Assembly: GCA_016840165.1 (NCBI GenBank)
Contig: JAEOSU010000087.1
Location: 1 to 31,851, forward strand
DNA length: 31,851 nucleotides
DNA from: Promethearchaeota archaeon
Lineage (GTDB): Archaea; Asgardarchaeota; Lokiarchaeia; Sigyniarchaeales; SOKP01
Reading direction: 5' to 3'
Below the pieces are notes generated by a model. The model was not told where the DNA came from, did not search any database, and saw only the letters and a list, made by a program, of their open reading frames with translations. A program made the position numbers and the translations under genes. This document shows positions 1-31,851 of the stretch, piece after piece (positions within the stretch are counted from its first letter, which is position 1; each line of letters opens with the position of its first letter).

Positions 1-3000
1 ATCAGGTCCACTCGAGAAGGAATGATACGCAAAAGTTCATAGCAATTATCACTATTTATATCAAAAATGTGAAATACTTGCTCCGATTCGGAAGGAATGG
101 TACTTTCTGTGCTAAATTGGGAATCTATTATCCAACCATTTTGCCCATCAAATTCAAATACACTCACATCTAAATAACCGCTAGCCTCTTGGATGACAAT
201 TGGCTGCCAGTGCGTTGCGTTCTCAAAGGTACCCCAACTGCCCCAAAGGTCTGAATCAGAAGGAGAAGTAATTGGAAGAGGGAGATAATCATAGGCAAAG
301 TCGTGATCAAATAAGGATTCAAGGAAGTCTAAATCTTGAGAGATATCCCAGGTAATTTCATAATTGGCAGTATCACCATTGGCAACGATAGTGGTGGAGT
401 TTAAGACTAAGGGTACCCATCGGTTTACGGTAGGATCGTAATATTCCATAATAATATCCCATAAGGTTTCTGAAGTGCCGCTAAAGTAGTTTTCAATGGT
501 TCCGCTAAGAGTCTGGTTATTAGATATCTCGGTCACGTTAAACTCAAAAATATGTCCGAAGATAATATCCGTTAACAATTGAAGTTGGGTATAATCATAT
601 AGCATCATATCGTGATTTTCAATAAGATAATTACCTGCTTTATCAAAGAGATAGGCTTTCAGATAATAGGTGCCTGAAGGAACACTCTCTAACGCATCAC
701 CATCCCAGTAATAATTCCACAAATTCTCTTCGCCGCCAAAATAGGCTCTACCTATATAATCATAATTATTACCATCCTCTGAACCATAGAGCATAATACG
801 GTTAACATCTTCAAGTCCTTGCATAGTAGGCTCAACAGCAGAGACATTGATGGCAATTGTGGAATCAGCATAAACATCAGAGCCAAAGATGAGGATACCA
901 TTCTCTGAGGAATCGGTGCCCAAATGCCATTCAAACATGGAATCGGAACCGTTTTTAGTCATATTGTTATCAAAGATACCGGTATAGTCATGGGAATACA
1001 GTACATTACCCAAGCCATCTTTCGCAGCTATCCAGAAAAGGAAGGATTGTGATTCATTCAGATTGAGATATTCAGATATATTGAAATAATTATTACCTCC
1101 TGAAAGTAATTGCCATCGATTTGTAGTGGTATTAAATTGGAAATTAATCTTATTTGCTGGAACAAATTCATAGCACTGGATCATGATTTGATCGGTTAAA
1201 GCTGGTGCTAAAGCATAGCGATAGCGGGAATCAATGGAAATTACTCGAGAAGTGCCTTCTAAAATGTAACTGAAATCCTCAATAATGTAATTACCAATCG
1301 AAAGCCCGTGGATATGGCGAATCCGGGAGACATCAGAACTTTCTCCAAAGCCAGTTAAGGAATAAGTAAATTGATCATAATTTAACGATCCTAAAATGGA
1401 TACATTATACCAGGATAAAGTATTGGTAAAATAAAATGAAAGTGAATCAATCCCAAATTGTTCATATAAGGTCTGATTAATCCCTTCCCAAGTAAAGTCA
1501 TCAAATATCTCATCAAATGCTTCAATTGATATGAATTCCTGCTCATTAAAGTATAAGACATCATTTATAGTGTTATTATAGATATTTTGTCCATCCACAT
1601 ACAACTCCTCGATTATATCTTCTAATGTAGCCACTGAGGAATCAAGGTATACATTAGCTATGGTATAAGTACCCACATTCTGAGCGCTATCCGTTGCCAG
1701 AAGCGTAAGATTATAATAACCATTCGGAAGTCCTTGACTATCAATCAAGATAGTCCAGATATTCCCATTCTTACCCAGAGAATACTTCAAATTGGAGATG
1801 GTAGTTCCCGAGCTAAGATGGAGTGCTTCCACCAACAGAGAAAAACCACATACCTCACCGATAGTGGCATTAATGGCATAGAGATCGGTCCAGTAATTAG
1901 AGCTGGTTTGAACATTGCTAATCTGGGGTAAGGTTTTATCCAACCATAACACGAAGCTGACCTGTGATTCGAGCCCTAAACTGTCATTACAGGTAAGCAT
2001 GAAATGTTTCTGACCCTCAGATATTGAGGTATCATTCCACCAGAAAGTATAGAGATTACCGTCAATAGTCCAATAACCCTCGATGGTGGTATTAAATTGG
2101 TAGGAGTCCACTTCACTCCAATCACTTATCACAAAAGCAATGGAGCCAGATTCAGGATTTACTGACGCATTATTGAGAAATTGGGTATAAATTTGGGGTC
2201 CGCTTAAATCAATTTCTACGGGAGCATCAAGAATAAATTGAGAAATACTACCGGAAATATCATAAAATTCTCCAACAAAAGTATAATTTCCTTGAGATAT
2301 AGTGCTAAAATCAAAACTCGCAACAAACTGTTCATCGGGCAAAAAAGCGGTAGAAACACCATATTCGATAATAATCGGACTACTGACATTATAGTTACCA
2401 TCCAAGTCTTTTGATGTAAGCAGATTAATTAATAACTCATCATTGGAGACAAAATAGCTAAAGTCATATAGCGTGCCATTAATCTTGACTGATTCTAGTG
2501 AGCAAAACCCTCCAGAAGTGGGCTCGGGAACATCGACAATGAGATAATTATTTGTAATTTCCACCTCTGCTGAACTGCCAGTGGTAGCATTGGTATAACT
2601 TATTGCCGATTCAATAGCCCAGAAGCCAAATCGTTCCGTAGTATGGCTTACCTCTGTATCTGCAGTGCGATCTTCTTGAGAGCAAGTAATATGCTGGGTA
2701 GAGGTATGTGTACCATCGTAAGATAACGCCCATCCCCCATCACCTCCTGCTCTGTCGTTCTGGCTGACCACAATAAGAGGTGCGGAGGTAAAGCTTTGAG
2801 CAAAAGAAAAAGTGTGCCCATTATTACTTTTTCCACTACTATCAGAATCTTGATTATGAAGAGTCTCATATTTCACTCCGCTAATCGTACCTGTTTGACC
2901 CGATTCGATAGCAATCCAACCGATAGTTTCTGTGGTAATAGAAGTGGACGTTTCCGCGTCTTCTTGGGATAATTGGAAGGATGAACTGCCCACATTATCG

Positions 3001-6000
3001 GTACAAGAGGCTTTAAACTCGTCGTTATTATAGGTATTGAGGGAATGGAGTACTGCAGGGGTTGCAGAAAAAGATGAGCTAAAGGAGACGGTTTCATATT
3101 CGGTACTGGGGTTAGTATACTTGCCGCAACATTTGGAGGTGGAGACCGTACCCGCTTTAACCTTCGTACCGTCTGGAAGCTGCCATTCTCCTGCTTCCAT
3201 AACGATATATGTCAATGATTCGGAAGGATGTCCTGCAGAATAATCATAGGCACCATCGGGAGGCTCTGCCATAAATACATCTGCTCCCGTACTGGAGACA
3301 TTGTCAAATCGTACAGAGACTTCCTCATCATTATTGCGAGTATAGATATAGCCGACAATTACAGAGCTCGTATATGAATACGTAAACGAGATATGGAATG
3401 AATATCCTTGGTCTATGTTATTGGTAAGAGTAACAGAACCGACTTCAAATTGAAAGACATCCCCTTCTCCCCCTCCTCCTCCTTCACCTTCATTTAAGGT
3501 CTTATTCTCTAGTATATCATAATTAGGATGCAAAGGTATTGAAGTAACAAATTCATTCTCATCATCATAGAGTTTTAACAGCGGAGGAGCATTATTCACA
3601 ATATACGGAATGGAATGCAAGTTGGAATAGGTATCGGTATCATTCACAAAACTCATAAAAATATTATCTTGAGTTAAGGTTAAATTGTAGGTTACATCCG
3701 AAATTTCAACCGTATCATTAAATACTTGGGAGGTTACAGTAATGATTACCTCTTTTTCCGTTACATATTCATCTCCCAGTGAACCTTGAAACAAGACTAT
3801 TCGGAGTTCAATAAAGGTCAACTTACTGCCAAAAATCGGATAAAAGGTGGAATTAAGCTTAATATCATCATCAATTATCCCATCATCTTCAAAATAAATA
3901 TGATCTTCTTCAGAGACCACATTAGTAAGGCTAAAGGTTTCATAGCCTGTGGTAAGTAACACTTTCGTAATATCATTATCGACAGGTAGGATTTTTACTG
4001 ATAGGTCAACCATATCCTCAGAATCTAACCCAAATAAAGATCCGCTCTCCAGACCTTCAATAGTGAACAATTGATGATTATTCAATTCTTTGATAAACCA
4101 GTAACTTCCTTCATATAAGATCTCACTATTGTCTAAAGCATCATACCCAATAAAGCGTAACGCAATATTATCATCACGGAAGGTGAGGATATCCATGGCA
4201 ATCTCCGCAAGACTATCCTCTGCTTCAAATTGTCCGTAGCTGATCCAGTCTGCTGTTGTTGGGGTAATATATTTGTATTGCAGTTCTACTTTAGCAAAGT
4301 CGTTACTTGTCGAGCTAATTCCCATCGTAATAACATTATCTTCGATAGTATCATAGGTTGCACCTAAGGATAGAGTATATCCATTGGTCAGCAAGGTAAG
4401 CTCCGGACCTTCCAAATCGAGGGTGATGGAATCCAAAGTATAATTATAGAGGTAATAATTTGCACCATAAATGTAACTCAAGTTGGCTTCCACAACAAAC
4501 CGAATCGAAGTCTCAGCATCCATTAATCCTTTAGATTGCGCCCAACTTTCTACTTCTTCAAGTGTTAGCAACCAATAATTGCTATAAAGATCATTATAAG
4601 TAACATTTTTGAGATAATCAATTTGATTCGAATAATTCACATATAAATTTAGTGAGGATAAATGCGACTCATATCCCTCTAGTATATCAACTCCAATCGA
4701 GGAGTGATGATTGATCTTTCCTGATACGTCAAGATAAGTATAATTGATCAAGTCCTTAAAATGATCAATGCCAAAATAGGTATCCCATACCTCATAGATT
4801 GTATTATTATCAATATCTGTGCCTTTAACAATATAATACCAAGACTCATTATCAGGAAGCTCCCAGGTATCCAATAAAAAGGAATAAGAATAAGCATCAT
4901 ACTCATAACTGGTAATCAAATCCCAGTCATCTTCCGTTTGCGTTTGCAGATCGGGATAGGTTTCAGAGAGATACATTTCCAGCTCAACGACTTCATTACC
5001 TGCAGCAGTGCAAACTAAATTAATATAGCCATTTTGAAGTTCTCCAGAAGTCGTAATCAAACTCCAGCCACCTTGCCCATCATCCTTATAGATACCGGGC
5101 GATAGAGAGACGATAGGCGCACCCATATGGTTGACAATTTGCATATCGGTGATCGAGCTATTAAAGACCGAAATTTCATCTAACTTTCCTGCAAAACAGG
5201 TATAATTAGTCAGTTCTGCACCAATTGTGAGATTTCCTCCGTTCTGGATGGCACCACCACCATTCCATGGTTCAATACTTCCTCCTAAAGCGTCGCGACA
5301 CCATGTATCCCCAAGAAATACGTCCACATCCGATTCATTATAGCGAACTGCAATATAAGTCCATTGGTTTAATGGGATGACATTGGAGAAACCATAAGTC
5401 GCTGTAGTTTCTACACTAACAGTATTAAGATAGAGCATAAGGAACCCACTTTCATTAATACCTATCTCAATACTTCCTGCTTTGGCAAAAAAGGTATTTT
5501 TGATACCATGTAAGTTGCTCGTGTCATTATAAGCAGTTGGATAGACCCAGCCAGTAATAGCAAACGTATCATCATTAGTTCCCCAACTGTTATCTAAAAT
5601 GTCTCCAAAGAATACATAATCAAAATCTTCATATGAGACCTCACTACTTCCTGACGGTTCACTTGGCCATTGGACTACTTCGTAGGTCACCAGTTTCTCT
5701 TGTCCATTATCGGATTCTGTAAACGTGATCTGAGAAGTAGAAGTCAGGCGATAGTCAATCGAACCACGTGGGAGTGCTGTGCCCGCGCCATCCATACTGG
5801 CTTGTGCGAATATGCTGGTAGCATCTATATTGCTGACTGTAGAGATGTCTTCAGCCCATTGATTTTCCTCGCTTCCGCCCGCTGTCTTATAATACCAATC
5901 ATGCTCGACAGTCATCACATTACCTGTAGATTGGGTGTTTTCGATGATCCAGCAAGTCTTATAGCGAGTACCAGATGTAGCTGAATTGCGAATCCGTAAT

Positions 6001-9000
6001 TGGCTATTACTAGTAATTTCTACATTATCTCCTGCATCATCAAGTCCAGTAGCATCATTATCCGTTCGAAATTGTTGATGCATAAAAGCGCGAGAATAAT
6101 TCAGCAGATCCACCCCTCCTTCACTTTGGATGGAAATATCTGTATATGCGCTGTTATAATTGGATGTAGTCCATGCGGTCGTACACTCAGTAGAAATATC
6201 TAATCTCTGGACATCCCGCCAATTAGAACCGATGAATTCTACTACCGCATAGGATACGCCATCATTGGAAGATGCTGATTTACCTCGCGTAAATCGTGGA
6301 ATATAAGGTCCCATTCCCGTTAATTCTGCGGTAAATAATGATTGCCACCAATCTCCTGTTCCAGTACTGATTGCTTTTTGTCCGGTAATGAAAACGACCA
6401 CTTTATCAGAGTCTGCAATAGTGGAAAGAGAGCTTCCATCACATGTAGCAGTGGTTCCCGAACAAGTTGCAGTTCCGACTCCCCGTACCACCATTTCATT
6501 AGCTCCTCCACTTGCTCCAGTATACTGGAGAATTTCCCACGTTACTCTATCATCATTTGCAGTACCTGTCCTTTCAAAAGTAATACTGGTCGCAATATTA
6601 TCGGGATTTTTTATCCGTACCGCAAAATCATCATTATTTTGATTTCCTCCTCCGCTCGTCCTTCCCATTCCTGTGAGACGAGTGTTAGTAATTCGAATAA
6701 AGCAGGTAGAGACATCTTGCCCCGATTCCAACGTATAATCTGTTCCTTCTGTAATCGTGGCTTCTGTATTGCCAGAGGAAATAATCGTAGTACCACGAAT
6801 AACCATAAAATCTTGTCCCGTTCCGCTCCCCCCGCCTCCTCCTGTAATCACTCCTTCACCGTCAAACGCAATTCCATACTCATTCTTCCCAGAAGTCCAG
6901 GTAGCATTTCCTTCTAAAGTCCCTTCAAGAGTATGAATCTCATCATATGTGGAACTGCCAGTATTTTCATCAAACAGCGCCCAAAAGTCTAAACTGCTGG
7001 GAGGCGTATAGGAAGCGGCAAGTAATTCGAGTAAGTCATGAATGGTGAAGTACCAGTCGGGATAATAATCATGATCATCATCTAAGAAAAACCTACCATA
7101 GCGGGAGTGGAATTCTAGACCTGCAAATTCTTCATAATACATTGGATGATATTTCTCATCGCCCGAATATTCGATCTTGGCAAGAGCACTTTTTTCCATC
7201 GAGCCATAGACCGTATGCGTATAATGAAACCTTCCAAGAGCATCAGGATGTATTGTGGTTATATATTTATACGTATCATAATCTTCCAGATATAAATCCA
7301 CGCTATCGACAGGATATGGTTCTTGAAGGCTATTGACCACCTGTCCATCGAATATCACCGAATAGCAATTGTCCGTGGGATGCTCAAAAGTATAGACTGC
7401 TCCATAGAACTGTCCATCTAAGGTATCATCAAAAATTTCATTGGAGATGACGGTTAATCGGTCCTTATCAATAGTTAATTCATAGATTTTAGGAGAGGAG
7501 GTTTGAATCGAAAAGCCAATAAGACGGCTAAAGGTAACTTGTACTTTATAAGTACCTGGATACAAAAATAATTCATTTAAATTAATCTCCGTTAGTAGTT
7601 CATATTCTTCAAGAGGGCCATGAATAAACTCCGAGTAGGCAACATGGGGTAAAAAGTCGATAATACCCTTCGCAAGTTCGAGTGGGATGAATTCAACAGT
7701 AAATCGTCCCGTCTGGGCAAAACCCAGCGATACATAACTTTTCATTAATAGTTGATCATTGATCGCTAACTGTTCTTCGAGGTCTGACAATTCAGGATAA
7801 TATTCTAATCCCATCAGATCAATAGAACTGGTACTTAATCGTTGTTCTTGTGATACGTAGGCAAATTCCAAATCCGGACAGTTGATTGCCATGACAGAAT
7901 TAGTCAGAAACAAGAGGGGCATGATAACCAAAAATATACATATTAAAATCGAAGCTCGTTGATTCCGGTCTTCTAACGCAAACCGATAGGCTCGAGAATA
8001 TGTTTTTCCTTTATTGTATAACGCTTTTTTCATCGCTAACAATTTTCGAACCTTGGAGGGGGCTCGAATGGTTAATAGCAATACCACAATGATGGTAATG
8101 GTGGTGGGAATAAAGAGATTGTTGGGGCGGAAGAGAGCCATCCAGCTGAAGAGTAAGAGCACCCCAAATAGCGACCAGCCTAACAGATAAAATTTATATA
8201 GGTGATAGATCATTTTAAGCGTGCGACGGTTGGGTTTATCAATCTTCGGATAAGAAGGGGAAGTGAAAATCAGCATCCATGAACCGATAATGATGCTCAC
8301 ATTAATACCCAAGCTTACCCAATATAATTCTAAAAAGGATAACCCAAATGTAGTGATTAATGCTCCGAGGGGAATGAAATAGATACATCTTGCTTTTCGA
8401 TAGGAGCGCGTGGCATCCTTTTTTATAGTAAGATCTCTCTTTCGTGAAACTGCGAACACCGATAAATAATGAACTCCCAAAATAAGCATCTGGTAGCCTA
8501 AAAATAACTCCATAGAATATGCAAGATTTAAAGGCGTGTAGAAGGAGATACCTGCCAGAAAGAAAATTCCTATCAGGAAAATCAATTGCAAAGCATTCCA
8601 TAAAGTCAGCTTTTCTTTAAGATGCCCGATATTAAATCGTATGTGAGTGAAGAATGACATGGATTTAAGTTCCTGTCGGGTTCTTCTCCGACGATTGAGC
8701 TCCAGCAAAAGTGCTTTTCCGCGTAATTTCTGTTTTCTAGTTTTTCTTATTTTGGTTTTTGGCAATTTATGCTCTTGATGCTGAGGCAATTTAGTGTGAC
8801 TGATGTTTTCTTTAGAACCTGTTGATGTGGAAGTATTATGTTTTTTTGTCAGATGTTCTTCATATAATCGCTGTTCATAGGCAATACGCGACTCCATATC
8901 ATAATACGGTAAGGGGATCTTCTTTTGCTTTTCTGAAAACGTCTTAGGGAGGAGATATTTGATTGATTTGGGGATGGAAAAACCTTGCGATGTTTCTTGA

Positions 9001-9683
9001 AGTTTCGATTCTGAGAAGGGAGGGATATGAGCATTAGGCAGAACAGTCTTCAGTCTATTTTTCTTTACCTGATATGCATAATCTGTTCGATAGAGTTTTT
9101 GAAGCTCTAGACGGTGTTTTTGTTTTATCTGATTTAATTTTTGGCGAATAATGGAGGTTTTATTCGGTTCCATCCCCAAATGGGCATCTATTCGACGGCT
9201 TGGAGAGTCTTCTTTTTCATGGGACTCGGAATGAGATAGGGTTACTTCTTGAGGAATTTCTGGGAGATAATTACTGAACCTCTCAGGCTCCTCTTCAAAA
9301 TTAATTTCTTCTGGCTCTTCTTGCCATTTTTCTTTTATGCAGACATAGTTTTTGATTTCTTGCTCCATATTTAAGTAGGTATTTTCAATGTTATATTCTG
9401 CTGGGATTTGGTAAGATTCATTAGCTTTGCAATAAGCACAGGAATTAAGGAACTCAGCTTGTCTACGTGAATAATCTTTAATTTCCTGATCAACCGTAGC
9501 TCGAGCATGGGAAATTATTGGCTCGGAGATATTATAATTAGCTTGGATAAGATACTGGATGGTCAGGTGCGTCTTATAATCCCTAGGTAGATTGGGTTTT
9601 TGAGAGAAATTTTTTCCATTCTTATTTTTTATTTTTTGCTTTTTATTTATTCGAGATTCTATTAAATTTGGATATCTTTCCAT
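1..9683 (-). CDS. Giant multi-pass membrane-anchored surface protein/adhesin, >3227 aa, 3'-partial (charged N-terminus, ~7 TM, split LamG domain, lectin-like repeats, Ig-like domains)
   Basis: Manual translation from ATG at 9683 (MERYPNLIESR...) stays open to the window edge (...LLRIIPSRVDL); AGGTGA SD 7 nt upstream. Hydrophobic helices at ~7885-8610. LamG motifs WALFDENTGSSTYD...GIAFDG, FAITGWVYP, NQWTYIAVRY, FAGKLDEISVFN. Ig-like motifs LPNGYYNLTLLATDSAQN and PSGTYYLKAYLFDKAGN. Many N-x-S/T sequons. Absent from the ORF track because it has no stop inside the window. Confidence 0.93.
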   Translation of the reverse strand, partial: MERYPNLIESRINKKQKIKNKNGKNFSQKPNLPRDYKTHLTIQYLIQANYNISEPIISHARATVDQEIKDYSRRQAEFLNSCAYCKANESYQIPAEYNIENTYLNMEQEIKNYVCIKEKWQEEPEEINFEEEPERFSNYLPEIPQEVTLSHSESHEKEDSPSRRIDAHLGMEPNKTSIIRQKLNQIKQKHRLELQKLYRTDYAYQVKKNRLKTVLPNAHIPPFSESKLQETSQGFSIPKSIKYLLPKTFSEKQKKIPLPYYDMESRIAYEQRLYEEHLTKKHNTSTSTGSKENISHTKLPQHQEHKLPKTKIRKTRKQKLRGKALLLELNRRRRTRQELKSMSFFTHIRFNIGHLKEKLTLWNALQLIFLIGIFFLAGISFYTPLNLAYSMELFLGYQMLILGVHYLSVFAVSRKRDLTIKKDATRSYRKARCIYFIPLGALITTFGLSFLELYWVSLGINVSIIIGSWMLIFTSPSYPKIDKPNRRTLKMIYHLYKFYLLGWSLFGVLLLFSWMALFRPNNLFIPTTITIIVVLLLTIRAPSKVRKLLAMKKALYNKGKTYSRAYRFALEDRNQRASILICIFLVIMPLLFLTNSVMAINCPDLEFAYVSQEQRLSTSSIDLMGLEYYPELSDLEEQLAINDQLLMKSYVSLGFAQTGRFTVEFIPLELAKGIIDFLPHVAYSEFIHGPLEEYELLTEINLNELFLYPGTYKVQVTFSRLIGFSIQTSSPKIYELTIDKDRLTVISNEIFDDTLDGQFYGAVYTFEHPTDNCYSVIFDGQVVNSLQEPYPVDSVDLYLEDYDTYKYITTIHPDALGRFHYTHTVYGSMEKSALAKIEYSGDEKYHPMYYEEFAGLEFHSRYGRFFLDDDHDYYPDWYFTIHDLLELLAASYTPPSSLDFWALFDENTGSSTYDEIHTLEGTLEGNATWTSGKNEYGIAFDGEGVITGGGGGSGTGQDFMVIRGTTIISSGNTEATITEGTDYTLESGQDVSTCFIRITNTRLTGMGRTSGGGNQNNDDFAVRIKNPDNIATSITFERTGTANDDRVTWEILQYTGASGGANEMVVRGVGTATCSGTTATCDGSSLSTIADSDKVVVFITGQKAISTGTGDWWQSLFTAELTGMGPYIPRFTRGKSASSNDGVSYAVVEFIGSNWRDVQRLDISTECTTAWTTSNYNSAYTDISIQSEGGVDLLNYSRAFMHQQFRTDNDATGLDDAGDNVEITSNSQLRIRNSATSGTRYKTCWIIENTQSTGNVMTVEHDWYYKTAGGSEENQWAEDISTVSNIDATSIFAQASMDGAGTALPRGSIDYRLTSTSQITFTESDNGQEKLVTYEVVQWPSEPSGSSEVSYEDFDYVFFGDILDNSWGTNDDTFAITGWVYPTAYNDTSNLHGIKNTFFAKAGSIEIGINESGFLMLYLNTVSVETTATYGFSNVIPLNQWTYIAVRYNESDVDVFLGDTWCRDALGGSIEPWNGGGAIQNGGNLTIGAELTNYTCFAGKLDEISVFNSSITDMQIVNHMGAPIVSLSPGIYKDDGQGGWSLITTSGELQNGYINLVCTAAGNEVVELEMYLSETYPDLQTQTEDDWDLITSYEYDAYSYSFLLDTWELPDNESWYYIVKGTDIDNNTIYEVWDTYFGIDHFKDLINYTYLDVSGKINHHSSIGVDILEGYESHLSSLNLYVNYSNQIDYLKNVTYNDLYSNYWLLTLEEVESWAQSKGLMDAETSIRFVVEANLSYIYGANYYLYNYTLDSITLDLEGPELTLLTNGYTLSLGATYDTIEDNVITMGISSTSNDFAKVELQYKYITPTTADWISYGQFEAEDSLAEIAMDILTFRDDNIALRFIGYDALDNSEILYEGSYWFIKELNNHQLFTIEGLESGSLFGLDSEDMVDLSVKILPVDNDITKVLLTTGYETFSLTNVVSEEDHIYFEDDGIIDDDIKLNSTFYPIFGSKLTFIELRIVLFQGSLGDEYVTEKEVIITVTSQVFNDTVEISDVTYNLTLTQDNIFMSFVNDTDTYSNLHSIPYIVNNAPPLLKLYDDENEFVTSIPLHPNYDILENKTLNEGEGGGGGEGDVFQFEVGSVTLTNNIDQGYSFHISFTYSYTSSVIVGYIYTRNNDEEVSVRFDNVSSTGADVFMAEPPDGAYDYSAGHPSESLTYIVMEAGEWQLPDGTKVKAGTVSTSKCCGKYTNPSTEYETVSFSSSFSATPAVLHSLNTYNNDEFKASCTDNVGSSSFQLSQEDAETSTSITTETIGWIAIESGQTGTISGVKYETLHNQDSDSSGKSNNGHTFSFAQSFTSAPLIVVSQNDRAGGDGGWALSYDGTHTSTQHITCSQEDRTADTEVSHTTERFGFWAIESAISYTNATTGSSAEVEITNNYLIVDVPEPTSGGFCSLESVKINGTLYDFSYFVSNDELLINLLTSKDLDGNYNVSSPIIIEYGVSTAFLPDEQFVASFDFSTISQGNYTFVGEFYDISGSISQFILDAPVEIDLSGPQIYTQFLNNASVNPESGSIAFVISDWSEVDSYQFNTTIEGYWTIDGNLYTFWWNDTSISEGQKHFMLTCNDSLGLESQVSFVLWLDKTLPQISNVQTSSNYWTDLYAINATIGEVCGFSLLVEALHLSSGTTISNLKYSLGKNGNIWTILIDSQGLPNGYYNLTLLATDSAQNVGTYTIANVYLDSSVATLEDIIEELYVDGQNIYNNTINDVLYFNEQEFISIEAFDEIFDDFTWEGINQTLYEQFGIDSLSFYFTNTLSWYNVSILGSLNYDQFTYSLTGFGESSDVSRIRHIHGLSIGNYIIEDFSYILEGTSRVISIDSRYRYALAPALTDQIMIQCYEFVPANKINFQFNTTTNRWQLLSGGNNYFNISEYLNLNESQSFLFWIAAKDGLGNVLYSHDYTGIFDNNMTKNGSDSMFEWHLGTDSSENGILIFGSDVYADSTIAINVSAVEPTMQGLEDVNRIMLYGSEDGNNYDYIGRAYFGGEENLWNYYWDGDALESVPSGTYYLKAYLFDKAGNYLIENHDMMLYDYTQLQLLTDIIFGHIFEFNVTEISNNQTLSGTIENYFSGTSETLWDIIMEYYDPTVNRWVPLVLNSTTIVANGDTANYEITWDISQDLDFLESLFDHDFAYDYLPLPITSPSDSDLWGSWGTFENATHWQPIVIQEASGYLDVSVFEFDGQNGWIIDSQFSTESTIPSESEQVFHIFDINSDNCYELLRIIPSRVDL

Positions 9684-9781
9684 TTACATTTCACCTTGGG
9701 GTGAATCAATTTTGTTTAATTTCTTAATTTGATTTTTATAATAAATTTATTATCAGGGAGGAAATGGAGATTACTAATGTG

Positions 9782-10015
9782 CTACACATCATTACTGCAC
9801 TCCTCCTTTTCATGTTGAATTAATTTATAAATTTCCGGCAAATAGAGTTCTGTATTATGCGTGATTGCCAGACGATGGAGTAAAGAATTCATTTGACGCT
9901 GCGCAATTGGTCGGAGTGACTCAATAGCGAGGAATGATAAACCTTCTTGAGAATTTGGTTCTTCTGAAATACAATGCTCCTTCTCATCTGAACTTATACT
10001 CATACTATTCTCCAT
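9782..10015 (-). CDS. Small hypothetical protein upstream of, and co-oriented with, the giant gene
   Basis: 77-aa ORF with acidic N-terminus and helical-looking core, ending ~100 bp before the giant gene start; no recognised domain. Confidence 0.55.
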   Translation of the reverse strand: MENSMSISSDEKEHCISEEPNSQEGLSFLAIESLRPIAQRQMNSLLHRLAITHNTELYLPEIYKLIQHEKEECSNDV

Positions 10016-10488
10016 TTTTAGCTGGATCTATTTAAAGAACGAATCATGATTGTGACAATTTTGGGTAACAAATCGTTCCTCGCCCCCACTTTGCTACCCC
10101 AAATATGGATCCTAAAGTGAACTAGGGTACAAAAATCCTTCGGATTTTTCACTATCGGTGAATACTGATTAATTTTTATTGAAAAATTATATGTCGATAT
10201 TATATTTAAATGCTCTCCCAAAAAAGTCTGTTCCAAAAGTGGAATAGAAATTAAATCATAACGGAGAGCTGGCATTATATTCATTTTTGCAGAAGAATCT
10301 TACTAGGGCGTCGAAAACTTAAACATTTTTCTTTAAATTTGAAAAAACCAGAAAGTTCTAAAAATTATTAATGGTTTAATACAAGAATCTAATTCTACAA
10401 AGTCATATCGCGTTCCGAATAGGTAAACAATAGGGTCTACTTATATGAAATCTATTCCTTTTTTATTGAGACGGTAAATAGAAAAGAA

Positions 10489-10504
10489 GATTGTATATAC
10501 AATC
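10489..10504. promoter_or_regulatory. Perfect 16-bp palindrome, candidate operator
   Basis: GATTGTATATACAATC in the divergent intergenic region between the giant-gene unit and the wHTH gene at 10728. Confidence 0.5.
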
Positions 10505-10727
10505 AAACACACAGTGGTGTAGCTGACTAAATCGAATATATAAGAGAACAGTTTTCTAAGTTACACGATATTAGACCTACAAATAACCTTGTCGGAAAAT
10601 TGTGAGTAATCAGTGTTTCTATTCGAAAAGTAATGGATTTGCTGGCACGCTTTTTTTTCCAAAAGCATAGGCTTTATAATTTTTCCTTTAAATAGATATG
10701 TAAATATGACTATTAAGACCCGTAAGA

Positions 10728-11255
10728 ATGGTAAATGTTATGACTCTGGATCACGAAAAATCTATAAAATCGGAATTTTCGCTCCCCAGTAAGGAATTGT
10801 TTGGAGAGCATCCCTACTTTTTAGTATTAGAATATTTATTTAGGGCTTATCCTAATTCAGTATTAAGTAAGGAGATTGAAAATCATACAAATCTCCCCCA
10901 TACAACCGTTTATCGAACATTGAAGAAGATGAAGATTAACAAAATAATTCAGCCTATAAGTAATACAGATGATAAAAGGAAACCATGCTATGAGCTTACC
11001 CGTCTTGGTAGGGAGATCTTATTTCAAATGAAACTATACATGGATAAAAGGGAGAGAACTCAAAAGCAATCGGGAAAAAAAGTAAGCATAGCAATTAATC
11101 AAAATTGCAAAGCATTTGAAGTTTTAAATTCGGATTTGCTTCTGCGTAGAAAGTTTGAAGTATATATGAATAAGAACGCTTTAAAAATCATTAAAAAAAT
11201 ATCACAATTAACTAATCCTCGTCTACTCGAATTAGTCTATAAGACTTTTCCCTAA
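10728..11255 (+). CDS. Winged helix-turn-helix transcriptional regulator (MarR/ArsR-like) with C-terminal extension
   Basis: SKEIENHTNLPHTTVYRTLKKM HTH and DKRKPCYELTRLGRE wing motif. Confidence 0.85.
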   Translation: MVNVMTLDHEKSIKSEFSLPSKELFGEHPYFLVLEYLFRAYPNSVLSKEIENHTNLPHTTVYRTLKKMKINKIIQPISNTDDKRKPCYELTRLGREILFQMKLYMDKRERTQKQSGKKVSIAINQNCKAFEVLNSDLLLRRKFEVYMNKNALKIIKKISQLTNPRLLELVYKTFP

Positions 11256-11507
11256 CAGATTATAGATATCTTTTAAGAATTGTCTGCCTTTTTCACTTAA
11301 ACGATATTCATATTTATCTCCTCCGAGTAGTAAGATTTCTTTGCGGGACTGGGTTATAATCTCTTGATCAATATACTTTGAGACCATCTTATGGGCGGTT
11401 GGATAGAGGATATCTAAAGTTTCACTGATAATATTTAATGTACTATTCGGGTGGGTGGCAAGATATGTTAGCAACCTTAAATGGGTGGCAAGAGTCTCAA
11501 TTCTCAT
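11232..11507 (-). CDS. Winged helix-turn-helix transcriptional regulator
   Basis: LNIISETLDILYPTAHKMVSKY HTH and YEYRLSEKGRQFL wing; overlaps the 3' end of the convergent wHTH gene by 24 nt. Confidence 0.85.
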   Translation of the reverse strand: MRIETLATHLRLLTYLATHPNSTLNIISETLDILYPTAHKMVSKYIDQEIITQSRKEILLLGGDKYEYRLSEKGRQFLKDIYNLLGKSLID

Positions 11508-11548
11508 AGTTTTATAGGGAATATCCAGAGTTTCTTTTCGAATTTATT

Positions 11549-11653
11549 CGAATTATAGAAAAGTATAAGCTTTTCAATTCATATAATCTCATTCTCTCCA
11601 TTTAAATTTTTCATTATAGAAGAAAGTATAACCCGAATTATAAAAAAGTATAA
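11549..11653. promoter_or_regulatory. Three repeated TTATA-N6/8-TATAA boxes in a divergent promoter region (operators and/or tandem BRE-TATA elements)
   Basis: CGAATTATAGAAAAGTATAA (11549-11568), ATTATAGAAGAAAGTATAA (11613-11631), CGAATTATAAAAAAGTATAA (11634-11653). Also a TTTCAATTCATA direct repeat at 11572 and 11701. Confidence 0.65.
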
Positions 11654-11747
11654 CATTTATATATGATGATTACTGTGTATTTTTTTAGAATATAATTACA
11701 TTTCAATTCATAAATAAAATAAAAAAAGCCATTTTTTTTGCTGAAAA

Positions 11748-12452
11748 ATGTCATCCCGCTCAGAAAAATATCAATTAAGGCAGAGAGATATAGAGGCACT
11801 CTTCAATTTTTTCTCGGGATTACATTTCTATATTCAAAAGGGATATTCTTCCCAAATTTCTCCCTATGATGCAGACTGCGAACTTTATCGAATGAAGCAA
11901 ACATTTGAAGACGTCTTTCCATGGACTTCAAAAGGGGGGCGTTTTAAGTGTACTAATCGCTTATTAAAAACGCCTATTCCAGAGTCGATCATAAAGTCAC
12001 TTTGTGACCTTATATCGGTGATCACCTCTTCAAAATCACCACTTACTATCCAAAAGGAACTGAATTACATAAAGACACTAAATGACCTTATGCAAACTTT
12101 TAAAATACCGGCTTTTGTGGATTTTGTGGCGAAAAAATCGGGCTATTCAAAAAGTACTGTAAAGAATCGACTTCGGATAATTAATGCCATAGAAAAAGGA
12201 ATAATTGAAGCTAAAACTATTCAGCTGTTTAAGTCCGGGGGAATTTTTCGTTCAAATATGCTAACGATACTTTCCCGTCTTTCTCGAGTGAAAGGTAAAC
12301 CTGTAATTAAAAAGGTAAAGAAGCACAATTGTGGCGATTGTGCCGTTGCTGATTTCGCAGCTCTGTGTCCCTATTGCGGGCAATTAATAATCGTATGCCA
12401 TCATCAATTAAAAGGCGAACAAGAGAACGCTTGTCAGGATTTCAGGAAGTGA
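11748..12452 (+). CDS. Putative DNA-binding protein with ParB/KorB-like HTH and C-terminal Cys-rich Zn finger
   Basis: VAKKSGYSKSTVKNRLRII HTH followed by IQLFKSGGI; C-terminus CGDC...CPYC...CHH...C. Confidence 0.7.
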   Translation: MSSRSEKYQLRQRDIEALFNFFSGLHFYIQKGYSSQISPYDADCELYRMKQTFEDVFPWTSKGGRFKCTNRLLKTPIPESIIKSLCDLISVITSSKSPLTIQKELNYIKTLNDLMQTFKIPAFVDFVAKKSGYSKSTVKNRLRIINAIEKGIIEAKTIQLFKSGGIFRSNMLTILSRLSRVKGKPVIKKVKKHNCGDCAVADFAALCPYCGQLIIVCHHQLKGEQENACQDFRK

Positions 12453-12462
12453 GGGGAGAATT

Positions 12463-12738
12463 ATGACAATATACATCAATGCCGACCGGTACCTACTTAA
12501 TAAAATTGATTGGGCTCAGCGGCAGTTAGGGATGCATGTGGAGAGTGTTCCTGACACCATTGATGAAATTTGTAAGCACGCGGTTTCCTATAAAAAACAA
12601 TTTACTTTTCTCCTGTCCTTATTTCTATCTACGATACGGCAAGTTTGCCGAGTTCTCCCAGAAAAGGATGAAATGAAAGGTAATCTGAAGACTCTCTATC
12701 GAGAATTGGAGGGGTATAAGAAGAAAGAAATTAAATAA
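12463..12738 (+). CDS. Small protein, possible ribbon-helix-helix DNA-binding domain
   Basis: GAGGGG SD, 10-nt gap after the previous gene; N-terminal TIYIN strand followed by two helices (LLNKIDWAQRQLG...TIDEICKHAV). Confidence 0.6.
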   Translation: MTIYINADRYLLNKIDWAQRQLGMHVESVPDTIDEICKHAVSYKKQFTFLLSLFLSTIRQVCRVLPEKDEMKGNLKTLYRELEGYKKKEIK

Positions 12739-12776
12739 CAATAGCTAATGAAAAAGACTAAAAGAGGAATAAAAAA

Positions 12777-13052
12777 ATGAAGAGTAATAATGATATTGTC
12801 TGGGTGGAGAGGATGGTACGCTGTTTTGAGCTGCCCCAGAGCAAGATTTTACTATGTATGAGTAATTTAATTCGGGTACTGATGAGTGATCCCTATTATT
12901 CACAGCGCAAATCATTTGTAGAGGAAGCATTGCGGATTATGTGTGCTTTATCCTATGAGCAGCAATTTGTTGCTTCATATCAAAAAAAGGAGCATTCCTT
13001 ACAAGAACGCTATGAGATACGGGCCATATTACAAAAAGAGGTTATGAACTAA
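12777..13052 (+). CDS. Small helical hypothetical protein
   Basis: GAGGA SD, operon spacing with 12463-12738; 91 aa. Confidence 0.65.
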   Translation: MKSNNDIVWVERMVRCFELPQSKILLCMSNLIRVLMSDPYYSQRKSFVEEALRIMCALSYEQQFVASYQKKEHSLQERYEIRAILQKEVMN

Positions 13053-13237
13053 TAGTGGTTTTCACATGGAAAACTGTATGTATTCCAATTTGGAGGGTAG
13101 CTATTATTAGTTTTAAGTAGTATTATTCTCTTCAATCCCGTAATCACTTATATCGAATTTAGTCGGAAATCTTATGAAATCAAGAATTTCTCTTTTAAGC
13201 CCGTCAAATTTAAGTCCAAATTTTTTGTCATTCATGA

Positions 13238-13801
13238 TTAATTGAAATTAAATTCTATTAATTTTGCTTTTATTTTAGTTTGCATTTCCTTTTCTTCAAT
13301 TTCATTCCAGAGATAAGAATTTTGAACAGAAGCGTGAGGAAGAATAACAGTTGGAATTATATATTCTTTTAATATAAAATATCGCCGTCTAAAAAGAAGT
13401 CTATTTCCATTTTTTGAGATTATATCATCATTCTCTGGGTTTGAAAAAGGTCTTAAATAATGTGTAAAATAACTTTCTACTCCCGTCCCTTGAAGAATAA
13501 TTTTAAATTCAGAGTTATATTCTAAAAGAATTTCTAATTCCTTTAAGAAATGGGTTTTCAAACATATTTGGCGTGATTTATGTAAGTTCGCGCTCCGGCA
13601 TTTTGCTATATCAGTTATATAAGATTTCTCTTTTATTTGAGGAAAAAACAATTTTAATCTCTTAAAAAGTAAATGCTCCTTTACTGATTTGGCTTTAAAT
13701 TGATCATACGCAATATGACCACAAGATTCCATCTCGTAGGCCTCGCAAGACGGAAGTCTTTTTGTATAAGTTTTTTTATCCAACGATCTATTAGAGACCA
13801 T
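13238..13801 (-). CDS. Uracil-DNA-glycosylase-superfamily-like protein
   Basis: YITDIAKC, CLKTHFLKELEIL, IILQG and LPHAS correspond to the UDG family 4/5-like motifs; the N-terminal motif A is not evident. Confidence 0.65.
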   Translation of the reverse strand: MVSNRSLDKKTYTKRLPSCEAYEMESCGHIAYDQFKAKSVKEHLLFKRLKLFFPQIKEKSYITDIAKCRSANLHKSRQICLKTHFLKELEILLEYNSEFKIILQGTGVESYFTHYLRPFSNPENDDIISKNGNRLLFRRRYFILKEYIIPTVILPHASVQNSYLWNEIEEKEMQTKIKAKLIEFNFN

Positions 13802-13879
13802 CCTTTTTAAAGGAAAAATCTATCCTTGCTCTTAACTTAATTTTTAAGTATGATTAATTGTCAATCTATATAATTTGTA

Positions 13880-15157
13880 TCAAATATATGCCCTATCAGT
13901 AGGGTTTTGGTAATAATCAATAATTTTTTTTTTAATTGAGTCAATAAATTCATATATTTTTTTATATTCAAAAGAATCTTGAATAATGATATCCTTTTTA
14001 TCACCTAAATACTCTTTATGGCTTAGAAATTCTAAGGATTTAGAAAGTCTTCTTCTTTTTCCATTTAATATCATGTTGGGCACAATTATTTCGAACGAAA
14101 AATTTTCTGTTGGGATCTTTACTAAATTTATTTTACATTTTGGATTAAAGATAAAACAAATTACTTCAAGGAGGGATTCTAATTTTCCCCATGTGATAGT
14201 TGTAAAAGGCGCATTATACTTTTCTTGAAAGCGTCTTACATTTAATATATTATATGTACCATCTTTCAAATAACCTAAAGAAAATTTTGGATCTGCTGGA
14301 TTAGAATAATTGTAATTTAGGCAAAAATATATGAGCCCACTAGGATAAATTAACAAATCCTCACCATTTGTTGGCTCATATTGACGTGTATAATCAGGAA
14401 TCTTAACTGTCTGAGATTCCTTAATTATAGAATAATCATCAATATAGTTCTTTATAATATTAGAATTAAAGTCAATTAAATTATCTGAAAGGGAATAAGG
14501 AACGATGCAGCCAAATATATAATCATATATCAAACCATCTCGACTATTTTTATTAATTGGGAGACTAAGATTTTCTTCGAGTTTATTATTAGCCCAACTC
14601 TGGAATTTTTTATATATATCTTCTAACATTTCTGGGCTCAATTCTTCTTTTATTGAAGGTTTACTTAGTTCTAATTCGAGCAGAGGCTTAAGACAATCTC
14701 TCAGAGTTTCTTTTGTGTATTTTTGGATATGCTTGCTTCCAACATCAAAGGGAAGTCTTTTTAGTTGTTCCTCTTCACAAATTACAATTTGTCTTTTCCC
14801 TAATCCAGCAGCATATCCATACTCCCAATAAACATTTAGACTTGGACAATAATCTTCGACTCCATGTTCTTCACAATATGTTTTTAATGGTGCTGATATA
14901 TCGTTTATAATCAATCGAGACCCTCTTACATTTGAGCAAATATTTTCGCAAAAAGCGTCTAGATTATTGTTCTCATCGAGTCTTTCAGCAAATATAGGTT
15001 CCAAATTATATTCTCGAACAAGATTTATAATGATATCTATATATTCTTTCCTACTTGAATCGCAAGATCCTATAATAAACACTTTGTCCTGATCCTCAAA
15101 GAGATCTTTATTACAAGATCTTACCTTAGACCAATAACAAGGTAGATTTTTTGCCAT
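13880..15157 (-). CDS. Nucleoside 2-deoxyribosyltransferase-like (TIR-like) effector domain fused to an unnamed C-terminal domain
   Basis: FIIG...ICSNVRGSRLIINDIS...NVYWEYGYAAGLGK...LPFDV signature with the conserved Glu; C-terminal ~250 aa aligns by eye with the 27112-28329 product. Confidence 0.8.
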   Translation of the reverse strand: MAKNLPCYWSKVRSCNKDLFEDQDKVFIIGSCDSSRKEYIDIIINLVREYNLEPIFAERLDENNNLDAFCENICSNVRGSRLIINDISAPLKTYCEEHGVEDYCPSLNVYWEYGYAAGLGKRQIVICEEEQLKRLPFDVGSKHIQKYTKETLRDCLKPLLELELSKPSIKEELSPEMLEDIYKKFQSWANNKLEENLSLPINKNSRDGLIYDYIFGCIVPYSLSDNLIDFNSNIIKNYIDDYSIIKESQTVKIPDYTRQYEPTNGEDLLIYPSGLIYFCLNYNYSNPADPKFSLGYLKDGTYNILNVRRFQEKYNAPFTTITWGKLESLLEVICFIFNPKCKINLVKIPTENFSFEIIVPNMILNGKRRRLSKSLEFLSHKEYLGDKKDIIIQDSFEYKKIYEFIDSIKKKIIDYYQNPTDRAYI

Positions 15158-15242
15158 TTTTTAATCCTCAAAGGTATATTTAAAATTCATTTTCTTTAAT
15201 ATTTGTTCTATTCTAAATTATTTTTCAAAAGTAATTCTTTTA

Positions 15243-15279
15243 GTCTCCTTCTGCCCATCTGGAAAATGGGTAAGGAGAC
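15243..15279. repeat. GC-rich 14-bp stem-loop with 2-nt bulge
   Basis: GTCTCCT-TC-TGCCCAT-ctggaaa-ATGGGTA-AGGAGAC in an otherwise very AT-rich intergenic region. Confidence 0.6.
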
Positions 15280-15694
15280 ATATTGCTAAAAAATTTTTTT
15301 TAACAATAAAATATATACAGTTCAAAATATTTAAGTCTATTGGTTAATATCATTAAAAATCTTATCGATATTGAGAGTCCGGATTATGGAATCCGAGAAA
15401 ACCTATCTTCCACTGATTAAATTGAACTGGATTTTAACGGGGTGAAATTTAATAGCTTAGCAGACTAAATATAATAGTAAATTTATATTGAGAGCAAACG
15501 GATAAGTCGGTTTAAAAATTGCGCAAAAATCTAATACATTCAAATTAAATGTATAACCCCTAAATTAGATAAAATTGACCACATGATTAAATAATCAGTT
15601 TAGTCACTAATTCTATTTACTCTAAAAAATAAACAAAAGAAAAATATATTGCACCAGTTTTAACGGTAAAATCTGACCCTTGAAATATTCTAGT

Positions 15695-15750
15695 GTTTTT
15701 GTTATTAGCAAAAACGGAAGAATCTTATTAAGATGTAATAAATTACATCT
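15695..15750 (-). terminator. Two tandem inverted repeats immediately downstream of the M50 peptidase gene
   Basis: AGATGTAAT-AA-ATTACATCT (15731-15750) and GTTTTTG-TTATTAG-CAAAAAC (15695-15715); function inferred from position only. Confidence 0.3.
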
Positions 15751-16594
15751 ATTTTTTTAGGAAAGTTAAATTAGGATAAATTTTATCAAAAAAAGTATTA
15801 CTTAATTTAATAATTTTAGCTGTAAAACCGATGATTATAAAAAATAAAGCAAGGAAGAAGATAAAATTACAGATTAACGATAAGATTGCAGGTGTAGCCC
15901 ATTGAGTGCAAGTTAGAAAGTCCCATGCATCTCCGTTCCGTATAATTATACTATTCCTCCAATAATTTATTTCTTTGAAAATAATATAGCTAGTCAAAAA
16001 ATAATGAGGACTCAATAACTCTATTTTCAAATTCGCATATTTAAAAAGATAAATTAAGAATAAGATTGCGATAATTATAGTTCCTAAACTTCCGGCTACT
16101 ACTATTCTACAATATATAGAGTTTGGGATATTTGAAATAAATCTAGTGTAACCATTCCCGAAGTTCGTAATATTTATTTCAATTAGTTCGACTCCATAAA
16201 AGATGCAGGTTAAAGCATGATTTGCTTCATGAATAAATGTAAAAACATACAAATATGGAAAGTATAATAAAACAGTTGATCCAAGAAGTATCGCAAACTT
16301 GATAATGAAAATATCTTCATACTTCCATACTTTTTTCTGCGTCTCACCTATCTGTATTTTAATATTAGTTCCATACTGGTTCCTGATATTGCTATAATAA
16401 CTAATTTTTAGTGAAATTGTTCTGTTTACAACAAAAGTAATGTACACTATCACTATAAACATAAAAATCACAGTTAGAAACTGTCCAATTGCTACATAAT
16501 AATTCAAAATAAATAAAGTATAAATTAAAGCACATAGTGTGATGCCATACAAAAAGAATTTTAGCTTTATCTGATTGATACTAATGATTGCCAC
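15749..16594 (-). CDS. M50-family (site-2 protease-like/M50B) intramembrane metallopeptidase
   Basis: FIHEANHAL (HExxH), AGSLG and NGDAWD motifs; multiple TM helices. Confidence 0.85.
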   Translation of the reverse strand: MAIISINQIKLKFFLYGITLCALIYTLFILNYYVAIGQFLTVIFMFIVIVYITFVVNRTISLKISYYSNIRNQYGTNIKIQIGETQKKVWKYEDIFIIKFAILLGSTVLLYFPYLYVFTFIHEANHALTCIFYGVELIEINITNFGNGYTRFISNIPNSIYCRIVVAGSLGTIIIAILFLIYLFKYANLKIELLSPHYFLTSYIIFKEINYWRNSIIIRNGDAWDFLTCTQWATPAILSLICNFIFFLALFFIIIGFTAKIIKLSNTFFDKIYPNLTFLKK

Positions 16595-17019
16595 CTATCT
16601 TCTTTCCTGATTTTTGAACTATATATATTTAATAGTTTATTTGTATTTAAGTTTTTAGTTTATAGGCAGTGTTTTTAAGATAATAAGACAGATCTAAGAT
16701 AATATATTACTTATTATGTTGAACTCTTAAGATATAAGGTTATTTTAATGAGTATTCTTAATGCTTAGAGTTGACTTCCTTAACATTACTTTAATATGGA
16801 GAACCAAGATAATTGCTTCCAACCGCGGTTAAGAGTTCCCGAAGTCCCGATCATCTCATCATGGATCCATTATTTCAAGAGTTCATGCATCTGAATCTCA
16901 TCATTAGTGACTTTTACGGTGCGATACAAAGGGTCTTTTCGATTGGAGCTATAATCCAAAAAATACACCCATATTTGGGATATAATCCCGTTTCTTCACT
17001 AATGTACCCCTTGATCTAA

Positions 17020-18549
17020 TTAGAAAAAGAGATTTAAAATAGTAAGAGAGTGTTTTCCAATTATTTTTCCGACTTCAGCTAGATATTTTCGCCTTTTTAT
17101 TTCTTTCTTTTTATATTGCTGATGAAACAACTTTAATTTCTGATAATCGCTTCCCAATTTTTCTTCTAGTTGTAATCTTAGTTGATCTAATTTTGCATTT
17201 ACATCATTATCATGTTTCTCTAATAAATCGAAAATTTTTCTAAGTAAATCAGGTTCATATTCATAGAATATAGATTCTCCCTCGTGCCTGAATTTTTCTT
17301 CGGATACTATTTTTTTCTTAACTAAATATCTGGTTTTTTTAAACTCGTTTTCTATCAAGTCAATAAGGTCTTGTTCATTCTGGCTACCTATAATATATAT
17401 CTCATTTACCTTATTGAAAGCAATACAACATACCAAAGATTCTGTAACGATTAGATTGGTTATAATACTTTCTATATTTGAGTGATAAAGCAAAATTAGA
17501 ATTGATTTTTCTTCAATAGGGATAGAATATCGATACCAACTAGAAATAATGACATGATATTCAATATTATTAATCACATGATTAAAAATAGAATAAAAAT
17601 CTGTAGATTCCTCTAAAAAAGAAAAGTTGGAAAGTCTATCAAAGATTTCATTTACCCATATATAATTTTTGAGAAGATAATTTGCACCCTTCAAAACAAA
17701 ATTCCATAATTGTTCTTTTAGATTTGGATTATATATGTTTCTCCCAATTATGTTGGGATGAGACAATAAACTTGAAGTGTCGTTTGATACGATAATTTTA
17801 AATGGCTCTTCGATATGTTCATAACCAGATAACAATAAATCTACACCAACATACTCGCTAAAATTATCTCTATTTTTAGTATAATCAAATCTCTTGAGAA
17901 AACTCTTATAACTCTTCTTAAATGAGGGAAATTTAATATGTGAAAGAGAAGGATTCTCTAGATTTTTGATAATATTGTTAGGGAAATTAATTACATCAAA
18001 ATATAATCCTAAATCATTTCCTTTAGATGAAATCCATTCTGTTTCCAGAGCTATCCCTGTTCGCATTAATATTTGTTGAATACTAGTTTCAGATAGTTCC
18101 CCAAAAATTAATTTATATAACCGGCCAAATTTATCACTATCAAATAAATAAATTGGTGTTCCATAAAATTGTTCGAGGTATAAACTTAAATTATTTATAT
18201 TTTTGTCTGACAATTTTCTAATGTTGTTACCTAAAAATTGCTGTATTTCCTTATGATATTTTGCCATCAACCTTTCAGAAATTCTTTTATATGCCAAAGT
18301 TTCAAATAGATCCTCATTTAATAGATCGAAAATATTTATGAAATTAGTCCAAATATCTTCAAATTCAGTATGATTCATATTGAACAAGATCTCCATGTTC
18401 CTCCTTACATCAAGCTTAAGATTATTCATTGTATAATGATTTTTTCTGTAAGCAATTATTCCAGTCTGCCGAAATTCTGAAAAAAAGACTAAATATAGAT
18501 ATTTAGGATCAGCTGGGATTAGTTCAATGAATTTGCGTGATATGTCCAT
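17020..18549 (-). CDS. Hypothetical protein, 509 aa, with coiled/amphipathic C-terminal tail
   Basis: Long ORF with normal composition; no motif recognised; co-oriented 151 bp downstream of the TIR-SMC gene. Confidence 0.8.
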   Translation of the reverse strand: MDISRKFIELIPADPKYLYLVFFSEFRQTGIIAYRKNHYTMNNLKLDVRRNMEILFNMNHTEFEDIWTNFINIFDLLNEDLFETLAYKRISERLMAKYHKEIQQFLGNNIRKLSDKNINNLSLYLEQFYGTPIYLFDSDKFGRLYKLIFGELSETSIQQILMRTGIALETEWISSKGNDLGLYFDVINFPNNIIKNLENPSLSHIKFPSFKKSYKSFLKRFDYTKNRDNFSEYVGVDLLLSGYEHIEEPFKIIVSNDTSSLLSHPNIIGRNIYNPNLKEQLWNFVLKGANYLLKNYIWVNEIFDRLSNFSFLEESTDFYSIFNHVINNIEYHVIISSWYRYSIPIEEKSILILLYHSNIESIITNLIVTESLVCCIAFNKVNEIYIIGSQNEQDLIDLIENEFKKTRYLVKKKIVSEEKFRHEGESIFYEYEPDLLRKIFDLLEKHDNDVNAKLDQLRLQLEEKLGSDYQKLKLFHQQYKKKEIKRRKYLAEVGKIIGKHSLTILNLFF

Positions 18550-18700
18550 TTAAAATCTTCTTTGGATTTTTAATGTCTTTAGATTTAAAATAATAATCAT
18601 GATATTTAAATATAATATTCGGGAAAAGAAATTCTTATCAATATCTCCAATCTCTTTTTAGTCTATGGCTATTATTCCGGAAATTATCCAATCCACCGAT

Positions 18701-20263
18701 TTATATTCTTCTAGGACCCCTTAATACTAACCCACATTGAGAGCATACTGATTCATATCCTCCTGTGTTTATAGTTAGTATAAAACCGCCACACTCTGGA
18801 CATGTTGGTTCGGTTAATATATCTATTGGATATATGTTTGTAATTCCATTATTTCCCTTTCTCGTTCTAAATACCATATTTGAGGAAAGTATCATCTCTT
18901 CTCGATGACCGACAATTATTACTTGCGATGTACGAGATATTTTTTTCAACAATTTACTAACTATAGCTACATGTAAAGAATCTAAATTCTCATCTATATT
19001 ATCAAAAAGATAAAAAGAAAGAGGAAAACATAATATCGAGGCGAAATATAATAATAGAAAAACATAACTTTTTTCGCTCCCACTTAAATAGTCAAATTCA
19101 ATAAATTCTCCTTCACTCATTTTTACCTTTATAAGTAAATTAGCAATAGAGAGGTTTTCAGGATTTTCTACAGATATATCTATTGAATTTATTGTTTCGT
19201 CTTCATCGCATAATCTTTGTAGCTCTCCGATAAATTTGGGTAACACTATTTTCAAAAAATTGGGATTCCATGTATTTTCTATTTTATTCCAAGATTTTAA
19301 TAGTTGTCCAATAATCTTTAATCTCTCCTGGGGGGAGCGGGATATAAATTCATTTTCATCATTATCCACAAGAATAAATCTTTTAGATGTGTCTTTATTG
19401 ATGGTTGTTAATTCTATTACTTTCTTATAATCAACTAAAGATGTTGGAATTCCATTTACTAATTCCATATTTTCCTGATTATTTTTTATTATTCTATGTA
19501 AATAGAAAAATGGATAATACGGGAATTTTTCTTTGTTATTATCGAACTTTACTATTACTTCTGCTTGCGGGACGACATTAGAATCTGTACTTATGTAAAG
19601 TAGATTTTTATAATTAGTGAAATATTTTTCATTTCTATAATCTAATACCATTAATACCGCTTTAATGATATTGGATTTTCCAGATCCTAATGGGCCAATA
19701 ATTAAGTTAAGATTTGGGGACAGGTTTAAGTTTATTTTATTAGGGCCAAATGAGGCAAATCCTGAAAATATAATTTCTTTTATGTAATAATCATATTCTT
19801 GTTTAATGTTTGGCTTAAGTGATCTTAGGTCACCAATTTTCTGGACATTGTCTAGTTCTGTGTCTACGGACTTATATTTCCTCATTATTAGTTGAAATAA
19901 ATCATAGCTAAACTGTTTAATATCATTCTCTTTAAATTTTATCCCAAGTTTAGTAGTTAATAAAGTAGGAATAGAGTTCTCATTAATAAAAACAGGAATT
20001 ATTTTCTTTTGCAGTTTTAAAGCAGCCATCCATTCCATCCTAACCGGTCTTGATTCATCTGCATTTTCAGAACAAAATAGAATTAAAATATCGCATTTCC
20101 TTAAATTTTCATTCATATATTCATAGATATCATCATACATATCACGTTCCCAATATAATACATCTCCAATCTGCGAGAAATCACCCAATAAGCCGCAGAT
20201 CATTGGAATTTGAAATAATTGAGAATCTTTTGTAGAATAGCTTATATATACTACTATACTCAA
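18701..20263 (-). CDS. TIR domain - SMC-head-like ABC ATPase (no long coiled coil) - TFIIB-type Zn ribbon fusion
   Basis: TIR: VYISYSTKD, CDILILFCS, VRMEWMAAL, IIPVF. ABC: GFASF, GPLGSGKSN, LSGSEKS, FYLFDNIDENLD, IIVGHREEM. Zn ribbon: CPECGG...ESVCSQCGLVL. Confidence 0.9.
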   Translation of the reverse strand: MSIVVYISYSTKDSQLFQIPMICGLLGDFSQIGDVLYWERDMYDDIYEYMNENLRKCDILILFCSENADESRPVRMEWMAALKLQKKIIPVFINENSIPTLLTTKLGIKFKENDIKQFSYDLFQLIMRKYKSVDTELDNVQKIGDLRSLKPNIKQEYDYYIKEIIFSGFASFGPNKINLNLSPNLNLIIGPLGSGKSNIIKAVLMVLDYRNEKYFTNYKNLLYISTDSNVVPQAEVIVKFDNNKEKFPYYPFFYLHRIIKNNQENMELVNGIPTSLVDYKKVIELTTINKDTSKRFILVDNDENEFISRSPQERLKIIGQLLKSWNKIENTWNPNFLKIVLPKFIGELQRLCDEDETINSIDISVENPENLSIANLLIKVKMSEGEFIEFDYLSGSEKSYVFLLLYFASILCFPLSFYLFDNIDENLDSLHVAIVSKLLKKISRTSQVIIVGHREEMILSSNMVFRTRKGNNGITNIYPIDILTEPTCPECGGFILTINTGGYESVCSQCGLVLRGPRRI

Positions 20264-20600
20264 TTTTATAAAACCCCTAATGAATGATAGATTCCTTGTG
20301 TTTATTATTTATAACATTTTTATAAAAATTTAAATACTTAAATTTTAGCGTTCCCATAACCATTCGTATCTATCCTTTCCTTTAGCTCCAAATAATATTG
20401 GTTTTTTCCATATTAGGAACGATTATTGAAATTATATTTGGATAAAAAAACTATAATACTAAAAATGCAGGTTTAAAATAGTATAAATTCACTATAATTT
20501 AAGCATTAATTAATTCAAAGATCTTGATATAGTAGCCAAGATTAAGAAGTATGAAAAGGTTAACAATAAATTCTTAACATAATTGTATTATTAATTATTT

Positions 20601-20816
20601 ATGGAAATAAAAATTAAAGAAATTTTAATTAAATTTAAGACTGAAATCTTGGCTGTTATTTTTCTAGGGATATTAATGTTAGTGATTGCTGCATATATAC
20701 CAGATGAGTATGTTAAAAGTGTTTTAATATCTCTTGGTACCTTTCTTATAATGTCTCCCGCTTTGCTAATTTTATTATTTTATGCTATGAATCAAATATT
20801 AAAGTTGAGTAGATAA
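20601..20816 (+). CDS. Small two-TM membrane protein
   Basis: 71 aa with two hydrophobic helices. Confidence 0.6.
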   Translation: MEIKIKEILIKFKTEILAVIFLGILMLVIAAYIPDEYVKSVLISLGTFLIMSPALLILLFYAMNQILKLSR

Positions 20817-20894
20817 ATGACGGCTTAAGATTGGATTTTACTACTAACTATAGTTTTTTTTTGAGTTGTAACTGTATCATTAATAATTACAATT

Positions 20895-21740
20895 CTATTT
20901 GCTGGATAAAATTAATAATTTTAGAGGATTTCTCCAACGAATAGATTTCGAGAAGCTTAAATGAACCTCATTGAGTATGTGATACTCTTCCGGTAGTTTT
21001 TTTAATTCTTTAATAGCTCTTGTCTCTCCCACTGCCCCACTCATGTATTGCGGATTTTTTTTAAGTACGATATTAGCTGTATGTAAATCCTTGACCGATT
21101 TTTGGACGGATTTTTCTAAGTTCTTTTCGCGCGATTTGACTTCTTTATCGGTTTTTTTCACTTGTTTAAGTTCTTTTTTGAAGGGTTTATCTAGTTTCTT
21201 CTCCAAAATCTTATCAATTTTTTTCACTCGTTTTTCATCTTTAGAGCTCATTTCCCCCTCTTCAAGCTGCTTTTTTTCTTCAAGAAGGGCTTCTTTAAAT
21301 AATACTTTCTTCTCCTCGATCTTTTGGACAAGCTTCTCCTCATCTGTTTTTAATGCTTCAATAATCGCAGTCAGCTTATCACGTTCTTCTTGGGTGCTGG
21401 TAGCTAAGATCGTTTTAAAATTCTTTTTAAAGGTTTGGATCTCTTCAAAGGTTTCGAATCCATTAATCCCTTTATGAAGAAGTTCTCTCTTAATATGCAT
21501 AACACTTCCTGAGCGACCAATGATATTCTCATTGGAAGGTTTCAGAATTAAGTGGTTTTTTTCCACAAACCATCGAGCAATATCAAATTGTTGGGTGCTG
21601 TTTGAAGCTGATTGAAAATCTGAAGTAAAGACTGATTTAGGAACCCACGATTCCCTTCCATTAGTAAACGAAATTAATACTGCTTTTTCGGTCTCCTTGA
21701 TGATTTGCCCTTGGAGTGTCGATATGGGTTTGGGGGGCAT
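20895..21740 (-). pseudogene. C-terminally truncated NERD nuclease-domain protein
   Basis: N-terminal ETEKAVLI...WVPKS beta domain and long coiled coil, then the NERD start GAVGETRAIKELKKLPEEYHILNEVHL. The ORF ends before the QIDH...IETK catalytic motifs. Confidence 0.65.
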
Positions 21741-21920
21741 TTTTTCTGGTGATCGTTATCTTTTGATCTTTTGATTGATTGAGAATCGATTTAAAATCGA
21801 TTAAATAATTAATTAATTAGTTAGTAGATCTTTCTCTTAATAACTCTTTTTAGTTTCAAGAGTAAATTTAATAAGATTGAAACAACCTATTTTTTATTAT
21901 AAAATATGGGTGAGATAAAG

Positions 21921-22391
21921 ATGAAAAGAAATATTTTATTGGGAGCTATTTTACTATTGTTGCTTTTTCTATTTCCTGCGATCAATGTCCAAGCCGCCGA
22001 AAAGACCGAATATTTATCCAATGGTCAATGGACTCAGATTAACTTAACACTTCCCCAGGGTTTTAATCTTAATTGGGAATTTGAGACATACAACAACTCC
22101 TTTCCAGCATTAGTGAGGATAGATGACCCTGATGGTTATTACGAAAATTTAATCACTGCCGAAAGTGGGAGTGGGGTGTACATTGCAGAGAAACAAGGAG
22201 CCTACATTATTACTCTCTTGAATGCTGGGTCAGTTGGCGGTTACATTCGTTTTACGTACAATGAACCCCTCCCTGTTATTTCAGGGTATCTGCCGCTATT
22301 AATGTGTGGCTATATTATTTTTTATCTATTATTTGGATGTATTGGAATATTGTTTGCAATCAAGAAAAAAACAAACATAGTTATATTATAA
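21921..22391 (+). CDS. Secreted GOLD-like beta-sandwich protein with Loki-CTERM-like membrane anchor
   Basis: GGTGA SD before ATG 21921; signal peptide MKRNILLGAILLLLLFLFPAINVQA; GAYIITLLN strand; ISGY + TM + KKK tail. Confidence 0.75.
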   Translation: MKRNILLGAILLLLLFLFPAINVQAAEKTEYLSNGQWTQINLTLPQGFNLNWEFETYNNSFPALVRIDDPDGYYENLITAESGSGVYIAEKQGAYIITLLNAGSVGGYIRFTYNEPLPVISGYLPLLMCGYIIFYLLFGCIGILFAIKKKTNIVIL

Positions 22392-22435
22392 AATAGTTAA
22401 ATCACTTCGTTAGAATGTTAAAATAAATATTTTAG

Positions 22436-24244
22436 GTGATTTCCATAATAAGGACAAGAGCACATGAGCTTGAAACTCTATCTAAAGCTTTTTTATTACG
22501 TTTCTTTTTTAAATGGATTTGTAATGAATATAATCCTGATTATGGACTTGATTATAAGATAACAATTGTAAGGAATGGAGAAGAAACTAAGGATTTCTTT
22601 TTTGTACAGCTTAAAGCAACGGATCATATTGATATTAAGGAAGAGGAAATTAACTTTGTATTAGATGTGAAACATATACTTTTTTTTAAAGAAATGCCAA
22701 TTCCTATTTTGCTAATTTTATATGATGTACAAAATGATTGTGGTTATTGGTTAAATATTCAGAGATATTACAAAGATGTATTAATCCATGAGGAAGAGGA
22801 TTGGAGTAAGCAAAAGACAAAAACACTAAAAATTCCATTAGATAATAAGTTAGTAGACCTAAAAGATATTGAAGAAATGATAATAATCTCATCTAAAGAA
22901 TTGTATCGAAGTATAACGTTTGGATATGAATGGTTTGAAGGTTATGAGAAATTAATTGAGAGTCCTGAAGAGTTAGATAAAATTATAGCAAAGTACGAGT
23001 CAGATTTTATCGAATCAAATGTCTATGCTTCTTTAGTGAATTTTAGAGCAGGAAATATGGAAAAAACTCGGGAGAATTTACTGAGTGTATACAATCAAAA
23101 AAAAGAAGATATAAGGCATCTACAAATTATCCTATCAATAACTTTATTTGATCTACCAATAATAGCAATTAATCCCTCTGAATTTACGAGACTTCTCCGT
23201 GAGGGTCTTGGACTAGCAATTAGATTAGAAGAAAAATTATTTGAAACCATGTTTAGATTTTATATTATTTATTCGAAACTTTTCGAATTATTATTAGCAA
23301 AAATGCCATTAACCCTGCAAAAAATATATATTGCCGAAGGAAAGAGTGTTGTTGATCCTTTTGTTCAACTTATCTGGGATAGTGAAGACTTATACTTAAC
23401 GGGGTTACTAAAGAATATATATGATACAATCTCTCAAATATTAAAAGAGACCATTGAAAATGGGAATATAATAGAATATATTGAGATGCAATTATGTGTA
23501 ATTTTCTTAGATAACTTTGTATCCAATCTAATTAGAAGTAGTACTAAAAAAGTAATAGAAAAAGATCAAAAGCAAGTAGATTTTATAAATCAACTTTTAG
23601 AATTAATTGAAAAAATTAATAACATTGATCTTTCACTTCAAGCATATCTAATAATTGGAAATTTTTTCGAACAAATCGATTTAGAAAATTGTTTATCCTT
23701 ATATAATAGAGGATTAGAGCTAGCTAAACAACAGGAGCATAGATATTATTTAGATAAATTTAATGAAAATATTAGAGAAGCAGGTAGAGCTATAGAAATT
23801 CCTACTCTAGAAGAACAGAGAGAAGAAATACGAAATTTACCATTGAAGTCATTTATTGAACTTCAAGAAATGAAATATAAGGGATTAGATTCATTAGAAG
23901 ATGAAAAGTTGAAGAAACTCTTGAAATTTGCTCAAAAACAAATGTATGTGTTAGATATTTTAAAATATTGCGAATATTTGAACATTTGTTATTTTCCATC
24001 TGTCTATGGACAAACTTATGGCATTTTCTCATTAGGAGTTAAAGAGATCGCATGTTTGGCTAAGGAGAAAATCTATAGCTCTGCAGATCTTATGAGTACA
24101 ATAGAACAATTTAAAAATAATTTTTGTGAAAAATGTGATTTACGAAAAGCTCGGGAAGAAAATTTTGATCCTCCAACTAAAATTTTAGATGAAATGTGCG
24201 AAAATATAGCTAAAATGAAAAGGAAAAATTCACCTAAAGTATAA
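22436..24244 (+). CDS. DUF4365 (PD-(D/E)XK) nuclease domain fused to helical/TPR-like region and Cys-rich C-terminus
   Basis: PDYGLDYKI, FFVQLKAT, PILLILYD...YWLNIQ DUF4365 signature; QAYLIIGNFFE...YNRGLELA TPR-like segment; C-terminal C..C..C..CEKC. Confidence 0.85.
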   Translation: MISIIRTRAHELETLSKAFLLRFFFKWICNEYNPDYGLDYKITIVRNGEETKDFFFVQLKATDHIDIKEEEINFVLDVKHILFFKEMPIPILLILYDVQNDCGYWLNIQRYYKDVLIHEEEDWSKQKTKTLKIPLDNKLVDLKDIEEMIIISSKELYRSITFGYEWFEGYEKLIESPEELDKIIAKYESDFIESNVYASLVNFRAGNMEKTRENLLSVYNQKKEDIRHLQIILSITLFDLPIIAINPSEFTRLLREGLGLAIRLEEKLFETMFRFYIIYSKLFELLLAKMPLTLQKIYIAEGKSVVDPFVQLIWDSEDLYLTGLLKNIYDTISQILKETIENGNIIEYIEMQLCVIFLDNFVSNLIRSSTKKVIEKDQKQVDFINQLLELIEKINNIDLSLQAYLIIGNFFEQIDLENCLSLYNRGLELAKQQEHRYYLDKFNENIREAGRAIEIPTLEEQREEIRNLPLKSFIELQEMKYKGLDSLEDEKLKKLLKFAQKQMYVLDILKYCEYLNICYFPSVYGQTYGIFSLGVKEIACLAKEKIYSSADLMSTIEQFKNNFCEKCDLRKAREENFDPPTKILDEMCENIAKMKRKNSPKV

Positions 24245-24829
24245 TGTTTCTTTTAATTTTAAAGAAAAAGTATGGAAACAAGTATAAATCGCTATTTGAG
24301 ATTCATGAACTTAGTCGGCCTATTTTGGGCTTCTCTTGGTAGTATTTAAGATCAAACCAAACGCTGGTATTATGGGTAAGAGTTATGAAACCTTGTTTTA
24401 AAGGAGAAATTTTTCCCCTTACCAAAAATTACTTAGATATCGAACCGCAGAGATTTATAAACTCATAGGTGAATTCATATTCTATCCCAATTAGACAAAA
24501 TGCGTGATGACCCATCTATTTTACTCCTAACTCTATTGCTTATACCATAGTTCACGCCGATTGTCGGGAGCCCATCTCTTTCTCGAACCTCTTCTTAATA
24601 GCATTTGTGCCATCTCCTTCTTGGAAGTAAGCTCCGTTCTTACTTCCTACTTCTAATCTCTTTATTAGAGATAAAGCCATACTAGAATAAAAGCGTGAAG
24701 CATGAATCCGATATAGTTCAGGAGGTTCGCAAGGCACATCCCTAAAAAGACCCATAGACCAATCCCAGCTAAATCTAACTTATCCATAGTTGTAAATTAC
24801 TACTTATTGTTTAAAAAGAAAAAAAAAAC

Positions 24830-24974
24830 TGATTCCTGTCAAGGCGACCTATCGGGGTGGAGGTCATAAAAAATGGTTAAAAAAAGGGGCGTAGATTGGT
24901 AGAGGAGGACCAATCACTTATACAAAACAAGCCAAATATGGAAAGGATTTCAATTATGAAGATGACAGGAATCA
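24830..24974 (-). ncRNA. Structured fold-back element A (candidate ncRNA or ssDNA recombination site)
   Basis: 12-bp perfect terminal inverted repeat TGATTCCTGTCA/TGACAGGAATCA; internal hairpins GACCT/AGGTC (24846-24865) and GATTGGT/ACCAATC (24894-24915); followed on the minus strand by a long T tract (24813-24828). Confidence 0.55.
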
Positions 24975-25114
24975 TTACTCTTATAATATTGTGGATCTAT
25001 TTAGACAAAAAACAAAAGACAAAAAAAATATTAATTAAATTATGTTATTCTTTATTAAGGGCTTACGCTACTACTTTTTTAAGAGATCAATTATCTGGTA
25101 AAATGGTGTTTATT

Positions 25115-26095
25115 ATGGAAGAGAAGCATATGAAAGAGAAGCACATATGCATTTACACTTATCAATTTTTATTAAATGTTCAAAGTATTTTGAAGAATAT
25201 CGAGATTGTATTGGTTTATTCCAGAAAAGGATTCGAAAAATATGAAGATACATTTAATTCGTTTGTAAAATGTATTGAAGAAGGAAATTTGGATTCTTAT
25301 ATGAAGAATATAAAAGCGCGTAAAGAAGGTATAAAAGCTAGTGATTTGGAATTAAGTGAGATCGAACGATTGATCGCAGATCCTGATAAGGGTTTTCATG
25401 CAAAAGAAATGTTAAGAGATATGGAAAATTTAATTGAGATTTTTAAAGATATCAACTATGCAAAATTAAAAGAGTTCTTGTTTAGGAGTAATATAATTTA
25501 TCTTTTCACAGAATTCGAAAATTTTCTATTTAAATGTATGAAATTTATTTTGTTGAAGTATTCTGAGATAATGGATCAGAAGTCAATACGATTAAAAGAA
25601 ATTAGGTTAATGCACGATAGTAGAAATCTTAAATTAATAGAGGAAATAATTGCAGAAAATACTATTCAAGATTTACTTTACAAAAATTATATCGACATCT
25701 TTAATTATTTTAAAGACCCGCTTGGAATAGAATTACAATTTAGCCAAGAGTCTATAGACAAGCTGAATATCTTTAAAGAAATTCGAAACTTTCTTACTCA
25801 TGGAGATGGAATTATAAATTTATTATTCCTAAAGAGAATTTCAAATTGGAATTTTGATAAATATGATTTAAAGCTTACCAATTTAAAAATTGGTGAAAAA
25901 CTAATTGTAGGCCAGCAAACAATATTTAATCTATTTAGGTTATTAAATAGTTTTATTATTGAAATAGATAGAGTGATGGATAAAAAGTTTCCTGAATTAA
26001 GATTTGAAATCGAAAGTGCAGCCCATTTATTCCATCAGGCATATTTAGACCTTATAATTAGTAAATGGAAAAATGTTCTTGAAAAATTAGAATAA
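25115..26095 (+). CDS. HEPN-domain putative RNase
   Basis: IIYLFTEFENFL and IRNFLTHGDG (RxxxxH). The likely start is ATG 25115 behind a GGTG SD rather than the track's TTG 24896, which lies inside element A. Confidence 0.8.
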   Translation: MEEKHMKEKHICIYTYQFLLNVQSILKNIEIVLVYSRKGFEKYEDTFNSFVKCIEEGNLDSYMKNIKARKEGIKASDLELSEIERLIADPDKGFHAKEMLRDMENLIEIFKDINYAKLKEFLFRSNIIYLFTEFENFLFKCMKFILLKYSEIMDQKSIRLKEIRLMHDSRNLKLIEEIIAENTIQDLLYKNYIDIFNYFKDPLGIELQFSQESIDKLNIFKEIRNFLTHGDGIINLLFLKRISNWNFDKYDLKLTNLKIGEKLIVGQQTIFNLFRLLNSFIIEIDRVMDKKFPELRFEIESAAHLFHQAYLDLIISKWKNVLEKLE

Positions 26096-26209
26096 AGTTA
26101 TTGAACATAAATTAGACTCTTTTTCTTCCTTAATTTCTAGATTGGATGAATTATTTCGTAGTAATATGTAATAATCCATAAATTAAATAGAAAGACTTAT
26201 AGTATAGGA

Positions 26210-26332
26210 GATTCCTGCCACCAAGACCTCAATACAAGGTCCGCAATAAAATAGGGGGAGTAGGGCGAAATCAGGACTCTGAGCCGATCAGAGCCACCAA
26301 AAGACAAAAATCCAGGGCGGCAGCAGGAATCA
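26210..26332 (-). ncRNA. Structured fold-back element B, same architecture as element A
   Basis: GATTCCTGC/GCAGGAATC terminal stem (13 bp with two G-U pairs on the minus strand); hairpins GACCT/AGGTC (26225-26241) and CTCTGA/TCAGAG (26277-26293). Confidence 0.55.
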
Positions 26333-26575
26333 TGGTTGATGGTATCCCTATTTTATTTTGAATTATGGGGTTAAGAAGTACAATTTTTTTGTCTTAGGTA
26401 GTCTAATAGCCACTTACCCTAATAAATCTTTTGGCGATACAAGTTCATCAGTAGGAATGTAGAAATTGAAAAACTTAAAAAGAGTATATTAATATTATCA
26501 ACGTAAAAATCCTTTAATTTAAGATTTAAAAGTCTCAATCATATTAAATCAATTTATAAGAGTGAGGCGAGAAGA

Positions 26576-26866
26576 GTGGGAGAGAGTTTGTGGGGAAAAT
26601 TTGGGTTAATGTTAGCTATTATAGGTCTTATGTTTGTCGTTATCAACTTTTTTATGGTAGTACTCAGTAGTTTTTTACCAGATATGGCAAACATGCTCAT
26701 TATTACAGGATTTATCGCATCAATCGGTGCAATTATACTGGGAATTGTAGGTATCATAAGCGATGATTTAAGGGAAAATGCGATTCGAGCAGTAATAGCA
26801 GGAATTATCTTTTTTATTGTTCATATTCTAATACTTGTTGTTCGCGAGTATTTCATAAATCTTTAG
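26576..26866 (+). CDS. Small three-TM membrane protein
   Basis: GAGG SD + GTG; three hydrophobic helices, IILGIVGI motif. Confidence 0.75.
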   Translation: MGESLWGKFGLMLAIIGLMFVVINFFMVVLSSFLPDMANMLIITGFIASIGAIILGIVGIISDDLRENAIRAVIAGIIFFIVHILILVVREYFINL

Positions 26867-27111
26867 CTATATGAACACATTTTTTTATTTTTTGTTTAAT
26901 CAATATTAAAAAAAGTACTCAACGTGGATCATAGAATTTGTAAAAAAAATTTATTAATATGTATTTCTGTATCTAGCAAAAGTAAAAATCCGATAACCAT
27001 GCAAGAAAAATTAAAATGGAACGCAATTGGCTTAGCCAGAAGAACACGATTACTTAGTAGTTCTTACATTAATTTAAGGAATATTTATTTTTAAGAAGGT
27101 TGAGAATTAGA

Positions 27112-28329
27112 ATGTCATTAAACCAAGATGAGAAGGATTATATTTCAAAGATATTCAATCATGGAGTAGCACATCTTTCTGATGATGCTATCCCTAATCG
27201 CATAATCTGTGTCCATAATATCCATTGGTGTATAGAAAATTTACTTCGTAAGGCGTCTCAAGAATGGACAAATATTGATTATAGGGCAGGATTTGAAGAT
27301 ATATTAAATATTTTTGACAGTAGGCATAACATTCCTATAGACTTAAAAAATGAAATGCGAAGGTTAAATACAATTAGAAATGATATGGAGCATAGATCTT
27401 TATTCCATGATATTAGAGACATCTTAAATTTAATACCTAAGGCAAGAGAGTTTATTTCTTGGATAGCTAAAATAAAATTTAATACCATCATTGATTTGTA
27501 TTCAGTTTCAGCAGCGGACGAATCAAATATTATAACCGATTTTAATAATTGGAAAAGAATGAAGATAGAACAATTCGATATCAATAATTTTGAGAATTTG
27601 ATTTTTATTCTTATAATCCCAACTACTTATTCTCCCAATATCATCGAAATGCATATTGATGGAATTAATGAAATGGTAGGATCAACCCTTGAATCAGGTG
27701 TTAGGATTTCTGGCAGAAATCCTGAGCATGAATCCGCAATTGAAAAATATTTTCGAAGTTTTAGACATATATTTAGCCATCCTTCTCAAGTTTTTTCAAT
27801 CCCTACATATATGCGTTATTATAATGAAATTGGAGATGAATTACGAGTATTTCCCGATGGTAGGATTTATATAGCGTTTAAATTTGGAATGACAGTTAGG
27901 GATGAGTTGGGATTTAATATAGAGAATTTATATTCTGGTAGGGAGGTATTTAATATTAATTCACAGTATATAACCTATTATAATCTACCTTTTAATGAAT
28001 ATAGACCAAATATGCTTGAGTATATATTAAAGCTTGTGCTTTACAGTTTTCACCCGGACAATATTCATTCTGGTGTTAAAGCTCTTACAAAATTTCATCG
28101 AATTTTTATTACTTTGCCTTTCATGAGAAGAAATGGAGAGCCATGCAAATTAGATCGCCATTTAGATGATGACCATTGGTTTGAATCTCCACGAATTTAT
28201 TGTGGAGAGGAAGAGGAGTTAACTTTCAAAAGATCAATTAATTTTGATGAGATTCAGGGCGTTTTAGAAGAGTTTAAAAATTGGACATATTCATTTTTCC
28301 GAAATCCTCATGATACTGGATTTATGTGA
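27112..28329 (+). CDS. N-terminal HEPN-like domain fused to the same unnamed C-terminal domain as 13880-15157
   Basis: HWCIENLLRK and LNTIRNDMEH (RxxxxH); C-terminal homology seen by manual alignment. Start is ATG 27112 or TTG 27100. Confidence 0.8.
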   Translation: MSLNQDEKDYISKIFNHGVAHLSDDAIPNRIICVHNIHWCIENLLRKASQEWTNIDYRAGFEDILNIFDSRHNIPIDLKNEMRRLNTIRNDMEHRSLFHDIRDILNLIPKAREFISWIAKIKFNTIIDLYSVSAADESNIITDFNNWKRMKIEQFDINNFENLIFILIIPTTYSPNIIEMHIDGINEMVGSTLESGVRISGRNPEHESAIEKYFRSFRHIFSHPSQVFSIPTYMRYYNEIGDELRVFPDGRIYIAFKFGMTVRDELGFNIENLYSGREVFNINSQYITYYNLPFNEYRPNMLEYILKLVLYSFHPDNIHSGVKALTKFHRIFITLPFMRRNGEPCKLDRHLDDDHWFESPRIYCGEEEELTFKRSINFDEIQGVLEEFKNWTYSFFRNPHDTGFM

Positions 28330-28443
28330 GGACTTGATTGTAGACTTAAATATATGGATATTAATCTGAATTATTTCGGACTCTTTTTAAATAACAATAT
28401 AAAAAATGTGTCCTTGTTAATAAAAAGAGTGTGAGATCATAAA

Positions 28444-30300
28444 ATGGAAGAAATAATTGAAAGAGGAAAAAAGCTTTTTTTAAAAGGGGAGTATCAAAAG
28501 GCTGAAGAAATATTCAAATCAGCTTATAAGAATTATAAACAAAAGAATATGTTGAGTGAGATGGCAACTTCATTGAAATATCTTACAGATCTATATTTGG
28601 AGACAGAGCAAGACGATATAGTCTTAGATTATCTTTTAGAACTTTTACAATATTATCAGGAATTAAATCAATTTGATAAAGAAGTACAAACTTTGAGTAA
28701 CATTGGAAGAACTTACGCAAAATTGCAAAAAATAAAGAGAGGGAAGCAATATTTTAAAAAAGCACTTGAATTGAGTGAGAGATTTAATTACGAATTAGGG
28801 AAAGCATATGTTCTTTTTAATTGGGGTGAAAGTTTAAGATACGAGGGGAAATTGGAAGAGGCTCTTGTTAAACTTAATGAAGCTGGTAAAAGATTCCTAA
28901 AACTTAGGGTGTATGATAAATCGGTAGCAGTCTATCTCTCAATGATAAGTATTCAAAGATTAATGCAAAATATTACCTCATCTCGAAAGACAATACAATT
29001 AATTGAAGACGTACTAAAATTAGTCCCTCATAATCGAACTCTAGCTAATAGTTATATAAATTTGGCTATACAATTCCAATTACTGGAAGAATATAAGAAA
29101 TCACTTTTATATTTGAATAAAGCCCTAGATATAGGTGAAAGACTTAATTTGAAGGGAATTCAAGCTCACTGTCATATGAATATTGGTTATATTTATATTA
29201 ACCTTAAAAGAAACGTTCTGGCAAAGAAATATTTAGATAAATCATTAAAGATGTACAAAGAACTTGAAGATAATGATGGATTAAGTAAGGTTTACAATGG
29301 ATTGGGGTTTTATAACTTAGAAAAAGGGAATCTTGATGATGCTATTAATTTTATCGAGCTTTCACTAAAATATACCCAAAATAATATTGAACTAGAGATC
29401 AGAAATTATCTTCTACTTGATGATATATATAAACTAAAAAGAAATAACCTATTCCGATTTAAAAGTTTATTTGCTGTTGTTAAAAAATATGACCAAATCT
29501 TGATTAACATCAAAAATCCAATACTGAAGCAAGACTTCTATCGTAATATATTCGAAAATATCAGGAATTTACATAAAATAATACAAGTTTTATCAGATAA
29601 AGAAATAAAAGTAAATGTAGATGAATTAGAGGAAATTCGATTAATAGCTCGAAATAATTGTGTTCAGGTTAAAAAATTAACGGGGATTACGAGTCAAGCA
29701 GAATACATAGAAATTACGAAAGAATTAATATCTGTTATTGAAGATATGAAAGGTAAATATTTAGAAAATGATTCTAGAGAAATATATGCCAAAAAGGGCT
29801 TTGAAATGGAATGGGTAAAGCATTATAAAAATATTACAGAAGAAGAACGTCAAATTTTAATAAAAAATGGTTGTTATGATGGTAAAAATCCACCGAAACA
29901 GGTAGAAATAGATTTATTTGGTAAAAAAAGTCAATTAAGCGGTATTACTTATCTCATAGGAGAATGCAGAAATCGAAAACGAAAAGTAAATAGAAATGCG
30001 GTAAAATGTTTCATTATAAAAGCTTACATTGTTGCAAAATACTTAATGGAATATCATGAGTTTAAAGACGGATTAAGCCCTCAATTTCAATTGATTTTCA
30101 TTTCGACTAGTGGATTTGAGAGTGAAATAAATATAGAGAAAAAAATTAAGAAATACTGGAAGCATCCAGTAGGAAGATTGATTAATAAAACATGTGATCT
30201 TATCTCATATACTGAATTTCTTGAATTGATGAAATATCACAAAATATCAACACAACCATACAGAAAGCTGAAAAAAGTCCAACAAAAATATAAATTATGA
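28444..30300 (+). CDS. TPR-repeat protein with C-terminal PD-(D/E)XK restriction-endonuclease-like domain
   Basis: Repeated TPR motifs (TLSNIGRTY...YFKKALEL; CHMNIGYIY...YLDKSLKM); C-terminal GKYLE...EIDLFG...IGECR...FISTSGF. Confidence 0.85.
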   Translation: MEEIIERGKKLFLKGEYQKAEEIFKSAYKNYKQKNMLSEMATSLKYLTDLYLETEQDDIVLDYLLELLQYYQELNQFDKEVQTLSNIGRTYAKLQKIKRGKQYFKKALELSERFNYELGKAYVLFNWGESLRYEGKLEEALVKLNEAGKRFLKLRVYDKSVAVYLSMISIQRLMQNITSSRKTIQLIEDVLKLVPHNRTLANSYINLAIQFQLLEEYKKSLLYLNKALDIGERLNLKGIQAHCHMNIGYIYINLKRNVLAKKYLDKSLKMYKELEDNDGLSKVYNGLGFYNLEKGNLDDAINFIELSLKYTQNNIELEIRNYLLLDDIYKLKRNNLFRFKSLFAVVKKYDQILINIKNPILKQDFYRNIFENIRNLHKIIQVLSDKEIKVNVDELEEIRLIARNNCVQVKKLTGITSQAEYIEITKELISVIEDMKGKYLENDSREIYAKKGFEMEWVKHYKNITEEERQILIKNGCYDGKNPPKQVEIDLFGKKSQLSGITYLIGECRNRKRKVNRNAVKCFIIKAYIVAKYLMEYHEFKDGLSPQFQLIFISTSGFESEINIEKKIKKYWKHPVGRLINKTCDLISYTEFLELMKYHKISTQPYRKLKKVQQKYKL

Positions 30301-30437
30301 TATTTCTTAATTATAAAAAAAATCAAAAAAAGTGAAGTGGGCAATTTTTTATATAGCACTCCGACTTAATTTTTTATATCCAGTATTAGACAAAAATTAA
30401 TTGTAAAATTTACATTCCATATCAGGGTGATAAAAGC

Positions 30438-30856
30438 ATGGGAAAACAACTCAAGCTGACCGATATTGGAAAGCAGAGTCCAGAAGGGAGGGCAAAGTCT
30501 CCTTCTAAAGAACAAAGGATTAAAGAACTTCAGAAAGAAGTGGAATATCATCAGCATCTCTATTATAATTCTCAGTCCGAGATAAGTGATGCCGAGTTTG
30601 ATAAGCTATGGGATGAGTTAAGACGCCTTGATCCCAATAATGAGGTGCTTTCACGGGTAGGGGCAGATTTCGATCCCAGTTTGGAAAAGATTCCTCATAT
30701 TATTCGATGAATTCGCAAGATAAAGTAACTTCGCCCCAAGAGTTTTATAAATGGGCAAAAAAGCGTAATTATTCTAAATTTCTCGTGCAATATAAATTAG
30801 ATGGAATCAGCATTGAGTTACAATTTATTAAAGCGAAGTTTCAATACGGGGTAACA
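30438..30856 (+). pseudogene. ligA: NAD-dependent DNA ligase, frameshifted and truncated 5' fragment
   Basis: YHQHLYY...ISDAEFDKLWDELRRL domain Ia; H-x-x-P-M-x-S-x-D-K split by a -1 frameshift at ~30705; motif I YKLDGISIEL; similarity stops at GVT (30856), before the expected RGDG. Confidence 0.9.
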
Positions 30857-30969
30857 CTTCATTTTCCTTTTTTGACTTTGATAGATAATAATTCTATTTT
30901 TGTATTATTGATTAAAATAATAAAACTTAATAGATTTAGACAATTTAAGAAATTGAGTGGAAAAGAAAG

Positions 30970-31851
30970 TTGAGCTTTAGAAGTCTTGAAATTAGCAATT
31001 ATTCTATTGTTGCTCTTGAGAAATTAGGGATCTTTAAGCCTACTCCTGTGCAGAAAGCTTCTATCCCTTTGATTTTAGAAAACCGTCATATCATGGTGCA
31101 AGCAAGGACAGGTAGCGGGAAGACTTTAGCATATTTACTACCTATAATTGAGAGATTGAATTATGTCTTTAATGAAGTTTTAATTATTTTGCCTACTAGA
31201 GAACTTGCAAAACAAGTTGAAAGTGTTTTATCTGATTTAGGAATTGATAAAATTAGATCCCTAACCGTATATGGTGGAGTCTCAATCAACAATCAGATAA
31301 AAAAGTTAGAAAAGGGTGTGCATTTTATTATTGGTACACCAGGGAGGATTATTGATTTATATAAAAGAGGATACTTGAGACTAAAGAATATAAAATTTGT
31401 TGTTGTTGACGAGGCCGACAGACTTTTTGATTTTGGCTTTGCTCCTGATGTAAAATATATCCTAAATCAGATTAAATCCGAGTATCAATTCTTATTGTTT
31501 TCGGCAACTATGCATTATGAATTTCGGGAGTTAGTTAAGAAGTATTCCAAAAATCAGTTTGAATTTATCAATCTGAGTAAAGATGACTTAACGGTAAGAA
31601 ATACACGGCAATATTATTATATGATTGATAGATTTCGAAACAAGTTTAGAACGTTTTTGGAAATCTTGAAGTATGAGAAACCAAAGAGAGCATTAGTTTT
31701 TGTTAATACAAAGAAAACAGCTTCTTGGTTAGCTCGAAAAATGAAAGGTTTAAAGTATAAATATTATGATGTAGATGAGATCTCAGGAGATTTATCTCAG
31801 CATCAGCGAGAGACCATTTTAAAGAAATTTAGGGATAATAAGATTAACATG
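30970..31851 (+). CDS. DEAD-box RNA helicase, 3'-partial
   Basis: TTG start 30970; PTPVQ, ARTGSGKT, PTRELA, YGG, GTPGRI, DEADR, FSAT, LVFVNTK motifs. Absent from the ORF track because it runs off the edge. Confidence 0.95.
   Translation, partial: MSFRSLEISNYSIVALEKLGIFKPTPVQKASIPLILENRHIMVQARTGSGKTLAYLLPIIERLNYVFNEVLIILPTRELAKQVESVLSDLGIDKIRSLTVYGGVSINNQIKKLEKGVHFIIGTPGRIIDLYKRGYLRLKNIKFVVVDEADRLFDFGFAPDVKYILNQIKSEYQFLLFSATMHYEFRELVKKYSKNQFEFINLSKDDLTVRNTRQYYYMIDRFRNKFRTFLEILKYEKPKRALVFVNTKKTASWLARKMKGLKYKYYDVDEISGDLSQHQRETILKKFRDNKINM

Follow-up and report, generated by a model that had tools for sequence, protein, structure and literature searches.

Two proteins of a Promethearchaeota genome join a TIR/NDT-like and a HEPN head to the same C-terminal domain: members of a head-swapping family with a probable role in defense

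The stretch of DNA analyzed here (31,851 nucleotides of contig JAEOSU010000087.1 from a Promethearchaeota archaeon; hereafter 'the window') contains two open reading frames whose translated products end in the same domain. Gene 1 (13880..15157, minus strand) encodes a protein of 425 residues (P0001) composed of a TIR/NDT-like head and the shared C-terminal domain (hereafter 'C-domain'), and gene 2 (27112..28329, plus strand) encodes a protein of 405 residues (P0022) in which a HEPN head precedes the C-domain. The start of gene 1 is the same as in its full-length homologue P0010. For gene 2, an upstream TTG at 27100 would yield a protein of 409 residues, but the ATG at 27112 is the start in all homologues.

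The C-terminal ~255–275 residues of the two proteins are homologous. BLASTP aligns them with 25% identity over 183 residues (E = 4e-15), reaching the last residue in each protein, and the nine matching blocks quoted in the original prediction are all recovered in a colinear arrangement by MAFFT. A Smith-Waterman test with 1000 shuffles yields z = 24.9 for the whole C-terminal parts and z = 25.8 for the last ~180 residues of both proteins, while the preceding ~75–95 residues score z = 4.1 (equalled by 4 of the 1000 shuffles) and the N-termini, which had likewise been predicted to be unrelated, z = -0.3. The domain borders were set from an alignment of 19 sequences and place copy 1 at 13883..14650 on the minus strand (residues 170–425 of the gene 1 protein) and copy 2 at 27502..28326 on the plus strand (residues 131–405 of the gene 2 protein, counted from the ATG at 27112); relative to the predicted extent of ~250 residues, the domain is slightly longer on its N-terminal side. 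Four polar residues of the C-domain are invariant (S55, Q80, Y145 and N249) and three further residues are nearly so (K23, R200 and K240).

The head of gene 1 (residues 1–169; 14651..15157, minus strand) can be assigned from sequence as TIR/NDT-like, with Cap12/PycTIR (PF10137, CAP12-PCTIR_TIR) as the nearest Pfam family, albeit at scores below the Pfam cut-offs. Six family members (P0001, P0010, P0043, P0077, P0082 and P0091) match nearly the full PF10137 profile with E-values of 0.001–0.009 and 16.5–19.5 bits, short of the cut-off of 24.7, and P0080 matches PF05014 (Nuc_deoxyrib_tr) with E = 8.9e-5 and 23 bits, short of 28.8; all of these matches lie below the gathering scores. The gene 1 protein matches none of the families of PADLOC-DB v2. 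The intact glutamate that had been predicted for this head is present: the motif NVYWEYGYAAGLGK (residues 108–121; 14795..14836, minus strand), with Glu112 as the putative catalytic residue, conforms to NVxxExGxAxGxGK, which is kept in P0001, P0010 and P0043, and it aligns, at a sub-significant E-value of 0.26, with the active-site stretch of the DNPH1/Rcl N-glycosidases.

By its motif and its predicted fold, the N-terminus of the gene 2 protein (residues 1–130; 27112..27501, plus strand) is a HEPN domain, as had been proposed for it. The stretch RNDMEH (27376..27393, plus strand; R89, N90 and H94 of P0022) represents the HEPN Rx4H motif in the homologue alignment, and the R, N and H of RN[DGN]xxH are invariant in all 15 homologues. 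In the model of the full-length protein (pLDDT 86.7), residues 1–126 form a helical bundle for which structure searches return 5yep_B (Z 12.8; rmsd 2.5, 117 aligned residues), 2hsb_A (Z 12.7) and about a dozen more HEPN proteins at Z 9–11, including HEPN toxins, the sacsin HEPN domain and Csm6; helical bundles generally score high in fold searches, and the top matches for this head are almost all HEPN proteins. This head has no Pfam match and nothing significant in a PDB profile search, and the sole PADLOC match of the protein (CARF_HEPN, E 0.0019) is weak and covers the HEPN part only.

The C-domain is rare, and its heads are diverse. An exhaustive profile search among 1.84 billion representatives retrieved only 43 clusters, in which the named records are Promethearchaeota; the domain is present in only 3 of 400 genomes of this phylum, and the source genome holds exactly two copies, those of gene 1 and gene 2. 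Five types of heads are found on it: (i) HEPN, (ii) Schlafen (SLFN_AlbA_2), (iii) TIR/NDT-like, (iv) Ser/Thr kinase, and (v) a head resembling the retron St85 effector, such that the effector diversity predicted from two proteins extends to three additional classes. The commonest architecture is an N-terminal SLFN_AlbA_2 nuclease followed by the C-domain. Its Ex4ExK motif is intact in 14 of 18 such forms and absent from the first 180 residues in the other four, and among these four, at least in P0013 and P0042 the match to the Pfam model begins at profile position 20 or beyond. HRD and DFG are intact in two kinase-headed forms.

Heads have been swapped repeatedly. In the tree of C-domains the head types are interleaved, their distribution requiring 16 changes as compared with a minimum of 5, and a single clade (SH-aLRT 99) mixes 15 SLFN, three TIR-like and one kinase form, the C-domains of which are 53–68% identical. 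Conversely, the TIR-like head (43–67% identical) is also joined to other C-terminal regions, at least four in number, which exhibit no profile similarity to the C-domain or to one another. In every class of heads, sequences have diverged somewhat faster in the C-domain than in the head itself (mean identities of 63 versus 67%, 43 versus 52%, and 39 versus 49%). One locus encodes a HEPN head and its C-domain by two neighboring open reading frames, 7 nt apart and split exactly at the domain border. Gene 1 and gene 2 belong to different clades of this family. Since they are independent single genes and not a cooperating pair, to speak of a 'system', as the original prediction did, overstates the case.

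Both genes lie in an island (13.0–30.4 kb) with a GC content of 28.8%, compared with 31.6% for the genome, which is the 2nd percentile of windows of the same size. The island also encodes a protein that combines TIR_2 with an SMC/ABC-type ATPase head and a Zn ribbon (18701..20263, minus strand; Pfam TIR_2 E 2e-11 and SMC_N E 6.5e-37; PADLOC mad3 E 7e-32, with weaker matches to GajA and PtuA), and a restriction-endonuclease-like DUF4365 protein of 602 residues (22436..24244, plus strand; Pfam E 1.5e-19, with matches in PADLOC), which shares 35% identity along its entire length with the product of the gene directly upstream of an SLFN/C-domain gene in another Promethearchaeota genome. No neighboring gene is conserved across the C-domain loci. 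Consistent with the predicted association with defense islands, defense-type genes are present in most of the loci for which several kb of surrounding sequence are available, as judged by eye and with several loci being short. The neighbors comprise TIR-SMC/mad3-like and DUF4365 genes, DndB with PAPS reductase, DUF3800 with PLDc_2, an OLD-like ATPase with TOPRIM, N6/N4 methylase, LRR-TIR, SIR2-TPR and HNH genes, and other SLFN and HEPN genes. Of the three results that the original prediction had named as its refutation, none was obtained.

We consider it probable, with moderate confidence, that gene 1 and gene 2 are independent members of a small and patchy Promethearchaeota family of single-chain proteins which most likely act in defense of the abortive-infection type, with the C-domain having a sensing or regulatory role. 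Each protein would then consist of an N-terminal toxic enzyme, a candidate HEPN RNase, Schlafen-type RNase, TIR/NDT-like N-glycosidase or NADase, Ser/Thr kinase or retron-St85-effector-like protein, joined to one conserved α+β C-domain of ~255 residues. The latter would keep the head inactive before an infection cue appears, possibly a viral protein, a nucleic acid or a small molecule, and upon meeting this cue the head would be released or assembled. It is the architecture, taken by itself, that suggests such a sensing role and the oligomerizing role which the original prediction had likewise put forward.

The fold of the C-domain bears on what such a sensor might be. The model of copy 1 is confident (pLDDT 87.2, pTM 0.87) and of α+β type. 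Its best matches in the PDB are AdoMetDC structures (Foldseek E 6e-4; VIA Z 6.4, under the value of 8 that the tool takes as its noise line; rmsd 4.0 across 122 residues; TM about 0.31), and TBP (TM about 0.2–0.3) as well as other proteins with TBP-like folds are among the weak matches. A PDB sequence search reveals no similarity to AdoMetDC, and what the C-domain appears to have in common with the AdoMetDC/TBP-like sandwiches is their two-repeat β-α-β4 arrangement, a weak and model-based likeness of arrangement only, which carries no functional inference. SAVED, CARF, STING and cNMP-binding sensors are absent from the fold matches, and the C-domain has no Pfam or PADLOC match to these families. 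One comparison of predicted models, between proteins without detectable sequence similarity, identified a similar C-terminal fold in bacterial proteins (TM 0.54–0.65), behind SLFN, DUF4062, SEFIR/TIR, TIR and PNP heads, with TM values of 0.61 to the SLFN cluster and 0.57 to the DUF4062 cluster. The designation 'undescribed' given to the domain in the original prediction stands insofar as Pfam, PADLOC, NCBIfam and PDB hold no match to it; it needs to be qualified in view of these bacterial folds, and also because Schlafen nucleases fused to 'TBP-like' domains have already been catalogued, without experiments (Nat Microbiol 2026, PMC13056530).

It is tempting to speculate, if only tentatively, that the C-domain might be the Asgard branch of a large TBP/AdoMetDC-like sensor superfamily, with at least eight effector classes across bacteria and archaea and direct reading of a conserved cue without a signal synthase. 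The eight classes would be HEPN, Schlafen, TIR, SEFIR, DUF4062/NIR, PNP, kinase and retron-type NDT, and a nucleotide-type metabolite would exemplify an infection-derived cue that is read directly. The C-domain would then stand beside SAVED, CARF and STING as a new counterpart.

TBP-like folds often bind nucleic acid. The C-domain might accordingly not be an allosteric switch at all, and instead bind nucleic acid and bring the enzymes to one cellular or viral substrate such as a viral genome, a tRNA or the ribosome, from which two of the heads, the RNases HEPN and SLFN, would gain. We regard this as unlikely: the fold matches that suggest it, including those to TBP, all fall under the noise line, the substrates of the TIR/NDT-like and kinase heads are small molecules or proteins, which makes a common nucleic-acid substrate unlikely for them, and intact toxins that are constitutively targeted would kill in the absence of some regulation.

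Both HEPN domains and the retron St85 effector belong to the classical toxins, and the family is rare, patchy and located in an AT-rich island; several of its members are broken genes, and some copies may be decaying. These properties would also be expected if the proteins served selfish or addiction elements as toxin modules, with the C-domain being a cis-acting antitoxin-like inhibitor or a stabilizing scaffold that senses no virus. This explanation appears quite unlikely, however, given that (i) hallmarks of mobile elements such as an integrase or a tRNA do not adjoin gene 1 or gene 2 in the window, (ii) viral contigs yielded no member of the family, (iii) the neighbors are mostly of defense type and not plasmid or provirus backbones, and (iv) an inhibitor that is covalently fused to its toxin cannot cause the usual post-segregational killing. 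It is highly improbable that the family functions outside conflict, in stress-induced dormancy or metabolic signaling, and is close to defense genes by chance, since its presence in so few genomes of the phylum disfavors core physiology and five toxic heads on one domain are the pattern of conflict systems, even if the kinase fusions could equally mean signaling and ∼30% of the Schlafen genes of prokaryotes lie away from known defense genes (PMC13056530).

Defense by single-chain proteins with a regulatory C-domain remains our preferred reading. One of the main themes of prokaryotic immunity is the protein that unites sensor and effector in a single chain, and for the majority of such proteins the sensor domain is still unknown; Asgard archaea, in turn, are the closest prokaryotic relatives of eukaryotes. 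The C-domain provides a compact and confidently modeled sensor candidate from these archaea, joined to five heads that are catalytically intact by motif; the domains that follow TIR, SEFIR, NIR, PNP and Schlafen heads in bacterial proteins may be related to it in structure. Should it turn out to be a trigger-binding switch, a new class of sensors would be named, the Schlafen 'TBP-like' fusion class would be explained, and the chimeras that head swapping has produced in nature would help to dissect how one sensor activates effectors of unrelated chemistry. Should it not, the family still represents a clean case of domain shuffling in an archaeal defense island.

In Avs and NLR-like STAND proteins the N-terminal effector is likewise swappable (nucleases, TIR, SIR2 and others), but the C-domain proteins, with ∼400 residues and a compact α+β C-domain, have neither an NTPase nor a repeat sensor. 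Effectors of CBASS, Pycsar and type III CRISPR (TIR-SAVED, TIR-STING/Cap12, PycTIR and CARF-HEPN Csm6) combine a constant sensor with various heads, the gene 1 head being nearest to the Cap12/PycTIR family and the HEPN matches of gene 2 including Csm6; in contrast, neither the window nor the homologous loci contain a cyclase or CD-NTase gene, and there are no CRISPR genes near gene 1 or gene 2. The defense reading draws on published single-chain systems which work alike, namely Slfn/Ig-like pSlfn5, whose C-terminal domain senses phage and sets specificity (PMC13056530), and the DUF4062 systems with an AUX or C-terminal domain (bioRxiv 10.64898/2026.06.25.731849 and 10.64898/2026.09.04.749371). 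In the latter, Evangelion (DUF4062 and AUX) and Vesta VstA (NIR and C-terminal domain), a small N-terminal TIR-like NADase is joined to an uncharacterized C-terminal region that is required for defense, but the heads found in the Asgard C-domain family do not include DUF4062, and the phosphatase partner gene of Vesta has no equivalent at gene 1 or gene 2. The 'TBP-like' pSlfn class may correspond to our SLFN-headed relatives, which combine a Slfn nuclease with a domain whose weak fold matches are TBP/AdoMetDC-like, a likeness drawn from the description of that class and one that applies to relatives of gene 1 and gene 2, which themselves carry no Slfn head. Unlike that class, the C-domain family is archaeal, and it includes HEPN, TIR/NDT-like, kinase and retron-St85-effector-like heads, none of which the pSlfn paper describes (PMC13056530).

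According to the original prediction, two genes of the window, gene 1 (13880–15157, reverse strand, 425 residues) and gene 2 (27112–28329, forward strand, 405 residues), join unrelated N-terminal enzyme parts, or heads, to one and the same unnamed C-terminal domain of about 250 residues, here called the C-domain. Both reading frames are present as described, and the homology of their C-termini is borne out: BLASTP gives a colinear alignment that extends through the final residue (25% identity over 183 residues, E = 4e-15), and shuffling yields z = 24.9 for the C-terminal parts, 0 of 1000 shuffles scoring as high, while the N-termini are indeed unrelated (z = −0.3). All of the matching blocks listed in the prediction are found in the alignment, and the first 75–95 residues of the C-domain align more weakly (z = 4.1 in the shuffle test). 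Based on an alignment with 19 relatives, the C-domain comprises residues 170–425 of gene 1 (nt 13883–14650) and residues 131–405 of gene 2 (nt 27502–28326). The numbering of gene 2 starts with the ATG at 27112, which is where every homologue of gene 2 begins, none starting at the upstream TTG.

The assignment of the gene 2 head to HEPN is confirmed by (i) an RNxxxH motif that is invariant in 15 homologues and supplies Arg89 and His94 of gene 2 as the putative catalytic residues, (ii) a full-length model (pLDDT 86.7, pTM 0.81) with a helical bundle at the N-terminus, and (iii) the best structural matches of this bundle, almost all of which are HEPN (5yep_B, Z-score 12.8; 2hsb_A, Z-score 12.7) and which further include HEPN toxins, the sacsin HEPN, the HEPN domain of AbiA and Csm6. 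The sole match of this head to curated sequence models is PADLOC CARF_HEPN (E = 0.0019). For gene 1, predicted to carry an NDT-like head with an intact Glu, the putative catalytic glutamate, Glu112, is conserved within NVxxExGxAxGxGK, a stretch whose alignment with the active site of DNPH1 is not significant (E = 0.26), but the Pfam scores are sub-threshold: PF10137 (the Cap12/PycTIR TIR) gives near-full-length, sub-threshold matches in six members of the head family, and PF05014 (nucleoside deoxyribosyltransferase) is matched by one member. We call this head, as judged from its sequence, TIR/NDT-like, a name that stops short of membership in either family.

The C-domain itself is rare. A word-seeded search recovers close relatives only, and an exhaustive HMMER search of 1.84 billion representatives with a 19-row profile yields 43 clusters at E ≤ 0.001, 22 of them reaching 1e-30; the named records are from Promethearchaeota or from an ‘uncultured archaeon’ of marine sediment. 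When loci were searched with a narrower alignment, no more than two genomes came up, and of 400 surveyed genomes from this phylum three carry the C-domain (one of the 41 other genomes of the genus, two of 134 of the family), the genome studied here being the only one with two copies. No relative was found when viral contigs were scanned. Since the two C-domains fall into different clades and are 53–68% identical to foreign relatives as against 25% to each other, the copies were evidently acquired separately and do not reflect a recent duplication.

Grouping and scanning of the N-terminal extensions reveals five types of head on the C-domain, which substantiates both the effector diversity and the modular architecture originally proposed: HEPN-like (21 proteins), SLFN_AlbA_2 (18), Ser/Thr protein kinase (5, in two lineages), TIR/NDT-like (4), and a retron-St85-effector-like head in P0044 (NF038232, E = 1.5e-10, residues 20–87) and in P0052, the latter grouped solely by N-terminal similarity to P0044, its own head (residues 1–140) having no NCBIfam match. 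The NF038232 match to whole P0044 initially seemed to extend ∼110 residues into the C-domain, but only the head is matched when the halves are scanned separately, and kinship of the C-domain with the C-terminus of the retron effector is thus rejected; a scan of the host and control genomes with NF038232 found nothing. Catalytic motifs are retained. Of the 18 SLFN forms, 14 keep Ex4ExK and four are without it in their first 180 residues; among these four, the match to the Pfam model begins no earlier than profile position 20 in P0013 and P0042 at least. HRDLKPQN and DFG are found in two kinase forms.

On a quick maximum-likelihood tree (IQ-TREE) of 50 C-domains, in which the deep branch order is unsure, the head labels require 16 changes where a minimum of 5 would suffice, one clade (SH-aLRT 99) unites 15 SLFN, 3 TIR-like and 1 kinase form, and a kinase form and P0052 are well-supported sisters. 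The head labels are therefore interleaved in a manner indicating that swapping was repeated and, in part, recent. The few short forms among the C-domain proteins are not a separate architecture. At L016 (3345–4619), a 306-residue C-domain ORF is preceded, at a distance of 186 nt, by a 55-residue remnant of SLFN_AlbA_2, and this short form is a decayed Schlafen-headed copy. At L007 (7491–8774, on a 175-kb contig of an uncultured archaeon), a TIR/NDT-like form is broken by a stop after residue 93, leaving a 93-residue ORF that is 82% identical to residues 1–93 of gene 1 and a separate 319-residue ORF with the remainder. At L017 (588–1850), a HEPN head (137 residues; hhalign probability 100% against the HEPN alignment) and a C-domain (280 residues) are adjacent separate ORFs: a TAA stop coincides with the border between the domains, and an ATG follows 7 nt later. 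The locus represents a two-gene version of natural origin or else a nonsense mutant.

The head of gene 1 is exchanged in the other direction as well, being found at 43–67% identity in front of at least four further C-terminal regions, which are 213–299 residues long (P0069–P0093). In profile–profile comparison these resemble neither the C-domain (probabilities ≤5%) nor each other, and a Pfam scan of four representatives gave no match. Each of them may be another sensor-type domain of Asgard metagenomes that has yet to receive a name.

Pfam, PADLOC and NCBIfam contain no match to the C-domain, and a search of PDB sequences with its profile returns none at E ≤ 10. Its AlphaFold model is confident (pLDDT 87.2, pTM 0.87) and shows a long helix at the N-terminus, behind which come two halves of beta-alpha-beta4-like arrangement. 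Residues S55, Q80, Y145 and N249 of the C-domain are invariant, and K23, R200 and K240 nearly so. The nearest solved folds, S-adenosylmethionine decarboxylases (Foldseek E 6e-4, yet TM 0.31; VIA Z-score 6.4, r.m.s.d. 4.0 over 122 residues), with TBP and Bet v1-like proteins ranking lower, are all below the noise line of the tool. A viral fold library yields nothing at E ≤ 0.001, and feature-based Atlas searches yield unnamed clusters only (scores ≤0.85) or nothing. Predicted models of bacterial ESM Atlas cluster representatives are similar to the C-domain (TM 0.54–0.65 over 178–203 aligned residues), a likeness seen in a single comparison of predicted models and without sequence support. The N-termini of these clusters carry SLFN_AlbA_2, DUF4062, SEFIR/TIR_2, TIR_2, PNP_UDP_1 or nothing, and no Pfam family covers their C-terminal part. 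This list of partners is nonetheless an effector set of the same kind, a likeness that chance is unlikely to have produced. Another candidate identity for the C-domain was APAZ, which accompanies short Argonautes and is known from fusions to TIR, SIR2, DUF4365 and Schlafen as well; it seems improbable, since the fold matches include no Argonaute or APAZ structure and no pAgo gene is nearby.

All five head types are enzymes which elsewhere, as in TIR, HEPN, Schlafen and kinase effectors, are switched on by trigger-induced assembly or release. It is thus tempting to suggest, and we consider it reasonably probable, that these proteins form a single-chain abortive-infection family, in which the exchangeable enzyme head would be the effector and the C-domain the invariable module that regulates it or senses the trigger. 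In every class of head, the C-domain has diverged slightly faster than the head itself, and this difference, although small, would fit a sensor under some diversifying pressure. That the C-domain senses, what its ligand is, and that it oligomerizes are points that we infer. The C-domain might instead target nucleic acids, which appears rather unlikely, or might be the cis-inhibitor of an addiction or toxin module, for which the chances seem slightly poorer still. That the C-domain proteins are regulators outside of any conflict is the least probable reading, and we regard it as improbable.

The neighbourhoods bear on the proposed abortive-infection role. Since no neighbouring gene recurs across C-domain loci, the C-domain genes look like autonomous single genes. 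Their association with defence islands, also part of the original prediction, holds in a qualitative sense. The window encodes a TIR_2 protein with an SMC/ABC-type ATPase head and a TFIIB-type Zn ribbon (18701–20263; PADLOC mad3, E = 7e-32), a DUF4365 nuclease-like protein of ∼600 residues (22436–24244), a further HEPN-like gene (weak match) and a TPR protein. Elsewhere, individual C-domain loci contain (i) an AAA_15/AAA_21 ATPase and an HNH protein, (ii) DndB, PAPS reductase, DUF3800, PLDc_2 and a HEPN protein, (iii) a second Schlafen protein, (iv) DUF4365 and SIR2-TPR, (v) LRR-TIR, or (vi) an N6/N4 methylase and an OLD-like ATPase-TOPRIM protein.

The window is one complete contig of 31,851 bp from a 3.6-Mb genome, and its 13.0–30.4 kb region has 28.8% GC compared with 31.6% for the genome (2nd percentile of 17.4-kb windows); neither a tRNA gene nor an integrase was detected in the window. 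The DUF4365 protein shares 35% identity along its entire length with that of another Promethearchaeota genome (L008, 5336–7132), whose gene is directly upstream of an SLFN/C-domain gene. Both proteins consist of a nuclease-like head and ∼460 residues with no Pfam match, and in both genomes the gene lies just upstream of a C-domain gene, a proximity that could reflect either a defence hotspot common to the two genomes or a link in function. Downstream of 18701–20263, on the same strand, a 509-residue gene (17020–18549) has no match in any library, and a giant ORF (3–9683; >3,227 residues) running off the contig end has a weak H-type lectin match (E = 0.0056) as its sole Pfam match.

The domain had been predicted to be undescribed. 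In the literature searched it is neither named nor reported as common to several head types, but one of its fusion classes may already have been catalogued: ‘TBP-like domains (1.5%)’ are listed, as a class only, among the fusion partners of prokaryotic Slfn nucleases in a study of bacterial Schlafens (2026, PMC13056530), and we set them beside the Schlafen-headed forms by description. The same study showed that pSlfn5 senses phage through its Ig-like C-terminal domain, which also determines specificity (PMC13056530). Small DUF4062/NIR proteins likewise possess uncharacterised C-terminal regions that are required for defence or proposed to bind ligands (bioRxiv 10.64898/2026.06.25.731849, 10.64898/2026.09.04.749371), and the C-terminal regions of Vesta and Evangelion, as well as the PUA sensor of Metis, are set beside the C-domain by their published descriptions.

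Follow-up and report, generated by a model that had tools for sequence, protein, structure and literature searches.

The rare TIR-SMC gene (P0001) of an Asgard archaeon, located at positions 18,701–20,263 on the minus strand of the 31,851-nucleotide stretch that was analyzed (the window), encodes a protein in which a TIR domain, an SMC head without its arm, and a C-terminal four-cysteine ribbon are joined in one chain. The protein is probably an ATP-switched defense protein and not a chromosome organizer. The reading frame comprises 520 amino acids, with a TTG start and a TAA stop at 18,701–18,703, and the same 520-residue product was called in an independent Logan assembly. This architecture had been proposed in an earlier note made from the sequence alone; Pfam searches and the motif positions all agree with it, and the motifs that it had read, Walker A and Walker B among them, were each recovered in place. 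Searches among billions of proteins identified only two homologs, P0004 and P0028/P0172, both on metagenome contigs, which makes three loci in all. Both combine a TIR domain with an armless head, and one of them (P0028/P0172) is split by a frameshift in a homopolymer stretch (T10). When the head alignment was run against contigs from metagenomes, genomes, and viruses, nothing beyond ordinary SMC or generic N-lobe matches was recovered, and the family gained no further member; a word-index search limited to the head did not pick up even P0004.

The TIR domain comprises residues 1–130 (19,874–20,263, minus strand). It is matched by Pfam TIR_2 over residues 5–113 with an E-value of 2e-11 and 44.9 bits, above the 28-bit cut-off. 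The catalytic glutamate said to be retained in the VRMEW motif (residues 74–78) is present as Glu77 (codon 20,033–20,035, minus strand), is unchanged in all 41 aligned TIR homologs and, in the family profile, aligns with a glutamate of PDB chains 9m0n_A and 5y8e_A, the latter a SEFIR-domain protein. The domain is a putative NADase. When the TIR domain alone was compared with the PDB by phmmer, no match was obtained, and the nearest solved TIR-like chains, SEFIR among them, match at an E-value of only about 1e-4. TIR modules that are 50–59% identical to this one occur in many Asgard WD40, LRR, and TPR proteins. Met21 is taken as the start by other gene callers, and with that start the first TIR strand would be lost. 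The domain is followed by a linker (residues 131–158; 19,790–19,873, minus strand) that is predicted to be disordered, with pLDDT below 50 in both models, and whose length differs among the homologs. The full-length AF2 model, built on a 2-row alignment, has a pLDDT of 44, which is too poor to place the TIR domain relative to the head.

The SMC-type head is formed by an N-lobe (residues 159–327; 19,283–19,789) and a C-lobe (residues 355–485; 18,809–19,201), both on the minus strand and both recognized by Pfam SMC_N, phmmer, AF2, and Foldseek; the PADLOC mad3 profile additionally covers residues 372–475. Pfam SMC_N matches residues 160–475 with an E-value of 6.5e-37 over model positions 1–219 of 220, and phmmer aligns the head end to end with the engineered P. 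furiosus SMC head 4i99_A. The AF2 model of the head has a pLDDT of 85 and a pTM of 0.83, and Foldseek matches it to 4i99 and 5h68 with TM scores of 0.82–0.84. The bipartite SMC_N head of the SMC family is thus present, while the arm, the hinge, and the catalytic set are absent. In the place where the coiled-coil arm and hinge would be stands a helix-loop-helix stub (residues 311–354; 19,202–19,333, minus strand), whose helices in the AF2 model occupy residues 311–321 and 336–354. There is no long antiparallel coiled-coil arm, only a hairpin of about 40 residues between the lobes, and the protein has no Pfam match to the hinge family PF06470, so the loss of arm and hinge claimed in the earlier note is upheld. 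The distance from PQERLKII (residues 311–318) to the first C-lobe strand was found to be about 40 residues, and not about 30 as had been estimated. The stub of the homolog P0004 is equally short.

The ATPase motifs, all on the minus strand, were compared using an alignment with 36 SMCs, in which 48 columns are at least 90% conserved among the SMCs. The head keeps the Walker A lysine, the Walker B aspartate, the serine-glycine of the signature, and the D-loop aspartate. Walker A reads GPLGSGKSN (residues 190–198; 19,670–19,696), with Lys196 intact and the SMC-invariant asparagine changed to leucine; the ABC signature reads LSGSEKS (LSGGEK in SMCs; residues 393–399; 19,067–19,087); and the H-loop reads IIVGHR (residues 449–454; 18,902–18,919), with His453 present. 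The loss of this histidine in the two homologs was rejected as a family defect, as it is missing from several bona fide archaeal SMCs too. In Walker B, FYLFDNID (residues 417–424; 18,992–19,015), Asn422 (AAT, 18,998–19,000) replaces the catalytic glutamate, and the Q-loop site is occupied by Asp300 (ILVDND, residues 297–302; codon 19,364–19,366). Because all 36 SMCs carry glutamine at the Q-loop site and D-E in Walker B, both deviations are real, and the absence of the Q-loop glutamine had been read correctly. The arginine-finger column, which is arginine in 36 of 36 SMCs, is a gap in the TIR-SMC protein.

Both homologs likewise lack the Q-loop glutamine and the SMC arginine-finger column. The Q-loop site is aspartate in P0028; in P0004 (FFLNPTK) it is asparagine in the three-sequence alignment or proline in the 40-row alignment, and never glutamine. 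The number of SMC-conserved columns kept is 24 of 48 in P0001 and 26 of 48 in P0004; nucleotide-binding and signature positions are kept in both proteins, and the Q-loop QG, the arginine column, and the ERR arginine are lost in both. The asparagine of Walker B is not conserved, as both homologs have D-E and the E-to-N change is confined to this lineage. An EQ-like lock, as the earlier note had suggested, therefore cannot be the general mechanism of the family, in which the shared loss is that of the Q-loop Gln/Gly and the arginine-finger column. Judged from these motif states, the TIR-SMC family has retained the motifs for ATP binding and head engagement and has lost the residues that promote hydrolysis.

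Homodimer formation by the head was predicted with ATP and Mg. Compared with 0.00 for the best control, the resulting ipSAE was 0.43. Of 30 proteins solved as same-chain pairs, 20 attained that mark, against 1 of 23 whose solved form is a single chain. The runs share at least 53% of their contacts, with partner pLDDT of at least 83, and the predicted interface is the canonical ATP sandwich in which Walker A faces the signature motif and D-loop of the partner; on head dimerization the earlier note is thus supported by the prediction. Since solved SMC head dimers exist, the prediction may reflect likeness to those heads and not the behavior of this copy.

The C-terminal ribbon (residues 487–514; 18,722–18,805, minus strand; CPEC...CSQC at residues 488–510) is TFB-like. 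It has the CxxC-x(15-17)-CxxC spacing and the CPECG...CxxCGLV signature, here CPECGG...VCSQCGLVL, and shares approximately 50% of its residues with the ribbons of the TFB paralogs that this genome carries in L014 and L015. Pfam Zn_Ribbon_TF matches residues 487–514 with an E-value of 6.5e-5 and 22.8 bits, under the 29-bit cut-off, and in the genome scan the ribbon reached 27.4 bits, likewise under the 29-bit cut-off of PF08271. Of the claimed TFIIB-type ribbon, the four cysteines and the resemblance to TFB stand, but the match is below the Pfam cut-off and the type is assigned by resemblance only. The B-reader/linker and the two cyclin folds are absent, and the ribbon ends the protein six residues past the last cysteine pair. 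The ribbon is present in this lineage only, being absent from P0004 and P0028/P0172.

Contigs from an independent study (runs X5 and X6) are letter-identical to the window across 18,569–19,176. Because this interval spans the asparagine codon and the head-ribbon junction, a sequencing error and a chimera are both ruled out. The AAT codon is the same in both, in agreement with the claim that a single sequencing error is unlikely to explain E-to-N, and each of three independent loci carries the fusion. Against a variant strain (X7), the gene shows 12 synonymous and 11 non-synonymous codon changes, with non-synonymous sites about 4 times more numerous, which gives a pN/pS of approximately 0.22 on contigs of low depth that span roughly half of the gene, with Walker B outside the cover. 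Neither the relaxed selection nor the assembly chimera that the earlier note had named as grounds for refutation was seen, the former on this partial cover.

The distribution of the gene is patchy. No ortholog was found in 60 related genomes, 36 of them of the same genus, and approximately 19 kb around the gene show no DNA-level conservation in 41 same-genus genomes. The neighborhood carries DUF4365/PDC-M02A-like and weak HEPN-like genes, and no flanking gene is conserved among the three loci. Because the flanks differ, the defense context is drawn from this window and from weak PADLOC hits. The downstream gene P0002 (17,020–18,549) was rejected as a partner, since it is absent beside both homologs and its own homologs adjoin other genes; profile searches gave no family match for it, and the Atlas no usable match. 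Two Asgard defensome papers contain no description of a TIR-SMC fusion; they name neither SMC nor Lamassu, and TIR appears in them only as part of system names or in a cited title. Among the sequencing runs that contain the gene sequence, no RNA run was found.

The reading that we favor, to which we give slightly less than an even chance, is that of a conflict sensor-effector that acts alone and whose TIR domains are paired when the head dimerizes in an ATP-dependent way. The protein is probably an SMC-derived ABC head that has lost its arm and hinge and has been joined to a TIR effector, with an antiviral or abortive-infection role. The head would bind ATP and form a head-to-tail sandwich dimer through its retained motifs, the hydrolysis residues being gone, namely the Q-loop Gln/Gly and the arginine-finger column family-wide and the Walker B glutamate in this lineage. 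As binding residues are kept and hydrolysis residues are lost, the head is read as a nucleotide-dependent dimerization switch and not as a motor. Two engaged heads would bring two TIR domains together, which would then begin to cleave NAD+ or to synthesize a signal. Candidate triggers are DNA and a viral protein, and through the lineage-specific TFB-like ribbon the protein may also touch nucleic acid or RNA polymerase.

The regulated dimerization supplied by the head could instead serve a TIR domain that is a non-enzymatic adaptor or scaffold, a node in a TIR-TIR network. The genome holds at least eight TIR paralogs, which are 31–48% identical in the TIR domain, the TIR family includes a tandem four-TIR protein (P0029), and one of the best matches among solved structures is a SEFIR-domain protein, all of which would suit such a network. 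An invariant glutamate at the catalytic position in all 41 homologs is unexpected for a pure scaffold, and we regard this explanation as unlikely. The deviations in the ATPase site could also be those of a decaying, functionless gene in which the site erodes after a chance fusion. The Walker A asparagine, the signature glycine, and the Walker B glutamate, all kept in the two homologs, deviate here, one homolog is frameshifted, and the family is tiny. On the other hand, the 520-codon frame is intact, the sequence from the second study is identical, the low pN/pS (on partial cover) argues against decay, and the nucleotide-binding core and TIR motifs are fully kept, which leaves decay very improbable.

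The likeness of the head and ribbon to host proteins can be read in two further ways. Plant NLRs with integrated decoys work by a bait logic in which the attacker binds a mimic of its target. By the same logic, the head and ribbon could mimic the host SMC and TFB, so that a viral attacker binds these baits and the TIR domain fires. In favor of such a receptor, the head is SMC-like end to end (TIGR02169, 102 bits), unlike generic defense ABC ATPases, it branches beside Asgard SMCs of 1480 amino acids, though on a long branch, the ribbon shares about 50% of its residues with the TFB ribbons of the genome, and a bait can dispense with catalytic residues, which fits their loss. However, the head is a poor SMC mimic because it is only 27–29% identical to the genome's own SMC (~1489 amino acids) and keeps only half of the SMC-conserved columns; the ribbon is absent from two of the three members, and no viral inhibitor of SMC or TFB of Asgard archaea was identified in this analysis. 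The chance of this explanation is small. If it were true, guard/decoy immunity, known from plant NLR-IDs, would be present in the archaeal relatives of eukaryotes. A TIR executioner would then bear likenesses of two host machines, an SMC head and a TFB ribbon, whose disabling viruses require, and viral anti-SMC or anti-transcription factors would trip its destruction of NAD+. The protein could also be a non-immune housekeeping regulator, a head-only SMC paralog that caps or competes with SMC-ScpAB or is coupled to transcription via the ribbon. Head-only SMC_N proteins do exist elsewhere (340 amino acids in a related genome, L024, and a 326-amino-acid cluster in Thermodesulfobacteriota), and a ribbon of this type contacts RNA polymerase in TFB. 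But the lack of an ortholog in the 60 related genomes, the very long branch, and a TIR fusion and non-conserved neighborhood of the kind that typifies accessory conflict genes make a housekeeping role quite doubtful.

SMC-like ATPases as immune sensors (Lamassu, Wadjet, and MADS) and NTPase-switched TIR effectors are established themes, and the TIR-SMC gene merges both in one chain. It is a natural SMC head without arm and hinge, apparently repurposed as a nucleotide-dependent dimerization switch; nature has built what crystallographers make as SMC head constructs. Because Asgard TIR domains have been shuffled onto many sensor scaffolds, the gene bears on the origin of modular eukaryote-like innate immunity, and because the hydrolysis-site losses of its members differ, the family offers, on a small scale, a natural test of the ABC motifs that a pure switch requires.

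Among known proteins, the P. furiosus SMC head 4i99 resembles the TIR-SMC head in both lobes from end to end (TM 0.84) and in Walker A, the Walker B aspartate, the signature, and the D-loop, the differences being the missing arm and hinge, the lost Q-loop glutamine, arginine-finger column, and (in P0001) Walker B glutamate, and the added TIR domain and zinc ribbon. The head-only SMC_N proteins have the same armless head of the same size (TM 0.87), but they lack the TIR domain and ribbon, and the L024 copy has D-A in Walker B, keeps the Q-loop glutamine, and retains 36 of the 48 SMC-conserved columns. Lamassu pairs the SMC-like LmuB, which naturally carries a Walker B E-to-Q change, with effectors that include TIR (PMC10586767). 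Lamassu and the TIR-SMC protein thus share an SMC-like ATPase sensor coupled to an effector that can be TIR, and a Walker B change that impairs hydrolysis. Lamassu, however, is a multi-gene system whose LmuB combines short coiled coils with a zinc hook and whose effector acts in trans, whereas the TIR-SMC protein is a single polypeptide without arm or hook. Membership in Lamassu was rejected: the LmuB model is absent among the best 25 PADLOC matches of the protein, no matches to LmuA or LmuC occur among the neighboring genes in the window, and the match between the TIR-SMC head and a genuine LmuB, taken from a related MAG, is confined to the Q-loop helix.

The best PADLOC match of the TIR-SMC protein is mad3 (E-value 7e-32), and the closest structural neighbors of MAD3 are SMC and Rad50 (PMC13662399). 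MAD3, PtuA, GajA, AriA, and AbiLi resemble the TIR-SMC head in being compact, arm-poor SMC/Rad50-like ABC ATPases in defense. They partner with separate Toprim or HNH nucleases, whereas the TIR-SMC effector is fused and no such neighbors are present. MADS is an eight-gene operon (mad1–mad8, with MAD4 the Toprim partner) and the TIR-SMC gene stands alone, the sole other MADS-type match being a weak generic helicase match to mad8 in a truncated ORF (30,970–31,851); membership in MADS was rejected because the mad3 profile matches without the operon. TIR-STAND/NLR-like proteins, SPARTA, and Thoeris ThsB share with the TIR-SMC protein a TIR effector with an attached or partner sensor module, and their TIR activity depends on induced oligomerization of that module. 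In TIR-STAND proteins and SPARTA the sensor, a STAND or Argonaute module, assembles into higher oligomers, whereas the TIR-SMC switch would be a dimerizing ABC-type head.

The TIR-SMC head gene lies at 18701-20263 on the reverse strand and starts with TTG; its product has 520 residues. The identical product was called in an independent Logan assembly; other gene callers pick a start at Met21, which would delete the first TIR strand. Pfam searches identified a TIR_2 domain at residues 5-113 (E 2e-11, exceeding the cut-off), an SMC_N domain at residues 160-475 (E 6.5e-37, full 220-position model covered), and a Zn_Ribbon_TF match at residues 487-514 (E 6.5e-5), which at 22.8 bits is under the 29-bit cut-off. 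TIGR02169, the archaeal-type SMC, was the top NCBIfam match and covered both lobes. The motifs and coordinates in the earlier note were all borne out, including Asn422 (AAT at 18998-19000), and its observation is confirmed.

Four runs of the study from which the window probably comes contain the gene, and positions 18569-19176, which include the Asn codon and the head-ribbon junction, are identical in contigs from two runs (X5 and X6) of a second, independent study. The TIR-head fusion was also found on two unrelated metagenome contigs. Therefore, sequencing error, already thought unlikely from the codon, and an assembly chimera are both excluded. Relaxed selection had also been raised. A variant from a third study (run X7) that is 93-98% identical (94%, 97% and 98% on three contig pieces) differs from the window copy by 12 codon changes that are synonymous (approximately 148 sites) and 11 that are non-synonymous (approximately 620 sites). 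The resulting pN/pS of about 0.22, from low-depth contigs that cover about half of the gene with Walker B outside the cover, argues against relaxed selection and points to purifying selection on the gene.

The TIR domain shares 50-59% identity with the TIR modules that many Asgard WD40, LRR or TPR repeat proteins carry at one end or the other; the named sources of these include Promethearchaeota, Lokiarchaeota and Hodarchaeota MAGs, and at least 8 TIR paralogues are present within the genome. The Glu that the earlier note considered catalytic, Glu77 (in an S-x2-V-x2-E-W context), does not vary among 41 homologues, and in the family profile it aligns with a Glu of the solved chains 9m0n_A and 5y8e_A (E ~1e-4), the latter named a SEFIR-domain protein. 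The 604-aa metagenome protein P0029 is built from this Asgard-type TIR module repeated four times in tandem.

The ATPase portion is an SMC-derived ABC head. Using phmmer, an engineered construct of the P. furiosus SMC head (4i99_A) aligned end to end with residues 160-468, with its Q-loop Gln opposite Asp300 and its Walker B Glu opposite Asn422. The AF2 model of residues 136-520, built from a 40-row alignment, had a pLDDT of 85 and a pTM of 0.83, and the SMC head constructs 4i99 and 5h68 took the top Foldseek ranks (TM 0.82-0.84 by target). Two helices and a loop (approximately residues 311-354) replace the ~1000-residue SMC coiled coil and hinge, so that their reported absence was upheld, although the connecting stub is about 40 residues and not the ~30 first proposed. 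The protein is not an SMC protein because it fails on arm, hinge and catalytic set alike. Head-only SMC_N proteins occur beyond this gene: a cluster of 326-aa Thermodesulfobacteriota proteins in the ESM Atlas has a TM of 0.87 to the head model, and a 340-aa protein without a TIR is encoded in a related genome of the same order (locus L024, 1462-2481; contig C22 of G041). The latter has Walker B D-A, a retained Q-loop Gln and Asn at the H-loop, and its gene lies on a GC-rich contig with a 115-aa ORF directly upstream. The genome's own SMC is unusually long (~1489 aa), as are those of its relatives.

Among the 5.8 billion clustered proteins and the 1.84 billion representatives searched, only two relatives had the same architecture, P0004 (498 aa, 39% identical) and P0028/P0172, a single relative split by a frameshift in a stretch of ten Ts (T10); contig scans for further family members added none. 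Both lack the Zn ribbon present in the window copy. The Q-loop Gln and Walker B D-E are found in 36 of 36 aligned SMCs. The Q-loop Gln is missing as first noted, with Asp at that position in the window copy and in P0028/P0172; in P0004 (FFLNPTK) the column holds Asn in the three-sequence alignment or Pro in the 40-row alignment, and Gln in neither. At Walker B, both relatives keep D-E and only the window copy has D-N, so that the Glu-to-Asn lock proposed earlier is not a family feature. Among the 48 columns at least 90% conserved in the 36 SMCs, the window copy retains 24 and P0004 retains 26. Both have an intact Walker A core including the Lys, and both keep the Asp of Walker B and that of the D-loop, the Ser-Gly of the signature motif and the Gln preceding the H-loop. 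Neither has the Q-loop Gln-Gly, the second ERR Arg or the conserved Arg column that follows Walker A, which is the SMC arginine finger. The Walker A Asn, second signature Gly and Walker B Glu are missing from the window copy only. Judged from these columns, the family trait is thus putative binding and engagement with the aids to hydrolysis lost, and the Glu-to-Asn change is an additional step within one lineage. In a head-column tree, the two TIR-heads formed a clade next to Asgard SMCs of ~1480 aa, a placement that is unsure because the branch is so long.

The ribbon (CPECGG-x14-CSQCGLVL) is similar to those at the N-terminus of the genome's TFB paralogues, and about half of its residues match two of these (L014 and L015). 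Its reported TFIIB-type character holds as to this resemblance, but the Pfam match is sub-threshold and the B-reader and cyclin folds are absent after it. It looks like a recent addition specific to the window lineage. Within the genome, five or more open frames, each 300-340 aa long (L012-L016; contigs C49, C58, C54 and C63) and taken as TFB paralogues on size and ribbon, reach the Pfam ribbon cut-off, one of them only after neighbouring matches are summed.

Prediction of the head homodimer with ATP and Mg, a dimer in line with the earlier note, gave an ipSAE of 0.43 compared to 0.00 for the best control. This narrowly passes a mark that was passed in calibration by 20 of 30 proteins solved as one-chain pairs and by 1 of the 23 with a single-chain structure. 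The runs had at least 53% of contacts in common with pLDDT of at least 83, and the predicted interface is canonical, with Walker A facing the partner's signature motif and D-loop. Because SMC head dimers have already been solved, the prediction may mirror them and indicates likeness, not proof that the window copy binds. Taking the predicted dimer and the motif pattern together, the model with the best support is a dimerisation switch that depends on nucleotide and has a long-lived engaged state. The heads would bind nucleotide and dimerise, the engaged state would persist, and two TIR domains would be juxtaposed. TIR enzymes generally require TIR-TIR assembly for activity. The earlier interpretation is supported in part: its nucleotide switch is reasonable, without the lock as a family feature, and its alternative of a decoy that mimics SMC and TFB is conjectural.

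The gene was absent from 60 related genomes searched (36 of the same genus), in which only the long SMC was found. Positions 12000-31851 had no DNA-level counterpart in 41 same-genus genomes, with the exception of the truncated helicase ORF at the window end (30970-31851), a short multi-copy repeat and matches due to TIR paralogy. At 22436-24244 on the forward strand lies the gene for a 602-aa protein that carries a DUF4365 (restriction-endonuclease-like) domain at its N-terminus and has PADLOC matches to two candidate families, PDC-M02A and Aga_REase; weak HEPN-like matches occur among the neighbours. This fits an accessory, defence-island-like stretch, the PADLOC and HEPN matches being weak. 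Neither homologue shares its flanking genes with the window gene, and the downstream 509-aa gene (17020-18549, reverse strand) was rejected as a conserved partner; therefore the gene appears to act alone.

The 509-aa neighbour had no match in Pfam, NCBIfam, PADLOC or Atlas. Its homologues in other metagenome assemblies, one from a source named Promethearchaeia, are 508-513 aa and 51-53% identical over their full length, with a further one of 343 aa that aligns to 68% of the query at 56% identity; on three contigs an uncharacterised 249-aa gene precedes the homologue. At a distance of 3.5 kb from one such homologue, a Promethearchaeia MAG encodes a Lamassu LmuB-like ATPase of 796 aa (L117, 78-2465), which carries a zinc hook (CPLC) and a C-terminal Cys cluster, reads D-D at Walker B and lacks the Q-loop Gln. 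Elsewhere in the window, which is the entire contig C72, an open frame at 3-9683 (reverse strand, >3227 aa) continues past the end of the contig. Stretches 24399-25012, overlapping the start of ORF 24896-26095, and 26203-26490, just downstream of it, recur at 90-91% identity on another contig of the genome, C5, where 27 bp separate them, and a ~150-bp core (~26207-26359) is multi-copy in most same-genus genomes (73-87% identical). The arrangement has the look of a small mobile or repeat element, the two loci differing by an insertion/deletion around the ORF.

A role as a defence switch is a tentative reading, to which we give slightly less than an even chance. Membership of Lamassu or MADS was considered and fails for both. 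The closest working parallel is Lamassu, which has an SMC-like sensor, TIR among its effectors, and a natural Walker B E-to-Q substitution in LmuB (PMC10586767). Compact SMC/Rad50-like heads do serve in defence, as MAD3 (PMC13662399) and other arm-poor ABC ATPases illustrate. In this rare protein a TIR effector and an immune ATPase of SMC-like type, each a known theme, are joined in a new combination.

Follow-up and report, generated by a model that had tools for sequence, protein, structure and literature searches.

C-rich trans-acting sRNAs, such as sRNA41 of Methanosarcina and RsaE/RoxS of Firmicutes, pair with purine-rich ribosome-binding sites. Sm-like proteins are known from almost every archaeon, and finding them in a given genome therefore says little; only very few structured ncRNAs are known from Asgard archaea. 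Structured elements beside a putative RNase or a cassette gene are reminiscent of type III toxin-antitoxin (TA) systems (ToxI) and of integron attC sites. Such an arrangement is found in the stretch of 31,851 nucleotides analyzed here (the window, contig C72), in which two fold-back elements, A and B, lie on either side of a HEPN-like gene. The genome is 3.6 Mb in size with 31.6% G+C, and is 99.7% complete with 6.3% contamination. A and B are likely members of an uncatalogued family of structured small-RNA genes that is independent of the HEPN-like gene, an assessment that covers the identity of the elements and this independence and does not extend to the mechanism.

Structure and reading strand of the two elements

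The features of the locus are as follows.

24819-24828, minus strand (ten A's on plus): U10 tract directly after element A, a likely archaeal terminator
24831-24973, minus strand: element A, a degenerate copy (fold -37.2 kcal/mol, z -4.9)
24831-24841 with 24963-24973: P1 of element A
24846-24865: P4-like hairpin of element A
24894-24915: P3-like hairpin of element A
25013-26202, no strand: 1.19-kb segment carrying the HEPN-like gene, with 26 nt in its place at the paralogous C5 locus
25103-26095, plus strand: HEPN-like gene (~327-331 aa), outside the RNA system
26210-26331, minus strand: element B, the core of a typical member as delimited by the two arms of P1, laid out as a four-way junction of P1, U-rich strand, P3, C-rich strand and P4
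26225-26241, minus strand: hairpin P4 of B (GACCU/AGGUC), with 18 distinct helices in the family
26246-26258, minus strand: C-rich internal strand of B, CCCCCUAUUUUAU, complementary to 26345-26359; 3' strand of the probable pseudoknot
26275-26295, minus strand: hairpin P3 of B, whose helix takes 27 different sequences across 71 family members
26297-26313, minus strand: invariant, single-stranded, Sm-site-like U-rich motif of B, GGAUUUUUGUCUUUUGG, its core invariant in the aligned genus-level copies
26319-26331, minus strand: P1 5' arm of B, GAUUCCUGCUGCC, paired with 26210-26222 (13 bp, including U-G and G-U pairs; P1 shows covariation over 48 sequences)
26345-26359, minus strand: 5' leader strand of B, AAAAUAAAAUAGGGA; 5' strand of the probable pseudoknot
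26382-26395, minus strand: TATA-like AAGACAAAAAAAUU, a putative promoter, 35 nt before AUAGGG

Elements A and B share the closing stem GATTCCTG...CAGGAATC, with the next pair being T-A in A and C-G in B, and both contain a GACCT/AGGTC hairpin whose loops are unrelated (A 24846-24865, B 26225-26241) and, at a matching place, a second hairpin of unrelated sequence (A 24894-24915, B 26275-26295). The distance from the end of A to the ORF start is 129 nt (ATG 25103) or 141 nt (ATG 25115), and B starts 115 nt past the stop of the HEPN-like gene at 26095. All the features listed in the preceding sequence-only reading, including the stem with its compensated next pair, the hairpins, the distances and the U tract, were thus recovered in the sequence. 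The closing-stem pattern occurred in none of 100 shuffles of the window. When both strands were folded, as that reading had suggested, all four single-strand folds beat 200 shuffles (z -3.0 to -4.9), and the minus-strand fold of B (-45.8 kcal/mol, z -3.9) was clearly more stable than its plus-strand fold (-36.4 kcal/mol). Since the stem is absent from shuffles, the folds beat shuffles, and relatives keep the helices by compensatory changes, the elements are not the product of chance. Element B reached 159 bits with R1, a covariance model derived from the source genome's four B copies, and 128 bits with R2, a broader family model.

Across the family helices of 48 non-redundant members, 54 cells are G-U on the minus-type strand versus 8 that are A-C, and a T run of at least 3 follows soon after P1 in 47 of the 48 copies, at a median offset of 4 nt. 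Because of this excess of G-U over A-C and the T runs after P1, the RNA is read from the minus strand of the window, opposite to the HEPN-like gene. Likewise, the wobble pairs in P1 of B would be A-C or C-A on the plus strand, and element A scores 23.5 bits on the minus strand versus 12.4 bits on the plus strand (R2). None of the listed sequencing runs that contain this stretch is of RNA. Judged from sequence signals, on which their transcription, strand and ends are based, A and B would be transcripts of the minus strand; the suggestion of a single-stranded molecule of this strand agrees with the G-U pairs, the U tract and the covariation. In the syntenic copies, a TATA-like AAGAUAAAAAUUUAA, the putative promoter, precedes AUAGGG by 35-39 nt, and the transcript therefore probably starts just upstream of the leader. 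Another motif, AAAUAAAAUAGGGA, was considered as a TATA box and rejected because its distance to P1 varies (15-27 nt) and it covaries with an internal strand. The 3' end of the family reads ...CAGGAGUCUCCCUUU(U).

A P1 helix followed by a U tract also resembles a terminator or attenuator, and A and B might then be cis-acting leaders (riboswitches or attenuators) of the genes downstream on the minus strand, which for A would be a 40-codon hydrophobic ORF (24787-24665) that begins ~40 nt past the U10 tract and has been retained on C5. However, the downstream genes vary in identity and orientation among the copies, and the small ORF and the 430-nt region in which it lies are restricted to the source genome, with substitutions that are mostly non-synonymous, which makes cis-acting leaders very unlikely. 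The region downstream of A (24440-24800) showed no significant structure on either strand (z -1.3 and -0.8).

The motif AAAUAAAAUAGGGA is located in the leader, 2-28 nt upstream of P1 in most members, and is the exact complement of the internal CCCCUAUUUUAUUU. A duplex between leader and internal strand had a z below -2 against shuffled partners in 44 of 71 members, and compensatory leader changes accompany a different internal strand in L040, L041, L043, L046, L055/59/49 and the L013 clade. The wobble pairs of this helix are G-U on the RNA strand. In an alignment of 32 members, the helix is 91% paired and 4 of its 12 pairs have changed on both sides; these members were picked for their leader motif, which biases the pairing percentage and leaves the compensations unaffected. 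The leader partner is missing in some members (e.g., L010, L032, L033, and the L073-L076 group), and in a subgroup with a 30-nt insertion the C-run pairs with a local GGGGA instead. A pseudoknot is probably formed between the 5' leader and the internal C-rich strand, as these complementary and compensated strands suggest.

Spread, covariation and neighborhood of the RNA family

Other Asgard genomes were searched with R1. Of 36 further genomes in the genus, 35 contain the RNA, with between 1 and 9 matches per genome; it was also detected in three of 14 genomes of a sister family in the same order, and in none of nine genomes sampled from four other families. A complete 6.04-Mb genome of the sister family carries a distant member at C1:3151865-3151999. 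The related loci belong to Promethearchaeota/Promethearchaeia, that is, Loki-type Asgard archaea. Among 48 non-redundant members, 94% of the cells in the modeled helices are paired, and 18 of the 21 modeled pairs have changed on both sides; none of 500 shuffles was as good, and slid partners were only 15-50% paired. Members folded singly give 41 distinct P1, 27 distinct P3 and 18 distinct P4 helices around one junction. Two single strands are invariant or nearly so, namely CCCUGGAUUUUUGUCUUUUGGU, which follows P1 and precedes P3, and AUUUCGCCCUCCUCCCCCUAUUU, which lies between P3 and P4. The suggestion that structure is kept without sequence is thereby borne out by compensated helices in related copies, and the absence of homologs and of covariation, which would have argued for chance, is contradicted by the 35 genomes and the 18 covarying pairs.

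No match to Rfam 15 was obtained in the window at the gathering threshold, in 24700-26500 on the elements when the limit was relaxed to E 10, or at E up to 1 in five loci with diverse members, in keeping with the remark that the family was not recognized. A tRNA/tmRNA scan of the window found nothing on the elements, and the window is without a tRNA. No description of the RNA family was found in the literature.

The neighborhood was compared at 33 loci, of which 30 are best-match loci and three come from the source genome (the window and two others). In 26 of them, including the C81 copy of the source genome, the RNA occupies a conserved arrangement composed of a gene for a 158-aa protein, a small Zn-ribbon gene (in about half), a divergent gene of ~130 aa encoding a predicted membrane protein, the RNA, and a radical-SAM gene that bears an HMPTM zinc ribbon. 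When loci of species-representative genomes were anchored on the 158-aa protein, R2 located the RNA in 56 of 64, always on the strand of the anchor gene and 0.9-1.5 kb downstream of it, and six of the eight loci without it are cut short by contig ends. Other paralog groups have conserved neighbors of their own. The 102 proteins beside the remaining copies matched 103 Pfam families, none of which was matched by more than two proteins, and the listed families are those of ordinary cellular genes; no HEPN, integrase or transposase family recurs among them. Tabulating the neighbors, as had been proposed, therefore showed copies adjoining housekeeping genes. Inheritance of the family in Loki-type Asgard archaea is vertical, and its main copy occupies a single conserved locus, with a few paralogs elsewhere. 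Being strongly covarying and positionally conserved across dozens of species, it offers a defined target in Lokiarchaeial enrichment cultures.

Copies in the source genome and the HEPN-like gene

The source genome carries four B-type and two A-type copies that are 75-98% identical. By BLASTN, the only other copy of A is C5:14578-14725 (98% identity), and the three further copies of B are C5:14791-14924 (95.5%), one on C81 (86%) and one on C48 (75%). Compensation is visible already among the four B copies. Their closing stem is GAYUCCUG/CAGGARUC and on C48 CUAUCAG/CUGAUAG, and the second hairpin has three wholly different sequences among the four copies. The full 16-mer of the U-rich motif of B is found within the source genome only in these four copies.

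Element A was not found by R1. Under R2, it scored 23.5 bits with an E of 7e-4 in the window and 0.08 genome-wide, with only P1 and the flanks aligned; by eye, it keeps a P3-like hairpin, CGCCCC, the GACCU/AGGUC hairpin and a decayed U-rich site. Together with the following 430 nt, A occurs only in the source genome, in two copies (C72 and C5). A is thus a degenerate, lineage-specific paralog, linked to the family mainly via P1 and the flanks.

On C5, A is separated from B by 66 nt that contain no gene. In BLASTN, the sequences flanking the two pairs correspond, C72 24399-25012 to C5 14146-14761 (91%) and C72 26203-26490 to C5 14788-15082 (90%); the segment 25013-26202 is therefore an insertion or a deletion within a duplicated tandem pair. 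Judging from this paralogous locus, A and B came to flank the HEPN-like gene through a local insertion or deletion. As for the suggested search for alleles with one element and no HEPN gene, the C5 paralog does have an A-B pair without the gene, while an independent allele was not found. A joint between 24975 and 26206 in the DNA contigs of one run was considered as a gene-free allele and rejected, as its 90% likeness is most simply explained by the C5 paralog, and it is not independent evidence.

The indel, the terminal inverted repeats formed by P1, the 13-nt piece of the family core motif at the left edge of the indel, and a copy number that varies from 1 to 9 between genomes would all fit mobile or recombining DNA, with the two copies bracketing a mobile gene as MITEs, REP-like repeats or attC-like cassette sites, two possibilities also raised in the sequence-only reading. 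However, the copies are few and only 75-95% identical, and the changes that preserve their helices are compensatory or, on one strand, G-U, which indicates selection on an RNA. The neighbors of the main copy are unchanged in dozens of species; unlike a MITE or REP family, the RNAs keep the same neighbors in 26 of 33 loci and are present in 56 of the 64 neighbor-anchored loci. The closing stem GAYUCCUG/CAGGARUC is not a GTTRRRY/RYYYAAC core, and, in contrast to integron attC sites, the family has neither an R''/R' core nor an integrase, and its copies stand singly at housekeeping loci and not in cassette arrays. No integrase or transposase domain was found in window ORFs of at least 150 aa, and none recurs among the 102 neighbor proteins. 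Cassette recombination sites and a REP/MITE-like family are thus both unsupported, and an origin of A and B as mobile or recombination DNA is judged highly improbable.

The HEPN-like gene is probably of HEPN type, as suggested by 16 metagenomic homologs with 47-59% identity, in all of which R224, N225 and H229 and the RNFLTH motif are invariant. PADLOC gave a weak match to RTasHEPN (E 0.002), and Pfam gave no match to the protein; the structure model is of low confidence (pLDDT 59.8), and Foldseek retrieved no PDB entry for it at E 0.001 or below. The area around A and B resembles a defense island, with a DUF4365 nuclease-like protein, a second Rx4H protein and a TIR-SMC fusion. At several of the seven tested loci with a relative of the HEPN-like gene, that relative also sits beside other defense-type genes.

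Structured RNAs flanking a putative RNase gene invite the reading of A and B as RNA antitoxins, or as regulators dedicated to the HEPN-like RNase, along the lines of type III TA or AbiF, as had been proposed, and transcripts of element B, which lacks the usual U-run terminator, could extend antisense into the gene at its 3' end. However, both RNAs are encoded opposite to the gene, which they flank as individual units of 120-145 nt with no repeat array upstream, and the family does not co-occur with the gene, unlike the RNAs of type III TA systems. The RNA is present in 35 of 36 genomes of the genus, versus a single weak relative of the gene (E 1e-7) in 41 other genomes of the genus; conversely, no RNA element was detected with filters off in seven tested loci that carry a relative of the gene. 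The other copies adjoin unrelated housekeeping genes. Because the A-B pair occurs without the gene on C5, the gene is rare in the genus, and the loci of its relatives lack the RNA, the HEPN-like gene is not a functional partner of the RNAs, and there is scarcely any likelihood that they serve as its antitoxins or regulators. The gene should accordingly not be annotated within an RNA-protein toxin-antitoxin or cassette system.

A local side effect of the indel, distinct from any function of the family, deserves separate consideration. Element B does not have the canonical UCCCUUUU end; after P1, it reads CUCCUAUAC in the window and not CCCUUU(U) as in the C5 and consensus copies, and downstream of it only U3 runs occur before the HEPN-like stop 115 nt away. 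The indel might thus have removed the terminator of B, which would then read antisense across the 3' part of the gene and dampen it. However, short U runs together with aCPSF1-type termination may still stop transcription, and the arrangement is unique, so that its conservation cannot be gauged; such dampening is considered unlikely.

Proposed function and comparison with known systems

In the proposed explanation, A and B would be tandem genes on the same strand belonging to one family of structured small ncRNAs, each apparently with an AT-rich promoter and an oligo-U end. The family RNA would have a core of ~130 nt, or ~165 nt with the leader, and would fold into a closing P1 of 10-13 bp followed by the invariant U-rich GGAUUUUUGUCUUUUGG, P3, the C-rich CGCCCUCCUCCCCCUAUUUUAUU and P4, with the 3' part of CGCCCUCCUCCCCCUAUUUUAUU probably pairing with the 5' leader AAAUAAAAUAGGGA into the pseudoknot. 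Element B would be typical, whereas A would retain P1, two hairpins and C-rich loops and have a decayed interior, including the U-rich site. The 1.2-kb segment may have been inserted into the tandem B-A pair or lost from its duplicate on C5. The RNA may act in trans as the RNA of an RNP, the U-rich strand being a candidate site at which a protein, for example an Sm-like (SmAP/LSm) ring, would bind and the more variable C-rich strand a putative regulated or target-pairing region.

A trans-acting RNP RNA with an invariant Sm-site-like U-rich strand is a tentative proposal. The strand GAUUUUUGU between P1 and P3 is invariant in the copies of the genus and, after the G, ends in U, not in a purine as in the eukaryotic Sm site RAU(4-6)GR, and the genome contains three LSM-domain genes, at C104:23490-23684, C88:5831-6046 and C4:37805-37993. 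The more specific idea of a stable Sm/LSm-type RNP of Loki-type archaea with a variable, pseudoknot-gated C-rich arm, a prokaryotic analog of the Sm-class snRNPs among the archaea most closely related to eukaryotes, is more doubtful still. If the U-rich strand were an Sm-like site, the family would bear on the rise of Sm-type RNPs before eukaryotes.

Among the known systems, Y RNA bound to Ro60 resembles the family in the long terminal stem that joins the 5' and 3' ends, the pyrimidine-rich internal strands and the oligo-U tail. A Y RNA was nevertheless rejected, with no match to the Y_RNA model and with PF05731 (TROVE/Ro60) absent from this 99.7%-complete genome while being detected in control genomes. 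The family shares with the C-rich trans-acting sRNAs an exposed CCUCC/CCCCC in an AT-rich genome, and A keeps such motifs in its hairpin loops. However, a search for G-rich sites complementary to the C-rich strand returned mostly intragenic GGA/GGG glycine codons and showed no start-site pattern, and the C-run is partly paired in the probable pseudoknot. With regard to Sm-class snRNAs and SmAP/LSm-bound archaeal sRNAs, the motif of the family is followed by UCUUUUGG and not by a purine, there is no similarity to Rfam snRNAs, and the four-way junction closed by P1 and the pseudoknot is unlike snRNAs; the likeness lies in a small, stable-looking RNA that has a gene of its own, an invariant, single-stranded AUUUUUG-type U-rich site between helices, and a U-rich 3' end.

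Family core sequence and small ORF near the elements

The left boundary of the 1.19-kb indel that carries the HEPN-like gene falls precisely at the following sequence:

25013-25025, CAAAAGACAAAAA, complement of the RNA family core UUUUUGUCUUUUG

This 13-mer has just seven occurrences genome-wide, four of which fall within B-type (typical) copies of the RNA, and at the indel edge it may be the leftover of a third RNA copy that was destroyed by insertion of the segment. Downstream of element A, the degenerate copy, lies a small candidate coding region:

24665-24787, minus strand, putative hydrophobic ORF of 40 codons (MDKLDLAGIGLWVFLG...), starting about 40 nt past the U10 tract of A

The putative ORF is retained in the paralogous copy on contig C5, with four replacements, all hydrophobic-to-hydrophobic, and the substitutions between the two copies are mostly non-synonymous. 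The region is found in the source genome only.

Variant subgroups of the RNA family

The RNA family includes two variant groups. The RNAs of L066 and L068-L071 (at 4001-4167) form, together with that of L067, a subgroup with an insertion of about 30 nt, which brings in one more hairpin as well as a GGGGA, the latter paired locally with the C-run; this insertion appears to take the place of the leader pseudoknot. In the second, a paralogue group from four genomes (L073-L076, RNA at about 4001-4130), closing helix P1, U-rich motif and hairpins are all retained, and an A/U-rich sequence stands in place of the C-rich strand; this group has conserved neighbours of its own.

Possible defence genes and relatives of the HEPN-like gene

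Three further genes surround the elements:

18701-20263, minus strand, TIR-SMC-head-Zn-ribbon fusion
22436-24244, plus strand, DUF4365 protein with PADLOC nuclease-type matches (best Aga_REase, E 8e-9)
27100-28329, plus strand, second Rx4H-motif protein (RNDMEH)

Pfam gave no significant match for the Rx4H protein (best E 0.15), and PADLOC gave a weak match to CARF_HEPN (E 0.002). The neighbourhood of the DUF4365 protein and the TIR fusion looks like a defence island; no integrase or transposase domain was detected in these surroundings within the window. Homologues of the HEPN-like gene at three loci lie within a conserved five-gene block:

L149, L150 and L151, block order: 276 aa, 188 aa, 130-aa PF05168 HEPN protein, 78 aa, HEPN-like protein

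The block may represent a multi-gene defence cassette, of which the window holds the last gene only.
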